Source: Candidatus Lokiarchaeum ossiferum | GTDB taxonomy: Archaea > Asgardarchaeota > Lokiarchaeia > Sigyniarchaeales > Promethearchaeaceae | Assembly: GCA_025839675.1 (NCBI GenBank) | Contig: CP104013.1 | Coordinates: 1,020,001 to 1,052,000 of the forward strand | Length of the DNA stretch: 32,000 bases | Direction of reading: 5' to 3' | In this document: positions 1-32,000 of the stretch, one piece after another | Position numbering within the stretch: the stretch's first letter is position 1 | How the letters are laid out: each line of letters opens with the position of its first letter | The notes under the pieces: generated by a model | The model's database searches: none | What the model was told of the DNA's origin: nothing | The model's input: the letters and a program-made list of their open reading frames with translations, nothing else | Made by a program: the position numbers and the translations under genes

Positions 1-1
1 G

Positions 2-559
2 CTGGACGCACCACTCTTCAAATCTGGAATCTTGACCCACGATCCAATTCGTTTTGGTCCTCCAAAACTATGTGGATGGCTTCGTAAAACAGAGTATAAT
101 GGCATTTTTTATTCCTATATAATGAATAATTACTGGATGACTAATTATAAGGCAGATCAACCAGGTAACACGTTATTCAGATATGTTTTTAATCCACACC
201 AGAAATTTAATGAAAGTGTAACTACTCGATTTGCCCTCGAAGAGGGACAACCCTTGCTTGTTTTCAACAATACTCAAAATATTAGCAAGAATAGATTCCC
301 TTTAGTAATTTCAAGCAAAAATATTATCATTACAAATGTGAAATTTGATAAAAAATTCATTTTTTATACTGTTAGAGTCTTTAATGCATCAAATTCAATA
401 CTAAACTGCAAAATAACCGTGAATACTGACTCGATCGCGGAAATTATAGGTCAAAACAAGCAAAATAGGTTAACCAAGGACATCCTTCAGCTCGAACCTC
501 TTGAAATTATTTCACTAAAAATGCGAGGTGAAATTAAGTTAACGGAATTTAACCCTTGA
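2..559 (+). CDS. C-terminal part of a CDS that enters from upstream of the window; possibly the C-terminal region of a GH38-type alpha-mannosidase-like glycoside hydrolase
   Basis: The frame is open from base 2 (LDAPLFKSGI precedes the track's TTG at 32), so the track start is internal. The block YIMNNYWMTNYKADQPG...FRYVF resembles, from memory, a conserved NNYWxTNF...Q.G...FRY block in prokaryotic GH38-like proteins. The family call is unverified. Confidence 0.45.
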   Translation: MDAPLFKSGILTHDPIRFGPPKLCGWLRKTEYNGIFYSYIMNNYWMTNYKADQPGNTLFRYVFNPHQKFNESVTTRFALEEGQPLLVFNNTQNISKNRFPLVISSKNIIITNVKFDKKFIFYTVRVFNASNSILNCKITVNTDSIAEIIGQNKQNRLTKDILQLEPLEIISLKMRGEIKLTEFNP

Positions 560-735
560 AAACAAGAGAAATTTTTGCATTTTTCCCAATTATTCTATCA
601 AATTTTAACATACTAGTTAAATGGGTTTGATCTATAAGATCTTGGACGCAATCTACAACTTCAAGATTAAGAGTTTTTTCACAAATATCCATAATTCAAG
701 TCTTTTTTTATTCCTTGATTAAGTATATAATTAAT

Positions 736-1155
736 ATGGGAAAACTAGTTCTTCGGTCAGCACAACTCATTGGAGGACTTGCATGTCTCTTCTTTGGTGG
801 CACTTTTATTCTCATCGGTGTTTCAAGTTTGTTTTCGGATGATCTTGGTTCATCTGATCCTCAAACATTTTACATTGAGCTTTTACCCAACCTTATTTTA
901 ATTTTCAGTGCGATAATTTGTTTTATAATATTCAATATAAAGAAGAAGTATAAAATCGGCGGTATCTTACTTATTAGTTTCGGCATTGCACTCTTCTGCT
1001 CAATAATAATAACTAAATTAATCCGAACCCATGATTTAGTAGAAAGCATAAGAGCAGGTTCTTTGGGAGGGATGATTTACGGCCCCCCGTTTATTCTTTC
1101 AGGAGTATTCTATCTGGCAGCAGCTAATTCTTATGAATCCATTGATGAGAAATAG
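736..1155 (+). CDS. Small integral membrane protein, about 4 TM segments, unknown function
   Basis: The ORF track gives 715-1155 with a TTG start; the first ATG is at 736. Four long hydrophobic stretches are present (LIGGLACLFFGGTFILIGV, LILIFSAIICFIIF, GGILLISFGIALFCSIIIT, PPFILSGVFYLAAA). I recognise no family. Confidence 0.6.
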   Translation: MGKLVLRSAQLIGGLACLFFGGTFILIGVSSLFSDDLGSSDPQTFYIELLPNLILIFSAIICFIIFNIKKKYKIGGILLISFGIALFCSIIITKLIRTHDLVESIRAGSLGGMIYGPPFILSGVFYLAAANSYESIDEK

Positions 1156-1217
1156 CAGTAAAAAGAAAACTCTTATTTGTTAAATTATATTTGTATTTCT
1201 ATTTATTTTTTAAAACC

Positions 1218-1775
1218 CTATGACTCATATTTTCGTTGACAATTGGGACATATTCCATGAGTTAGTTTAATTCCATGTTCAGAAGTCAAATATTCCGAAA
1301 TTCGATCCCAATATCCATCATCTTTTCTTACGCTAGAACACCATGAGCATATGGGTACATATTTCTCAAGAATACTCATTTTCTTATTATTCTCGATTTC
1401 AGCTAATTTTCGCGCATGCACATCTACACAACTTCCAATATAACCCTTGAAAAGACCGTTTTCATCAAAAAAAGGAGCACACCGATCAAAAATCCACCGA
1501 TATTCACCATCATGCCTCTTCAAACGGTATTCCATCTCAAATGCTTCCTTTTTTTCAAAAAACGAAATGTATGTTCCAACACATCCATCAAAATCATCAG
1601 GATGTACACCTTCTGTCCATCCATCACCTATTTCTTGATCAAAAGATCTTCCCGTAAATTTAAGCCATGTTTCATTAAAATAATTACATTTTTTACTCAG
1701 ATCAGATCTCCAAATCAGAATAGGGGATTGTTCAACAATGGTTTCAAGTTCGGAATAAGATAATTTTTCGACCAA
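1218..1775 (-). CDS. PAS-domain sensor protein with a C-terminal four-cysteine (CxxC...CxxC) module
   Basis: PAS S-box signature: SPILIWRSD...CNYFNETWLKFTGRS..QEIGDGWTEGVHPDD...EMEYRLKRHDGEYRWIFDRCAPFFDENG.FKGYIGSCVDV. The tail ICSWCSSVRKDDGYWDRISEYL..HGIKLTHGICPNC matches a Cys4 tail common on stand-alone PAS proteins. The start is TTG at 1775 with an AGGAG about 8 nt upstream; there is no in-frame ATG near the N-terminus. Confidence 0.8.
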   Translation of the reverse strand: MVEKLSYSELETIVEQSPILIWRSDLSKKCNYFNETWLKFTGRSFDQEIGDGWTEGVHPDDFDGCVGTYISFFEKKEAFEMEYRLKRHDGEYRWIFDRCAPFFDENGLFKGYIGSCVDVHARKLAEIENNKKMSILEKYVPICSWCSSVRKDDGYWDRISEYLTSEHGIKLTHGICPNCQRKYES

Positions 1776-1999
1776 ATAAAGTTCTCCTAACTACGTAAAT
1801 TGATGTGAACCTAAATCATTTTGTTGAAAATTTTTCTTATTATATTCACAACCTAACATTTCGACTCACTCAAATTGTAGCAGCAAAAACATTAGGACTA
1901 AAGAGGGCAATTTTATTTACAGGTAATCAACAACTATTAGCTATAAAAAATATTTATTTTAGAAAACTTTTACCAATGTACTGCAGAAATTGCGTACGA

Positions 2000-2392
2000 A
2001 TGTATGATTTGGAAAAGATAATTATGGATCTTCAAGTAAATGCTATTACAAAAGTATTAAAAGATATTAGTCAAATGTCAAATATTTATGGAGCAGCACT
2101 TTTTTCAAACCATGGAATATTGATCACGAGTCATTTACCAAATTCGATTGATAAACGTCAATTTTGTGCGATGTGTGCTACAATGGCGGGAGCAGCACTA
2201 ACTGCAGGCATTTCAATTGGAAATCATAATGTGGAGCAATTGACCGTTCGTTTTGATGAACATTATTTATTGTGCGAAATTTGCACGGAGGAAATACTTT
2301 TAGTAATTGTGATAGATAAACATGAGGAAATGAATATGAGCATCTTAACACCATTTATTTCGGAAATCAAAAAACTTTCCAATAATATTTAG
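2000..2392 (+). CDS. Roadblock/LC7 (MglB-like) domain protein
   Basis: The C-terminal ~120 aa (LQVNAITKVLKDISQMSNIYGAALFSNHGILITSHLP...VEQLTVRFDEHYLLCEICTEEILLVIVIDK) have the length and alpha-beta-beta-alpha-beta-beta pattern of Roadblock/LC7. The track start (GTG at 1805) adds 65 aa with no domain-like character. ATG at 2000 or 2024 is the more likely start. Confidence 0.75.
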   Translation: MYDLEKIIMDLQVNAITKVLKDISQMSNIYGAALFSNHGILITSHLPNSIDKRQFCAMCATMAGAALTAGISIGNHNVEQLTVRFDEHYLLCEICTEEILLVIVIDKHEEMNMSILTPFISEIKKLSNNI

Positions 2393-2581
2393 AGATATAT
2401 TAAAAAAAATATTGCATCCTTTTTCCAAATTTATCCTATATATATTTATCAAAACCTTCAATGAGACATTTTGTAACCTATTAGAAAGGATTTTCAATAA
2501 AAATTTAAGCGAGATTTTAAAAAAAAAATTGATTTCTTTGCTAAAACATCATTATTTGCTCTTTGAAGATATATTAATATT

Positions 2582-3418
2582 ATGAGTAATTCGAAAAATA
2601 ACCTCTTAGGTATTGCCTACATTTATGAGAAGAATCGCTTTCGAATTGCTCGAATTACGTTATTATCTCCATTCTTGGAAAAAAAAAACTCCACACTGCA
2701 AGATTGGTTTCGCATGGTGGATGACCAATTTTTATTCGATATAATGGCTTCTATTTCAAATTATGACATTTCAGAATTCACAAAATGCCATTTAATTCAA
2801 GTGGAACTCATTCATACTAATAATGGGAGAAAATCATGGAATGTGTTTTTTGTTAATAGGAATTTCTATTTCAAAGAAATATTTGGGGATATAAAGCCAA
2901 ATGGAGAATATAATTTTAAAAAAATACATTTGGATCAGTTGAATATTGTAACTAAATTTGTTTTGAAGCATTTAAATAAAGAAGAAGAATATTTCAATAC
3001 ATTTTCAGACCTTTTACCCGAATTAAATAAAAAATCAGACCATTTTTATGAAATTAATACCAAACCATTGTATTTTAATAGAAAAATTAATTCCTATCCA
3101 CAATTGAATCAAAATAAAGATAAAAAGCCTTTAAGTTCCTTGATAGGATCAATAAAATTTATGAATACCATAATTTTGATAAGAAATTTTGTATTTTCAG
3201 GCGAATCCACCATTTCCTTTCAAATTAAGGGAAGAGATGCAAGATTATTAAATGAAATTCGTGGTTCATCCGATTTGATCTCATTTAGTTTATATTTTCC
3301 AACCAATACAGAAGGAACCCAACAGATTCTGGAACAAAAATTAATGGGAGATTTACTATTTCTCGAAAAAATAAAAGAGAACGAATGGGAAGCAGTAATA
3401 AGATACAAAGAGAATTGA
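2582..3418 (+). CDS. Hypothetical protein (278 aa), no family recognised
   Basis: Long ORF with an ATG start and no competing ORF except a short antisense one. Its composition is typical of real proteins in this window. No motif recognised. Confidence 0.6.
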   Translation: MSNSKNNLLGIAYIYEKNRFRIARITLLSPFLEKKNSTLQDWFRMVDDQFLFDIMASISNYDISEFTKCHLIQVELIHTNNGRKSWNVFFVNRNFYFKEIFGDIKPNGEYNFKKIHLDQLNIVTKFVLKHLNKEEEYFNTFSDLLPELNKKSDHFYEINTKPLYFNRKINSYPQLNQNKDKKPLSSLIGSIKFMNTIILIRNFVFSGESTISFQIKGRDARLLNEIRGSSDLISFSLYFPTNTEGTQQILEQKLMGDLLFLEKIKENEWEAVIRYKEN

Positions 3419-3489
3419 ATAACTGAATTACTTTTCCTATTGTGGGAAGAAAAGATAAGCCTTTTTTACCAGAGAAAGCTTACTCTTAA

Positions 3490-4176
3490 ATGATTATTAT
3501 GAAAGAATTTTCATATAAAGATATTAAGATTCAGTGGTTAGGTCATGATTCGTTTATGGTTATGGGAAAGACAAAGAACATTTATTTTGATCCATATCAA
3601 CTTGAGAAAAAGAAGTATCCCAAAGCAGATATTATTATTTCCAGTCATGAACATATGGATCACTGCCATCCAGAATCAATAAACATCATTTCAAATGAGA
3701 AAACCGTTTTAATAGGACCAAAAGTTTGCCAAAATATTTTTAAAAAAGATATACCAATTAAAGGGGAGGTAAAAGAGCTAAATCCTTATGATAAACTTAG
3801 TATTGAAGATATAAAAATCACTGCAATACCTGCCTACAACTCGCATCGCTTCCGATCCCCCGGAATGCCATTTCACCCAAAAGAAGCAAACCATATCGGG
3901 CCGATAGTAGAAATCGATGGAGTAACCCTATATCACGCAGGTGATGCGGATTTTATCCCCGAAATGAAAGAAATTGATGTAGATATTGCTTTCCTTCCTG
4001 TCAGTGGAAAATATGTCATGGATGTGGAAGAGTGTGTCCAAGCTGCAGAAAATATTCAAACCAAAGTTATTATCCCCATGCACGTTGGGAGAGGAATTGG
4101 GAACTTAGAAGCTACAAAAGAACTTAAGGAAAAGCTACCGAATCGAGAAGTTATTCTTTTAGATATTGCAGATTAA
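3490..4176 (+). CDS. MBL-fold metallo-hydrolase (cytosolic, UPF0173-like)
   Basis: HxHxDH motif as SSHEHMDHC. Further metal-ligand contexts are YHAGDADF and IPMHVG. The size (~228 aa) is typical. Confidence 0.85.
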   Translation: MIIMKEFSYKDIKIQWLGHDSFMVMGKTKNIYFDPYQLEKKKYPKADIIISSHEHMDHCHPESINIISNEKTVLIGPKVCQNIFKKDIPIKGEVKELNPYDKLSIEDIKITAIPAYNSHRFRSPGMPFHPKEANHIGPIVEIDGVTLYHAGDADFIPEMKEIDVDIAFLPVSGKYVMDVEECVQAAENIQTKVIIPMHVGRGIGNLEATKELKEKLPNREVILLDIAD

Positions 4177-4333
4177 GAAGCCAATTAATCTTCATCCTCT
4201 TTTTTCATCCCTTGTATTTTCTAAAAAGTAGTTCATTTTCAGTCTTCATGAAATCTAATTCTAAAAAAAATGAACACAGTTTGAATTCGCAGTTAAGTTT
4301 TTATTAAAATCCTAAAATTAAGAAGCTAAAGCG

Positions 4334-5110
4334 TTGTTAAGTTGTGAAATTATGAAAATAAACTTGTCTAAACTATCAAAGAAGCATATTGCTATAAGCA
4401 TAGGGATTTTAGTCATATCCACAGCCACGATTACTGCAATTACGGTTGGTGATCTTCAATCTAAAATAAAAATAACCTATCTTGGACAGTCGGCATTCAT
4501 GATAGAAGCTGATGGAAAACGTATCTATATTGACCCTTATAATTTGCCTGAAATCTATGCAAATAAGCCTGCAGATGGTGTGATTATCACCCATTCCCAT
4601 TATGATCATTTTTCTCGAACTGCTCTGAATTTGATCTCTAATAATTTAACTGAACATGTTGGGCCAGATTCAATGGCAACATATAAAAATTTTTTCAATG
4701 TATCAGCAATAAATCCATTTGAAAACACAACGATTGCGGGATTTAATTTAGAAGCAATACCGATGTACAATCTTGGAAATTCACCAATGCATGCCAAAAC
4801 CCAAGGTTGGTGCGGATATATTATTGAAATTCACGAGATTCGTATTTTTCATGCAGGTGATTCAGATAATATACCTGAATATGAAGACTTGAAAGGGAAG
4901 ATAGATGTGGCATGTCTACCAATTGGCAATCGAAGGCAAACGATGGGTTTTAGTGAAGCTTCAGAGGCAATTGGAGTGATTGAACCAGAATATGTTATTC
5001 CAATGCATTATTGGGAGATTAAACCAAAATCGTTCAAAGAATACTGCGCCAAAGATCACCCAGAAACTACTTTCAAAATTATGAAAGAGGGAAATGTCTT
5101 TTATATATGA
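4334..5110 (+). CDS. MBL-fold metallo-hydrolase paralog with an N-terminal signal-anchor/TM segment
   Basis: THSHYDHF motif, FHAGDSDN and IPMHYW mirror the upstream paralog. The N-terminus KHIAISIGILVISTATITAITV is hydrophobic. Coordinates are taken from the track; an ATG (M7) lies 18 nt inside. Confidence 0.8.
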   Translation: MLSCEIMKINLSKLSKKHIAISIGILVISTATITAITVGDLQSKIKITYLGQSAFMIEADGKRIYIDPYNLPEIYANKPADGVIITHSHYDHFSRTALNLISNNLTEHVGPDSMATYKNFFNVSAINPFENTTIAGFNLEAIPMYNLGNSPMHAKTQGWCGYIIEIHEIRIFHAGDSDNIPEYEDLKGKIDVACLPIGNRRQTMGFSEASEAIGVIEPEYVIPMHYWEIKPKSFKEYCAKDHPETTFKIMKEGNVFYI

Positions 5111-5188
5111 AAGTCTACTAAATATTCTTCTTTTTTCCTATTATCACAAAATTCTTTTTTTATATTTCACAATAATAATAGTCGCAAA

Positions 5189-6238
5189 ATGAAACTCGGT
5201 TCGATAGATTTACCAACAGATTTAATCTTAGCACCTATGATGGATACTATGACCCCCAGTTTTAGGAATCTTATCATGCAACAAGGGGGAGTCGGAATGA
5301 TTGTAACTCCCATGATCTTTGTTCAACAAGTTGCTGCAGCTCCAAAAACCGCTATCCCCCATTTAGAACATATTGAAAAACAAAAACCTTCCAGCGTTCA
5401 AATTGTAGCGAGTGGAAGAAATCCAGACCATATCAAAAAAGCATTGGATTTTTTAAGTTCATACAATTTTGATGTCTTAGATATCAACGGAGGTTGTCCT
5501 GCTCCCCATACAATGAAATCAGGAGGAGGAGGAGGTCTTCTTCGGGATTTTCATCGAGATAAATCTATTACTCGCTTACAAAATGTAGTTGAGACATGCA
5601 TGAAATACTCTCATGTTCCAGTATCCTTAAAAACCCGCTTAGGATATGAAAATGAAACGGATATCTTAGAGATCAGTAAAAAATTGGAGGACAGTGGAAT
5701 TCTTTTTCTCACTCTCCATGGTAGAACTGTCAGTCAAAAATATCGTGGTACTGCAAATCATGAAATAATCCGTCAAGTAAAGGAACAATTAAATATCCCG
5801 ATTGTCGGAAATGGTGATGTATATGATTATCAATCCTATAAAAAAATGAAAGACCAGACCAATTGTGATGCTGTGATGATAGGAAGAGCTGCAATGTCGG
5901 ATCCTGCGGTTTTTTCAAAAATTTGGCAAAACCAACAAGCCATTAGCAAGGGTGAAGATGAAATTATGTTTCCTGATTATCACGATTTTGATACGATTCG
6001 CCAATATTTGCGCATGGATGACGAATTTATCTCCAATAGTTCCAGATTTTGGAACACAGATCGATTTAAAGTCGCCGAGTTGCGTCGATTAACGATCTGG
6101 TTTATCAAAGGGATTCCAGGATACAAGCGAGTTCGTGAGAAAATCTCAAAAATTATGGATATCAATGAAATTCGAGATTATATTTATGGGCAAGCGATTG
6201 AAGATGATTTCAAACAAGGACAAATAACCCATCTATAG
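5189..6238 (+). CDS. dus: tRNA-dihydrouridine synthase family flavoprotein (Dus-like TIM barrel)
   Basis: LAPMMDTM near the N-terminus, DINGGCPAPH..KSGGGGGLL (catalytic Cys region), LTLHGRT..QKYRG.A and GNGDV...DAVMIGRAA are the hallmark Dus blocks. Confidence 0.85.
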   Translation: MKLGSIDLPTDLILAPMMDTMTPSFRNLIMQQGGVGMIVTPMIFVQQVAAAPKTAIPHLEHIEKQKPSSVQIVASGRNPDHIKKALDFLSSYNFDVLDINGGCPAPHTMKSGGGGGLLRDFHRDKSITRLQNVVETCMKYSHVPVSLKTRLGYENETDILEISKKLEDSGILFLTLHGRTVSQKYRGTANHEIIRQVKEQLNIPIVGNGDVYDYQSYKKMKDQTNCDAVMIGRAAMSDPAVFSKIWQNQQAISKGEDEIMFPDYHDFDTIRQYLRMDDEFISNSSRFWNTDRFKVAELRRLTIWFIKGIPGYKRVREKISKIMDINEIRDYIYGQAIEDDFKQGQITHL

Positions 6239-6370
6239 GCTTTTTTTCAGCTTTTATTTTAATTACGAATTTATACAAAATTTCTGGGAAATTTTCTAAA
6301 AGATTCCTTAAAGGATATTTTCATAGGAGTAAGGAAATGTAATTTCATAGGACATCTTTATAAAAAAAAA

Positions 6371-7177
6371 ATGGGAAATTTCACGATGAACAGTAGCTCA
6401 GAAAAAACACCGACGGGAATTATTGGATTGGATGATGCCTTAAATGGAGGAATGCCAAAAGGTACAGTGTGCACAATTTCGGGTGGTCCCGGGTGCGGAA
6501 AAACAATTCTTGCTGCAGAATTCTTATATGAGGGAATAACAAAATTTGGAGATCCGGGTATTTATGTGTCTTTGGGGGAATCTAAAGACGAATTTTTATC
6601 AAACACCAAACCTTTTGGATGGGATTTTGCAAGTTTAGAGCGAGAAGGAAAGTTCAAATTTGTAGACTTTTCTTTTGAACGTTTAGTAAATATTAATGTG
6701 TGGTCCAAACAATCGAGTGATTATGATTCACCCAGTTTTCCACTAGATGGTTTAACTTTGGAAGAACAAACTTATATCAATATGATTCAAAATTTTGTGG
6801 GGACTATTATCGATTCAATCTCATTAATTGAAGCAAAGCGAATTGTTATAGATCCAATCAGTTCTTTGCGATTATTATTTCCAACCGAATTCATCAGCCG
6901 ACGAGAATTTTTACGAATTTTCACAATATTACGAGAATCAAAAACCACTGCAATGGTTCTTTCAGAGTTGCCCAAAGAAGAAGGGTTTTCATTAGAAGAA
7001 TTTGTGGGGAGTGGAGTTATTCGAGTCAATTACCGCAGAGGTGAAAGTGGTTCAATGAATATGGCAAGAACGTTAACGATTTTCAAAATGCGAGGAACAG
7101 CATTCAACGAAAAAGCTTTAAGTATGCGGATTACCTCAAGCGGTATTGAAATTTTGGGAGAAAGTTTAGGGTTTTGA
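6371..7177 (+). CDS. Single-domain KaiC/RecA-superfamily ATPase
   Basis: TGIIGLDDALNGGMPKGTVCTISGGPGCGKTILAAEFLYEG (Walker A), RIVIDPISSL (Walker B-like) and a FKMRGT tail are typical of archaeal KaiC-like/ArlH-like proteins. Confidence 0.85.
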   Translation: MGNFTMNSSSEKTPTGIIGLDDALNGGMPKGTVCTISGGPGCGKTILAAEFLYEGITKFGDPGIYVSLGESKDEFLSNTKPFGWDFASLEREGKFKFVDFSFERLVNINVWSKQSSDYDSPSFPLDGLTLEEQTYINMIQNFVGTIIDSISLIEAKRIVIDPISSLRLLFPTEFISRREFLRIFTILRESKTTAMVLSELPKEEGFSLEEFVGSGVIRVNYRRGESGSMNMARTLTIFKMRGTAFNEKALSMRITSSGIEILGESLGF

Positions 7178-7189
7178 ACGATATTTTCC

Positions 7190-7197
7190 TTTTTTTT
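7190..7197 (+). terminator. Oligo-T tract downstream of the KaiC-like gene (candidate archaeal terminator)
   Basis: A T8 run lies 13 nt after the stop at 7177, between convergent genes. Archaeal RNA polymerase is known to terminate at oligo-T. No experimental support. Confidence 0.3.
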
Positions 7198-7221
7198 CAA
7201 TTTTAAGTAAAATTAAATTTT

Positions 7222-8073
7222 CTATCTGAAAAAGATAAGTTCCAGAATTTGAAATAATAAATTTCCGCCTAGCGATGTAACCACTACCCCTAGCAGAAAA
7301 AGTGTTATCAAAGGAACCATCGGGCTAATCCAAATTTCTTGCAATCCCAATTTATGAAAATCCATGTAAATTTCTTTCATTTCTTCATGAGTATATTCAT
7401 CTTCATAACTTAGATCAAAAATAGCTTCCCAGGATTCATCATCTTCATTATAATCTTCGAGTAATTTTACAAACTTGTAATCAACAAGATTTTCAACAGA
7501 AATTCGTCTCCCTAACAAAAATAAAAGCAATTTCTTTCCTCGTGATAAATGAGAAAATTCTTGAAACCATGTGGTGGAGGATTTTGAATTTTTTAATACT
7601 TTTTTATACAAAAAATAATTGGATACTCCAAGATAGCATAGAAAAAGAGCAAAAATGAGAAAAGTATTTGTTAAAACAGCAAAAATGGAGGGTGCAATAT
7701 ATAAATTCACACGAGAATAGTGCACCAAAGGAGAATGAAAAGGAAAAATCAAAGCAATGATAAAAATTCCAATTAAATCTGCAGGTCCCATTAAAAAAGT
7801 TCCACCAAAAATTTTTGGGATCATGCAAATGCCAATAAATATTATTGCGACAATCAAATTAATAATAAGAGATAACCAATAATAATTAGGAACGAATATA
7901 AAACCAAGAATATGCAATCCGATTCCAATTGTTCCGCCAATATACCAAATCCAATCATAGACCAAACGTTCTTTGATATCTTGATAGGTTGCAACAGTTA
8001 ACACTAAGAAACACACAGAAAATTGAATCCAATAAAGAATATTCAGAGTTAGCATATCTTCCAACACCATCAT
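7222..8073 (-). CDS. A24-family aspartyl prepilin/preflagellin peptidase-like membrane protein (FlaK/PibD-like) with an acidic soluble insert
   Basis: Polytopic membrane protein. A first Asp context (TYQDIKERLVYD) sits in TM1 and a second (FLMGPADLIG) resembles the GxGD motif. An insert of about 90 aa (KKVLKNS...LEDYNEDDESWEAIFDLSYEDEYTHEEMKEIYMDF) precedes the last TM, as in FlaK. Confidence 0.7.
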   Translation of the reverse strand: MMVLEDMLTLNILYWIQFSVCFLVLTVATYQDIKERLVYDWIWYIGGTIGIGLHILGFIFVPNYYWLSLIINLIVAIIFIGICMIPKIFGGTFLMGPADLIGIFIIALIFPFHSPLVHYSRVNLYIAPSIFAVLTNTFLIFALFLCYLGVSNYFLYKKVLKNSKSSTTWFQEFSHLSRGKKLLLFLLGRRISVENLVDYKFVKLLEDYNEDDESWEAIFDLSYEDEYTHEEMKEIYMDFHKLGLQEIWISPMVPLITLFLLGVVVTSLGGNLLFQILELIFFR

Positions 8074-8079
8074 ATGAAA

Positions 8080-9423
8080 TTATTCGTTTTTATCCATAGC
8101 CAGAGAATTTCGCGACTCGAAAGAAAGCCGTTTATCCAACTTCTCAATTAATTCACCTAAAGTTTTGCCGGTGACATTTTGGCTGAGAAAAGCAACCGAA
8201 GATACCCCATATTTAAGAATATTGACTGCTTTTACAACTAAAGCCATATTCGTTTTGGTATGTATCACAGAATAATCCATTTCACCAAAACCAGGTGTTT
8301 CTTTTAAAATGGACTGTTGATTTTTAACAAGGTTGATAATATGAGAAATATCATCCAAATCCATATCTGCAGTGGCTTTTTGGCTGATTACGACATTATC
8401 ATCGTTTAGAAGAAAAATGGCACTTTTTGCTTGATCTTTAATTACATCATTGCAAAAATCTTCTATGGAATTACCTACTTTTGATAGATCATTCAAGATA
8501 ATTTGCATTGATCTAAATAGAGTGTGAATTAGTTCGGGTTGAATCGAAGTGAATATTGTTTTGATCCCATAGTCATTATCCAAGATCTGTTTGATTTCCA
8601 AGAATTGTTTTGCCTTCTCTTGATTTGTTCCAGCAAGTAAATCAATCTTATGGCAAAAAGCATAGATTGTTGCATTTGCCGCGGTGGAATTTTTGGCATT
8701 TATAATACTATCCAAATTTCCAAGAACCTTTTCTCGCTCTTCTTCCCAATTTTTTACATCAAAAATATATATTACGATATCAGATTCTTCAAAAGCGATC
8801 ATTCGTTCAAAACTATTCTGAGGAGAAACATATGATTCAAATTCTTGGCCAGAAGAATCCACAATACCTACTTCTGCATCGAGCCATGAATACACAAAAT
8901 GGGCTAATCCACGAGTCGGTTCTGGTGCAGCTTGTCCAAGTAATATGCTAGGATCTACACCATCAAAGAATGCTTTTTTAATACACGTTTTTCCTGCTGA
9001 AGGAAATCCAATAAACAATAATTTTCGAGAAGCTTGTTGTTGATAAAATAGTTTGGCGAATTCTGAAAAAGTCAGAGCCCGATCTCGTTTATTCCGATTA
9101 TAAAATGATTCTAATTGATCGGCTAATAAACCATAAAATTCTTTCACAGTATTGGTCTCATCAGCAGCTAATATTAACACAATCAATTCAATTTCATTGG
9201 TACCATAGATATGTTTTGTATTTACCAAAATAATTTTGTCATTATACTTTAATTCTAATACACCCTCGTCTTCACTATCCGTTCCAGTGATAATATTTAC
9301 GATCTTTTGGATTAAACCACGTGATATATTGAATTCTTTCGGATAAGAACTATCTAAAAATCCTTTGAACTTGTTCGAGGGAGGTGTTTCTTTTACAGTA
9401 ATTAATGCAAGACCTAAGGGCAT
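8080..9423 (-). CDS. Three-domain small GTPase: N-terminal longin-like alpha/beta domain, Rag/Gtr1-like GTPase, C-terminal roadblock domain
   Basis: G1 is GFPSAGKT (8986-9009). G3 is VDSSGQE. G4 is HKID (8641-8652), the HKxD variant typical of Rag/Gtr1. VIYIFDVKN, IYAFCHKIDLL and TSIQPE parallel RagA LIYVFDVES, IFCLVHKMDLV and TSIWDE (recalled from memory). The C-terminal ~120 aa (AKSAIFLLNDDNVVISQ...MALVVKAVN) are roadblock-like. The start is moved to ATG 9423 (MPLGLALI); the track's TTG at 9528 adds 35 hydrophobic, low-quality residues. Confidence 0.8.
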   Translation of the reverse strand: MPLGLALITVKETPPSNKFKGFLDSSYPKEFNISRGLIQKIVNIITGTDSEDEGVLELKYNDKIILVNTKHIYGTNEIELIVLILAADETNTVKEFYGLLADQLESFYNRNKRDRALTFSEFAKLFYQQQASRKLLFIGFPSAGKTCIKKAFFDGVDPSILLGQAAPEPTRGLAHFVYSWLDAEVGIVDSSGQEFESYVSPQNSFERMIAFEESDIVIYIFDVKNWEEEREKVLGNLDSIINAKNSTAANATIYAFCHKIDLLAGTNQEKAKQFLEIKQILDNDYGIKTIFTSIQPELIHTLFRSMQIILNDLSKVGNSIEDFCNDVIKDQAKSAIFLLNDDNVVISQKATADMDLDDISHIINLVKNQQSILKETPGFGEMDYSVIHTKTNMALVVKAVNILKYGVSSVAFLSQNVTGKTLGELIEKLDKRLSFESRNSLAMDKNE

Positions 9424-9734
9424 ACTAAGGTTGTATCGAAAAATTATAAATATAAAATTATGGTTGGAAAGTTGTTTTAAAGAAATTCCAAGAAAGTTTC
9501 CAACAAAACTAAAATAAAACCACGTCAATTCAAAAATTAAATTTTATTTACTGTCATTTTTTCTTGGTAAAATGAAAATAGGAAAAACTGTTAAACTTTT
9601 AACCATAAACTAAAATATTAACATAAGTGATTGATTATTTGAATAAATGAATGTCTTCACAAATATCTAAAGCGCAATAGATAGACATCAAGAAATTTCT
9701 TATTTTCAATTTTAACTATTTTAAGGGTATTCTC

Positions 9735-10925
9735 ATGAAAAAGAATTATTCGATTATTCCAAAATTATTAGCTAAAGATACAAGATTAGCAAGATATGCC
9801 CTATATTCATTTGCAAGACAATATAAAGCCAAAAGAATTGATCGAAGACTATATCGAGGTAATGCAGGGAAGGTGGCATTACTCTATTTTCGAATTACCC
9901 CACTTTGCAACTTGCATTGTGTTATGTGTGGTCAAAGAGGAGATAAAGGGATATTAAAAGGTAAGTTTGCGGCAGAAGAAGCAAAAACCATAGTCCCAGT
10001 ACAACGGTATAAAGAACTCATAGATGAAATTAAAGGACATCATCCAGCATTATATTTTTGGGGAGGAGAACCATTTATGTACCCTGATTTTATGGAATTA
10101 ATTCAATATGCTGTCAAAAATAAATGTCTTGCATCTGTGAACACAAATGGCACATTCTTAGCCAAACACGCAGAGCAAATCGTTAGAGACGAGTGGCCAG
10201 CATTATTTGTATCATTAGATGGCTTTGAAGATATCAATGATGAAATTCGAGGAAAAGGATCGTATAGAAGGGTTGTTGATGGTTTTGCAGCAATCAATGC
10301 AGAAAAGAAGAAACAAGGTAAACACCTCCCTCATATGGGCATTGTCACAACGGTTAGTAATAAAAACTATCTTTATTTAGACAAATTAGCAGAAGCAGCC
10401 AAAAATTTTGGCTTATCATGGCACATTATTAATTTAGGAACATATACCAATGATAAAATTGTGGAAACCCATAAAAAAGAACTTCGCGAAAAATTGGGTG
10501 TTGAGAGTCGCTGCTTGGAGGCCTATAATACGGGATACAACGAAGGTATTGATGGAGATAAATTCAACATAATTCTTGAAAAAATCCATGCAATGAAAAA
10601 TGGATATCCTATTATTACGGTTCCAGCCATTAATCCGAAGAAAATTACTGAGTACTACGCAAATCCAGAAGTTGTTGTCAGGAAAAATTGCCCCGTACCA
10701 TGGTCGCAAGCAAACATTGACTATAATGGTAATGTTCATTTTTGCGCAGATTATAATGAATATAAAATAGGAAATATCAAAGAAAACTCGTTCAACGAAA
10801 TTTTTACAGGAGAAAGGGCAAAAAAATTCAGGAAAGAATTAAAAAACAGCCCTGATGGGATTTTCCGGGGATGTTTAAGATGTTATCAAAACATGCTCTT
10901 TGGAGAACGTGTTATAGGATATTAA
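9735..10925 (+). CDS. Radical SAM enzyme with a C-terminal SPASM/twitch-type auxiliary cluster domain
   Basis: CNLHCVMCGQ (CxxxCxxC), FWGGEPF (GGE motif), and C-terminal cysteines in CPVPWSQANIDYNGNVHFCADY...GCLRCYQN. Confidence 0.85.
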   Translation: MKKNYSIIPKLLAKDTRLARYALYSFARQYKAKRIDRRLYRGNAGKVALLYFRITPLCNLHCVMCGQRGDKGILKGKFAAEEAKTIVPVQRYKELIDEIKGHHPALYFWGGEPFMYPDFMELIQYAVKNKCLASVNTNGTFLAKHAEQIVRDEWPALFVSLDGFEDINDEIRGKGSYRRVVDGFAAINAEKKKQGKHLPHMGIVTTVSNKNYLYLDKLAEAAKNFGLSWHIINLGTYTNDKIVETHKKELREKLGVESRCLEAYNTGYNEGIDGDKFNIILEKIHAMKNGYPIITVPAINPKKITEYYANPEVVVRKNCPVPWSQANIDYNGNVHFCADYNEYKIGNIKENSFNEIFTGERAKKFRKELKNSPDGIFRGCLRCYQNMLFGERVIGY

Positions 10926-10993
10926 TGCAATAAATTTAATTCTTTTTTCCTAAGGTAGATCCTAACAAATTTACCAAGAAATTTTTTTCACCC

Positions 10994-11659
10994 TTAATCG
11001 AATATAATAAAAGGTGATTTATATTCACAAATCAGATATCTTAATTCTTTATTAAGAGTTTTCATGTTATCTCCCATAATTTTTACAGTACGTCCCATTC
11101 CTGCATTTATTTGATCCAACTTGGCATTAATTTCAGCCATCGAAATTGGAGGAATTGTTTGATTTGAAAAATCTACATTAACCGATTCCATAGAAAGAGG
11201 TTGTGTAGGAGTTGAAGATGATGAATTTGTAATAGGACGCATCAAAGGGGGTGCAGGCATTGGAGGCCTCATTGTGGTAGATTCTTGAGATAAACGATCT
11301 AATTGTAAAGGAGTTACATTTGATGTGGCAGGTGATTGGGATTGTGGAGTTGAAGCAGAAGCAGAAAGATTCGAAATTGGGGTTTGTATGGGTGGTGACA
11401 CACTTTGAGGGGAAGTATCTTTTTTTGGAGCCATTTGTGCAAGGAGATTCGGACTAATTTGAGCATAGTTTGTCTCTCCATATTTTAGATCATAATCATC
11501 TGGATGACGAATTTTCATGTGGCTAACAAGAAAATCTCGCTTATCAAACCCGGTTCCACAAAATTCACAAGTATATTTCTTCTTTTTCTTCGCATACAAC
11601 TTCTTAACTTTAGATGCAATTCGAGTTTTAATTTCATCATCAGTTAAATCGTTTTCCAT
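10994..11659 (-). CDS. C2H2 zinc-finger protein with a long S/T/P/Q-rich disordered region and a C-terminal helix
   Basis: YTCEFCGTGFDKRDFLVSHMKIRH fits Y-x-C-x2-C-x3-F-x5-L-x2-H-x4-H exactly (11504-11575). A lysine-rich stretch (KKKKK) lies just upstream. The central ~110 aa are low complexity. Confidence 0.75.
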   Translation of the reverse strand: MENDLTDDEIKTRIASKVKKLYAKKKKKYTCEFCGTGFDKRDFLVSHMKIRHPDDYDLKYGETNYAQISPNLLAQMAPKKDTSPQSVSPPIQTPISNLSASASTPQSQSPATSNVTPLQLDRLSQESTTMRPPMPAPPLMRPITNSSSSTPTQPLSMESVNVDFSNQTIPPISMAEINAKLDQINAGMGRTVKIMGDNMKTLNKELRYLICEYKSPFIIFD

Positions 11660-11702
11660 AAGTAATCATCTCATTTTCAATCAGAGAAAGATGTATCGCA
11701 GA

Positions 11703-12254
11703 TTATAGACTGGAAAATACAAAAGCCATCAGTTCGTTACGCGATGAGCCTTTCCCCATTTTTTCCATGAAGACCATTAATTTAAGTTGGGTATATAGCT
11801 TTTCATAATCATCGACAGAATCATTTGTCCCAGAAATCAATGTCATTAACATTGGATCCGTCTTGGATGTATGGGAAAGTATGAATTGTATGCACATTTT
11901 TATTTGTTTTAAGACAGATTTTTCCAACTCTGTACATGCCGGTAAGAGATATGAGGTGTCAGGCATATAAGACATCGGTTGTTCAACTCGTACTTGTTCT
12001 GGAGGGGGAGTTGGAGGTTCTTGAACGGGAGGTTCATAGGTATCTGGAGGAGGTTGTGCATTTACATCTTTCCATCGATCCAGAATACTATTGAGATTTT
12101 GATTATTTTGACGTTTTGTTGTGGTGCGTTTCCTGGTATTTTCTGCTTTAGAACTTAACATACGCAACTTATCTTCGAGGGATTCCAGTTCACTCATCAA
12201 TAATTGCTTATTTTCCCGTGATTTTTGCAGACCAGTTATTTTTTTTGACATCAT
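11703..12254 (-). CDS. Hypothetical protein: N-terminal coiled coil, basic stretch, poly-proline linker, C-terminal helical domain
   Basis: ATG-ATG start. Heptad-like LMSELESLEDKLRMLSS. PPPDTYEPPVQEPPTPPPEQ lies at 11997-12056. The C-terminal ~90 aa look folded and helical. No family recognised. Confidence 0.55.
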   Translation of the reverse strand: MMSKKITGLQKSRENKQLLMSELESLEDKLRMLSSKAENTRKRTTTKRQNNQNLNSILDRWKDVNAQPPPDTYEPPVQEPPTPPPEQVRVEQPMSYMPDTSYLLPACTELEKSVLKQIKMCIQFILSHTSKTDPMLMTLISGTNDSVDDYEKLYTQLKLMVFMEKMGKGSSRNELMAFVFSSL

Positions 12255-12282
12255 AGCACACCGTATAAGAGAGTAGAAGATT

Positions 12283-13044
12283 TTATCGTTTTTTATTCAT
12301 CATCATAGACATAAAACCTGCGAGCCATGCAGAATTTCCTTGATCATCGTTTGTCGGTTGCATACCCCCTCCAAACATTTTCGGTTCAAATAAGTATTGC
12401 AATAACTCATATTCGTGTTGAAATTTATCAAGTTTTTTAATTAATAAATCTAAGTATTCCTTGGACCCTTTTTCATAAGTAGAAAGTTTTTCTTCGTTTT
12501 CATTATCATTTTTCTTCAAAAGATTTGTTAGAAGAAGTGTAGTAACTGCATCTTGTCCACCCGCCATACCTGCAGCATTAGCAGCACTAGCAATCCCACC
12601 CATTCCATTAGACTTAGTACCAGCCGAATTACCTGTAGAATCCCCAGTAGGTAAAACAGAACCACTATCTCCACCACTGGCTAAACTTCCTCCACGACGA
12701 TTGAATAAATCCACAAACATATTCATATTCTTGTTCAAGCTTTCCATAGTAGAATGGACTTCATTGATAGAATCAACTGTTTTTTCAATTTTTGTGAGCA
12801 TTGGTCCTGTTGCTGCATTTGAATTATTTACTGCTCCAGAGGTTGATTGAGAATTAGTTTGAGCTTGGGCTTGGGCGATCTGTTGTGCCATAGAGTTAGC
12901 AGCAGTATTTGTGCTACCTTGTGCTTGGGGCTTGTTTTTCAACAAAGCCGCTTTTACTTGATCCTTTACAGAGCTTCCAGCACCTTGGTCTTTACCTTTC
13001 AGCATAGTTTTGAGGCCCTGTACGTTTTGGGATTGCTCAGCCAT
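12283..13044 (-). CDS. Hypothetical low-complexity (Q/A/G/S/N-rich) protein with two helical segments and a C-terminal amphipathic tail
   Basis: ATG at 13044 (MAEQSQ); the track's GTG at 13056 adds 4 aa. Long Q/A and G/S tracts flank the helices KIEKTVDSINEVHSTMESLNKNMNMFVDLF and KEYLDLLIKKLDKFQHEYELLQYLF. The tail is WLAGFMSMMMNKKR. Confidence 0.55.
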   Translation of the reverse strand: MAEQSQNVQGLKTMLKGKDQGAGSSVKDQVKAALLKNKPQAQGSTNTAANSMAQQIAQAQAQTNSQSTSGAVNNSNAATGPMLTKIEKTVDSINEVHSTMESLNKNMNMFVDLFNRRGGSLASGGDSGSVLPTGDSTGNSAGTKSNGMGGIASAANAAGMAGGQDAVTTLLLTNLLKKNDNENEEKLSTYEKGSKEYLDLLIKKLDKFQHEYELLQYLFEPKMFGGGMQPTNDDQGNSAWLAGFMSMMMNKKR

Positions 13045-13742
13045 TGAAATTAACACCGGATGTTATATTTTTTGAGATTATGCAAATCTAAACGATTTAT
13101 CTATATTACAGCATGTAATATCTCAATAATATATCTTAATCCTTCACTTTTTACTAATAGAGAGGAATAATCTACACTATTTGTATCTGCATTATAAGAA
13201 AAATTCCAAAAAAGAATCATATAAGAAACATTATGTGTTTTTACATCAAATCTAACAAAAGATAGTTGGAGTTTATATCCGACGCATACAATCCCATCTA
13301 TTGCATTCATTAAACAGGTTTACTTTAGAAATATTCGACGATTTTTTCCAAAAATAGTTCTATAAATATGATTGCTTTTTTGGTATACATAAGAACTATC
13401 ATCGAAGGAAAAAAAAGTGCAGAAATATTCCAAACTTTTCAAGTCGCAGGAAGCGAAGAAACATGATGTCCTTCGCTTAAATGAACTTCTTATGAGATAT
13501 GAAGAAGCTCCGATTGATTTAATTGAAAAAACTATAAAACGAAAGCTCGTCTAGTATTTTTTTTCATTTCATTATCTTTTTTTTATGCTTGTTTTGCAAT
13601 ATTGTCTTTTTATTCTCAGAAATACAATAATTCATAAAGTCGATTTTTGATCATCCGAGAATTCCGAGATGTAAGAGAAGCGAAACAGTTTTTAACTTCT
13701 CAGTAAAATTACTAGTAAAAACCTTTTCAAAGTTGATCAAAA

Positions 13743-14795
13743 GTGGAAATGCAAAAAGTGAAAATCCTCGCGGAAGGCGAAGGAGAATTAGTAGGGTGGC
13801 ATGATCCGGACGAAAATCGGGCGTGGATGAAACAAAAATCCCGGGCCATTAAAGATAAGCAAACGACACTGACAGAAGCAGTCGATAAATATGTAAACGA
13901 CGGAGATGTTATTGCCATGGGAGGATTTGGCCATGTAAGAGTAAGTATGGCAGCAATCTTTGAAATGATCCGCCAAAAAAAACGTAATTTGACTATGCTT
14001 GGGAAAACAGGATGTCATGATATTGATGTAATGATAGGCGGCGGAATAATTAGTAAAGTAGAAGTAGCATATTCTTTCGGGCATGAAATGCGTGGATTAT
14101 CAAAATGTGGAAGACAAGCTGTACAGTCTGGTAAGGTGAAAGTGACTTCTGAAATAAGCAATGCAGGCCACCAATGGCGCTTTTTAGGAGGAATGATGGG
14201 TGTTCCATTTATTCCAACCCGAACTATGCTCGGATCTGATACTTTTAGGAAATCTTCCGCAAAAGTCATTGAAGATCCATGGACTAAAAAACCGATTTGC
14301 TTAGTACCTTCGGCAAATCCCGATATAGTTATTATCCACGTTCCCCGATGCGATAAATTTGGAAATTGTTTATATGACGGATATATTGTAGAAGACTTTG
14401 AGCTCGCCCGATCAGCCCGTCGATTGATCATTACAACCGAAGAAATCATTGACAATGAGGTTATTAGACAAAATCCAGAACGGACGGTAATACCAGGATT
14501 CTTCGTCGATGCAGTAGTACAAGTAAAATATGGGGCTCACCCATCAAATCTTCCAGGATATTATTACTCAGACGAAGAAGCAATCAGTGAGTGGTTAGAT
14601 CTTTCCCCAACTGAAGAAGGATTGACACAATGGTTTGATAAATATGTTTATGGCGTGAAAAATTTTGAAGAATATCTTGAATTAAATGGTGGAATAGAAC
14701 GAATGAAATTTTTAGAAGAAGTAGAACATTATCGAGCGGAAGTGAAAGCACCGTGGCTAGATCGTAAGCTTGGAAAAACAGGAGGCAAGAAATAA
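13743..14795 (+). CDS. gctA: Class I CoA-transferase subunit A, glutaconate-CoA-transferase GctA-like
   Basis: KYVNDGDVIAMGGFG and IITTEEIIDNEVIRQNPERTVIPGFFVDAVVQVKYGAHPS closely parallel GctA KYVHSGDHIALGGFT and IVTCEEIISDEEIRRDPTKNDIPGMCVDAVVLAPYGAHPS (recalled from memory). The start is GTG at 13743 or ATG at 13749. Confidence 0.85.
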   Translation: MEMQKVKILAEGEGELVGWHDPDENRAWMKQKSRAIKDKQTTLTEAVDKYVNDGDVIAMGGFGHVRVSMAAIFEMIRQKKRNLTMLGKTGCHDIDVMIGGGIISKVEVAYSFGHEMRGLSKCGRQAVQSGKVKVTSEISNAGHQWRFLGGMMGVPFIPTRTMLGSDTFRKSSAKVIEDPWTKKPICLVPSANPDIVIIHVPRCDKFGNCLYDGYIVEDFELARSARRLIITTEEIIDNEVIRQNPERTVIPGFFVDAVVQVKYGAHPSNLPGYYYSDEEAISEWLDLSPTEEGLTQWFDKYVYGVKNFEEYLELNGGIERMKFLEEVEHYRAEVKAPWLDRKLGKTGGKK

Positions 14796-15571
14796 TGAGC
14801 GAGGAAAACTACTATACTGCAACTCATCTTATGGCAGTAACTGCCGCAAAATTATTGTTAGATGAACGTTCTATTTTTGTAGGTACAGGACTTCCCATGA
14901 TCGCAGCCATGTTTGCTCAACGAACCCATGCTCCCAATTTACTCATGATTTTTGAAGCAGGATCTATTGGCACACAACTGAAATCCTTGCCTATATCTGT
15001 TGGAGATTCTCGAACAGGCCATCGTGCCATTTCCATTAGCACTATGCATGACAATATGTCATTCTGCCAAAATGGATGGGTTGACTATGGGTTCTTGGGG
15101 GGAGCAGAGATCGATAAATATGGAAATTTAAACACCACCTTTATCGGCAATACATGGGATAAACCTAAAGTCAGATTACCTGGATCTGGCGGAGGAAATG
15201 ATGTAGCATCCCTCAGTCAAAATTTCTTTATAGTCATGCGACAATCCAAGCGTAATTTTGTGGATAAAGTATCTTTCATAACGAGCCCAGGATATTTAGA
15301 TGGCCCGGGAGCCCGAGAAAGGGCAGGACTTCCCGCTAATGGAGGACCAGTCAAAGTTATCACTCAACTAGCAGTTTATGGGTTTGATGAAAAGACTAAA
15401 ATCATGAAAGTGGAACAAATTCATCCTGGGGTGACCATTGAAGATATCAAGAATAATCTCAGTTTTGAGGTTATCATTCCTGATGAAATCCAAACAACTA
15501 CACCTCCAACAAAGGAAGAAGTCGCCCTCTTAAGAGAATTGGATCCTCAAGGGATGGCTGTAGGAAAGTAA
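14795..15571 (+). CDS. gctB: Class I CoA-transferase subunit B, GctB-like
   Basis: VGTGLPMIAAMFAQR, IFEAGSIG (catalytic Glu context), LPGSGGGNDVAS and ITSPGYLDGPGARERAGLP match GctB blocks. The start overlaps the gctA stop (TAATG) and GGAGG lies 9 nt upstream. Confidence 0.85.
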   Translation: MSEENYYTATHLMAVTAAKLLLDERSIFVGTGLPMIAAMFAQRTHAPNLLMIFEAGSIGTQLKSLPISVGDSRTGHRAISISTMHDNMSFCQNGWVDYGFLGGAEIDKYGNLNTTFIGNTWDKPKVRLPGSGGGNDVASLSQNFFIVMRQSKRNFVDKVSFITSPGYLDGPGARERAGLPANGGPVKVITQLAVYGFDEKTKIMKVEQIHPGVTIEDIKNNLSFEVIIPDEIQTTTPPTKEEVALLRELDPQGMAVGK

Positions 15572-15589
15572 TATTTTTCTTCTCCTTAC

Positions 15590-15598
15590 TTTTTTTTT
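15590..15598 (+). terminator. Oligo-T tract after the CoA-transferase pair (candidate archaeal terminator)
   Basis: A T9 run begins about 19 nt after the stop at 15571. Confidence 0.3.
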
Positions 15599-15667
15599 GG
15601 TATTTTAGTGCTATTTAGACTGTTTTAAAATCCCAAGTTTTACATTTGGGCAAGAATTCAATCACTC

Positions 15668-16027
15668 ATGAATACCTCCCCAAAAAAATGCATCCCATGG
15701 GATAATGAAGTGAATTTTGCCATCACACTTAGTGATCAAGATGGAAAAATATTGCACATGAATAAAAAATCCGAAAGCACGTTTCTTAAAGGAAAAGAAG
15801 ACGATTTGATTGGAAAAAATGTTTTGGATTGTCATCCCCCGGCAGCGAAAGCAAAATTAACAGATCTACTAAAATCCCATGAAACAAATGCTTATACAAT
15901 TGAAAAAAATGGGCAAAAAAAACTCATTTACCAGACCCCATGGTATGAAAATGGAGAATTTCGCGGTTTGGTGGAATTGAGTCTCGTATTACCAAAGAAC
16001 ATGCCACATTATATTCGAAAGAACTAA
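15668..16027 (+). CDS. Small stand-alone PAS-like domain protein (CHPP-motif type)
   Basis: ITLSDQDGKILHMNKKSE..F.......LIGKNVLDCHPP...KL.DLL......AYTIEKNGQKKLIYQTPWYENGEFRGLVELS has the pattern I associate with the PAS domain found at the end of DUF438-type proteins. Confidence 0.7.
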   Translation: MNTSPKKCIPWDNEVNFAITLSDQDGKILHMNKKSESTFLKGKEDDLIGKNVLDCHPPAAKAKLTDLLKSHETNAYTIEKNGQKKLIYQTPWYENGEFRGLVELSLVLPKNMPHYIRKN

Positions 16028-16068
16028 TGGAATTGAAGAAGAAGCGAAAATCAAAAAAAGGAACAAAA

Positions 16069-17463
16069 TTATTTGACCATGAAGTAAAAACGTGTGCCCA
16101 ATCGGAATGATTTATCAATTTTGGCCATTTTCCGCTCCACCAGGAAATCAAGCGCTTCTTTCACGCGAAATTCAGTCCAACCCAATTTGGTCATGATTTC
16201 TTCTTTTGTCAGAACCCCGGTGGTTTGAGCAAATTTCAATAAACGAGAAGGATCTTCAGTCAATTCTAAAGGATGGAATAATACCATATAATATCCCGTT
16301 GGAAGCTTTTGTACTTCAGAAATCAGCCCACTTTTGACCATTTTTTTAACAATTTTGACAAATTTTTTCATAGATAAATTCCAATCAGGATAATCTTGGG
16401 ATATTTCAGTATATAAAGCAGCCATGGGTAATTGGACTTCTGCAACTTCTTTTAGTTCGGCACCCTTCATTAAGACATATGTACGAATTTGATTTTCAAT
16501 TTCTTTATTCTTCTGCTTCCCTTTAAGACCAGCATGTAACTTACGAATACTAGTTTGTAAATCTTCAGCAAGTTCCTCAGCATGAACACCATTTTCATGA
16601 TAAACGCGAAGTAGAACGGTTCCATGATCTTTATGACAATTCATTTGATATTCAATTAACTCTTTTGGGACACCTTGATCATGGATAACAAAAGATCGAG
16701 ACGTAGTAAATCCCTTCTTTTTCTCATCAGTAATTTTCTCATCAAAAAGTTCATAGCTGGTAAATAATCCAACGATGCTTTGATCCAACATCTTGGGATC
16801 GGAAGAATCAAAGTTCAAATCCAAACTTTCAGTTGCTTGAACCATGTTGCTACTTTTCACATTAGCAATTAAATTTTGCAATATATTGAGCTTCATTTGT
16901 TCTGTTCGATCTATTTTTTGCTGTTCTAAAGCATTTTCCATGTGTTCTAATTCATCATCAGCATATTTTTCAAGAAAAATTTGAGTCGTAGGGCCTATTT
17001 CAACAGGCAATAAAGGCTGAGCTTTAATTGCAAACCCTCGAAGAATCATTATACCTTTACCCGCATCAATCGCACTTTTAACTTCTGTCCCAACATCATA
17101 TATATTACCCAAGAGACCATCCTTGATGCTTGCTGTCCAATTCCCAGGTGTAATCGCCAGATTCTTTTCAGAAATGCCAAATGTGATCTCTTCAGCGTGG
17201 GATAAATTATATGGATATAAATCGACTGTATCATTTTGACTGAGAATTCCTGAGAGGTATTTATCAACTTCCAAGAGTGGAATGTCATTATGAGAAGAAT
17301 CCTCCACAATTTCAAGAATTTTTACAATAAATGAATAGGTTTTCGATCGAATTGTGGAAATTGCAATATAAGTTTGACCAGAAGAAATATTCGGAGTTGA
17401 TTCAGAGCAATGAAGAATTGCTTGCTTCCGAGTTTGAGGGCTAAGTTTTACTTTCATTTTCAT
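16069..17463 (-). CDS. CDC48-N-like (double-psi barrel/beta-clam) domain, a central alpha/beta region and C-terminal tandem winged-helix domains; last gene of the E1-JAMM operon
   Basis: The N-terminal ~175 aa (16939-17463) end in QPLLPVEIGPTTQIFLEK, paralleling VAT/CDC48-N ...PSKVPVEIGEETKIEIREE (recalled). The C-terminus (about 16072-16461) has two WH-like units: FVKIVKKMVKSGLISEVQKLPTGYYMVLF and VLTKEEIMTKLGWTEFRVKEALDFLVERKMAKIDKSFRLGTRFYF. The second strongly recalls EAP30/Vps22-type WH sequences. Confidence 0.6.
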   Translation of the reverse strand: MKMKVKLSPQTRKQAILHCSESTPNISSGQTYIAISTIRSKTYSFIVKILEIVEDSSHNDIPLLEVDKYLSGILSQNDTVDLYPYNLSHAEEITFGISEKNLAITPGNWTASIKDGLLGNIYDVGTEVKSAIDAGKGIMILRGFAIKAQPLLPVEIGPTTQIFLEKYADDELEHMENALEQQKIDRTEQMKLNILQNLIANVKSSNMVQATESLDLNFDSSDPKMLDQSIVGLFTSYELFDEKITDEKKKGFTTSRSFVIHDQGVPKELIEYQMNCHKDHGTVLLRVYHENGVHAEELAEDLQTSIRKLHAGLKGKQKNKEIENQIRTYVLMKGAELKEVAEVQLPMAALYTEISQDYPDWNLSMKKFVKIVKKMVKSGLISEVQKLPTGYYMVLFHPLELTEDPSRLLKFAQTTGVLTKEEIMTKLGWTEFRVKEALDFLVERKMAKIDKSFRLGTRFYFMVK

Positions 17464-17508
17464 TCACAGCTGTCTTTGTTAAAAAATATAGATTCAGAAT
17501 TTATAATT

Positions 17509-18942
17509 TTATTGTTGGATCATTTGGATGATCTGAGAAACTTCATCTCGTTTCTCAAAATTTCCTCGAATGTTGTAAATATCTTGAAGCACATATAAGA
17601 TTTCACAAGATTCTATGGCTTTTCCAGAAAAGATTAGATATTTTGCGCGCTTAAACATAGATTGCATGATATTGTCATCTTGCTGGAATATTTGATCATG
17701 ATTTGGAAAATATTCAGCAGCTAACGGTGAAAGTCCATCTAAAGTGTTTTTAAATGCATTGATCTTATCAATAAAAGAAGGAATATGACGATTCATAACA
17801 TTTAACATCATAGATAATCCTGGATAAGGTAATTGGATAGGAGCAGGAGCAATAATTTCTAAATTACGTGGGGTTTTTCCTTCAAATATACATCTTGATA
17901 CAGATTGAATCATTAAATCCATAACCTCTGCTTTTATTTTTGCAATCATATCTTCTTGAATTTCTGCTTTCTGAGAATTCAAAATTTGGTGAAAACTAAA
18001 ATATATATCACCTTGCAATTGAATTTCTTTATTTGAAGACATTTTTTTGGAAATATTAGTATTTGAACAAGAGAGATCTATGAAAATAGAAGATTTTTTT
18101 TTAAACATTCGTTTCAAGGTATTTTGGGGCAAATTTCCGAGAGAATGTGAAGATTTAAGCTTAATAACTTCATTTTCAAAGAGTTCCTTTGATGTTTCTA
18201 AAGGGGGAATCCCGCGCTTACTTTGATGATCTACATATCGTTTTCGTTTTTTGGTGCTTTCGACAAGAAAACTAAATTGTCCATGGCTCCAAATATGTTC
18301 AAAATTTCCCATGAGGTGTTTTAATAAGACTTGATTAATCATACCTGAGATCGGTATCATCAGATCGATAGAAAGGTGACAATAAGTGTTTATACTATTG
18401 AAATGTTCAATCGGAGATATTTCTTCGGTCATTTCGATTTCATTCGTGGATTTTTCTTCCGACGATAACTGAAACCATCGAGTTTTATTCTGTTCATCAT
18501 CTTCCGAGGAATTGCTATTTGTGACTGCACTTATCATCTTTGGATAGTAGCGTGCTAAATTTTGTAAAGTTCTATCATCTACGCTAGAATGGAAGATATC
18601 CGCTGGATGAGAGTGATAAATACCAATCATCCCCACCCCATGAGGAAGGGAAGAACTAAGTTCTTGAACTTCTCGAGGATCGGGTGCCGCACCAATATAA
18701 GTCTGAAGCTGATATCGTTGACAGGCAACGGCTGTGAGAACGATTAAATCGCCTTCAGGATTTTCTCTCCCGATTAACCACCCATAGATTTCTTTTGGAG
18801 AAGATAAAGCATGGTTTTTAATAAAATCAAGTATCCATGGCGCAATAATCTTTTTTGGACCATCCTTACGAGTTATAATCTTTTTTTCCAAGTTTTTTTG
18901 GCGGTCCCATTCTTCTTCACCCATAATTTCTCTTTCTGACAT
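17509..18942 (-). CDS. JAMM/MPN+ metalloprotease (Rpn11/JAB1-like isopeptidase) with a C-terminal extension of about 330 aa and unknown fold
   Basis: Glu motif PKEIYGWLIGRE. The complete H-x-H-x7-S-x2-D motif is HSHPADIFHSSVDD (18574-18615). The rest of the 477-aa protein has no motif I recognise. Confidence 0.9.
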   Translation of the reverse strand: MSEREIMGEEEWDRQKNLEKKIITRKDGPKKIIAPWILDFIKNHALSSPKEIYGWLIGRENPEGDLIVLTAVACQRYQLQTYIGAAPDPREVQELSSSLPHGVGMIGIYHSHPADIFHSSVDDRTLQNLARYYPKMISAVTNSNSSEDDEQNKTRWFQLSSEEKSTNEIEMTEEISPIEHFNSINTYCHLSIDLMIPISGMINQVLLKHLMGNFEHIWSHGQFSFLVESTKKRKRYVDHQSKRGIPPLETSKELFENEVIKLKSSHSLGNLPQNTLKRMFKKKSSIFIDLSCSNTNISKKMSSNKEIQLQGDIYFSFHQILNSQKAEIQEDMIAKIKAEVMDLMIQSVSRCIFEGKTPRNLEIIAPAPIQLPYPGLSMMLNVMNRHIPSFIDKINAFKNTLDGLSPLAAEYFPNHDQIFQQDDNIMQSMFKRAKYLIFSGKAIESCEILYVLQDIYNIRGNFEKRDEVSQIIQMIQQ

Positions 18943-18951
18943 TATTTCACC

Positions 18952-19728
18952 TTATTCTAAATCGGAACATGCAGGACATTTTGGATCTCTCGAAGTAATA
19001 AAATTTCGAAATTCACCCGTTAAAGCATTATAGGTTTGATAATCTACCAACGTTCCAAGATTTAACATATATTTTAATGCTTCTTGTACCTGCAACGAAG
19101 CAATAATTGCCATTGTTGTAGGTAATGAAGCAGTACATGCTTCTCCCCTCTCCTTTTTTTCATTCGTTCCTTTCAAACGAGCAGTGCACATCATGCAAGC
19201 ACTTTTACCGGGAAAAATAGGATGAACATTTCCTGAGAGAGCAGAACGTGATACACCTGCATCAATTAATAATTTTTTATGATTGATGCATTTCTGATTA
19301 CAAAAACTCCGAGCAGGATAATTATCAAGCCCCATTAAAACCAAATCAGATTTACTCACTGCTTCGTCAAATTGGTCATCAATACCCCACATCATAATAT
19401 CCCCATGAACTGCGATAATATTAACATCAGGATTGATTTCAATTAAACGCTGTTCAACGACTTTGACTTTGGGAACACCTATATCAGCTTCCATGAAACC
19501 AACACGATTCAAATTTACTGCTTCTACAATGTCATAATCAAAAATATAAATTGTTCCTATTCCACACCGAGCGAGCATTTCAGAAGAGATGATTCCCAAT
19601 CCCCCTACCCCAGCAATGGTAACAGATTTTTGTCTTAAGGACTCCCAAGAGATATCGTAACCAAATTGCCTTATTGCTTTTAAGCGAGTATATCTATCTT
19701 CTTTTTTATCCGATATTTGAGTTTCCAA
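18952..19728 (-). CDS. E1-like adenylating/activating enzyme, UBA5-like (ThiF/MoeB fold, four Zn cysteines, catalytic Cys loop)
   Basis: GVGGLGIISSEMLARCGIGTIYIFDYDIVEAVNLNR (nucleotide-binding block). GVSRSALSGNVHPIFPGKSACMMC plus KCPAC give the Cys4 zinc site. GEACTASLPTTMAIIASLQVQEALKYMLNLGT carries a Cys at 19135-19137 that aligns with the UBA5 catalytic Cys context [16 protein letters not shown] (recalled from memory). Confidence 0.9.
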   Translation of the reverse strand: METQISDKKEDRYTRLKAIRQFGYDISWESLRQKSVTIAGVGGLGIISSEMLARCGIGTIYIFDYDIVEAVNLNRVGFMEADIGVPKVKVVEQRLIEINPDVNIIAVHGDIMMWGIDDQFDEAVSKSDLVLMGLDNYPARSFCNQKCINHKKLLIDAGVSRSALSGNVHPIFPGKSACMMCTARLKGTNEKKERGEACTASLPTTMAIIASLQVQEALKYMLNLGTLVDYQTYNALTGEFRNFITSRDPKCPACSDLE

Positions 19729-19928
19729 TATTGTTCAATCCGATTTCTGGTATTTTGGATATTATTTTTCTTGACTAAATATTGGATCAGATGTAATTAA
19801 AATTTTCGATAGTTACACTACTTGAGGGAATCTCAAAAAATGATTAAGATAAAATTTTAAATCATAACTGCCATAGATAAAGCAATATAATATCGCTATG
19901 TTTACGATAAAAAGATAAGAATTAGAAG
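19729..19928. promoter_or_regulatory. Divergent intergenic region between the E1-JAMM-CDC48N/WH operon (minus) and the Ubl-E2 pair (plus); presumed bidirectional promoter
   Basis: A 200-bp AT-rich spacer between divergently oriented first genes. It contains several TATA-like stretches and an inverted repeat TATCG-N9-CGATA just upstream of the Ubl start. No TSS can be assigned from sequence alone. Confidence 0.35.
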
Positions 19929-20210
19929 ATGAAAATTATGAGTGATAATACGATAATGTTCTATTTTACAACTCGGGTTGGTCCAGAGAAACGTCAGATC
20001 CCTTTTCCCGCAAGTCCTTCCTTAGATTTTGTAGATGTAATTGAAGAAGTATGTAAAAAATTTGGAGTTTCAATGCAAACTCTAAGTTTGGCCACCCCGA
20101 CAGGATTAGTTCTAACAAATACAGATTTAATGGAGTCTGTATCAAAAGTTGCGGATAAATATGGATTTGCCTTTGAAATTATTGATCAAGGGGTTGTCGG
20201 TGGAAATTAA
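19929..20210 (+). CDS. Ubiquitin-fold modifier, UFM1-like, ending in ...VVGG-N
   Basis: 93 aa. It aligns without gaps to human UFM1 (recalled) over the N-terminal block (FYFTT..P......P.S..F..VI.....KF.V...T...T..G) and the C-terminal block (VADKYGFAFEIIDQGVVG vs VFLKHGSELRIIPRDRVG). Gly-Gly lies at 20199-20204, followed by one Asn and the stop. Confidence 0.8.
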   Translation: MKIMSDNTIMFYFTTRVGPEKRQIPFPASPSLDFVDVIEEVCKKFGVSMQTLSLATPTGLVLTNTDLMESVSKVADKYGFAFEIIDQGVVGGN

Positions 20211-20789
20211 ATGGTAAATGGGGAAGCAAAAGTTTCCGGCTGGAATGCTGGACTTGCAGAACGATATATCCCACCTTTCCAAGATAAATGGGGAAAAGTT
20301 GGTCCCAAACATTCAGCATGGCATGAACGAGTTAAACTGGAGATTATTTCTTTATCAAAATATGTAACTTTTTTAAAAAGTGAACTTCCCCGTCCATGGT
20401 TCCTATTAAAACCCGATGCAAATCCGCGATATAATTTTAGCCTATGGAAAGGACATCTCCAAATTCCGTCCAGACCAGAAATTCGGTTTGACATGGTAAT
20501 TTTACTGAACTCAGAATATCCTCGAGTTATTCCCCGCTGCTTATTAGAGAAAAATATTGCCAATTACTGTGGGAAAATTTATCTAAAAAACTCATGGAAA
20601 GATCCTCAAACAGGTAAAGAATATGTCATGATTTGCCATGATCATATGGCTGAACTTGCAAATGCATGGGAATCAAATTTAGGCATTGTTCATTTCTTCA
20701 TTCGCGAAGTTTGGTTCTGGTTTGCAGCGATGCAAAATATAATCATTAAAAATTGGGATAAAACCAATGAAACTTCAACTAGAAAGTAA
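20211..20789 (+). CDS. E2-like conjugating enzyme, UFC1-like UBC fold
   Basis: GPKHSAWHERVKLEIISLSKYV vs UFC1 [30 protein letters not shown] vs DWFRLES. RFDMVILLNSEYPRVIP vs EFDIEFDIPITYPTTAP. ICHDHMAELANAW..LGIVH vs ICLTDHFKPLWAR..FGLAH (UFC1 recalled from memory). The candidate catalytic Cys142 is at 20634-20636. The ATG directly abuts the Ubl stop codon. Confidence 0.75.
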   Translation: MVNGEAKVSGWNAGLAERYIPPFQDKWGKVGPKHSAWHERVKLEIISLSKYVTFLKSELPRPWFLLKPDANPRYNFSLWKGHLQIPSRPEIRFDMVILLNSEYPRVIPRCLLEKNIANYCGKIYLKNSWKDPQTGKEYVMICHDHMAELANAWESNLGIVHFFIREVWFWFAAMQNIIIKNWDKTNETSTRK

Positions 20790-20830
20790 TTTTGAATTAA
20801 AAAAAATGATTTTCTCTCTTTTTTTGTGAA

Positions 20831-21922
20831 TTAAGAAACCTCTTGCCGAATATCGAATAAACTAACCCATTGATAATAAACTTGATAACATTCAGGACAG
20901 AAAATCACTGCCCTGGTCACCAATTGATTATTCTTCACCTTATAAGACCCATCTTCTTGATCGAAATTCTTGAGAATGTTCTCCGATTTGCAGCGAGGAC
21001 AAACATTAATATCTTGAAAATCAATGAAACGAAAATCAGGATTGAGAATTTTTTCCACCTTATCCTTTTCTTTCTGCATTTGTACAATTTTGTCCATCTC
21101 TTGCATGCCTTCATCATCTGCATGAATAGATTCGGTACTTTCTGAATCAATTTTTCCCAGTTCCCGAATTATCTGCCCATCTTTGATGATTAAAGTCCGA
21201 TCCGCAATTTTTCGGACTTCTGGGTTGTGAGTGACTATCACAATAGATTTATCCGGATTTTTTTGAATGAACTGTCTAAAAATGTTCATAATTTTTTCTG
21301 ACGAGATAGAATCAATATTACCCGTAGGTTCATCGGCCAAAATAATAGTGGGATTATTTGCAAATGCCATTGCAATTGCCACTCGCTGTTTTTCCCCACC
21401 TGATAGCGTAAAAGGACGATGATGTGCACGATCTTCTAACCCGATTTCTTTAATGAGCTCATGAACTCGAGTTCGTTTATACTCATTGCTCTTCTTCGCA
21501 ATAGTCATAGGCAATTCTACATTTCCTTCTGCGGTCAAACTGGGAATAAGGTTAAAAAATTGAAAGACTATACCAATTTCATTTTGCAAAATTTGCTGCA
21601 CTCCTTCATCCTTCATACGAGTAACATCAAACCCACGAATGAACACATGCCCTGCACTGGCTTGATCCATCCCAGATATGACGTTTAAAAGAGTTGTTTT
21701 TCCTGATCCTGAAGGACCCATAATCACAACAATCTCTCCAGCGTAAATATTCATATTGACTCCCTTAAGGGCGACTACTTCCAAATTACCTTGTTGGAAG
21801 ATGCGAAAGACATTTTGACAACTAATGTTCACTTGTCGTTGTTTTAAAGGGAGACTCTTATCATCGGACGCATTTATAAAGCCTTCATCCATTTTAGATG
21901 CTTCAGTTTCATTTTTTATCAT
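20831..21922 (-). CDS. ABC transporter ATP-binding protein (MacB/LolD-type) with a C-terminal extension of about 110 aa ending in a zinc ribbon; copy 1
   Basis: Walker A GPSGSGKTT, Q-loop, signature LSGGEKQRVAIA, Walker B ILADEPTGNID, H-loop VTHN. The tail has CPRC...x33...CPEC (20888-21001). Confidence 0.95.
   Translation of the reverse strand: MIKNETEASKMDEGFINASDDKSLPLKQRQVNISCQNVFRIFQQGNLEVVALKGVNMNIYAGEIVVIMGPSGSGKTTLLNVISGMDQASAGHVFIRGFDVTRMKDEGVQQILQNEIGIVFQFFNLIPSLTAEGNVELPMTIAKKSNEYKRTRVHELIKEIGLEDRAHHRPFTLSGGEKQRVAIAMAFANNPTIILADEPTGNIDSISSEKIMNIFRQFIQKNPDKSIVIVTHNPEVRKIADRTLIIKDGQIIRELGKIDSESTESIHADDEGMQEMDKIVQMQKEKDKVEKILNPDFRFIDFQDINVCPRCKSENILKNFDQEDGSYKVKNNQLVTRAVIFCPECYQVYYQWVSLFDIRQEVS
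20835..21825. repeat. Direct repeat copy A (991 bp, 100% identical to 30445-31435)
   Basis: I compared the two copies block by block by eye and every 60-nt line is identical at an offset of 9610. The first mismatches are at 20834/30444 and 21826/31436. Confidence 0.9.
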
Positions 21923-21943
21923 TTTTTTGCATACCTCAATACT

Positions 21944-24900
21944 TTAAAATTGATGGAAATAGTCGGTATATTTCCTTTTTGACTCCAAATAATAGAGAAG
22001 GAGATATATCAGAAAGGAAAGTAGTGGAATAATCGCAATAATCCCAACTAAATCAATTGCGTTCCAAAAAATAGGGGATCTATATGATGAACCTTCAAAA
22101 TTGACCAATTTAATTATTTTGGAGAGTACAATTCCAAAAATGGAACCACTGATGATTCCATTAAATATTGGAATGAAGAATATGACAAAAATTTCCATAA
22201 ATGTCAGCGCTAATAACCCTTTCTTCCCCACACCTCGAGCTAGTAGTGTTCCATGATAATGCTTGTCCATTTTCCGTAAGTAAACCAATAGTATTCCAAT
22301 TCCAATCGCCATCAGAATTCCAATGATGATGAATTCAAAATAAAAAATTACATATGTTCCTGAGGAAAATTGTATTATATCGAGAGCCATATCATTCCAC
22401 TGATCTTGATATATACTGACATAAGTATGACCATTAAAATTATCTGTGACTTCACTGATCTTGTTAGATAGTCCACTTTGATCCAAAGTGCAATTTTCAT
22501 TCAAATTCATTAAAGTAAAAAATTGCAAACTATGCAAATATGAAGAATTCGTATTGACCGAACTTAGATCTATAAGCATGAACTCTTCTTCATTATAATA
22601 ACTTGAACTTTTAGAAGTGTAAAAACCCGGAAGAGTGTCAATTACATCAAATATAATTGCTACAATCTCGTCCAATTGCATTCGATTTGTTAATGGGTCA
22701 TAATAATAATGATTAATTGAAGTTTTCTCATAAAGGGATTTTAGATGAGCTTTTTGATATTGTGAATTAACGATTACACCTGGTAATTTTCCAGATGTAA
22801 GATTATTATTATACAGAGTCAAATTACGTAATCTATTATAAAGATTCTTTTCTGGTTCAAGTTTTTCTGGTTCTGATATAAGATCTAGATATTTGGAAAC
22901 ATTTGTAATATATTTCGTTGTTTCATGATACACTCTAAAATAAGCGGGACTTCCAGAATCTACAAACGTTGTGACAGCTTTGGTACTCATGTTTTGATTG
23001 TCAGTTAATGTCAAATTTAATAACTGATCTTCCATTGAATCAATATCTTCTGCACAGCGGATTTTTGAGGAAGAATCAAGCCCATTTTCTTCGTTAATTG
23101 GAATTTGAGCAAAACTAATCTTACAATCAGCTCCAATTTTTAAGTTACTATCAATAATTTCTGTTCTTACGGATGTCTGAAAATAAATATTAGAGAAAGT
23201 CAAGAGGGAGACAAAAATGCCTATAAGATACATAGTCATTATATAAGGCTTTTTTTTTATTATATTCAAGGCAACTAATTTTGATTTACTTTTTGAATAA
23301 ATAGAAACGATTATCTTTGATAACCGTCCTAAACGACTAGGTTTTTCATAAGCGATTAGGTGAATTATTCCAACCACCATTAAAACAGGTGAAAGTATGG
23401 ATAGTACTGCAAACGGCTGGCTGAAAGGAGAAATTAGTTCAGAAATCCAGATTAATGTATCATTGGTTCCTTTTCTCCCATTATCAACGATTAAGTAAAA
23501 GATCAGGGGAAAAAGAGAGAATAATATTAAAATAATGCCAAATCTATGAACTTTCCCCTTTTCATTCGAAGAAACAGTATCTTTGTATAAATTCTGATGT
23601 TTTAGAATTCTATCAATTATTAATGGTTTTTCTTTATTGCTTGATAACCTGCGAGCTGTTTCAGCGGGTTTTTTTTTTGATTTTTCAATATCATCAAGAA
23701 AATATGGGTTTTTTTCTTCAATATTGCCAGAAAAGAAGGGTAGATCATTTAAAGTAACATTCTTGGTTTTTGAACTGTTAAATAAAGTTATTTCGTCATA
23801 TGTGATATCAAATGATTCTGAATTTACCTTACTAAGTAGTTCTTTTGTGGATACATTCTTTAGATATACCAATGAAAAAACATTGGCAACTTGGGTTATA
23901 ATGATTCCGGCGAGAAATGTCAAAAGGACACTATTAAATGAAAAAAAAATAGGTAAATTTAGTGAAACTTGATTCCAGCTAACAAGACTTAATAAAGTAG
24001 TACGAAATGAATAAAATACGATAATCCCACAGAAACAGGCAAAAATAGATGAAGAAACTCCGATAAAAATTCCTTCAATAATCAATTGAATAGAAAGCAT
24101 TTTTGTTGAAGCACCTTTACTTTTCAAGAGAAGAAATTCTTCAATCCGATTTTTCTGCTCAACTTTTAAGGCAAATGCTCCAATAAAAATCGCAAAGATA
24201 AGAATGGGAAGAACAATTAACTGAAGACTGATCCGGATATCCTTCAATTGAGTTGAAAATTCGCATAAAGCGAGATAGAGAGAATTATCAAAGTCCATAT
24301 AATCAGGTAAAGTAAGAGAAAATTCGGATCCAGCTTCTCCAATATTGTTTGTGATTGTAGAGAGGAAATTAAAAGAGATAGAACTTCTATCTGAAATTAA
24401 TGAACACCCTCGAATGGGAAAAAAGTTGATTATTGAAAAATCAACGTTGATTCGAGCTAAAACATCTTCTAATGGATTGGATGAAATGTTTTTTGATGTA
24501 TTCAAGAATGTAAACAGAGGAGGATTGATTTTTGGATCTTCTAAAGAATTTTCTGATACAGGTGAAATTTTCTGGGTTAGTTCATCGAAGTGATAGCCAA
24601 AAAAATAATTGTCTTGTGAAAATTTTAAATGGGCCAATTTAGATGCATAAATACCGACAACTTCAAATTTTGAAAAATTTAGAGTGTGTACCTCATCTCG
24701 TAATGTTAATTGATCATCATCACCGTCATAAAGCGATGAATAAGCACAAATTTCAATCATTTGATCTTTTCCAATAGATAAATTCATCTTTTGTGCAAAA
24801 TTGATATCAATTAAAATTTGATCCATAGAAGTGGGAAAGGTACCATTTAATATTTTAAAATATCGATTGAAGCGCGCAGATTCATAAAAATTTGTCGAAT

Positions 24901-25315
24901 AGGCATTGTATTGCAATTGAGAAGAAAAATATTTATTCAGAACTGGTCTTTGGGAAGTTGGGATTTGGGTATAATTTTTGAAGAAAGCAACTCTACGATA
25001 ATCTTGGATGATCTCAAAGGAATATTGTTCAATAATATCAATATGCTTGTTAAATTCAGAGAATGAAGGGATAAAATTTTCAATTTTTTCACTTTCCAAG
25101 GTATAAGTTGAATTATTATCTAAAGTTCGATAAAAAATGTTAAAATCATCAATTTGTCCAAAGGATTTTTGAAGGGTTTCTTGTTTATATGAATCTGTAA
25201 ATATATAGATACCAGAAACCATACTTAAGGCGATCCCTAATCCGATAACAATTAACACACTTTTCTTTATACTTTTTCTTCCTTGTTTGAAATAATATTT
25301 TAAACGATTGTTCAT
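21944..25315 (-). CDS. Very large ABC transporter permease with two FtsX/MacB-type 4-TM modules, each preceded by a large extracytoplasmic domain
   Basis: An N-terminal TM is followed by a ~330-aa N-x-S/T-rich ectodomain. The first FtsX block is EEFLLLKSKGASTKMLSIQLIIEG. A basic cytoplasmic linker follows, then a second TM and ectodomain. The second FtsX block is LLARGVGKKGLLALTFMEIF. The gene lies 21 nt upstream of the ATPase. Confidence 0.85.
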   Translation of the reverse strand: MNNRLKYYFKQGRKSIKKSVLIVIGLGIALSMVSGIYIFTDSYKQETLQKSFGQIDDFNIFYRTLDNNSTYTLESEKIENFIPSFSEFNKHIDIIEQYSFEIIQDYRRVAFFKNYTQIPTSQRPVLNKYFSSQLQYNAYSTNFYESARFNRYFKILNGTFPTSMDQILIDINFAQKMNLSIGKDQMIEICAYSSLYDGDDDQLTLRDEVHTLNFSKFEVVGIYASKLAHLKFSQDNYFFGYHFDELTQKISPVSENSLEDPKINPPLFTFLNTSKNISSNPLEDVLARINVDFSIINFFPIRGCSLISDRSSISFNFLSTITNNIGEAGSEFSLTLPDYMDFDNSLYLALCEFSTQLKDIRISLQLIVLPILIFAIFIGAFALKVEQKNRIEEFLLLKSKGASTKMLSIQLIIEGIFIGVSSSIFACFCGIIVFYSFRTTLLSLVSWNQVSLNLPIFFSFNSVLLTFLAGIIITQVANVFSLVYLKNVSTKELLSKVNSESFDITYDEITLFNSSKTKNVTLNDLPFFSGNIEEKNPYFLDDIEKSKKKPAETARRLSSNKEKPLIIDRILKHQNLYKDTVSSNEKGKVHRFGIILILFSLFPLIFYLIVDNGRKGTNDTLIWISELISPFSQPFAVLSILSPVLMVVGIIHLIAYEKPSRLGRLSKIIVSIYSKSKSKLVALNIIKKKPYIMTMYLIGIFVSLLTFSNIYFQTSVRTEIIDSNLKIGADCKISFAQIPINEENGLDSSSKIRCAEDIDSMEDQLLNLTLTDNQNMSTKAVTTFVDSGSPAYFRVYHETTKYITNVSKYLDLISEPEKLEPEKNLYNRLRNLTLYNNNLTSGKLPGVIVNSQYQKAHLKSLYEKTSINHYYYDPLTNRMQLDEIVAIIFDVIDTLPGFYTSKSSSYYNEEEFMLIDLSSVNTNSSYLHSLQFFTLMNLNENCTLDQSGLSNKISEVTDNFNGHTYVSIYQDQWNDMALDIIQFSSGTYVIFYFEFIIIGILMAIGIGILLVYLRKMDKHYHGTLLARGVGKKGLLALTFMEIFVIFFIPIFNGIISGSIFGIVLSKIIKLVNFEGSSYRSPIFWNAIDLVGIIAIIPLLSFLIYLLLYYLESKRKYTDYFHQF

Positions 25316-25341
25316 GTTCTCACCGATTTGCTTATGTTCCG

Positions 25342-28300
25342 TTAAAACTTGTGGAAAAATGTAGAGATTTTTTTCCTCGCTTCATTTTTATAAATAAAAT
25401 ATGAAATTCCAAACGATAGTCCAATTATTAGACTAATTATTCCAATAATATCAAATAGATTGATAAAAATAGGTAAATCAATTGCGCTTTTTGATGGATC
25501 TAACGTTCGATCCATTTTAACAAGAACTGTCGAAAATACAACACCAATTCCCAGTCCAAAAAGAATAGCAATAAAGAATAATACAAAAAGTTCAGTTAAA
25601 ATCAAACTTAATAATCCTTTTTTACCAAATCCACGGGCCAATAAAACCCCATTAAAATATTTCTTTTCTCGTTCTAGAGCAATTAATACAATTGATAAAC
25701 CAAATGCAATTAGAATTCCAACAATAATAAAATCAATATATAACACGGTATAGAAACCAAGAATATCTAGGGATGTGTCTAATTCTAGCATCTTAAAATC
25801 TTGATCGTAAAAATCCAGTTCCTTATATAAAGTTGAAAAGTCACTTGTACAATTTTCAATATATGCTTCTAAAATTTTGGGATCTGACTCCACGGTGGGG
25901 TCAATATCAATCATCTGATAAATATGGCTTGAAGGGAGACAATAATCAGGTATCTCCAGAAACGAAGCATCGAATAGAATGACTTCATCATTTTTAGTTT
26001 GATAAACATATTCAGTATATAATCCAGGAAAAATATTGAGGGAACTTAGAATTTTGCATCGTAATTTCGAAAAATAAGGAGTATGAGTATCTAAATCATA
26101 AGATCTGTGTTTGACATCCAGTAAATCCCCCACTTTAACACCATTATTCTCTAAGAAAAGATCATTTACAATAATACCAGGGACCTGACAAGATGTTAAA
26201 GGAATACTCATAAGTTCTCCTATTGCAGGTTCTCCTTTTGAACTTCGATTATTATCATCTTGATTATCTATTGATGGTTCTTCTTCAATCTTTAGAAAAT
26301 CATTATTATATTTAATTACTTCTTTAAATGATTGCTTAAAAGCAGAACTAGGATAATTTTTATTATTTTCCCCAATTATTTTGAAATATTTCTCAAATTC
26401 AATAACATAAATAGACCAATCCGGATTATTTACATCATAATCTTCTTTGTAATAGCTCAAAACATTATTTATGAGATATTTATCAGTCTCAGGAACTTGA
26501 TAATTCAATAAAGTGTTTTCAAGATTATGCAACTCTGAAATTTTTGTTATATTTTCTGAATATTTATGAAGCGTTGCAGTGATATCAGCTCCAACAATAT
26601 AATTTTCACTTAAATAATTATAACGTGCATTTGAATTCAAATAAATATTTGAAAAAGAAAAGAGAGAGGAAAATAGAGCTAATACTAAAATTAATATTTT
26701 ATATTGTTTTCTTCTGAGCATTTCAATGCCAACTAAAAAACTCCTTTCCTTTATGAATAATTGAGCAATTCTTTGAGATAATTTGGAGAATAGTATTGGG
26801 ATTTCAACGGTAATTAATCTTATTATTCCCCAAACCAAAAATACTGGAGATATCACAATGATAACGTTTAATGCGATAAACATAGCATCTTGTTGCAAGA
26901 ATTCGACGACTTCAGTCAATGAATCAGACAAAACTCGAGATTTTGAATAATATATAAAAAGATAAATGCAAGTTGGAATAAAAGAACTAAAAATCAATAG
27001 AAATGAGTATTTAATTGGCTTCTTTTTTCTTTTAATTGGCGCGGTCTTTTTTTTATTTGAATCTAAGCCCAATTTTCTTAAATTTTCCTCATTTTTGCTT
27101 AAAAGGGCAAAATTTTCTCCATAGACCATTCTTTGTTTGAGTTCTTTGATTTTTTCAAAATCTTTTACTTCTTCTTTATGTTCTTTTTTCTTATCACGTT
27201 TTTTCTGTGCTCTTCTTTTTGAATTCCCTTGAGAAATTGTTGATTGATCGTTTAAAATTTTGTTCTCCGAGACAATAAAATCTCTGGTGTATATAGTATT
27301 ACTATCGTCGGATTTTACTTTATTTTTCCGAGTCAATGTTTTTTCATTGAATTCAGCTTCAAAATCTTCTGATCCAATCTGTCCAAGAACTTTGCCGATA
27401 TCTATATCAAGAATAGATTTCAAGGCACTTATACTCCCAATCAAAGATAAAATCTGCCCAATTGCAAAAATTTGTAAAATAATTGACAAGTTTACCGTGG
27501 GTTTAAGGAATTCGGAATAAATTAATATTCCTGTAAAAAATTGCTTAAATGCATAGAAAAAGAAAACCCCAAAAATTAAACTTAATGTTGAAGAAATTAT
27601 TCCAATTAAAGAATTTTCATACAAAAATTCAATGAATGTCATCCTTGGGGGCGCCCCTTTACTTTTGAGTAATAAAAATTCTTCAGCACGAGAAGTTACT
27701 TCTGTTTTTCGTGCAAAAGATCCAAAAAGAATGGCTGCAATAATCAACGGAATACTTAAGACAATAAGTACTCCTCGAAGGAAAAGGGTATCAAGATATA
27801 CTTTTTTCATTATTGGATAGAGTATAGAAGTAAGTTCAAACGAATCAGGCAAATTTGTCTCAATCACATTATCTTCAGAATTCAATTGTTTCGAAAAAGC
27901 ATTATAATTATGAAATCCAACATTATTCCTGTTAATAATTCCAAAAAAACCAAAAAAGGCTTCTGAGACATGAGTTAGGGGATTATTATCAATTGTTTGA
28001 TCAAACTGATAAATTAGTTCTTGATATGCAAATTTATCATCTTGTGAAGAAAAATTATGGACAGTTAAAATAGGTGCACTTTCAGGAAATTCTTGAGTAT
28101 ATTCAATTACTCCCGTTTCTGGATCATATTGATAATTTACTTCAAAATTTTTTGTGAGAAATCGATATTGTACCTTATTTGAAGCGTAAACACCAACAAT
28201 AGTGGAGTTAAGGTGCACTCCATTATACTTTTCATTAAAGAAAGTTGATTTCAAAGGATGGATAGTCATAGGATCACCATAACTATCGAAAAATTGTTCA

Positions 28301-28902
28301 AAACCTTGAAGATTTTTTTCTAAGCATATGCTTAGATCTTGGTATCCATCCAATGTTATATTAAAATATTCCATGTAGGAGATATCAAGAATAATTTCAT
28401 TAGAAGAGAGTGGTAATCGTCCTTCCAGCAACGTGAAAAAGGAATTAAACCTATCAGACTGATAAAAAGAATTTTCGATCTGAATTACAGAGAAAGGAAG
28501 GACGGATAATTGAGATTCTTCTGTAGGATCAAAGGGCAGCGATCTATTTAAAGCGAGTTTTAAAAATTCAGAATGAAAACACCCATAGTCAAATAATTGA
28601 TCAAGTTCCATATCCCTTTCTTCTATCATTTTTTTTGCGGAAACGATTTTCTCTTGATTTTTGGCAAATGCCGCAGTTCCATTATAAGAATCAGCACTAA
28701 CATCCACCGTAAAATCAACGACGTTTGTGAGTTTTCGATCAAGTAATTCTCGTTCATAAGAAAGGGAATATATATTTAGACCAAAAATCACACTAATTGT
28801 TAAAGAAAATGCAATGATAATTAAAATATTACTTCGTGTACTATGATATGCTCGTTTAATGTAATAGGATATTCGGGATCTAATTTTTACAACACCTTTC
28901 AC
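25342..28902 (-). CDS. Second very large double-FtsX/MacB-type ABC permease (paralog of 21944-25315)
   Basis: Same architecture as the paralog: EEFLLLKSKGAPPRMTFIEFLYEN, a lysine-rich linker (KRRAQKKRDKKKEHKEE...KRKKKPIK) and LLARGFGKKGLLSLILTELF. The start is GTG at 28902, with no nearby in-frame ATG. The gap to the next permease is 26 nt. Confidence 0.85.
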   Translation of the reverse strand: MKGVVKIRSRISYYIKRAYHSTRSNILIIIAFSLTISVIFGLNIYSLSYERELLDRKLTNVVDFTVDVSADSYNGTAAFAKNQEKIVSAKKMIEERDMELDQLFDYGCFHSEFLKLALNRSLPFDPTEESQLSVLPFSVIQIENSFYQSDRFNSFFTLLEGRLPLSSNEIILDISYMEYFNITLDGYQDLSICLEKNLQGFEQFFDSYGDPMTIHPLKSTFFNEKYNGVHLNSTIVGVYASNKVQYRFLTKNFEVNYQYDPETGVIEYTQEFPESAPILTVHNFSSQDDKFAYQELIYQFDQTIDNNPLTHVSEAFFGFFGIINRNNVGFHNYNAFSKQLNSEDNVIETNLPDSFELTSILYPIMKKVYLDTLFLRGVLIVLSIPLIIAAILFGSFARKTEVTSRAEEFLLLKSKGAPPRMTFIEFLYENSLIGIISSTLSLIFGVFFFYAFKQFFTGILIYSEFLKPTVNLSIILQIFAIGQILSLIGSISALKSILDIDIGKVLGQIGSEDFEAEFNEKTLTRKNKVKSDDSNTIYTRDFIVSENKILNDQSTISQGNSKRRAQKKRDKKKEHKEEVKDFEKIKELKQRMVYGENFALLSKNEENLRKLGLDSNKKKTAPIKRKKKPIKYSFLLIFSSFIPTCIYLFIYYSKSRVLSDSLTEVVEFLQQDAMFIALNVIIVISPVFLVWGIIRLITVEIPILFSKLSQRIAQLFIKERSFLVGIEMLRRKQYKILILVLALFSSLFSFSNIYLNSNARYNYLSENYIVGADITATLHKYSENITKISELHNLENTLLNYQVPETDKYLINNVLSYYKEDYDVNNPDWSIYVIEFEKYFKIIGENNKNYPSSAFKQSFKEVIKYNNDFLKIEEEPSIDNQDDNNRSSKGEPAIGELMSIPLTSCQVPGIIVNDLFLENNGVKVGDLLDVKHRSYDLDTHTPYFSKLRCKILSSLNIFPGLYTEYVYQTKNDEVILFDASFLEIPDYCLPSSHIYQMIDIDPTVESDPKILEAYIENCTSDFSTLYKELDFYDQDFKMLELDTSLDILGFYTVLYIDFIIVGILIAFGLSIVLIALEREKKYFNGVLLARGFGKKGLLSLILTELFVLFFIAILFGLGIGVVFSTVLVKMDRTLDPSKSAIDLPIFINLFDIIGIISLIIGLSFGISYFIYKNEARKKISTFFHKF

Positions 28903-29106
28903 TTTATTTGAAGAGAAAAACTTAATAAATGGTTTTAGAAACCAAAATATGTGATTTTCAGAGATTCTATATAAGTGTTAATTTTTTTGAATATTAAACT
29001 ATTTTTATACAATTGCATAATCCTTTCAATTCTTTTTTTGTATTTAACGGAAGATCTTCCTTAAAAAATCTTATCCAAACTCACCTATTTCTAAACTATG
29101 TTATGG

Positions 29107-29317
29107 ATTTTTGTCGATTAAAAACTACACCCTGGTATCAATCAAACACAGCAAATTATTGTCGGGACAAGAGCAAAAACTTCGACAAAAAATAAAAAAT
29201 GGATAACAAGTTAACTCAACACTTCTAAAACTTCATTTTAGGAGAAGAAAGAGATTTTTATTCCGACAAAAATTTATTAATATTATAACAAAAAGATTTT
29301 TCGCGGATTTTGTCGCC
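29107..29317. promoter_or_regulatory. Cluster of five copies of an ATTTTTGTCGR motif (three forward, two reverse) in the long intergenic region upstream of the permease operon
   Basis: Forward copies at about 29107-29117 (atttttgtcga), 29155-29166 (attattgtcggg) and 29307-29317 (attttgtcgcc). Reverse copies at 29182-29192 (tcgacaaaaaa) and 29263-29273 (ccgacaaaaat). TTGTCG is otherwise rare in this window; I found only about three other occurrences by eye. Confidence 0.4.
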
Positions 29318-29472
29318 CAAAAAATAAGAACCCTTCGGGTTTAGTGTAAAAACCTTCCAAAAATTAAGTGAACCCCTTAAATAGAGAACTAAACATTGAT
29401 AATAATATCTATCGCTGCATAATATCTGGGTATATCTAACACAAAATAAATAGCAAAACAGGAAATTAAACA

Positions 29473-29772
29473 ATGAGCATGTACAGAAAATATCTGTTGA
29501 AAAACAATTTTTGGCCACAATCTTCTAATAATGGAAGTGAACCAAACTGTTATGTTAAGCATGAAATTCATACAGGAGGAATTTATGCATATATTCAACA
29601 TCGCGGAGTTAAAATCATTGCTAATAATGAGACACAATTTTTTAATAACTTTAAAATGCTCGATGAATATTTAGATGAATTATCTGTGAAAATGCGAAAC
29701 GAAACATCAGATCTTATGAAGATTATCAACCGACGTACGACTTCCAATATGTTACGACAAATTCCTCTATAA
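29473..29772 (+). CDS. Possible small hypothetical protein (99 aa)
   Basis: ATG start. The composition is more protein-like than that of the overlapping antisense ORFs. It is the only plausible ORF in a ~890-bp gap. No homology recognised. Confidence 0.3.
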   Translation: MSMYRKYLLKNNFWPQSSNNGSEPNCYVKHEIHTGGIYAYIQHRGVKIIANNETQFFNNFKMLDEYLDELSVKMRNETSDLMKIINRRTTSNMLRQIPL

Positions 29773-29789
29773 TTGTTTAGTAAAAATCT

Positions 29790-30365
29790 TCATGCAAAAT
29801 CCAGAACATAGAAATGGAGAATAAACCCTATCGTCCACAATATCCCCCCGATCATTAGCCACAAACCATCCGGCCAGTCCCGCTTCTTTCCTATCCTTGG
29901 ATCAACAAAAATAAAAATCCCATATACCATAATTAAAGCAAAAATCATAGATCCGATACCTAAATTTGGAAATATTGCCGATTTCAATCCTTGAGGATAC
30001 CATATTGATCCAACTACAACAATAGGGATGTGCAATGTTAATCGCTCCAATATAACCCAAAGATCCACTTTTTCGGGTGAAAATTCTCCTCCTCCGGGTA
30101 AAACACTTTTATTTTGTTTCAATTTAATGAAAAATGGGATATCAAAAACAAAGATACAAATAACCATCATGGGATAGGTGCAAGCAACCACTAAATTGAA
30201 AGCATCATTTTGGAAGCTAAAGATCATCGCAATAAAGAAATATTCTGCTAAAAATCTACTGGTAAAATGGCGCTCATATTTCAATTGCTTCTTTAATTTT
30301 ATTTCATTTACCCAAATACGAAAAATAAGGCCTAAACATCCAAAAATTACCAAAAATATATTCAT
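29790..30365 (-). CDS. Integral membrane protein (5-6 TM), unknown function, downstream of ATPase copy 2
   Basis: Multiple hydrophobic helices (IFLVIFGCLGLIF, YFFIAMIFSF, MMVICIFVFDIPFF, IPIVVVGSIW, MIFALIMVYGIFIFV, LWLMIGGILWTIGFILHF). The first ATG is at 30365; the track start at 30374 is TTG. Confidence 0.6.
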   Translation of the reverse strand: MNIFLVIFGCLGLIFRIWVNEIKLKKQLKYERHFTSRFLAEYFFIAMIFSFQNDAFNLVVACTYPMMVICIFVFDIPFFIKLKQNKSVLPGGGEFSPEKVDLWVILERLTLHIPIVVVGSIWYPQGLKSAIFPNLGIGSMIFALIMVYGIFIFVDPRIGKKRDWPDGLWLMIGGILWTIGFILHFYVLDFA

Positions 30366-30440
30366 TGAGAACAAGAATCACAATGTTTCACCAGATTAAA
30401 ATACATCCAAAAAAAAAATAATATTAATTATATTTGTAGA

Positions 30441-31532
30441 TTATGAAACCTCTTGCCGAATATCGAATAAACTAACCCATTGATAATAAACTTGATAACA
30501 TTCAGGACAGAAAATCACTGCCCTGGTCACCAATTGATTATTCTTCACCTTATAAGACCCATCTTCTTGATCGAAATTCTTGAGAATGTTCTCCGATTTG
30601 CAGCGAGGACAAACATTAATATCTTGAAAATCAATGAAACGAAAATCAGGATTGAGAATTTTTTCCACCTTATCCTTTTCTTTCTGCATTTGTACAATTT
30701 TGTCCATCTCTTGCATGCCTTCATCATCTGCATGAATAGATTCGGTACTTTCTGAATCAATTTTTCCCAGTTCCCGAATTATCTGCCCATCTTTGATGAT
30801 TAAAGTCCGATCCGCAATTTTTCGGACTTCTGGGTTGTGAGTGACTATCACAATAGATTTATCCGGATTTTTTTGAATGAACTGTCTAAAAATGTTCATA
30901 ATTTTTTCTGACGAGATAGAATCAATATTACCCGTAGGTTCATCGGCCAAAATAATAGTGGGATTATTTGCAAATGCCATTGCAATTGCCACTCGCTGTT
31001 TTTCCCCACCTGATAGCGTAAAAGGACGATGATGTGCACGATCTTCTAACCCGATTTCTTTAATGAGCTCATGAACTCGAGTTCGTTTATACTCATTGCT
31101 CTTCTTCGCAATAGTCATAGGCAATTCTACATTTCCTTCTGCGGTCAAACTGGGAATAAGGTTAAAAAATTGAAAGACTATACCAATTTCATTTTGCAAA
31201 ATTTGCTGCACTCCTTCATCCTTCATACGAGTAACATCAAACCCACGAATGAACACATGCCCTGCACTGGCTTGATCCATCCCAGATATGACGTTTAAAA
31301 GAGTTGTTTTTCCTGATCCTGAAGGACCCATAATCACAACAATCTCTCCAGCGTAAATATTCATATTGACTCCCTTAAGGGCGACTACTTCCAAATTACC
31401 TTGTTGGAAGATGCGAAAGACATTTTGACAACTAACGTTCACTTGCCTTTGTTTCAAGGGGACTTGTTTGTCTTGCGGTGTTACATTAGCGTCTACATCC
31501 GTTTTGGATGATTCATTTTCATTTTCGATCAT
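30441..31532 (-). CDS. ABC transporter ATP-binding protein with zinc-ribbon tail; copy 2
   Basis: The protein is identical to copy 1 over about 330 C-terminal residues. Only the first ~33 residues differ (MIENENESSKTDVDANVTPQDKQVPLKQRQVNVS vs MIKNETEASKMDEGFINASDDKSLPLKQRQVNIS). Confidence 0.95.
   Translation of the reverse strand: MIENENESSKTDVDANVTPQDKQVPLKQRQVNVSCQNVFRIFQQGNLEVVALKGVNMNIYAGEIVVIMGPSGSGKTTLLNVISGMDQASAGHVFIRGFDVTRMKDEGVQQILQNEIGIVFQFFNLIPSLTAEGNVELPMTIAKKSNEYKRTRVHELIKEIGLEDRAHHRPFTLSGGEKQRVAIAMAFANNPTIILADEPTGNIDSISSEKIMNIFRQFIQKNPDKSIVIVTHNPEVRKIADRTLIIKDGQIIRELGKIDSESTESIHADDEGMQEMDKIVQMQKEKDKVEKILNPDFRFIDFQDINVCPRCKSENILKNFDQEDGSYKVKNNQLVTRAVIFCPECYQVYYQWVSLFDIRQEVS
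30445..31435. repeat. Direct repeat copy B (991 bp, 100% identical to 20835-21825)
   Basis: See copy A. The flanks on both sides are only partly similar or unrelated. Confidence 0.9.
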
Positions 31533-31556
31533 AGTTTGACATTCCTTTTTTTTTTA

Positions 31557-32000
31557 TTAAAATTGATGGAAATAATCCGTATAATTTTTTTTAGATTCAA
31601 AATAGTAGACAAGAAGATATATAATTATTGAGAAAACCGGTATCAATAATCCCACCAATAATATATCCATAAATTTGAAAAAAATGGGTGTTTTTATGTC
31701 TTGAAAGTTCAATTCAACAGCCCCTAACAATTTAGTAACAAAAATACCCTCAATTGCTCCGCTAAAAATTCCAGTGAATAAGGAAATCGTAAAAACCATC
31801 AGTGTCTCAGTTAATAAAAGCTTTAAAACACCTTTTTTTCCATATCCACGAGCTAAAAGGACACCTTGATTAAATTTATCCGCTTTCCTCAAAAATACTA
31901 ATAATATTGCAACACCAATAGCAATAATTAATCCAATAGCAATAAAATCCAAATATAGCACGGAATAAATCGTATTGGTTAAAGCACCTTCAAATATATT
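31557..32000 (-). CDS. C-terminal part of a third double-FtsX-type permease (the CDS continues beyond the window end)
   Basis: The reverse frame stays open to base 32000 (NIFEGALTNTIYS precedes the track's GTG at 31961). LLARGYGKKGVLKLLLTETL and the tail ESKKNYTDYFHQF parallel 21944-25315 (ESKRKYTDYFHQF) at roughly half identity. Confidence 0.8.
   Translation of the reverse strand, partial: NIFEGALTNTIYSVLYLDFIAIGLIIAIGVAILLVFLRKADKFNQGVLLARGYGKKGVLKLLLTETLMVFTISLFTGIFSGAIEGIFVTKLLGAVELNFQDIKTPIFFKFMDILLVGLLIPVFSIIIYLLVYYFESKKNYTDYFHQF

Follow-up and report, generated by a model that had tools for sequence, protein, structure and literature searches.

The window (the whole 32-kb stretch of DNA that was analysed) contains a gene whose product we read as a Rag/Gtr-type GTPase of the LGR class, a switch dimerised through its roadblock domain and carrying a non-catalytic longin platform (probability roughly 60%). 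AlphaFold and Foldseek place a longin domain, a Rag-like G domain and a roadblock domain within this one Lokiarchaeal polypeptide, in the order of the LGR class. Such a three-domain architecture is already known: the fusion, which the original prediction had thought possibly unreported, is described by Tran et al. (2024, PMC10933270), ortholog included, and the window protein joins their LGR class. The features referred to below are:

8080..9423, minus strand: complete gene of the LGR protein, stop codon included (ORF listing and translation, 447 aa)
9043..9423, minus strand: predicted N-terminal longin-fold domain, residues 1-127, beta-beta-alpha-beta-beta-beta-alpha-alpha (AlphaFold and Foldseek)
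8485..9033, minus strand: Rag/Gtr-type G domain, residues 131-313 (Pfam Gtr1_RagA and family profile against PDB)
8986..9009, minus strand: G1 / P-loop GFPSAGKT, residues 139-146 (homolog alignment)
8914..8916, minus strand: G2, switch I threonine T170 within PEPTRG (invariant in 38/38 homologs)
8845..8859, minus strand: G3 / switch II DSSGQ, residues 189-193, with Q193 at the position of RagA Q66 (homolog alignment)
8641..8652, minus strand: G4 HKID, residues 258-261, the Rag-type HKxD replacing NKxD (invariant in 38/38 homologs)
8542..8550, minus strand: G5 TSI, residues 292-294 (aligns with TSI of RagA/Gtr1)
8086..8469, minus strand: predicted C-terminal roadblock domain, residues 319-446, alpha-beta-beta-alpha-beta-beta-beta-alpha (AlphaFold topology and Foldseek)
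9444..9457, minus strand: A/T-rich TATA-like stretch (TTTTATATTTATAA), 21-34 nt upstream of the ATG (read from the sequence)
7222..8073, minus strand: gene for an A24-type (prepilin/preflagellin-peptidase-like) membrane protein (Pfam Arc_PepC_II 1.2e-11, Peptidase_A24 0.0024)

According to the ORF listing and its translation, the gene extends on the minus strand from an ATG at 9423 to a stop codon at 8080-8082 and encodes 447 residues. The first ~127 residues are conserved from residue 1 in 31 homologs, all of which open with MP[LI]G; judged by this conservation, the N-terminal ~127 residues are translated as part of one polypeptide from the upstream ATG, the start that had been assumed from the window alone. 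A longer ORF starting with TTG and reaching 9528 was rejected, because its 35 added residues are unconserved and the homologs start at the ATG-encoded Met, sharing MP[LI]G. Seventeen of the 38 homologs found for the window protein have the same three-block layout, and since the three blocks are kept in homologs down to 33-41% identity, chance can be excluded as the cause of this layout. The protein begins with MPLG and ends with ...LAMDKNE; it has neither a C-terminal Cys nor an N-terminal Gly2, so a lipid-modification motif is absent.

Profile and fold rankings assign the G domain to the Rag/Gtr type. The HKID motif, which the original prediction had located at exactly the position given by the translation (8641-8652), aligns with HKMD of RagA/Gtr1 and is invariant in all 38 homologs, the remaining G motifs being nearly so. 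Pfam Gtr1_RagA matched residues 134-353 (E 2.6e-12, 47.1 bits, cut-off 22), and Gtr1 and RagA ranked first when the PDB was searched with the single sequence. With the family profile, 22 Rag/Gtr sequences in the PDB were matched at E 1e-16 to 5e-6, in alignments extending into the C-terminal domain (profile 128-422 versus Gtr1 4-300), and no MglA chains were among the PDB matches of this profile. Gln193 occupies the catalytic position of the G domain, and residue 171 varies across the family (R/M/V/F/L/I in the 38 homologs). Asgard RagGtr sequences were reported to surround the eukaryotic ones (Vargova et al., 10.1101/2024.02.28.582541).

The structural comparisons point the same way for the G and C-terminal domains together. 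When the full-length AlphaFold model (pLDDT 80, pTM 0.58) was compared with the PDB by Foldseek, full-length Rag/Gtr chains and a crystallised Lokiarchaeal RagA-like GTPase (8yl2) made up the whole of the best 35 matches (lowest E 8e-18, target TM ~0.7), and the model superposes on full-length RagA/Gtr1/Gtr2/RagC over ~320 columns, G and roadblock domains together. On this predicted topology and co-alignment, the C-terminal domain is a roadblock fold placed relative to the G domain as in RagA/Gtr1, in line with the roadblock-like tail originally compared with that of eukaryotic Rags. Because the pTM of the full model is 0.58, the arrangement of the domains relative to each other is uncertain. 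The C-domain profile alone matched no roadblock sequence in the PDB.

For residues 1-128 alone, AlphaFold gave a model with pLDDT 90.9 and pTM 0.85, containing beta-strands at 2-13, 18-27, 54-60, 63-71 and 77-85 and helices at 35-47, 87-108 and 112-127, the last of which (R115, F119 and F126 conserved) runs into the G domain. The topology lacks an N-terminal helix and matches the longin definition given in PMC10933270. The best Foldseek matches of this domain were GATOR1 chain C, the Lokiarchaeal longin 8yqg, and the longins of Lst4, C9orf72/SMCR8, DENND1A and VAMP7 (TM 0.52-0.60 for 8yqg and 0.49-0.55 for the Lst4 longin; E 2.6e-4 to 2e-3 for GATOR1 chains), at E-values that are modest overall (2.6e-4 to ~5e-2). 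Two N-domain profiles (A4 and A5) run against PDB and Pfam returned only noise and no longin family match. Since neither flanking domain alone matches the sequences of solved longins or roadblocks, both assignments rest on predicted folds, and it is in the model that the N-terminal domain is a longin fold. A longin-like fold had been anticipated from about 135 residues preceding the P-loop in a beta-alpha-beta-beta-beta-alpha pattern; the solved longins returned by Foldseek for this region agree with it, and the region does comprise about 130 residues with the elements correctly placed, but the strand KFKGFLDSSY had been missed.

Other fold assignments can be set against these rankings. An Arf-like or other Ras-superfamily G domain that carries HKxD by coincidence would account for a partial Pfam Arf match of 25.8 bits, but that score lies below that of Gtr1_RagA, which spans the full domain, and the best Arf-like match of the family profile in the PDB was Arl2 at an E of only 0.075, orders of magnitude from the 1e-16 reached by Rag/Gtr; together with the 35 leading Foldseek matches, which are Rag/Gtr throughout and align over the roadblock domain as well, this makes such a G domain extremely unlikely, and the Rag/Gtr1-like core named in the original prediction agrees with Pfam, the PDB profile ranking and Foldseek. 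It is just as hard to credit that the N-terminal domain senses small molecules through a PAS/LOV/GAF-like fold, which would make the protein a ligand-gated GTPase. Several LOV/PAS structures were indeed among the Foldseek matches (E ~6e-3 to 5e-2), and longins belong to a wider PAS/GAF-like fold group (PMC4917890), but the LOV/PAS superpositions reached only TM 0.31-0.37 with an rmsd of ~8-20 A, compared to TM 0.49-0.60 and 3.3-5 A for longins, the topology has no PAS N-terminal elements and ends in two longin helices, and the Pfam search gave no PAS/GAF match.

Fusions of longin and roadblock domains to GTPases were noted in Lokiarchaeum by 2016 (PMC4917890), and LGR proteins are listed for Promethearchaeum MK-D1 in the section 'Asgard small GTPases' and a supplementary figure of Tran et al. 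(2024, PMC10933270), with WP_147663355.1-LGR, WP_147663503.1-LGR and WP_147664208.1-LG as examples and AlphaFold prediction as the evidence throughout. These LGR and LG proteins of MK-D1 (Promethearchaeum syntrophicum) share the domain order and the Rag-like G domain of the window protein. WP_147664208.1 (P0029) is the MK-D1 member of the window protein's family (~51% identical over residues 1-315), and its gene has the same genomic position as the window gene, convergent on Dus and beside a Lactamase_B gene; it stops right after the G domain, without a roadblock, whereas the window protein keeps all three domains. The published MK-D1 LGR examples are other paralogs than this ortholog. The window gene is a clean, full-length example of a published class, and the current picture of Asgard GTPases is unchanged by it.

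The N-terminal domain defines a tiny family: 1.84 billion proteins yielded 26 representative clusters, and wherever a source is named, it belongs to Promethearchaeota/Lokiarchaeota. In the 10 of these 26 clusters that were scanned, the domain always lies in front of a Gtr1_RagA G domain, and a complete copy standing by itself was not recognised. Homologs of ~312 aa end after the G domain and consist of longin and G (LG), while a ~303-aa class consists of G and roadblock (GR); a reading of the ~312-aa homologs as G plus roadblock was rejected on their sequences. In a neighbour-joining tree of the family's G domains, calculated with bootstrap, sister lineages have lost one or the other flanking domain (the MK-D1 strain the roadblock, another clade the longin), which indicates that LGR is the ancestral state in this small Lokiarchaeal family and that the LG and GR offshoots are derived. 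The original prediction of an ancestral arrangement therefore stands within this family, but nothing ties the fusion to the eukaryotic stem, given 26 clusters whose named sources are all Lokiarchaeal. Beyond the published class, the analysis adds this ancestral placement, the constant position of the N-domain before a Rag-like G domain (in the 10 of 26 clusters scanned), and the loss in the window subfamily of C9orf72-like WD and GP motifs that relatives have kept (see below). Rag GTPases count among the eukaryotic signature proteins, as do the longin and roadblock proteins that regulate them, and the Asgard relatives of all these help to reconstruct the origin of eukaryotic membrane and nutrient signalling; the natural LGR, LG and GR variants offer a ready-made deletion series for biochemistry.

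In the reading that we favour, the LGR protein would cycle between GTP and GDP states and would dimerise via its roadblock domain, by analogy with Rag/Gtr pairs and MglB. A homodimer would be more likely than pairing with a paralog, because the 32-kb window holds no second member of the family; local HMMs found neither a partner paralog nor a stand-alone longin or roadblock of the LGR family in it. FNIP and Lst4 contribute non-catalytic partner longins, and the N-terminal longin may be a platform of this kind, which could pair with a second longin and provide a docking site for partners or regulators close to the switch face. It looks unlike an arginine-finger GAP, because the window subfamily is without the GP and WD signatures and apparently without a finger arginine.

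Among known systems, RagA/B-RagC/D and Gtr1-Gtr2 are the best sequence and structure matches of the window protein, yet only at ~17-20% identity. HKxD, DxxGQ, TSI, a roadblock domain straight after the G domain and the lack of a lipid-anchor motif are common to both sides, and the window protein differs in its extra N-terminal longin and in having no paired paralog nearby (32-kb window). Eukaryotic Rag/Gtr proteins are obligate heterodimers of two paralogs held together via their roadblock domains, and archaea are not known to offer the context of TOR, Ragulator and GATOR. The Asgard Rag-like G domain and C-terminal domain are shared with the crystal structures of LokiRagO (8yl2, homotetramer) and LokiRagM (8zla/9m28, monomer), both matched by the family profile and by fold but more distantly than eukaryotic Rags (8yl2 E 3e-14; 8zla TM 0.28-0.37). 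In profile alignments their G domains start within ~6-20 residues of the chain N-terminus, leaving no room for an N-terminal longin of ~127 residues. The fold of residues 1-127 is shared with GATOR1 Nprl2/Nprl3, FLCN-FNIP/Lst4, C9orf72-SMCR8 and the 8yqg longin dimer, but the window subfamily lacks the GP and WD motifs of the GAP-complex longins and apparently their finger arginine, and shows no detectable homology to them at the sequence level; the eukaryotic longins act in trans, as proteins of their own. MglA-MglB, in which a small Ras-like GTPase works with a roadblock-fold dimer, is a conceptual precedent for a GTPase with a roadblock/longin platform, MglB being a protein separate from MglA. 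Catalysis by MglA involves a switch I arginine that is missing in the longin-bearing GTPases of MK-D1 (Tran et al. 2024, PMC10933270); R171 of the window protein is likewise not conserved in its family.

The signatures of GAP-type longins (the GP, WD and finger-arginine motifs as defined in PMC12290439) were looked for in the homolog alignment. In the window subfamily the GP motif before beta2 is absent, K20-G21-[F/I/V] standing in its place, the WD motif at the end of beta1 is absent, and no conserved Arg lies between alpha1 and alpha2, where the finger of NPRL2/FLCN/SMCR8 would be expected; the only near-invariant arginines of the N-domain are R35 at the start of alpha1 and R115 in the last helix. 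The N-domains of sister LGR subfamilies have WDxxxG[P/S] at the beta1-beta2 turn, like W33-D34...G38-P39 of C9orf72, with G[P/S/T] at the GP-motif position. When aligned by hhalign with the C9orf72 longin, a sister-subfamily N-domain had the motifs in register, but the match was weak (probability 13%, E 2e-3), and the window-subfamily N-domain gave no match (E 0.71). The two sets of N-domains are homologous to each other (hhalign probability 99.6%), and because the sister subfamilies carry WDxxxG[P/S], a catalytic or regulatory role of the N-domain, past or present, is conceivable. In addition, conservation of F140, K149, F195, Y198 and E206 of the G domain (P-loop, alpha1 and switch II) is confined to members with a longin, as judged from five related sequences, a hint that the longin may be in contact with the nucleotide face.

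These observations bear on whether the longin, in cis or in trans across the roadblock dimer, is a built-in GAP/GEF for its own G domain. Such a self-regulating switch, which the original prediction had proposed, would condense the logic of Rag plus GATOR1/FLCN into one chain. It would fit the longins of Rag/Arf GAP complexes (GATOR1, Lst4/FNIP-type, C9orf72/SMCR8) being the closest structures to the N-domain, the relationship to motif-bearing sister domains and the residues kept only where the longin is present, as well as the suggestion that the longin-bearing MK-D1 GTPases, which lack the MglA-type switch I arginine, 'may require GAPs' (Tran et al. 2024, PMC10933270). We nevertheless consider it unlikely for the window protein, as neither WD nor GP survives in its subfamily and no Arg is conserved at the expected finger location, the hhalign signal to C9orf72 is weak for the sister subfamily and nil for its own, natural GR members function without a longin and LG members without a roadblock, and the co-conservation signal was drawn from five related sequences. 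A more specific form of the idea, that the longin shares its stock with the catalytic longins of C9orf72-SMCR8, FLCN-FNIP and GATOR1 and that paired longins in a roadblock homodimer would cover the nucleotide pockets and determine the rate of GTP hydrolysis, is more doubtful still; the common stock is suggested by the C9orf72-like WDxxxGP motif that sister LGR subfamilies keep. If true, LGR proteins would be a single-chain archaeal Rag and longin-GAP circuit and a tractable model for the assembly of eukaryotic Rag regulation. The gene neighbourhood raises a further alternative, namely that an A24-type signal peptidase, three uncharacterised proteins and a KaiC-like ATPase form a conserved gene module of which the LGR GTPase is the regulatory switch. 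In the window, L004 (LGR 65% identical) and L006 (42% identical), an Arc_PepC_II/A24 gene follows LGR by 6-25 nt, and the neighbourhood also holds homologs of orf257, orf183 and orf221 as well as a KaiC-like ATPase; beside the LGR/LG gene of Harpocratesius, L005, L017 and every Promethearchaeum genome, however, none of these genes is present and only the unrelated Dus gene is syntenic, and no pilin or archaellin gene was identified. Since the module genes are absent there, the pattern may reflect gene order kept by descent instead of a functional operon, and we regard a role as module switch as quite improbable compared with the roadblock-dimerised GTPase described above. By analogy with the control of type IV pili by MglA/MglB, such a module might govern a surface structure, pilus-like or of another kind.

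In the window itself, the A24-type gene lies 6 nt downstream of the LGR stop codon on the same strand, and the two genes are probably co-transcribed. Upstream of the ATG, the TATA-like stretch TTTTATATTTATAA could serve as an archaeal promoter from which a leaderless or short-leader mRNA is transcribed.

The gene at 8080–9423 on the minus strand (ATG at 9423, stop at 8080–8082) codes for a protein of 447 residues, whose interpretation as a longin–Rag GTPase–roadblock (LGR) protein is supported. Its G domain is of the Rag type with the nucleotide-binding and catalytic-position residues intact, and all five G motifs were found with the expected spacing: G1 (GFPSAGKT, residues 139–146), G2 (T170 in PEPTRG), G3 (DSSGQ, residues 189–193), G4 (HKID, residues 258–261) and G5 (TSI, residues 292–294). 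Translation placed HKID at 8641–8652 (minus strand), exactly as in the original prediction; the motif is invariant in all 38 retrieved homologs, and the remaining G motifs are nearly so. Pfam Gtr1_RagA matched residues 134–353 with 47 bits (cut-off 22, E = 2.6e-12) and Pfam Arf gave a partial match of 25.8 bits. The top PDB sequence matches of the single protein were S. pombe Gtr1 and human RagA, while a profile of the 38 homologs retrieved 22 distinct Rag/Gtr sequences (E = 1e-16 to 5e-6), several of them aligned far into the C-terminal domain, with Arl2 as the best Arf-like match (E = 0.075). Eukaryotic RagGtr proteins have been reported to be nested among Asgard relatives (Vargova et al.), and membership of the LGR G domain in this clade is suggested by the profile rankings and this literature.

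An AlphaFold2 model built from the 38-sequence alignment (mean pLDDT 80, pTM 0.58) showed a Ras-like alpha/beta domain at residues 131–313, followed at residues 319–446 by the order alpha-beta-beta-alpha-beta-beta-beta-alpha, which is the roadblock topology. When the model was compared with the PDB using Foldseek, the first 35 matches were exclusively full-length RagA, RagC, Gtr1 and Gtr2 chains and 8yl2, a crystallised RagA-like GTPase of Lokiarchaeal origin. These matches reached E = 8e-18 and a target-normalised TM of about 0.7 over approximately 320 columns, so that the G and C-terminal domains superpose jointly on Rags. The predicted topology and this superposition bear out the proposed roadblock domain behind the G domain, placed as in Rags; since the C-terminal domain profile, searched by itself, found no roadblock sequence in the PDB, the assignment is a fold-level statement.

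The N-terminal domain (N-domain, residues 1–127) was predicted as beta-beta-alpha-beta-beta-beta-alpha-alpha, and its secondary structure was unchanged when it was modelled alone with homologs (pLDDT 90.9, pTM 0.85). This order matches the definition of a longin given by Tran et al. (PMC10933270), in which the N-terminal helix is absent and an additional C-terminal helix is present; the strand and helix pattern first read from the sequence had overlooked strand beta2 (KFKGFLDSSY). Among the best Foldseek matches were chain C of the GATOR1 complex (E = 2.6e-4 to 2e-3), 8yqg, a dimeric longin from a Lokiarchaeal protein with roadblock and longin domains (TM 0.52–0.60, rmsd 3.3–4.5 Å), and the longins of Lst4, C9orf72/SMCR8, DENND1A, Fuzzy/Inturned and VAMP7, with LOV/PAS domains interspersed at a TM of about 0.33 and an rmsd of about 8–20 Å. 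These matches uphold the earlier suggestion of a longin or related regulatory fold at the level of predicted structure; at the sequence level, the N-domain matched no PDB chain and no Pfam family.

The original prediction would have failed if translation started downstream of the N-domain. All 16 full-length homologs compared, with identities down to 33%, share MP[LI]G at the identical start position (P2 and G4 invariant), which speaks against such a start and places the N-domain inside the ORF. A mechanical ORF list had placed the start at TTG 9528, but the 35 added residues are not conserved. An A/T-rich TATA-like stretch (TTTTATATTTATAA; 9444–9457, minus strand) lies 21–34 nt upstream of the ATG. 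In MK-D1 (CP042905.2, locus L001, 3947–4030), WP_147664208.1 is annotated to start 11 codons downstream of the first conserved strand. The in-frame codons upstream still encode PLGAVLLENS, but with an Ile codon where the Met codon is usual, so that either translation begins at a non-canonical start codon or strand beta1 is missing from the MK-D1 protein.

The longin–GTPase–roadblock architecture is already in the literature, to which the window protein adds a member. Lokiarchaeal GTPases fused to longin and roadblock domains were noted in 2016 (PMC4917890), and structure predictions for 74 small GTPases from Promethearchaeum syntrophicum MK-D1 were published by Tran, Akil, Senju and Robinson (Commun Biol 2024, PMC10933270), whose supplementary alignments carry the protein tags LGR, LG, GR and RG. 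Their WP_147664208.1-LG is the MK-D1 member of the present family (P0029), with approximately 51% identity to the window protein over residues 1–315. There is no solved structure of an LGR protein; in 8yl2 and 8zla/9m28 the G domain begins about 6–20 residues from the chain start (profile alignments), and an N-terminal longin therefore cannot fit there.

Three architectures were present among the 38 homologs: LGR (about 447 aa, 17 sequences including that of the window), LG, ending just past the G domain (about 312 aa, 15 sequences), and GR, beginning at the P-loop (about 303 aa, 5 sequences). In a neighbour-joining tree of the G domains, rooted with more distant LGR proteins (500 bootstraps), the whole ingroup was recovered at 88%, the LG proteins were monophyletic (100%) and the GR proteins grouped with LGR proteins P0013–16 (83%). 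The LG clade was nested within the LGR-bearing clade, a position that indicates LGR as the ancestral state of this family, with LG and GR derived by loss of one flank. The named genomes with an LG locus, MK-D1 and three MAGs, all belong to the genus Promethearchaeum. This natural LGR/LG/GR series, which could serve for biochemistry, is the main value of the find. A search of 1.84 billion representative proteins with the N-domain profile, without word filters, returned 26 clusters (E ≤ 1e-3), the match always beginning at the protein N-terminus or within about 20 residues of it. A Gtr1_RagA G domain directly followed in 10 of 10 longer relatives scanned; the shorter matches that were read either continued into a P-loop or ended within the N-domain, and they look like fragments. 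Across 185,579 species-representative genomes, a close relative was encoded at ten loci only, the named sources being Promethearchaeum, Harpocratesius or Promethearchaeota in every case. A distribution this narrow and lineage-specific speaks against the fusion as the state ancestral to eukaryotic Rags, and with all named sources of the N-domain clusters being Lokiarchaeal lineages, the proposal of an ancestral arrangement was not supported. Two relatives were unusual. P0033 (455 aa, on a 3.2-kb metagenome contig) has 190 N-terminal Toprim-like residues (PF13155) joined straight to the G domain and a destroyed P-loop (DNDQAGRN), which probably reflects either a chimeric assembly or disruption of the gene. 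Locus L007 contains a cluster (5001–10912) of four Gtr1_RagA-type GTPase genes (303, 413, 428 and 474+ aa), accompanied by two genes for response regulators and one for a PAS histidine kinase; the GTPase gene at 8682–10016 also encodes the N-domain (E = 4e-6).

The main rival to a non-catalytic platform role of the longin is that it acts in cis as a GAP on its own G domain. Catalytic GAP longins (FLCN, NPRL2, SMCR8 and C9orf72) are marked by a GP motif just before beta2 and an arginine finger, with a WD motif in C9orf72 (2025 survey, PMC12290439). The window subfamily has K20-G21-[F/I/V] ahead of beta2, lacks the WD motif and has no conserved Arg between alpha1 and alpha2, its near-invariant N-domain Arg residues being R35 (start of alpha1) and R115 (last helix). 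More favourable to a cis-GAP are the distant LGR subfamilies (P0041–P0058 and alignment A5), which carry [F/V/L]xWDxxxG[P/S/T] with invariant W and G at the beta1–beta2 turn, resembling YWDNILGP of C9orf72 (W33-D34...G38-P39; sequence checked against PDB 6lt0_C) and recalling the GP motif; their N-domains are clearly homologous to those of the window subfamily (hhalign probability 99.6%). The distant profile aligned with C9orf72 in register over beta1, beta2 and alpha1, but with a probability of only 13% (E = 2e-3), and the window subfamily profile gave no match. Six G-domain positions in the P-loop, alpha1 and switch II (F140, K149, Y178, F195, Y198 and E206) are at least 90% conserved in all 31 longin-bearing members and changed in the five GR proteins, possibly a footprint of longin–G contact that would also fit a cis-GAP; as the five GR proteins are one clade, this signal is weak and not independent. 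On the motif and hhalign evidence, a non-catalytic platform role ranks above a cis-GAP role, and the self-regulating, ancestral fusion first proposed was unsupported by the tests run.

As a non-catalytic platform, the longin may pair with another longin and provide a docking or regulatory surface, while the protein would switch between GTP and GDP and dimerise via its roadblock domain. It would probably pair with itself as a homodimer, since a search of the window found no second member, stand-alone longin or stand-alone roadblock of the LGR family. Protrusions and vesicles have been speculated to be the output of such GTPases (Tran et al., PMC10933270).

The position of the LGR gene, convergent on a Dus gene and beside Lactamase_B genes, is conserved in the window, MK-D1, Harpocratesius and other MAGs. 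Its neighbours in the window are as follows.

Genes around the LGR gene
6371–7177, convergent with the peptidase gene and next after it: KaiC-like ATPase
7222–8073, minus, 6 nt past the LGR stop: A24-type peptidase, 283-aa membrane protein (archaeal A24 peptidase C-terminal domain, weak Peptidase_A24 match)
9735–10925, plus, between the LGR gene and the three orfs below: radical-SAM/SPASM gene, an insertion in the window only
10994–11659, upstream of the LGR gene: orf221, uncharacterised, 221 aa, C2H2 zinc finger
11703–12254, upstream of the LGR gene: orf183, uncharacterised, 183 aa
12283–13056, upstream of the LGR gene: orf257, uncharacterised, 257 aa

The six-gene set of orf257, orf183, orf221, LGR, peptidase and KaiC-like ATPase (6371–13056) recurs at loci L004 and L006 of other genomes, with LGR proteins 65% and 42% identical to that of the window, and is absent at the LGR/LG locus in at least five other genomes (Harpocratesius, Promethearchaeum, L005/L017), making the neighbourhood a lead rather than a finding. 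Elsewhere in the window, 16069–19728 (minus strand) contains three genes, for ThiF (E1-like), a Prok-JAB protein (477 aa) and a protein without a Pfam match (464 aa). L004 has the JAB gene and a gene of about 461 aa arranged likewise, upstream of the orf263 gene, and the synteny with the window therefore reaches further. Two 363-aa ABC ATPase genes (ORFs 20831–21922 and 30441–31532), 9.6 kb apart, have a 300-nt stretch in common with 99% identity (20823–21122 and 30433–30732), and enclose two very large genes for FtsX-like permeases of 1123 and 1186 aa (21944–25315 and 25342–28902).

Follow-up and report, generated by a model that had tools for sequence, protein, structure and literature searches.

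A probable UFM1-type conjugation operon with a JAMM protease in Candidatus Lokiarchaeum ossiferum

In eukaryotes, the E3 of the UFM1 pathway is built from winged-helix scaffolds (PMC10438457). In archaea, the Rpn11 of Caldiarchaeum processes a ubiquitin precursor (PMC6043591), and structural homologues of Ufm1 were independently reported from nine Asgard clades (2024/2026; PMC12962969); an Asgard Ufm1 protein is already known. In the literature, no paper was found on a UFC1-type E2 or on an operon of the present kind in Asgard archaea. Here, a five-gene cassette of Candidatus Lokiarchaeum ossiferum was analysed in a stretch of 32,000 nucleotides (the window), and it probably represents a UFM1-type ubiquitin-like conjugation operon with JAMM maturation. 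If this is true, the core of the UFM1 pathway predates eukaryotes, an origin that is testable in a cultured archaeon.

The five open reading frames (ORFs) were found in the ORF list at exactly the coordinates of the original prediction, and the same five genes were present in independent gene calls (identical Logan contigs):

16069-17463, minus strand: 464-aa accessory protein (464 aa; ORF list)
16072-16446 (~residues 340-464), minus strand: predicted tandem winged helix of the accessory protein, ESCRT-II EAP30/Vps22-like (AF2 and Foldseek)
~residues 205-340 of the 464-aa protein, minus strand: predicted alpha/beta region and long helices (AF2 model)
16924-17463 (~residues 1-180), minus strand: predicted Cdc48/p97 N-domain-like fold of the accessory protein (AF2 and Foldseek)
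17509-18942, minus strand: JAMM/MPN+ metalloprotease (477 aa; ORF list)
18952-19728, minus strand: UBA5-type E1 (258 aa, TTG start; ORF list)
19729-19928, no strand: AT-rich divergent intergenic spacer (200 nt) between E1 (minus) and Ubl (plus)
19929-20210, plus strand: UFM1-like modifier precursor, Ubl (93 aa; ORF list)
20211-20789, plus strand: UFC1-type E2 (192 aa; ORF list)

The predicted gaps were also correct, at 9 nt between the E1 and JAMM genes and 45 nt between the JAMM gene and that of the 464-aa protein, with the Ubl stop TAA (20208-20210) directly abutting the E2 ATG; the peptide strings quoted with the prediction were found in the translations.

Synteny of the cassette in related genomes had been set as a test. 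The E1, JAMM, Ubl and E2 genes were found clustered at 23 independent loci, which come from Sigyn-, Hermod-, Odin-, Heimdall- and further Asgard genomes, and the core of the 464-aa protein was also present in 20 of the 23. Gene order is kept in many classes of Asgard archaea, also in complete genomes of Heimdallarchaeum. The genes flanking the cassette in the window are metabolic and transport genes, with no defence islands among them. As side observations, LRR genes are inserted within some of the cassettes, and proteins related to this Ubl and E2 occur as fusions with modules of the TIR, Hint-LRR and SIR2-TPR kinds. Other Asgard loci of the cluster also hold ESCRT-II-like winged-helix and SPFH/Band-7 proteins.

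The E1 comprises an adenylation domain only (258 aa), and its top match in PDB by phmmer is human UBA5 (E 1.5e-47; 41% identity over 241 aa), ahead of MoeB (E 1.2e-26) by ~20 orders of magnitude. The bit scores of UBA5 (165), MoeB (97), ThiF (78) and UBA1 (57), in that order, bear out the predicted proximity to UBA5 over the other three, and phmmer reproduced the UBA5 alignment given with the prediction. In Pfam, the generic ThiF family was matched (4e-52). The catalytic Cys198 (19135-19137), which the prediction had named, pairs with the GVC(250)AASLPTTM segment of UBA5; together with the four zinc cysteines (C178, C181, C251 and C254; the CxxC zinc site is also found in MoeB), it is invariant in 24/24 orthologues. 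Judged by sequence, the protein is a UBA5-type E1 with its catalytic Cys within the adenylation domain. Most orthologous E1s end with an amphipathic motif (for example, DLxDLIDKIK) whose spacing equals that in human UBA5's UFC1-binding sequence (UBS), L394xxL397M398xK400M401K402; patterns of this kind are generic to amphipathic helices, and the match of the UBS-like motif could be a coincidence. At the C terminus of the window E1, neither a UFM1-interacting sequence (UIS) nor a UFC1-binding tail was found, thus leaving E1-E2 docking unexplained for L. ossiferum.

For the E2, the family profile matched UFC1 and nothing else in PDB (E 1.7e-6). In Pfam, 34 of the 35 family members match UFC1 and one matches UQ_con, while the window E2 itself, at 21.6 bits (1.9e-4), falls just under the UFC1 gathering score of 25 bits. 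Its AF2 model (pLDDT 88) retrieved UFC1 at all of ranks 1-26 in a Foldseek search of PDB (TM 0.6-0.75), whereas canonical UBC E2s ranked much lower (TM 0.3-0.45). These three comparisons, set as a test of the E2 assignment, favour UFC1 over UBC. Moreover, the model exhibits the UFC1-specific architecture (features listed by PMC8481289): additional helices at the N terminus, another one that directly follows the Cys, and a single long, unbroken last helix at the C terminus, with neither alpha3/alpha4 nor the HPN motif. Full-length hhalign with UFC1 scored 40.8 (shuffles, 13.2 ± 2.4) and paired C142/C116, K122/K108, Y124/Y110 and W170/W145, with an insertion in the E2 of a ~12-residue beta-hairpin ahead of the catalytic Cys. 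Cys142 (20634-20636), the residue singled out in the prediction, is located in an invariant M-I-C-H-x-H block and is conserved in 35/35 family members; conservation of the cysteines named for E1 and E2 is far beyond chance. By sequence and model, the protein is a UFC1-type E2 carrying an invariant Cys.

The Ubl was compared as a 43-sequence profile with human UFM1 (sequence checked against PDB 8ohd_D) using hhalign, which returned a probability of 94.3% at a score of 41.3, with the C-terminal VG of the two in register; shuffled UFM1 scored 10.6 ± 2.3 (z of ~13 for the real UFM1). For the nine other Ubls compared (ubiquitin, NEDD8, SUMO, URM1, MoaD, ThiS, SAMP1/2 and GABARAP), the probability was at most 20%, with ubiquitin at 6% and SAMP1/2, MoaD, ThiS and URM1 below 1%, so that by profile the Ubl is nearer to UFM1 than to ubiquitin, SAMP or MoaD, as had been put up for testing. 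The originally proposed ungapped alignment at both ends stood only in part, the alignment being gapped: Ubl 24-92 pairs with UFM1 19-84 with one 3-residue gap, and the first ~23 Ubl residues are unaligned in the profile alignment. The link to UFM1 was not found by HMMER (Pfam, and phmmer and hmmsearch against PDB), and a profile search of 1.84 billion proteins started from the Ubl reached no Pfam-Ufm1 protein. The family ends in an invariant ...IIDQG(V/I)VG followed by 0-5 variable residues, with many members stopping exactly at VG; here, a Gly-Asn tail that is not conserved stands between the conserved Val90-Gly91 (20196-20201) and the stop. A conserved Val-Gly with a variable tail resembles proUFM1, and the protein is, on its sequence features, a UFM1-like beta-grasp modifier with a conserved Val-Gly end and a disposable tail. 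An alternative start at Met4 (19938) is possible.

The JAB domain of the JAMM protein (~residues 35-145) carries E51, H110-S-H112, S120 and D123 (18574-18792), a catalytic motif invariant in 15-23 orthologues, and by sequence its active site is intact; the C-terminal ~330 aa are poorly conserved. Pfam assigned it to Prok-JAB (9e-10), and the best PDB match of the family profile was the Caldiarchaeum Rpn11-like ubiquitin-processing protease (6fju/6fjv; 1.5e-8). The gene adjoins that of the E1 in 23 loci. In about a fifth of the lineages, Ubl and E2 form a single fused ORF, thus a processing protease would be required there; such in-frame fusions were seen in 7 loci and 7 database proteins.

Each of the comparisons tested that could have overturned the UFM1-type reading came out in its favour, and the kinship of the Asgard E1, E2 and Ubl with the eukaryotic proteins may represent orthology or deep paralogy. 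No relative of UfSP, UFL1, DDRGK1 or CDK5RAP3 was found in the cluster by profile and fold searches, and, as originally noted, UFL1 and DDRGK1 were not detected within or beside the cassette; JAMM and the Cdc48-N/winged-helix protein stand here where eukaryotes have the UFM1-pathway protease and ligase. From these comparisons we infer the functional roles of all five proteins as follows. JAMM would cut the C-terminal Gly-Asn dipeptide off the Ubl and expose Gly91, in parallel with the removal of Ser-Cys from proUFM1 by eukaryotic UfSP and with the action of Caldiarchaeum Rpn11 on its own ubiquitin precursor; in the fused lineages, it would sever Ubl from E2. The E1 dimer would then adenylate Gly91 and form a thioester on Cys198, from which the Ubl would be handed to Cys142 of E2 and moved onto substrate lysines. 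The 464-aa protein may bind Ubl or E2 via its Cdc48-N-like domain and winged-helix tandem as an adaptor or scaffold-type ligase, or alternatively read the modification. JAMM probably also undoes conjugation.

The AF2 model of the 464-aa protein (pLDDT 80.6) matched the N domains of p97, Cdc48 and VAT (Foldseek E 6e-8; TMt 0.67) and ESCRT-II (3cuq_A/2zme; E 6e-7), in agreement with the domain call of the prediction, and a weak EAP30 match was found in Pfam (3e-4). At 20 Asgard loci, its N-core is kept in the form of a protein of ~360 aa. In most of them the gene lies directly upstream of E1, and in Heimdall-type loci it is found on the opposite strand at a distance of 2-4 kb; the C-terminal module is swapped, being a Zn-ribbon in most lineages and a tandem winged helix here. 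By analogy of fold, the protein is a candidate Ubl-binding adaptor, scaffold or ligase. It is possible, albeit on balance unlikely, that within a UFM1-type system it is instead a downstream reader that would, for example, bring modified proteins to a Cdc48/VAT unfoldase, to membrane machinery or to machinery of the ESCRT-like kind, or that it is itself the main substrate, with conjugation being E3-independent by direct transfer from E2 to lysine. The Cdc48-N/Ufd1-type fold is known mostly as a binder of beta-grasp domains and not as a catalyst (for example, p97-UBX and Ufd1-ubiquitin). Exchange of the C-terminal module between lineages is behaviour typical of recognition modules, the ESCRT-II-like and SPFH/Band-7 proteins of other Asgard clusters hint at membrane-proximal effectors, and UFL1 and DDRGK1 are missing from the best 50 Foldseek matches of the model. 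However, tight coupling directly upstream of E1 suits an enzymatic partner equally, and winged-helix scaffolds are the very build of the eukaryotic UFM1 E3 (PMC10438457).

Bacterial defence operons of the Bil, Bub and CBASS-Cap2-Cap3 kind share the gene content of E1, E2, JAB and Ubl, and the cassette might be such a conflict system, marking viral or self proteins in the course of an infection, instead of housekeeping UFMylation. The fusions of related Ubl and E2 proteins with TIR, Hint-LRR and SIR2-TPR modules and the LRR genes within some cassettes speak for it, as do weak matches of the E1 to the PADLOC Cap2-type 'E1-E2' models (best 9e-15) and of the JAMM to the JAB models (~1e-3). Such a role is nevertheless improbable for the cassette: the E1 scores ~53 bits with the best Cap2 model as compared with 165 for UBA5, and no PADLOC match was found for the Ubl, E2 or 464-aa protein. 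Furthermore, BilC and BubCD were marginal PDB matches only, cluster order is steady and not patchy across the Asgard classes, and the neighbours in the window are of the metabolic and transport kind.

An ordinary ubiquitin- or SAMP-type archaeal system, with a MoeB/UbaA-like E1, a canonical UBC E2 and a superficial likeness to UFM1, is largely refuted by the E1, E2 and Ubl comparisons and is highly improbable. The best NCBIfam models for the E1 are indeed MoeB/ThiF and the SAMP-activating UbaA, yet all are far under their cut-offs in a library that holds no UBA5 model; Pfam offers generic ThiF only for the E1 and no significant match for the Ubl, and the ...VGGN end of the L. ossiferum Ubl makes a Gly-Gly terminus conceivable. 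However, of the two glycines the family conserves Gly91 alone, UBA5 is far over MoeB, ThiF and UBA1 in PDB, and the E2 matches UFC1 and not UBC, whether compared by sequence, by profile or by fold. Against the Ubl profile, ubiquitin and the SAMP, MoaD and ThiS proteins have the low probabilities above, and a RING E3 is absent from the cluster. To our knowledge, SAMP systems work without any E2.

A sulfur-carrier system (MoaD/ThiS/URM1-like with a MoeB/ThiF-like enzyme) for cofactor or tRNA thiolation is scarcely credible despite the ThiF/MoeB superfamily membership of the E1 and its MoeB-like CxxC site, as the cluster lacks a rhodanese domain and any genes for tRNA thiolation, Moco or thiamine, and as both JAMM and a dedicated E2, whose Cys is invariant, are co-conserved. 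Furthermore, a tail follows the VG of the Ubl, which has no free GG, and URM1, MoaD and ThiS stay below 1% against its profile.

The 200-nt spacer between the two arms of the UFM1-type cassette contains TATA-like runs (for example, aaaattttaaat at ~19853-19864, read from the sequence) and presumably harbours the promoters of both transcription units.

An ORF listing of the window returned five ORFs at exactly the coordinates of the original prediction. The five cassette genes, together with the other features of the window used below, are as follows.

16069-17463, minus strand, ORF, 464-aa protein
17509-18942, minus strand, ORF, JAMM metalloprotease, 477 aa
18952-19728, minus strand, ORF, E1, 258 aa, TTG start
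19929-20210, plus strand, ORF, UFM1-like modifier (Ubl), 93 aa
20211-20789, plus strand, ORF, E2, 192 aa
1805-2392, plus strand, Roadblock/LC7-domain protein
8080-9528, minus strand, 482-aa Gtr1/RagA-like GTPase, with a hint of an N-terminal HTH
20831-28902 and 30441-31961, minus strand, two ABC ATPase plus FtsX-type permease sets, directly downstream of the E2 gene on the opposite strand

The three minus-strand genes are separated by gaps of 9 and 45 nt, the E1 and Ubl genes diverge from a 200-nt spacer, and the ATG of the E2 directly abuts the Ubl stop codon. Identical copies of the cassette, with the same gene calls, were present in Logan assemblies, and the E2 and the 464-aa protein matched 'hypothetical proteins' of Candidatus Lokiarchaeum ossiferum at 99% identity. 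Outside the cassette, the window (Dus, KaiC-like, a CoA-transferase pair, Roadblock/LC7, the Gtr1/RagA-like GTPase and the ABC/FtsX sets) looks like ordinary Asgard chromosome, with the Roadblock/LC7 protein and the Gtr1/RagA-like GTPase being further genes of the eukaryote-signature type. The ABC ATPase of the sets beside the cassette is 363 aa long with a Cys-rich, zinc-ribbon-like C-terminal tail, and giant permeases of the FtsX type (1123 and 1186 aa) come after it, an arrangement that is not kept at other loci.

In Pfam the E1 matched the generic ThiF model alone (4e-52), and in NCBIfam, which contains no UBA5 model, it gave sub-threshold MoeB/ThiF/UbaA matches. Against PDB (phmmer), human UBA5 was the top match (1.5e-47, 165 bits; 41% identity across 241 aligned residues), while MoeB (1.2e-26), ThiF (7e-21) and UBA1 (1.6e-14) ranked far below. 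This ranking in the structure database is unambiguous: in sequence the E1 is closer to UBA5, as had been expected, than to MoeB, ThiF or UBA1. Like UBA5, it comprises a minimal adenylation domain of the homodimer type that itself holds the catalytic Cys: Cys198 lies in EACTASLPTTM, which aligns with GVC250AASLPTTM of UBA5. Cys198 and the zinc cysteines C178, C181, C251 and C254 are invariant in 24 of 24 Asgard E1 orthologues.

The window E1 ends four residues past the last zinc cysteine and thus lacks the C-terminal tails of UBA5 that carry the UFM1-interacting (UIS) and UFC1-binding (UBS) sequences. Most orthologues are longer (275-305 aa) and have at their C terminus an amphipathic motif, for example ...GDLNDLIDKIKE, in which the spacing L-x-x-L-I-x-K-I-K corresponds to that of the hydrophobic residues and lysines in the human UBS (L394, L397, M398, K400, M401 and K402; PMC8481289). 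As no match was found when the orthologue tail was searched against PDB sequences, the comparison rests on the residue spacing reported in PMC8481289; the UBS-like tail of the orthologous E1s is suggestive, but amphipathic helices in general show spacing of this kind. No UIS-like element was identified.

Alone, the E2 reached the Pfam UFC1 model at 1.9e-4 (21.6 bits, just below the curated cut-off of 25 bits) with no match to UQ_con, and phmmer against PDB returned UFC1 entries only (E 0.02). A total of 54 homologues were collected, all from Asgard wherever a source was named and many with a precomputed PF08694 label. A profile from the alignment of 35 of them retrieved UFC1 exclusively from PDB (1.7e-6), and in Pfam 34 of these 35 sequences matched UFC1 and one matched UQ_con. 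By hhalign, the family scored a probability of 84% with UFC1, compared with 6.5% for UBC9 and 1.8% for UbcH5b, and its UFC1 score of 40.8 exceeded that of shuffled UFC1 (13.2 ± 2.4).

The predicted fold agrees with this assignment. In Foldseek, the AF2 model of the E2 (pLDDT 88, pTM 0.83) matched UFC1 at all of ranks 1-26 (E 1e-5 to 6e-4; TM 0.6-0.75), with canonical E2s appearing only from rank 27 down (E >= 7e-3; TM 0.3-0.45). The model carries an extra N-terminal helical segment (H15-19/H25-29, preceding alpha1), a helix after the catalytic Cys142 (H144-147) and one long unbroken last helix (159-190), and it has no alpha3/alpha4; all of these are listed as UFC1-specific traits in PMC8481289. 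The sequence contains no HPN motif. The expectation that the E2 would stand nearer to UFC1 than to UBC was thus borne out by profile, Pfam and fold alike.

In the full-length hhalign alignment the MIC142HDH block of the E2 falls on KIC116LTDH of UFC1, with K122, Y124 and W170 equivalent to K108, Y110 and W145, respectively. The cassette E2 shares with UFC1 a common fold variant and the positions of Cys, Lys and Tyr. Across the 35 sequences, Cys142 never varies and conservation of K122 is at least 90%. The E2 differs from UFC1 in a hairpin insertion of roughly 12 residues (about 125-139) before the catalytic Cys and in keeping only the Lys of the TAK motif, the Thr and Ala being not conserved. 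Default HMMER instead set GKIYL on GKICL, which would make Tyr124 the counterpart of UFC1 Cys116; this was rejected as a local mis-registration, since Cys142 is invariant and directly followed by a helix, and hhalign puts C142 on C116.

The original prediction that Ufm1 would be the top match of the Ubl failed in HMMER and Pfam searches and held in profile-profile comparison. No Ufm1 match was found for the Ubl in Pfam or NCBIfam, neither phmmer nor a 16-sequence profile retrieved a UFM1 entry from PDB, and a profile run against 1.84 billion representative proteins gave 44 relatives, none with Pfam Ufm1. The link to UFM1 appears only by profile-profile comparison using a more diverse alignment (43 sequences, with diverse database matches included): at a probability of 94.3%, hhalign aligned Ubl 24-92 to residues 19-84 of human UFM1 and kept the terminal VG in register, whereas the other modifiers stayed at or below 20% (SUMO1 20%; ubiquitin and NEDD8 6%; URM1, MoaD, ThiS, SAMP1, SAMP2 and GABARAP <1% each). 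The score of 41.3 compares with 10.6 ± 2.3 (maximum 17.9) over 150 shuffles. The human UFM1 sequence used is identical to PDB 8ohd_D.

The C terminus of the Ubl family is an invariant ...IIDQG(V/I)VG followed by 0-5 unconserved residues, with many members stopping at VG. In the window the tail is Gly-Asn; Gly91, which precedes it, is conserved and Gly92 is not, and the ...VG end aligns with the ...RVG|SC pattern of proUFM1. Judged from the alignment, a single conserved Gly after Val plus a short, presumably removable pro-peptide (GN here, SC in human) is the pattern of proUFM1. Two in-frame ATGs are present at Met1 and Met4 of the Ubl (window 19929-19940). Translation may begin at 19938, given that most orthologues open with the equivalent of Met4 (MSxN...) and that the product is 90 aa long in two Logan gene calls.

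The JAMM protein contains a JAB domain at about residues 35-145 (Pfam Prok-JAB, 9e-10) with an intact metal site (E51, H110-x-H112, S120 and D123) that is invariant among orthologues, followed by a poorly conserved C-terminal part of ~330 residues. Against PDB, the best match of its family profile was the Rpn11-like enzyme of Caldiarchaeum subterraneum (1.5e-8), which processes the archaeal ubiquitin precursor and deubiquitinates (PMC6043591); the match to the NCBIfam desampylase model was weak.

Conservation of the gene set was determined with the E2 profile on a genome set holding a single genome for each GTDB species, which yielded 32 loci from Sigynarchaeum, Hermod-, Odin- and Heimdallarchaeota, Hodarchaeota and unclassified Promethearchaeota, including two complete Heimdallarchaeum genomes. 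At 23 of the 32, E1, JAMM, Ubl and E2 occur together, and at 20 of these 23 the conserved N-terminal part of the 464-aa protein (the 464-aa core) is also found, a synteny that spans Asgard classes; the remaining nine lie on short contigs, match only in part or have a different fusion. The usual order, on one strand, is [464-aa core] > E1 > JAMM > Ubl > E2, with the core directly upstream of E1 in most cases; at Heimdall-type loci it lies 2-4 kb off on the opposite strand. The divergent arrangement of the window is shared with Sigynarchaeum.

At seven loci the Ubl and E2 are furthermore joined in a single in-frame ORF, as they are in seven proteins of 266-293 aa from the databases (junction, for example, ...IIDRGIVG-SKSHDISWQ...). 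To give rise to a conjugatable modifier, a fused Ubl-E2 needs endoproteolysis after VG, which is the best argument for the always-adjacent JAMM protein as the maturation enzyme. From the Ubl tails, the Ubl-E2 fusions and the Rpn11 relative, we infer that the JAMM protein would cleave the cognate Ubl precursor and its conjugates.

Several variations on this organization were seen. One metagenome-assembled genome, 33X4 (JAHLWS01), carries two complete cassettes on different contigs (loci L007 and L014), so paralogous cassettes exist. Large genes for LRR proteins are inserted between E1, JAMM and Ubl at L005 and L007. Partial UFC1-like E2 matches at L027 and L031 come from contigs assigned to the bin 'Patescibacteria group bacterium AMOR_Bin_1762'; the contigs are probably mis-binned Asgard.

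A pair of genes, encoding an SPFH/Band-7 protein and a winged-helix protein, flanks the cassette at 18 loci, and hints at a link to membrane microdomains; in the 32-kb window both the SPFH gene and the separate winged-helix gene are absent. The SPFH/Band-7 protein (for example, L003:3495-4340, L023:9754-10401 and L008:10145-11245, plus 15 further loci) has a coiled-coil tail, and the paired winged-helix protein is either 345 aa and EAP30-like or about 460 aa.

The fifth component, the 464-aa protein, gave in Pfam a weak EAP30/Vps36 match at its C terminus only (3e-4) and no CDC48_N match. Its AF2 model, which was built from eight sequences and is thus shallower (pLDDT 80.6, pTM 0.49), gave in Foldseek more than 40 matches to N domains of p97/Cdc48/VAT (best 6e-8; TMt 0.67; about 180 residues) and matches to the winged-helix tandems of ESCRT-II VPS22/EAP30 (6e-7). 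On this structural evidence the earlier call of a CDC48N domain (the double-psi barrel plus beta-clam fold of AAA+ N domains) plus a tandem winged helix holds; no AAA+ ATPase domain follows the Cdc48-N-like domain in the protein. The N-terminal part of about 330 residues is kept across Asgard in a protein of ~360 aa that terminates in a zinc ribbon (CPxCG...CxxC), and only in Lokiarchaeum-type proteins does the winged-helix tandem take the place of that ribbon. The tandem is 37% identical (E 1e-18) to the C terminus of an EAP30-like protein whose gene lies right after E2 at other loci, and is a domain-fusion link between the two proteins.

The original prediction saw no UFL1, DDRGK1 or CDK5RAP3, and accordingly no Pfam match to any of the three was found among the five window proteins and 27 neighbours from related loci, nor was UFL1 or DDRGK1 among the Foldseek top 50 for the 464-aa model. 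With the UFM1 ligase complex the protein shares only the generic tandem winged-helix architecture. The neighbouring genes at related loci included no other ubiquitin-system genes and were of variable type (WD40, LRR, PAS-kinase and transposase). In p97 and Ufd1, the Cdc48-N-type fold is what binds the beta-grasp domains of UBX and ubiquitin. As a live alternative to a ligase function, the 464-aa protein may read the modification or be a substrate of it.

A second alternative is that the cassette is a defence operon of the Bil/Bub or CBASS Cap2-Cap3 kind, in which genes for E1, E2, JAB and Ubl are likewise found together and the gene content is the same. This reading finds no support in PADLOC, which gave no match for the Ubl, the E2 or the 464-aa protein and weak generic matches only for the E1 and JAB proteins. 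Moreover, those systems occupy defence islands, use different E2 families and often have E1-E2 fusions, whereas the present cluster sits among housekeeping genes and is conserved across Asgard classes. The readings as a ubiquitin- or SAMP-type system or as a sulfur carrier fail on the PDB ranking of the E1, the profile and fold of the E2 and the hhalign comparison of the Ubl.

The UFM1-type assignment also sets the cassette apart from the archaeal systems it resembles. Haloarchaeal SAMP-UbaA-HvJAMM1 sampylation resembles it in having a JAMM protease, there a desampylase, and a MoeB-like E1 that lacks a separate Cys domain. SAMPs carry a Gly-Gly end and also serve as sulfur carriers, and to our knowledge sampylation has no E2. 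The ubiquitin operon of Caldiarchaeum subterraneum (PMC6043591) likewise encodes an archaeal Ubl cascade, consisting of Ub, E1, E2, a RING E3 and an Rpn11-like JAMM that trims the C-terminally extended precursor and deconjugates; it is, however, of the ubiquitin type (Gly-Gly end, canonical UBC E2 and RING E3), while the cassette is of the UFM1 type with a UFC1-like E2 and no RING. Relative to eukaryotic UFMylation, the Asgard genes form an operon and some lineages encode a Ubl-E2 fusion; the JAMM protein presumably performs the maturation and deconjugation for which eukaryotes use the cysteine proteases UfSP1/2, and a Cdc48-N plus winged-helix protein is present in the cluster with no UFL1/DDRGK1/CDK5RAP3.

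On the homology of the components, their conserved active sites and the conserved operon, a UFM1-type catalytic cycle can be proposed. The JAMM protein would trim Gly-Asn (or, in other lineages, the fused E2) from the Ubl and expose Gly91; the UBA5-type E1 would adenylate the Ubl and form a thioester on Cys198; the Ubl would then be trans-thiolated onto Cys142 of the E2 and moved to substrate lysines. The 464-aa protein may assist or read the modification, its winged-helix tandem recalling the scaffold logic of the UFM1 ligase, and the JAMM protein would reverse the modification.

In the most detailed survey of UFMylation, UFM1, UFC1, UfSP2 and C53 have been described as exclusively eukaryotic, UFL1 and DDRGK1 as derived from Asgard archaea, and UBA5, of which relatives occur in diverse bacteria and archaea, as probably bacterial in origin (PMC10183829). 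A structure-mining study found Ufm1 homologues in nine clades of Asgard archaea and none in other prokaryotes (PMC12962969); these are very probably the same UFM1-like beta-grasp family as the Ubl, Asgard-only among prokaryotes. In their accessible portions, this report (Nat Microbiol 2026) and its preprint (10.1101/2024.07.03.601958) present the modifier only, with no mention of UBA5, UFC1, a protease or gene context, and other Asgard surveys mention 'E3 UFM1-protein ligase 1' domains only. No further report of UFC1 or UBA5 in Asgard was found in the literature available without subscription. As prior Asgard reports give modifier or ligase domains only, the cassette-level finding appears undescribed in that literature: the Ufm1 modifier in Asgard (PMC12962969) and the automatic PF08694 labels on many E2 family members were already known, while the UFC1-type E2, the UBA5-type E1, the JAMM protein, the Ubl-E2 fusions, the UBS-like tail and the Cdc48-N/winged-helix partner appear to be new at the level of the cassette.

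A conserved Asgard operon of the UBA5/UFC1/UFM1 type, with several hallmarks of the UFM1 pathway (a pro-peptide end at Val-Gly, natural Ubl-E2 fusions and, in many lineages, a UBS-like tail on the E1), would move the origin of the core cascade before eukaryogenesis and would also mean a later exchange of the protease and ligase layers. In a joint reading, which taken as one claim we consider rather unlikely, the E1-E2-Ubl triad would have been assembled as an Asgard operon and inherited by eukaryotes, and would not be a eukaryotic invention around a bacterial UBA5. Its original accessories would have been the JAMM protein and the Cdc48-N/winged-helix (or Zn-ribbon) protein, the latter a previously unrecognised class of Ubl adaptor or scaffold-ligase, maybe a forerunner of the winged-helix UFL1-DDRGK1 ligase, acting at membranes with ESCRT-II-like and SPFH proteins. 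As a minimal, soluble five-gene system from the cultured L. ossiferum, the cassette opens the poorly understood chemistry of UFC1 and of the scaffold-ligase to reconstitution.

Modules of the cassette families were also found in other protein contexts. In one database protein outside the window (P0078, 874 aa), a Ufm1-like Ubl domain (194-277) ends in ...HRVVG and is directly followed by the Cys of a Hint/intein-type domain and then by leucine-rich repeats; a Gly-Cys junction of this kind suggests autoprocessing, by which the Ubl C terminus could be released or activated with no need for an E1. Another (P0080, 285 aa) carries an N-terminal TIR domain fused to a Ubl of the same family, and at one scanned locus (L016:96-2696, 866 aa) a UFC1-like E2 forms the C-terminal domain of a SIR2_2 plus TPR protein. 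These last two fusions look like a conflict- or defence-type redeployment of the modules.

Follow-up and report, generated by a model that had tools for sequence, protein, structure and literature searches.

UFC1-type E2 enzymes require a scaffold E3, and human UBA5, the corresponding E1, carries a UFM1-interacting sequence as well as a UFC1-binding tail. The UFL1-DDRGK1 (UFBP1) pair is non-catalytic, contains winged-helix (WH) domains and is tied to the UBA5/UFC1/UFM1-type cascade. Ubiquitin-fold domains are also bound by the CDC48-N fold in p97 and UFD1, and UFD1 has as its partner NPL4, whose MPN domain is inactive. According to one survey, UFM1 and UFC1 are restricted to eukaryotes and prokaryotic roots exist only for UBA5, UFL1 and DDRGK1 (PMC10183829), while a later structure-based study described UFM1 relatives in Asgard archaea (PMC12962969). 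In ESCRT-II, Vps22 (EAP30/SNF8) combines an N-terminal helical part with a WH1-WH2 core, and eukaryotic Vps36, reported missing from Asgard archaea (PMC9192718), joins a ubiquitin-binding N-terminal part to the ESCRT-II WH pair. Compact operons in which a ubiquitin-like protein (Ubl) is encoded together with E1, E2 and a JAMM protease are known from Caldiarchaeum (PMC6043591) and from bacterial CBASS sets of the Cap2/Cap3 type.

The cassette analysed here shares this compact arrangement, but its E1 is of UBA5 type, and its E2 and Ubl appear to be of UFC1 and UFM1 type, rather than ubiquitin type, no RING E3 is present, and the extra parts are different: an uncharacterised protein that we call X, a WH-pair protein and SPFH proteins.

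RESULTS

The cassette around gene X

Judged from its sequences, the gene set surrounding gene X appears to be a UFM1-type cassette, consisting of a UBA5-like E1, a UFC1-like E2, a Ubl ending in VG and a JAMM protease (Table 1). Ubl, E1 and E2 stand together in one operon here and in about a dozen related loci. Searched with phmmer against the PDB, the E1 matched UBA5 at E 1.5e-47, with MoeB next at 1.2e-26; the UBA5 match spans residues 11-252, and no C-terminal tail follows the domain. A profile of the Ubl orthologues, whose conserved C-terminus is VG followed by zero to three residues, aligned in hhalign to human UFM1 at E 8e-5, to ubiquitin at 0.11 and to URM1 at 0.36; with BLASTP the Ubl had no significant match to human UFM1, and the Pfam Ufm1 model gave none either. 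The E2 starts immediately 3' of the Ubl stop codon and in frame with the Ubl, and some relatives have both fused as a single ORF. Its Pfam UFC1 match scored 21.6 bits (cut-off 25), the PDB match to UFC1 had an E-value of 0.02, and in the alignment its invariant I-C142-H-D-H falls opposite ICLTDH of human UFC1, which contains the catalytic Cys.

The JAMM protein, which stands where eukaryotes use UFSP, looks active, its motif being intact in the translation. Its best PDB match is a Caldiarchaeum Rpn11-like protein (1.5e-4), and about 330 C-terminal residues have no assigned domain. No PADLOC anti-phage model matched X, Ubl or E2. The similarity seen there was limited to generic E1 and JAB matches, the E1 matching E1-E2 models of defence systems. 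A scan of the locus for bacterial promoters and terminators was uninformative, the host being an archaeon.

Table 1. Gene X, its parts and the genes of the neighbouring cassette (positions within the 32-kb window, that is, the whole stretch of DNA analysed)
Feature	Description	Positions	Strand	Basis
Gene X	464 aa	16069..17463	-	ORF; stop codon 16069-16071; alternative start 17457
X, architecture	CDC48-N-like / helix / alpha-beta domain / Vps22-type WH pair
X residues 1-167	CDC48/p97/VAT-N-type domain, two beta-rich subdomains	16963..17463	-	Foldseek, hhalign
X residues 169-204	single long helix joining N and middle domains	16852..16959	-	DSSP on model
X residues 205-335	family-specific alpha/beta domain; beta-alpha-beta4-alpha, then second helix	16459..16851	-	model
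X residues 336-464	tandem WH pair, EAP30/Vps22 (ESCRT-II) type	16072..16458	-	BLASTP, Pfam, phmmer, Foldseek
JAMM/MPN metalloprotease	477 aa	17509..18942	-	Pfam Prok-JAB 8.6e-10; HSHP...S..D motif in translation
UBA5-like E1	258 aa, adenylation domain only	18952..19728	-	Pfam ThiF 3.9e-52; PDB phmmer UBA5
UFM1-like Ubl	93 aa, ends VVG-GN	19929..20210	+	orthologue alignment, hhalign
UFC1-like E2	192 aa	20211..20789	+	Pfam UFC1 1.9e-4, PDB match, alignment

Domain make-up of X

A hypothetical protein of Ca. Lokiarchaeum ossiferum shares 99% identity with X. Homologues of X begin two codons downstream (MKVKL, 462 aa), and translation may therefore start at 17457. The AF2 model has a mean pLDDT of 80.6 and a pTM of 0.49, which makes the arrangement between domains unreliable.

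The N-terminal domain is all-beta in the model and shares with CDC48/p97/VAT and UFD1 the fold of two subdomains, a double-psi beta barrel and a beta-clam, as found by Foldseek against the PDB. p97-N was matched at E 6e-8, with a TM(target) of 0.67 over about 180 columns, and VAT-N (1cz4) at 3.8e-6; giant-virus UFD1 N domains matched likewise. The sequence signal towards CDC48/VAT-N is weak and consistent. The X-family profile aligned in hhalign to VAT-N at E 1.2e-4, and to the PDB entry 1cz4 at 0.27; Pfam CDC48_2 matched five of 40 X relatives (best E 9.6e-4), and neither CDC48_N nor CDC48_2 matched X itself at E<=1. Within the ITPGNW linker motif of this domain G107 and W109 are nearly invariant, and so is K166, at the end of the domain, across 40 relatives.

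The 36-residue helix that follows contains K183 at its start, invariant in alignments of 8 and of 12 sequences, and R186, nearly invariant across the 40 relatives. Modelled alone, the middle domain reached a pLDDT of 93.2 and a pTM of 0.85. No significant structural relative was found for it by Foldseek in the PDB, the best match having an E-value of 6e-3 and TM scores not exceeding 0.52; the best of these non-significant matches were SRPBCC/Bet v1-like, TBP-like, Flpp3 and PsbP folds. The sequence-only reading of the locus had mentioned neither the helix nor the middle domain.

The complete WH1-WH2 core of Vps22 aligns with the last 129 residues of X, where the model places WH units at 344-395 and 399-461. 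Pfam EAP30 matched with an E-value of 3e-4 (21.1 bits, under the cut-off of 26.8) over model positions 129-218 of 219, phmmer detected SNF8/VPS22 in the PDB at 1.2e-3, and Foldseek aligned the pair with 3cuq_A at 6e-7. By BLASTP the pair is 27% identical (2e-21) to residues 103-235 of HeimAB125_14050, a biochemically studied Asgard Vps22 (PMC9192718). Its nearest kin is a Lokiarchaeial paralogue family (P0026 type, E 7e-44), which is linked to the cassette and is not canonical Vps22. Unlike Vps22, X lacks the N-terminal helical part and lies outside any ESCRT gene cluster. Genes for Vps25, ESCRT-III or Vps4 were found neither in the window nor among the genes called in the listed related loci, so that the link to ESCRT comes from the homology of the WH pair alone.

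CDC48, p97 and VAT possess AAA+ D1/D2 modules; X has instead the helix, the alpha/beta domain and the WH pair or, in relatives, a zinc ribbon. Pfam and NCBIfam searches of X returned no match to an AAA+ ATPase module or to any catalytic domain. Since, in addition, the alignment columns of the family core contain no invariant Cys, no catalysis is expected of X, and its sequence describes an apparently non-enzymatic protein. The structural part of the sequence-only reading was thus borne out: a CDC48/VAT-N-like N-terminus of about 175 aa, with a segment paralleling VAT-N (PVEIG..T.I, which falls inside the hhalign match), two WH units in the last ~130 aa, the final one of EAP30/Vps22 type, and no ATPase.

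The X family and its neighbourhoods

The family was revealed by an exhaustive HMM search, word-indexed profile searches having given only seven proteins each. No stretch of the broader X alignments is conserved enough for a pattern scan, and scanning the genome collection with X patterns yielded nothing. All named members are Asgard proteins annotated as 'hypothetical', and we found no paper on the family. Its conserved core comprises the N domain, the helix and the middle domain. Most relatives, about 355 aa long, have a zinc ribbon at their C-terminus and contain no WH domain; in them the WH pair is encoded by a separate neighbouring gene, often adjoining an SPFH gene, as a protein of 390-520 aa with a long helical N-terminal part. 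No transmembrane helix was predicted in the SPFH partners. P0060, a Vps22-like protein, gave weak HTH matches. The ...YRY conserved at the C-terminus of zinc-ribbon relatives was considered as a proteasome-docking HbYX motif and rejected: its Tyr does not occupy the penultimate position, and in several members the chain continues past it.

Gene X follows the E1 and JAMM genes in the same orientation, the three being separated by 9 and 45 nt, in agreement with its earlier description as co-operonic with both, and the order E1-JAMM-X is kept in relatives with 34-49% identity. Members of the family, those with the zinc ribbon among them, occur within 10 kb of a UFM1-type cassette in 12 lineages. 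In three loci (L019, L031 and L033) X, E1, JAMM, Ubl, E2, WH-pair protein and SPFH are all encoded on one strand, and all seven parts are likewise present in L036; L016 has X directly upstream of E2, and L004 the order SPFH-X-WH-pair protein. Conversely, X was absent near the cassette in two cassette lineages (L014/L025/L027 and L023), and the cassette was absent near some X relatives (L004, L020). The neighbourhood conserved in the 12 lineages strongly supports a functional link of X to the E1/E2/Ubl/JAMM set, in which this uncharacterised, Asgard-only family is a recurrent extra component, and it connects at the genomic level a UFM1-type tag, ESCRT-II-type winged helices and SPFH proteins.

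Several members are fusions. P0052 combines the N domain with Ubl, Hint and LRR, its Ubl being fused linearly just after the K166/K183 region; P0015 and P0035 are TIR fusions of X, and P0040 joins NACHT to the N domain. These combinations suggest that the N domain acts autonomously as a module for binding or sensing.

DISCUSSION

The explanation that we favour, though tentatively and at somewhat less than even chances, is that X serves as a non-enzymatic adaptor or receptor of the Asgard UFM1-type conjugation cassette. As X usually adjoins that cassette, it would probably be an adaptor linking the tag to a scaffold, and the TIR, NACHT and Ubl fusions make us lean toward a binding or reader role. 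From the folds, homologies, neighbourhoods and fusions described above we infer the following course of events. The CDC48/VAT-N-type domain would bind the Ubl, be it free, linked to the E2 or already on a target, with the long helix and the family-specific alpha/beta domain completing the conserved core, and the Vps22-type WH pair would dock the complex onto WH-pair proteins, which might be X itself, Vps22 or a Vps25-like protein. JAMM would trim the Ubl and take it off targets. X might act before conjugation, in an E3-like manner, or after it, as a reader, and its WH pair could provide a connection to membranes or ESCRT. The Lokiarchaeum protein would then represent a fusion of two cooperating neighbours, since elsewhere the WH pair is separate and often next to SPFH.

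A scaffold-type E3, the main idea of the sequence-only reading, or an E1-E2 bridge, which would bind the UFC1-like E2~Ubl together with the target and promote transfer, appears possible though rather unlikely. In a cassette with no other E3 candidate, X is the non-enzymatic gene that recurs, its location directly upstream of E2 in L016 agrees with such a role, and a core devoid of conserved Cys fits the scaffold type; moreover, the E1 consists of no more than an adenylation domain, so that X, in a variant of this proposal, could supply in trans the Ubl- and E2-binding elements of the C-terminal tail of eukaryotic UBA5. The absence of X near two cassette lineages is, however, awkward for an obligatory E3, and the TIR, NACHT and Ubl fusions are more in keeping with a sensor or reader than with a ligase. 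True relatives of UFL1 and DDRGK1 have been reported elsewhere in Asgard archaea (PMC10183829; 10.1101/2020.10.19.343400), and similarity of X to UFL1 or DDRGK1 appeared neither in Pfam (no UFL1 or DDRGK match at E<=1) nor in fold searches (none among the 50 PDB matches listed); these families are not among the 25 Pfam families matched most frequently across the 40 X relatives either. In contrast to UFL1-DDRGK1, X has just two WH domains, of ESCRT-II type, and a family core that is not built from WH domains. The analogy to UFL1 and DDRGK1 drawn in the sequence-only reading thus gained no specific support, and the WH pair lies outside the family core, most relatives having a zinc ribbon in its stead.

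The near invariance of K166 and the invariance of K183 could also mean that X is the main target or regulated effector of the pathway, the Ubl being attached, for example, to one of these lysines and removed by JAMM to switch activity or assembly. Both the linear Ubl fusion just past those lysines in P0052 and the TIR and NACHT fusions, typical of immune or conflict proteins, would accord with this, as would the match of the E1 to defence models. We regard it as improbable, given that the PADLOC defence families match neither X nor Ubl nor E2 and that the lysines may be merely structural; the wide distribution of the cassette in Asgard lineages, with stable neighbours, suggests a housekeeping use. 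WH domains frequently bind DNA, and weak matches to MarR in two relatives and to TrmB in two, besides those of P0060 to HTH models, would be compatible with an operon regulator whose N-terminal part senses a ligand. Such a function seems very improbable, because the WH pair of X is specifically of the Vps22/EAP30 type, a protein-binding pair, the majority of the family has no WH domain at all, and the pair is also found in the separate protein with the long helical N-terminal part. Equally hard to credit, and highly unlikely in our view, is an ATPase-less Cdc48 decoy or partner, whose N domain would share cofactors or substrates with archaeal Cdc48 and which, together with the neighbouring MPN protein, would act much as UFD1-NPL4 does, diverting Ubl-tagged proteins or delivering them to Cdc48 and the proteasome. 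In its favour, the N domain shares the fold of p97-N and UFD1-N and the adjacent gene encodes an MPN/JAMM protein, but the JAMM motif is intact here, whereas the MPN domain of NPL4 is inactive, no gene for Cdc48 or the proteasome was found in the window or among the genes called in the listed related loci, and neither an SHP nor another Cdc48-binding motif was identified in X.

Beyond the adaptor or receptor role that we prefer, the seven genes found together may form a single Asgard module in which X would be either a Ubl-recognising ESCRT-II-like subunit, a counterpart of Vps36, or an archaeal UFM1-type ligase; this broader proposal we hold to be unlikely. The resemblance to Vps36 is a functional analogy only: Vps36 has a GLUE/PH domain, accompanied in yeast by NZF fingers, whereas X has a CDC48-N fold for which Ubl binding is predicted only. 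If the proposal were true, a UFM1-type tag would have been coupled to WH-scaffold or membrane-platform machinery before eukaryotes, and not via UFL1/DDRGK1. X is a concrete, cloneable candidate for choosing or reading the targets of an archaeal UFM1-like pathway, and the host (Ca. Lokiarchaeum ossiferum or a near-identical strain) has been cultured, so that the adaptor idea is testable.

Domain architecture of X

The protein X (464 aa) was modelled with AF2 from eight homologues (mean pLDDT 80.6, pTM 0.49), yielding a model in which the domains are trustworthy and their mutual arrangement is not, and which divides into four parts. The sequence-only reading had described X as a CDC48-N-like domain joined to tandem winged helices (WH), free of any AAA+ ATPase module and encoded with an E1 and a JAMM protease; this observation is confirmed, and its interpretation as an E3-like scaffold or modifier receptor is partly supported. 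Residues 1-167 are predicted to be beta-rich, and their top Foldseek matches in the PDB are the N domains of p97, CDC48 and VAT (E 6e-8, ~180 aligned columns; TM 0.67 against a p97-type N domain, normalised on the 170-residue target), VAT-N (1cz4) being matched at E 3.8e-6 and giant-virus UFD1 N domains likewise. A weak sequence signal points in the same direction as the fold: hhalign aligned the family profile with VAT-N over 105 columns (E 1.2e-4), including the PVEIG..T.I stretch where a parallel had been proposed, the profile found 1cz4 in the PDB at E 0.27, and Pfam CDC48_2 matched 5 of 40 relatives (best E 1e-3). Searches of Pfam and NCBIfam found no AAA+ module in X.

A single long helix (169-204) leads to a beta-alpha-beta4-alpha domain with a second helix (205-335), which the sequence-only reading had missed. 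Modelled alone from 32 homologues, segment 196-318 reached pLDDT 93.2 and pTM 0.85; Foldseek gave this domain no PDB match beyond E 6e-3 and TM ~0.5, the weak fold matches being SRPBCC/Bet v1-like, TBP-like, Flpp3 and PsbP. Residues 336-464 form two winged helices of EAP30/Vps22 type, matched by Pfam EAP30 (E 3e-4, under the cut-off) and by human SNF8/VPS22 (phmmer E 1e-3, Foldseek E 6e-7). The most telling match is HeimAB125_14050 (BLASTP 2e-21, 27% identity over 133 columns), the Heimdallarchaeal Vps22 that forms the ESCRT-II stalk according to Hatano et al. (PMC9192718).

An exhaustive profile search returned 245 proteins at E <= 1e-3, in two classes. Members of the first (~355 aa) share only profile positions 1 to ~317, that is the N domain, helix and middle domain, and finish with a zinc ribbon (CxxC...CxxC) like those of RPB12, LysW and TFIIB. 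Those of the second share the WH pair alone and fall into three groups: canonical Asgard Vps22 of ~240 aa, which Pfam EAP30 matches at up to 6e-26; a family of ~770 aa; and the P0026 type of 390-520 aa. Of these, the P0026 type has a WH pair far nearer to that of X (E 7e-44) than any other. Because of this split, the profiles define the N domain, helix and middle domain as the conserved family core, across which no cysteine is conserved, and the WH pair as a lineage-specific addition. Two ~770-aa proteins (P0066, P0068; Promethearchaeota and Hermodarchaeota MAGs), of a family retrieved only via the WH pair, combine a carboxypeptidase-regulatory-like domain with a C-terminal EAP30-type WH pair.

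A hypothetical protein of Ca. Lokiarchaeum ossiferum shares 99% identity with X; the full-length relatives of X (34-84% identity) were all recovered from metagenomes of Lokiarchaeial or Promethearchaeota origin, and every one carries the annotation "hypothetical". Named family members belong to Lokiarchaeota, Promethearchaeota, Sigynarchaeota, Kariarchaeaceae and one Heimdallarchaeota-labelled MAG. The start of X may lie two codons downstream, as homologues begin MKVKL.

The UFM1-type cassette and its gene order

Sequence comparisons indicate that the cassette beside X is UFM1-type. The UBA5 match covers residues 11-252 of the E1, which therefore has no room for a UBA5-like C-terminal tail; in human UBA5 this tail binds both UFM1 and UFC1. 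The invariant ICHDH of the E2 lines up with ICLTDH, the catalytic motif of human UFC1; the E2 gene is tandemly duplicated in the L009 lineage, and also in L029, L034 and L026. BLASTP detected no significant similarity between the ubiquitin-like protein (Ubl) and UFM1, and a nine-orthologue Ubl profile preferred UFM1 (8e-5) to ubiquitin (0.11) and URM1 (0.36). The Ubl family keeps a C-terminal VG with 0-3 further residues after it (GN in the window), resembling the VG-SC end of UFM1. Five relatives encode Ubl and E2 in one uninterrupted ORF, with the E2 directly after IVG, which implies proteolytic release after VG; in the window both genes share a frame with one stop codon between them (19929-20789). 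The JAMM protein, most similar in the PDB to the Rpn11-like protease of Caldiarchaeum, is presumably the protease that cuts there.

Coordinates of the cassette, related loci (L numbers) and accompanying genes
Locus	Feature	Position	Strand	Remark
Window	X, 464 aa	16069-17463	-	ORF call
Window	JAMM, 477 aa	17509-18942	-	HSHP...S..D motif kept
Window	UBA5-like E1, 258 aa, bare adenylation domain	18952-19728	-	UBA5 1.5e-47 vs MoeB 1.2e-26
Window	UFM1-like Ubl, 93 aa	19929-20210	+	orthologue profile
Window	UFC1-like E2	20211-20789	+	UFC1 matches below threshold
L009	Duplicated E2	11421-12750		
L024	Ubl-E2 ORF	336-1196		
L026	Ubl-E2 ORF	1981-2937		
L031	Ubl-E2 ORF	9743-10558		
L033	Ubl-E2 ORF	9740-10558		
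L035	Ubl-E2 ORF	4500-5519		
L019	WH-pair protein + SPFH	12242-14756		
L031	WH-pair protein + SPFH	10621-13067		
L033	WH-pair protein + SPFH	10622-13068		
L036	WH-pair protein + SPFH	7263-9826		
L029	WH-pair protein + SPFH	7577-11221		
L004	WH-pair protein + SPFH	6097-10765		
L018	P0052	3759-6383		874 aa
L011	P0015	6859-8532		
Window	Roadblock/LC7	1805-2392		
Window	GTPase + A24-type peptidase	7222-9528	-	~6.5 kb from X
L003	GTPase + A24-type peptidase	14963-17184		~5.6 kb from X
Window	Three low-complexity genes	10994-13056	-	221, 183, 257 aa
Window	ABC ATPases	20831-21922; 30441-31532		363 aa each
Window	FtsX-type permeases	21944-25315; 25342-28902; 31557-31961		

The order E1-JAMM-X, with Ubl-E2 close by, is kept for the fused form in four lineages (window, L001, L003, L012), in line with the co-encoding proposed earlier. 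Zinc-ribbon relatives stand beside the cassette in L009/L034, L011/L032 (where X bears an N-terminal TIR), L015, L016 (with the E2 immediately downstream), L019, L031, L033 and L036. A gene pair recurs beside the cassette or X: one gene encodes a 390-520-aa protein whose C-terminus is a WH pair of EAP30 type, the other an SPFH/Band_7_1 protein for which no transmembrane helix is predicted. In L019, L031 and L033 a single strand reads X-E1-JAMM-Ubl-E2-(WH-pair protein)-SPFH, the seven parts occur in another order in L036 and L009/L029, and L004 carries SPFH-X-(WH-pair protein) without the enzymes. Since relatives have the WH-pair protein as a separate neighbour, the Lokiarchaeum gene appears to have arisen by fusion of two adjacent genes, a classical sign of products working together.

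Searches anchored on the E2, which are unbiased for X, placed it in six loci where E1 and JAMM could be seen, plus L016, which ends at a contig edge. Two lineages with E1, JAMM, Ubl and E2 (L014/L025/L027 and L023) lacked an X relative within the flanking sequence available, which extends up to 10 kb in L014 (Sigynarchaeum springense), so X is frequent at the cassette locus but not obligatory. On its flanks, the L014 cassette has genes for three unannotated proteins, 815, 291 and 566 aa long.

Possible functions of X

The mechanism we infer for X is that of a Ubl-binding adaptor or receptor, a reading that we hold tentatively and at somewhat less than even confidence. The N domain of p97 binds UBX and UFD1 binds ubiquitin; by analogy, the N domain of X would bind the Ubl, while its WH pair, in cis or in trans, could dock onto WH-pair partners. 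Fusions among relatives argue that the N domain is autonomous, tied to the Ubl and sited where binding or sensor domains usually are. P0052 joins a CDC48-N-like domain, a UFM1-like Ubl, a Hint domain and LRRs; its Ubl ends in VVG followed by the Cys of the Hint/intein-like domain, whose self-cleavage could free the C-terminus of the Ubl, or activate it, with no need of an E1, and no E1 or E2 was found near the gene in L018. TIR precedes the zinc-ribbon relatives P0015 and P0035, one TIR-X fusion, from a Sigynarchaeota MAG, adjoins a cassette, and the NACHT-type NTPase P0040 carries the CDC48-N-like domain alone at its C-terminus. The TIR and NACHT fusions hint that the module serves in immunity or conflict. 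X might be a conjugation target or a regulated effector of a conflict system, a role that we regard as improbable.

A scaffold E3 or E1-E2 bridge, as the sequence-only reading favoured, is attractive since no other gene of the cassette is an E3 candidate and the E1 lacks the UBA5-type tail. The neighbourhood does link X to the cassette; however, neither Pfam nor the PDB fold matches listed revealed similarity to UFL1 or DDRGK1, true relatives of which are reported in Asgard archaea (PMC10183829; 10.1101/2020.10.19.343400), and some cassettes have no X nearby, which makes this role rather unlikely. We give very little credence to X as a DNA-binding regulator, and just as little to a Cdc48 decoy or UFD1-NPL4-like pair. 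An ESCRT connection would derive solely from the homology of the WH pair; Vps25, ESCRT-III and Vps4 were not found near X in the window or among the called genes of related loci.

The domains of X are known ones, their architecture is new, and the cassette as a whole is a novel version of the Ubl-conjugation type. Picchianti et al. (PMC10183829) reported that UFC1 and UFM1 occur in eukaryotes only; UFM1 relatives were found in nine Asgard clades by Köstlbacher et al. (PMC12962969). Makarova et al. [quoted passage not shown] An operon with this extra component is noteworthy and directly testable for specialists in eukaryogenesis or UFMylation.

Other genes in the window

The window (G+C 27-40%) holds typical Asgard genes, namely Roadblock/LC7, a Gtr1/RagA-type GTPase and KaiC. 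The GTPase gene is paired with one for an archaeal A24-type peptidase, a pair found again in L003. The products of three successive genes are of low complexity, rich in S/T/P/Q/N and unmatched in Pfam, the first bearing a C2H2-like motif (CEFCGTGFDKRDFLVSHMKIRH). Two ABC ATPases, 96% identical and with a CxxC...CxxC C-terminal extension, are each adjoined by genes for very large FtsX-type permeases (1123, 1186 aa), a transporter module that looks like a recent tandem duplication.
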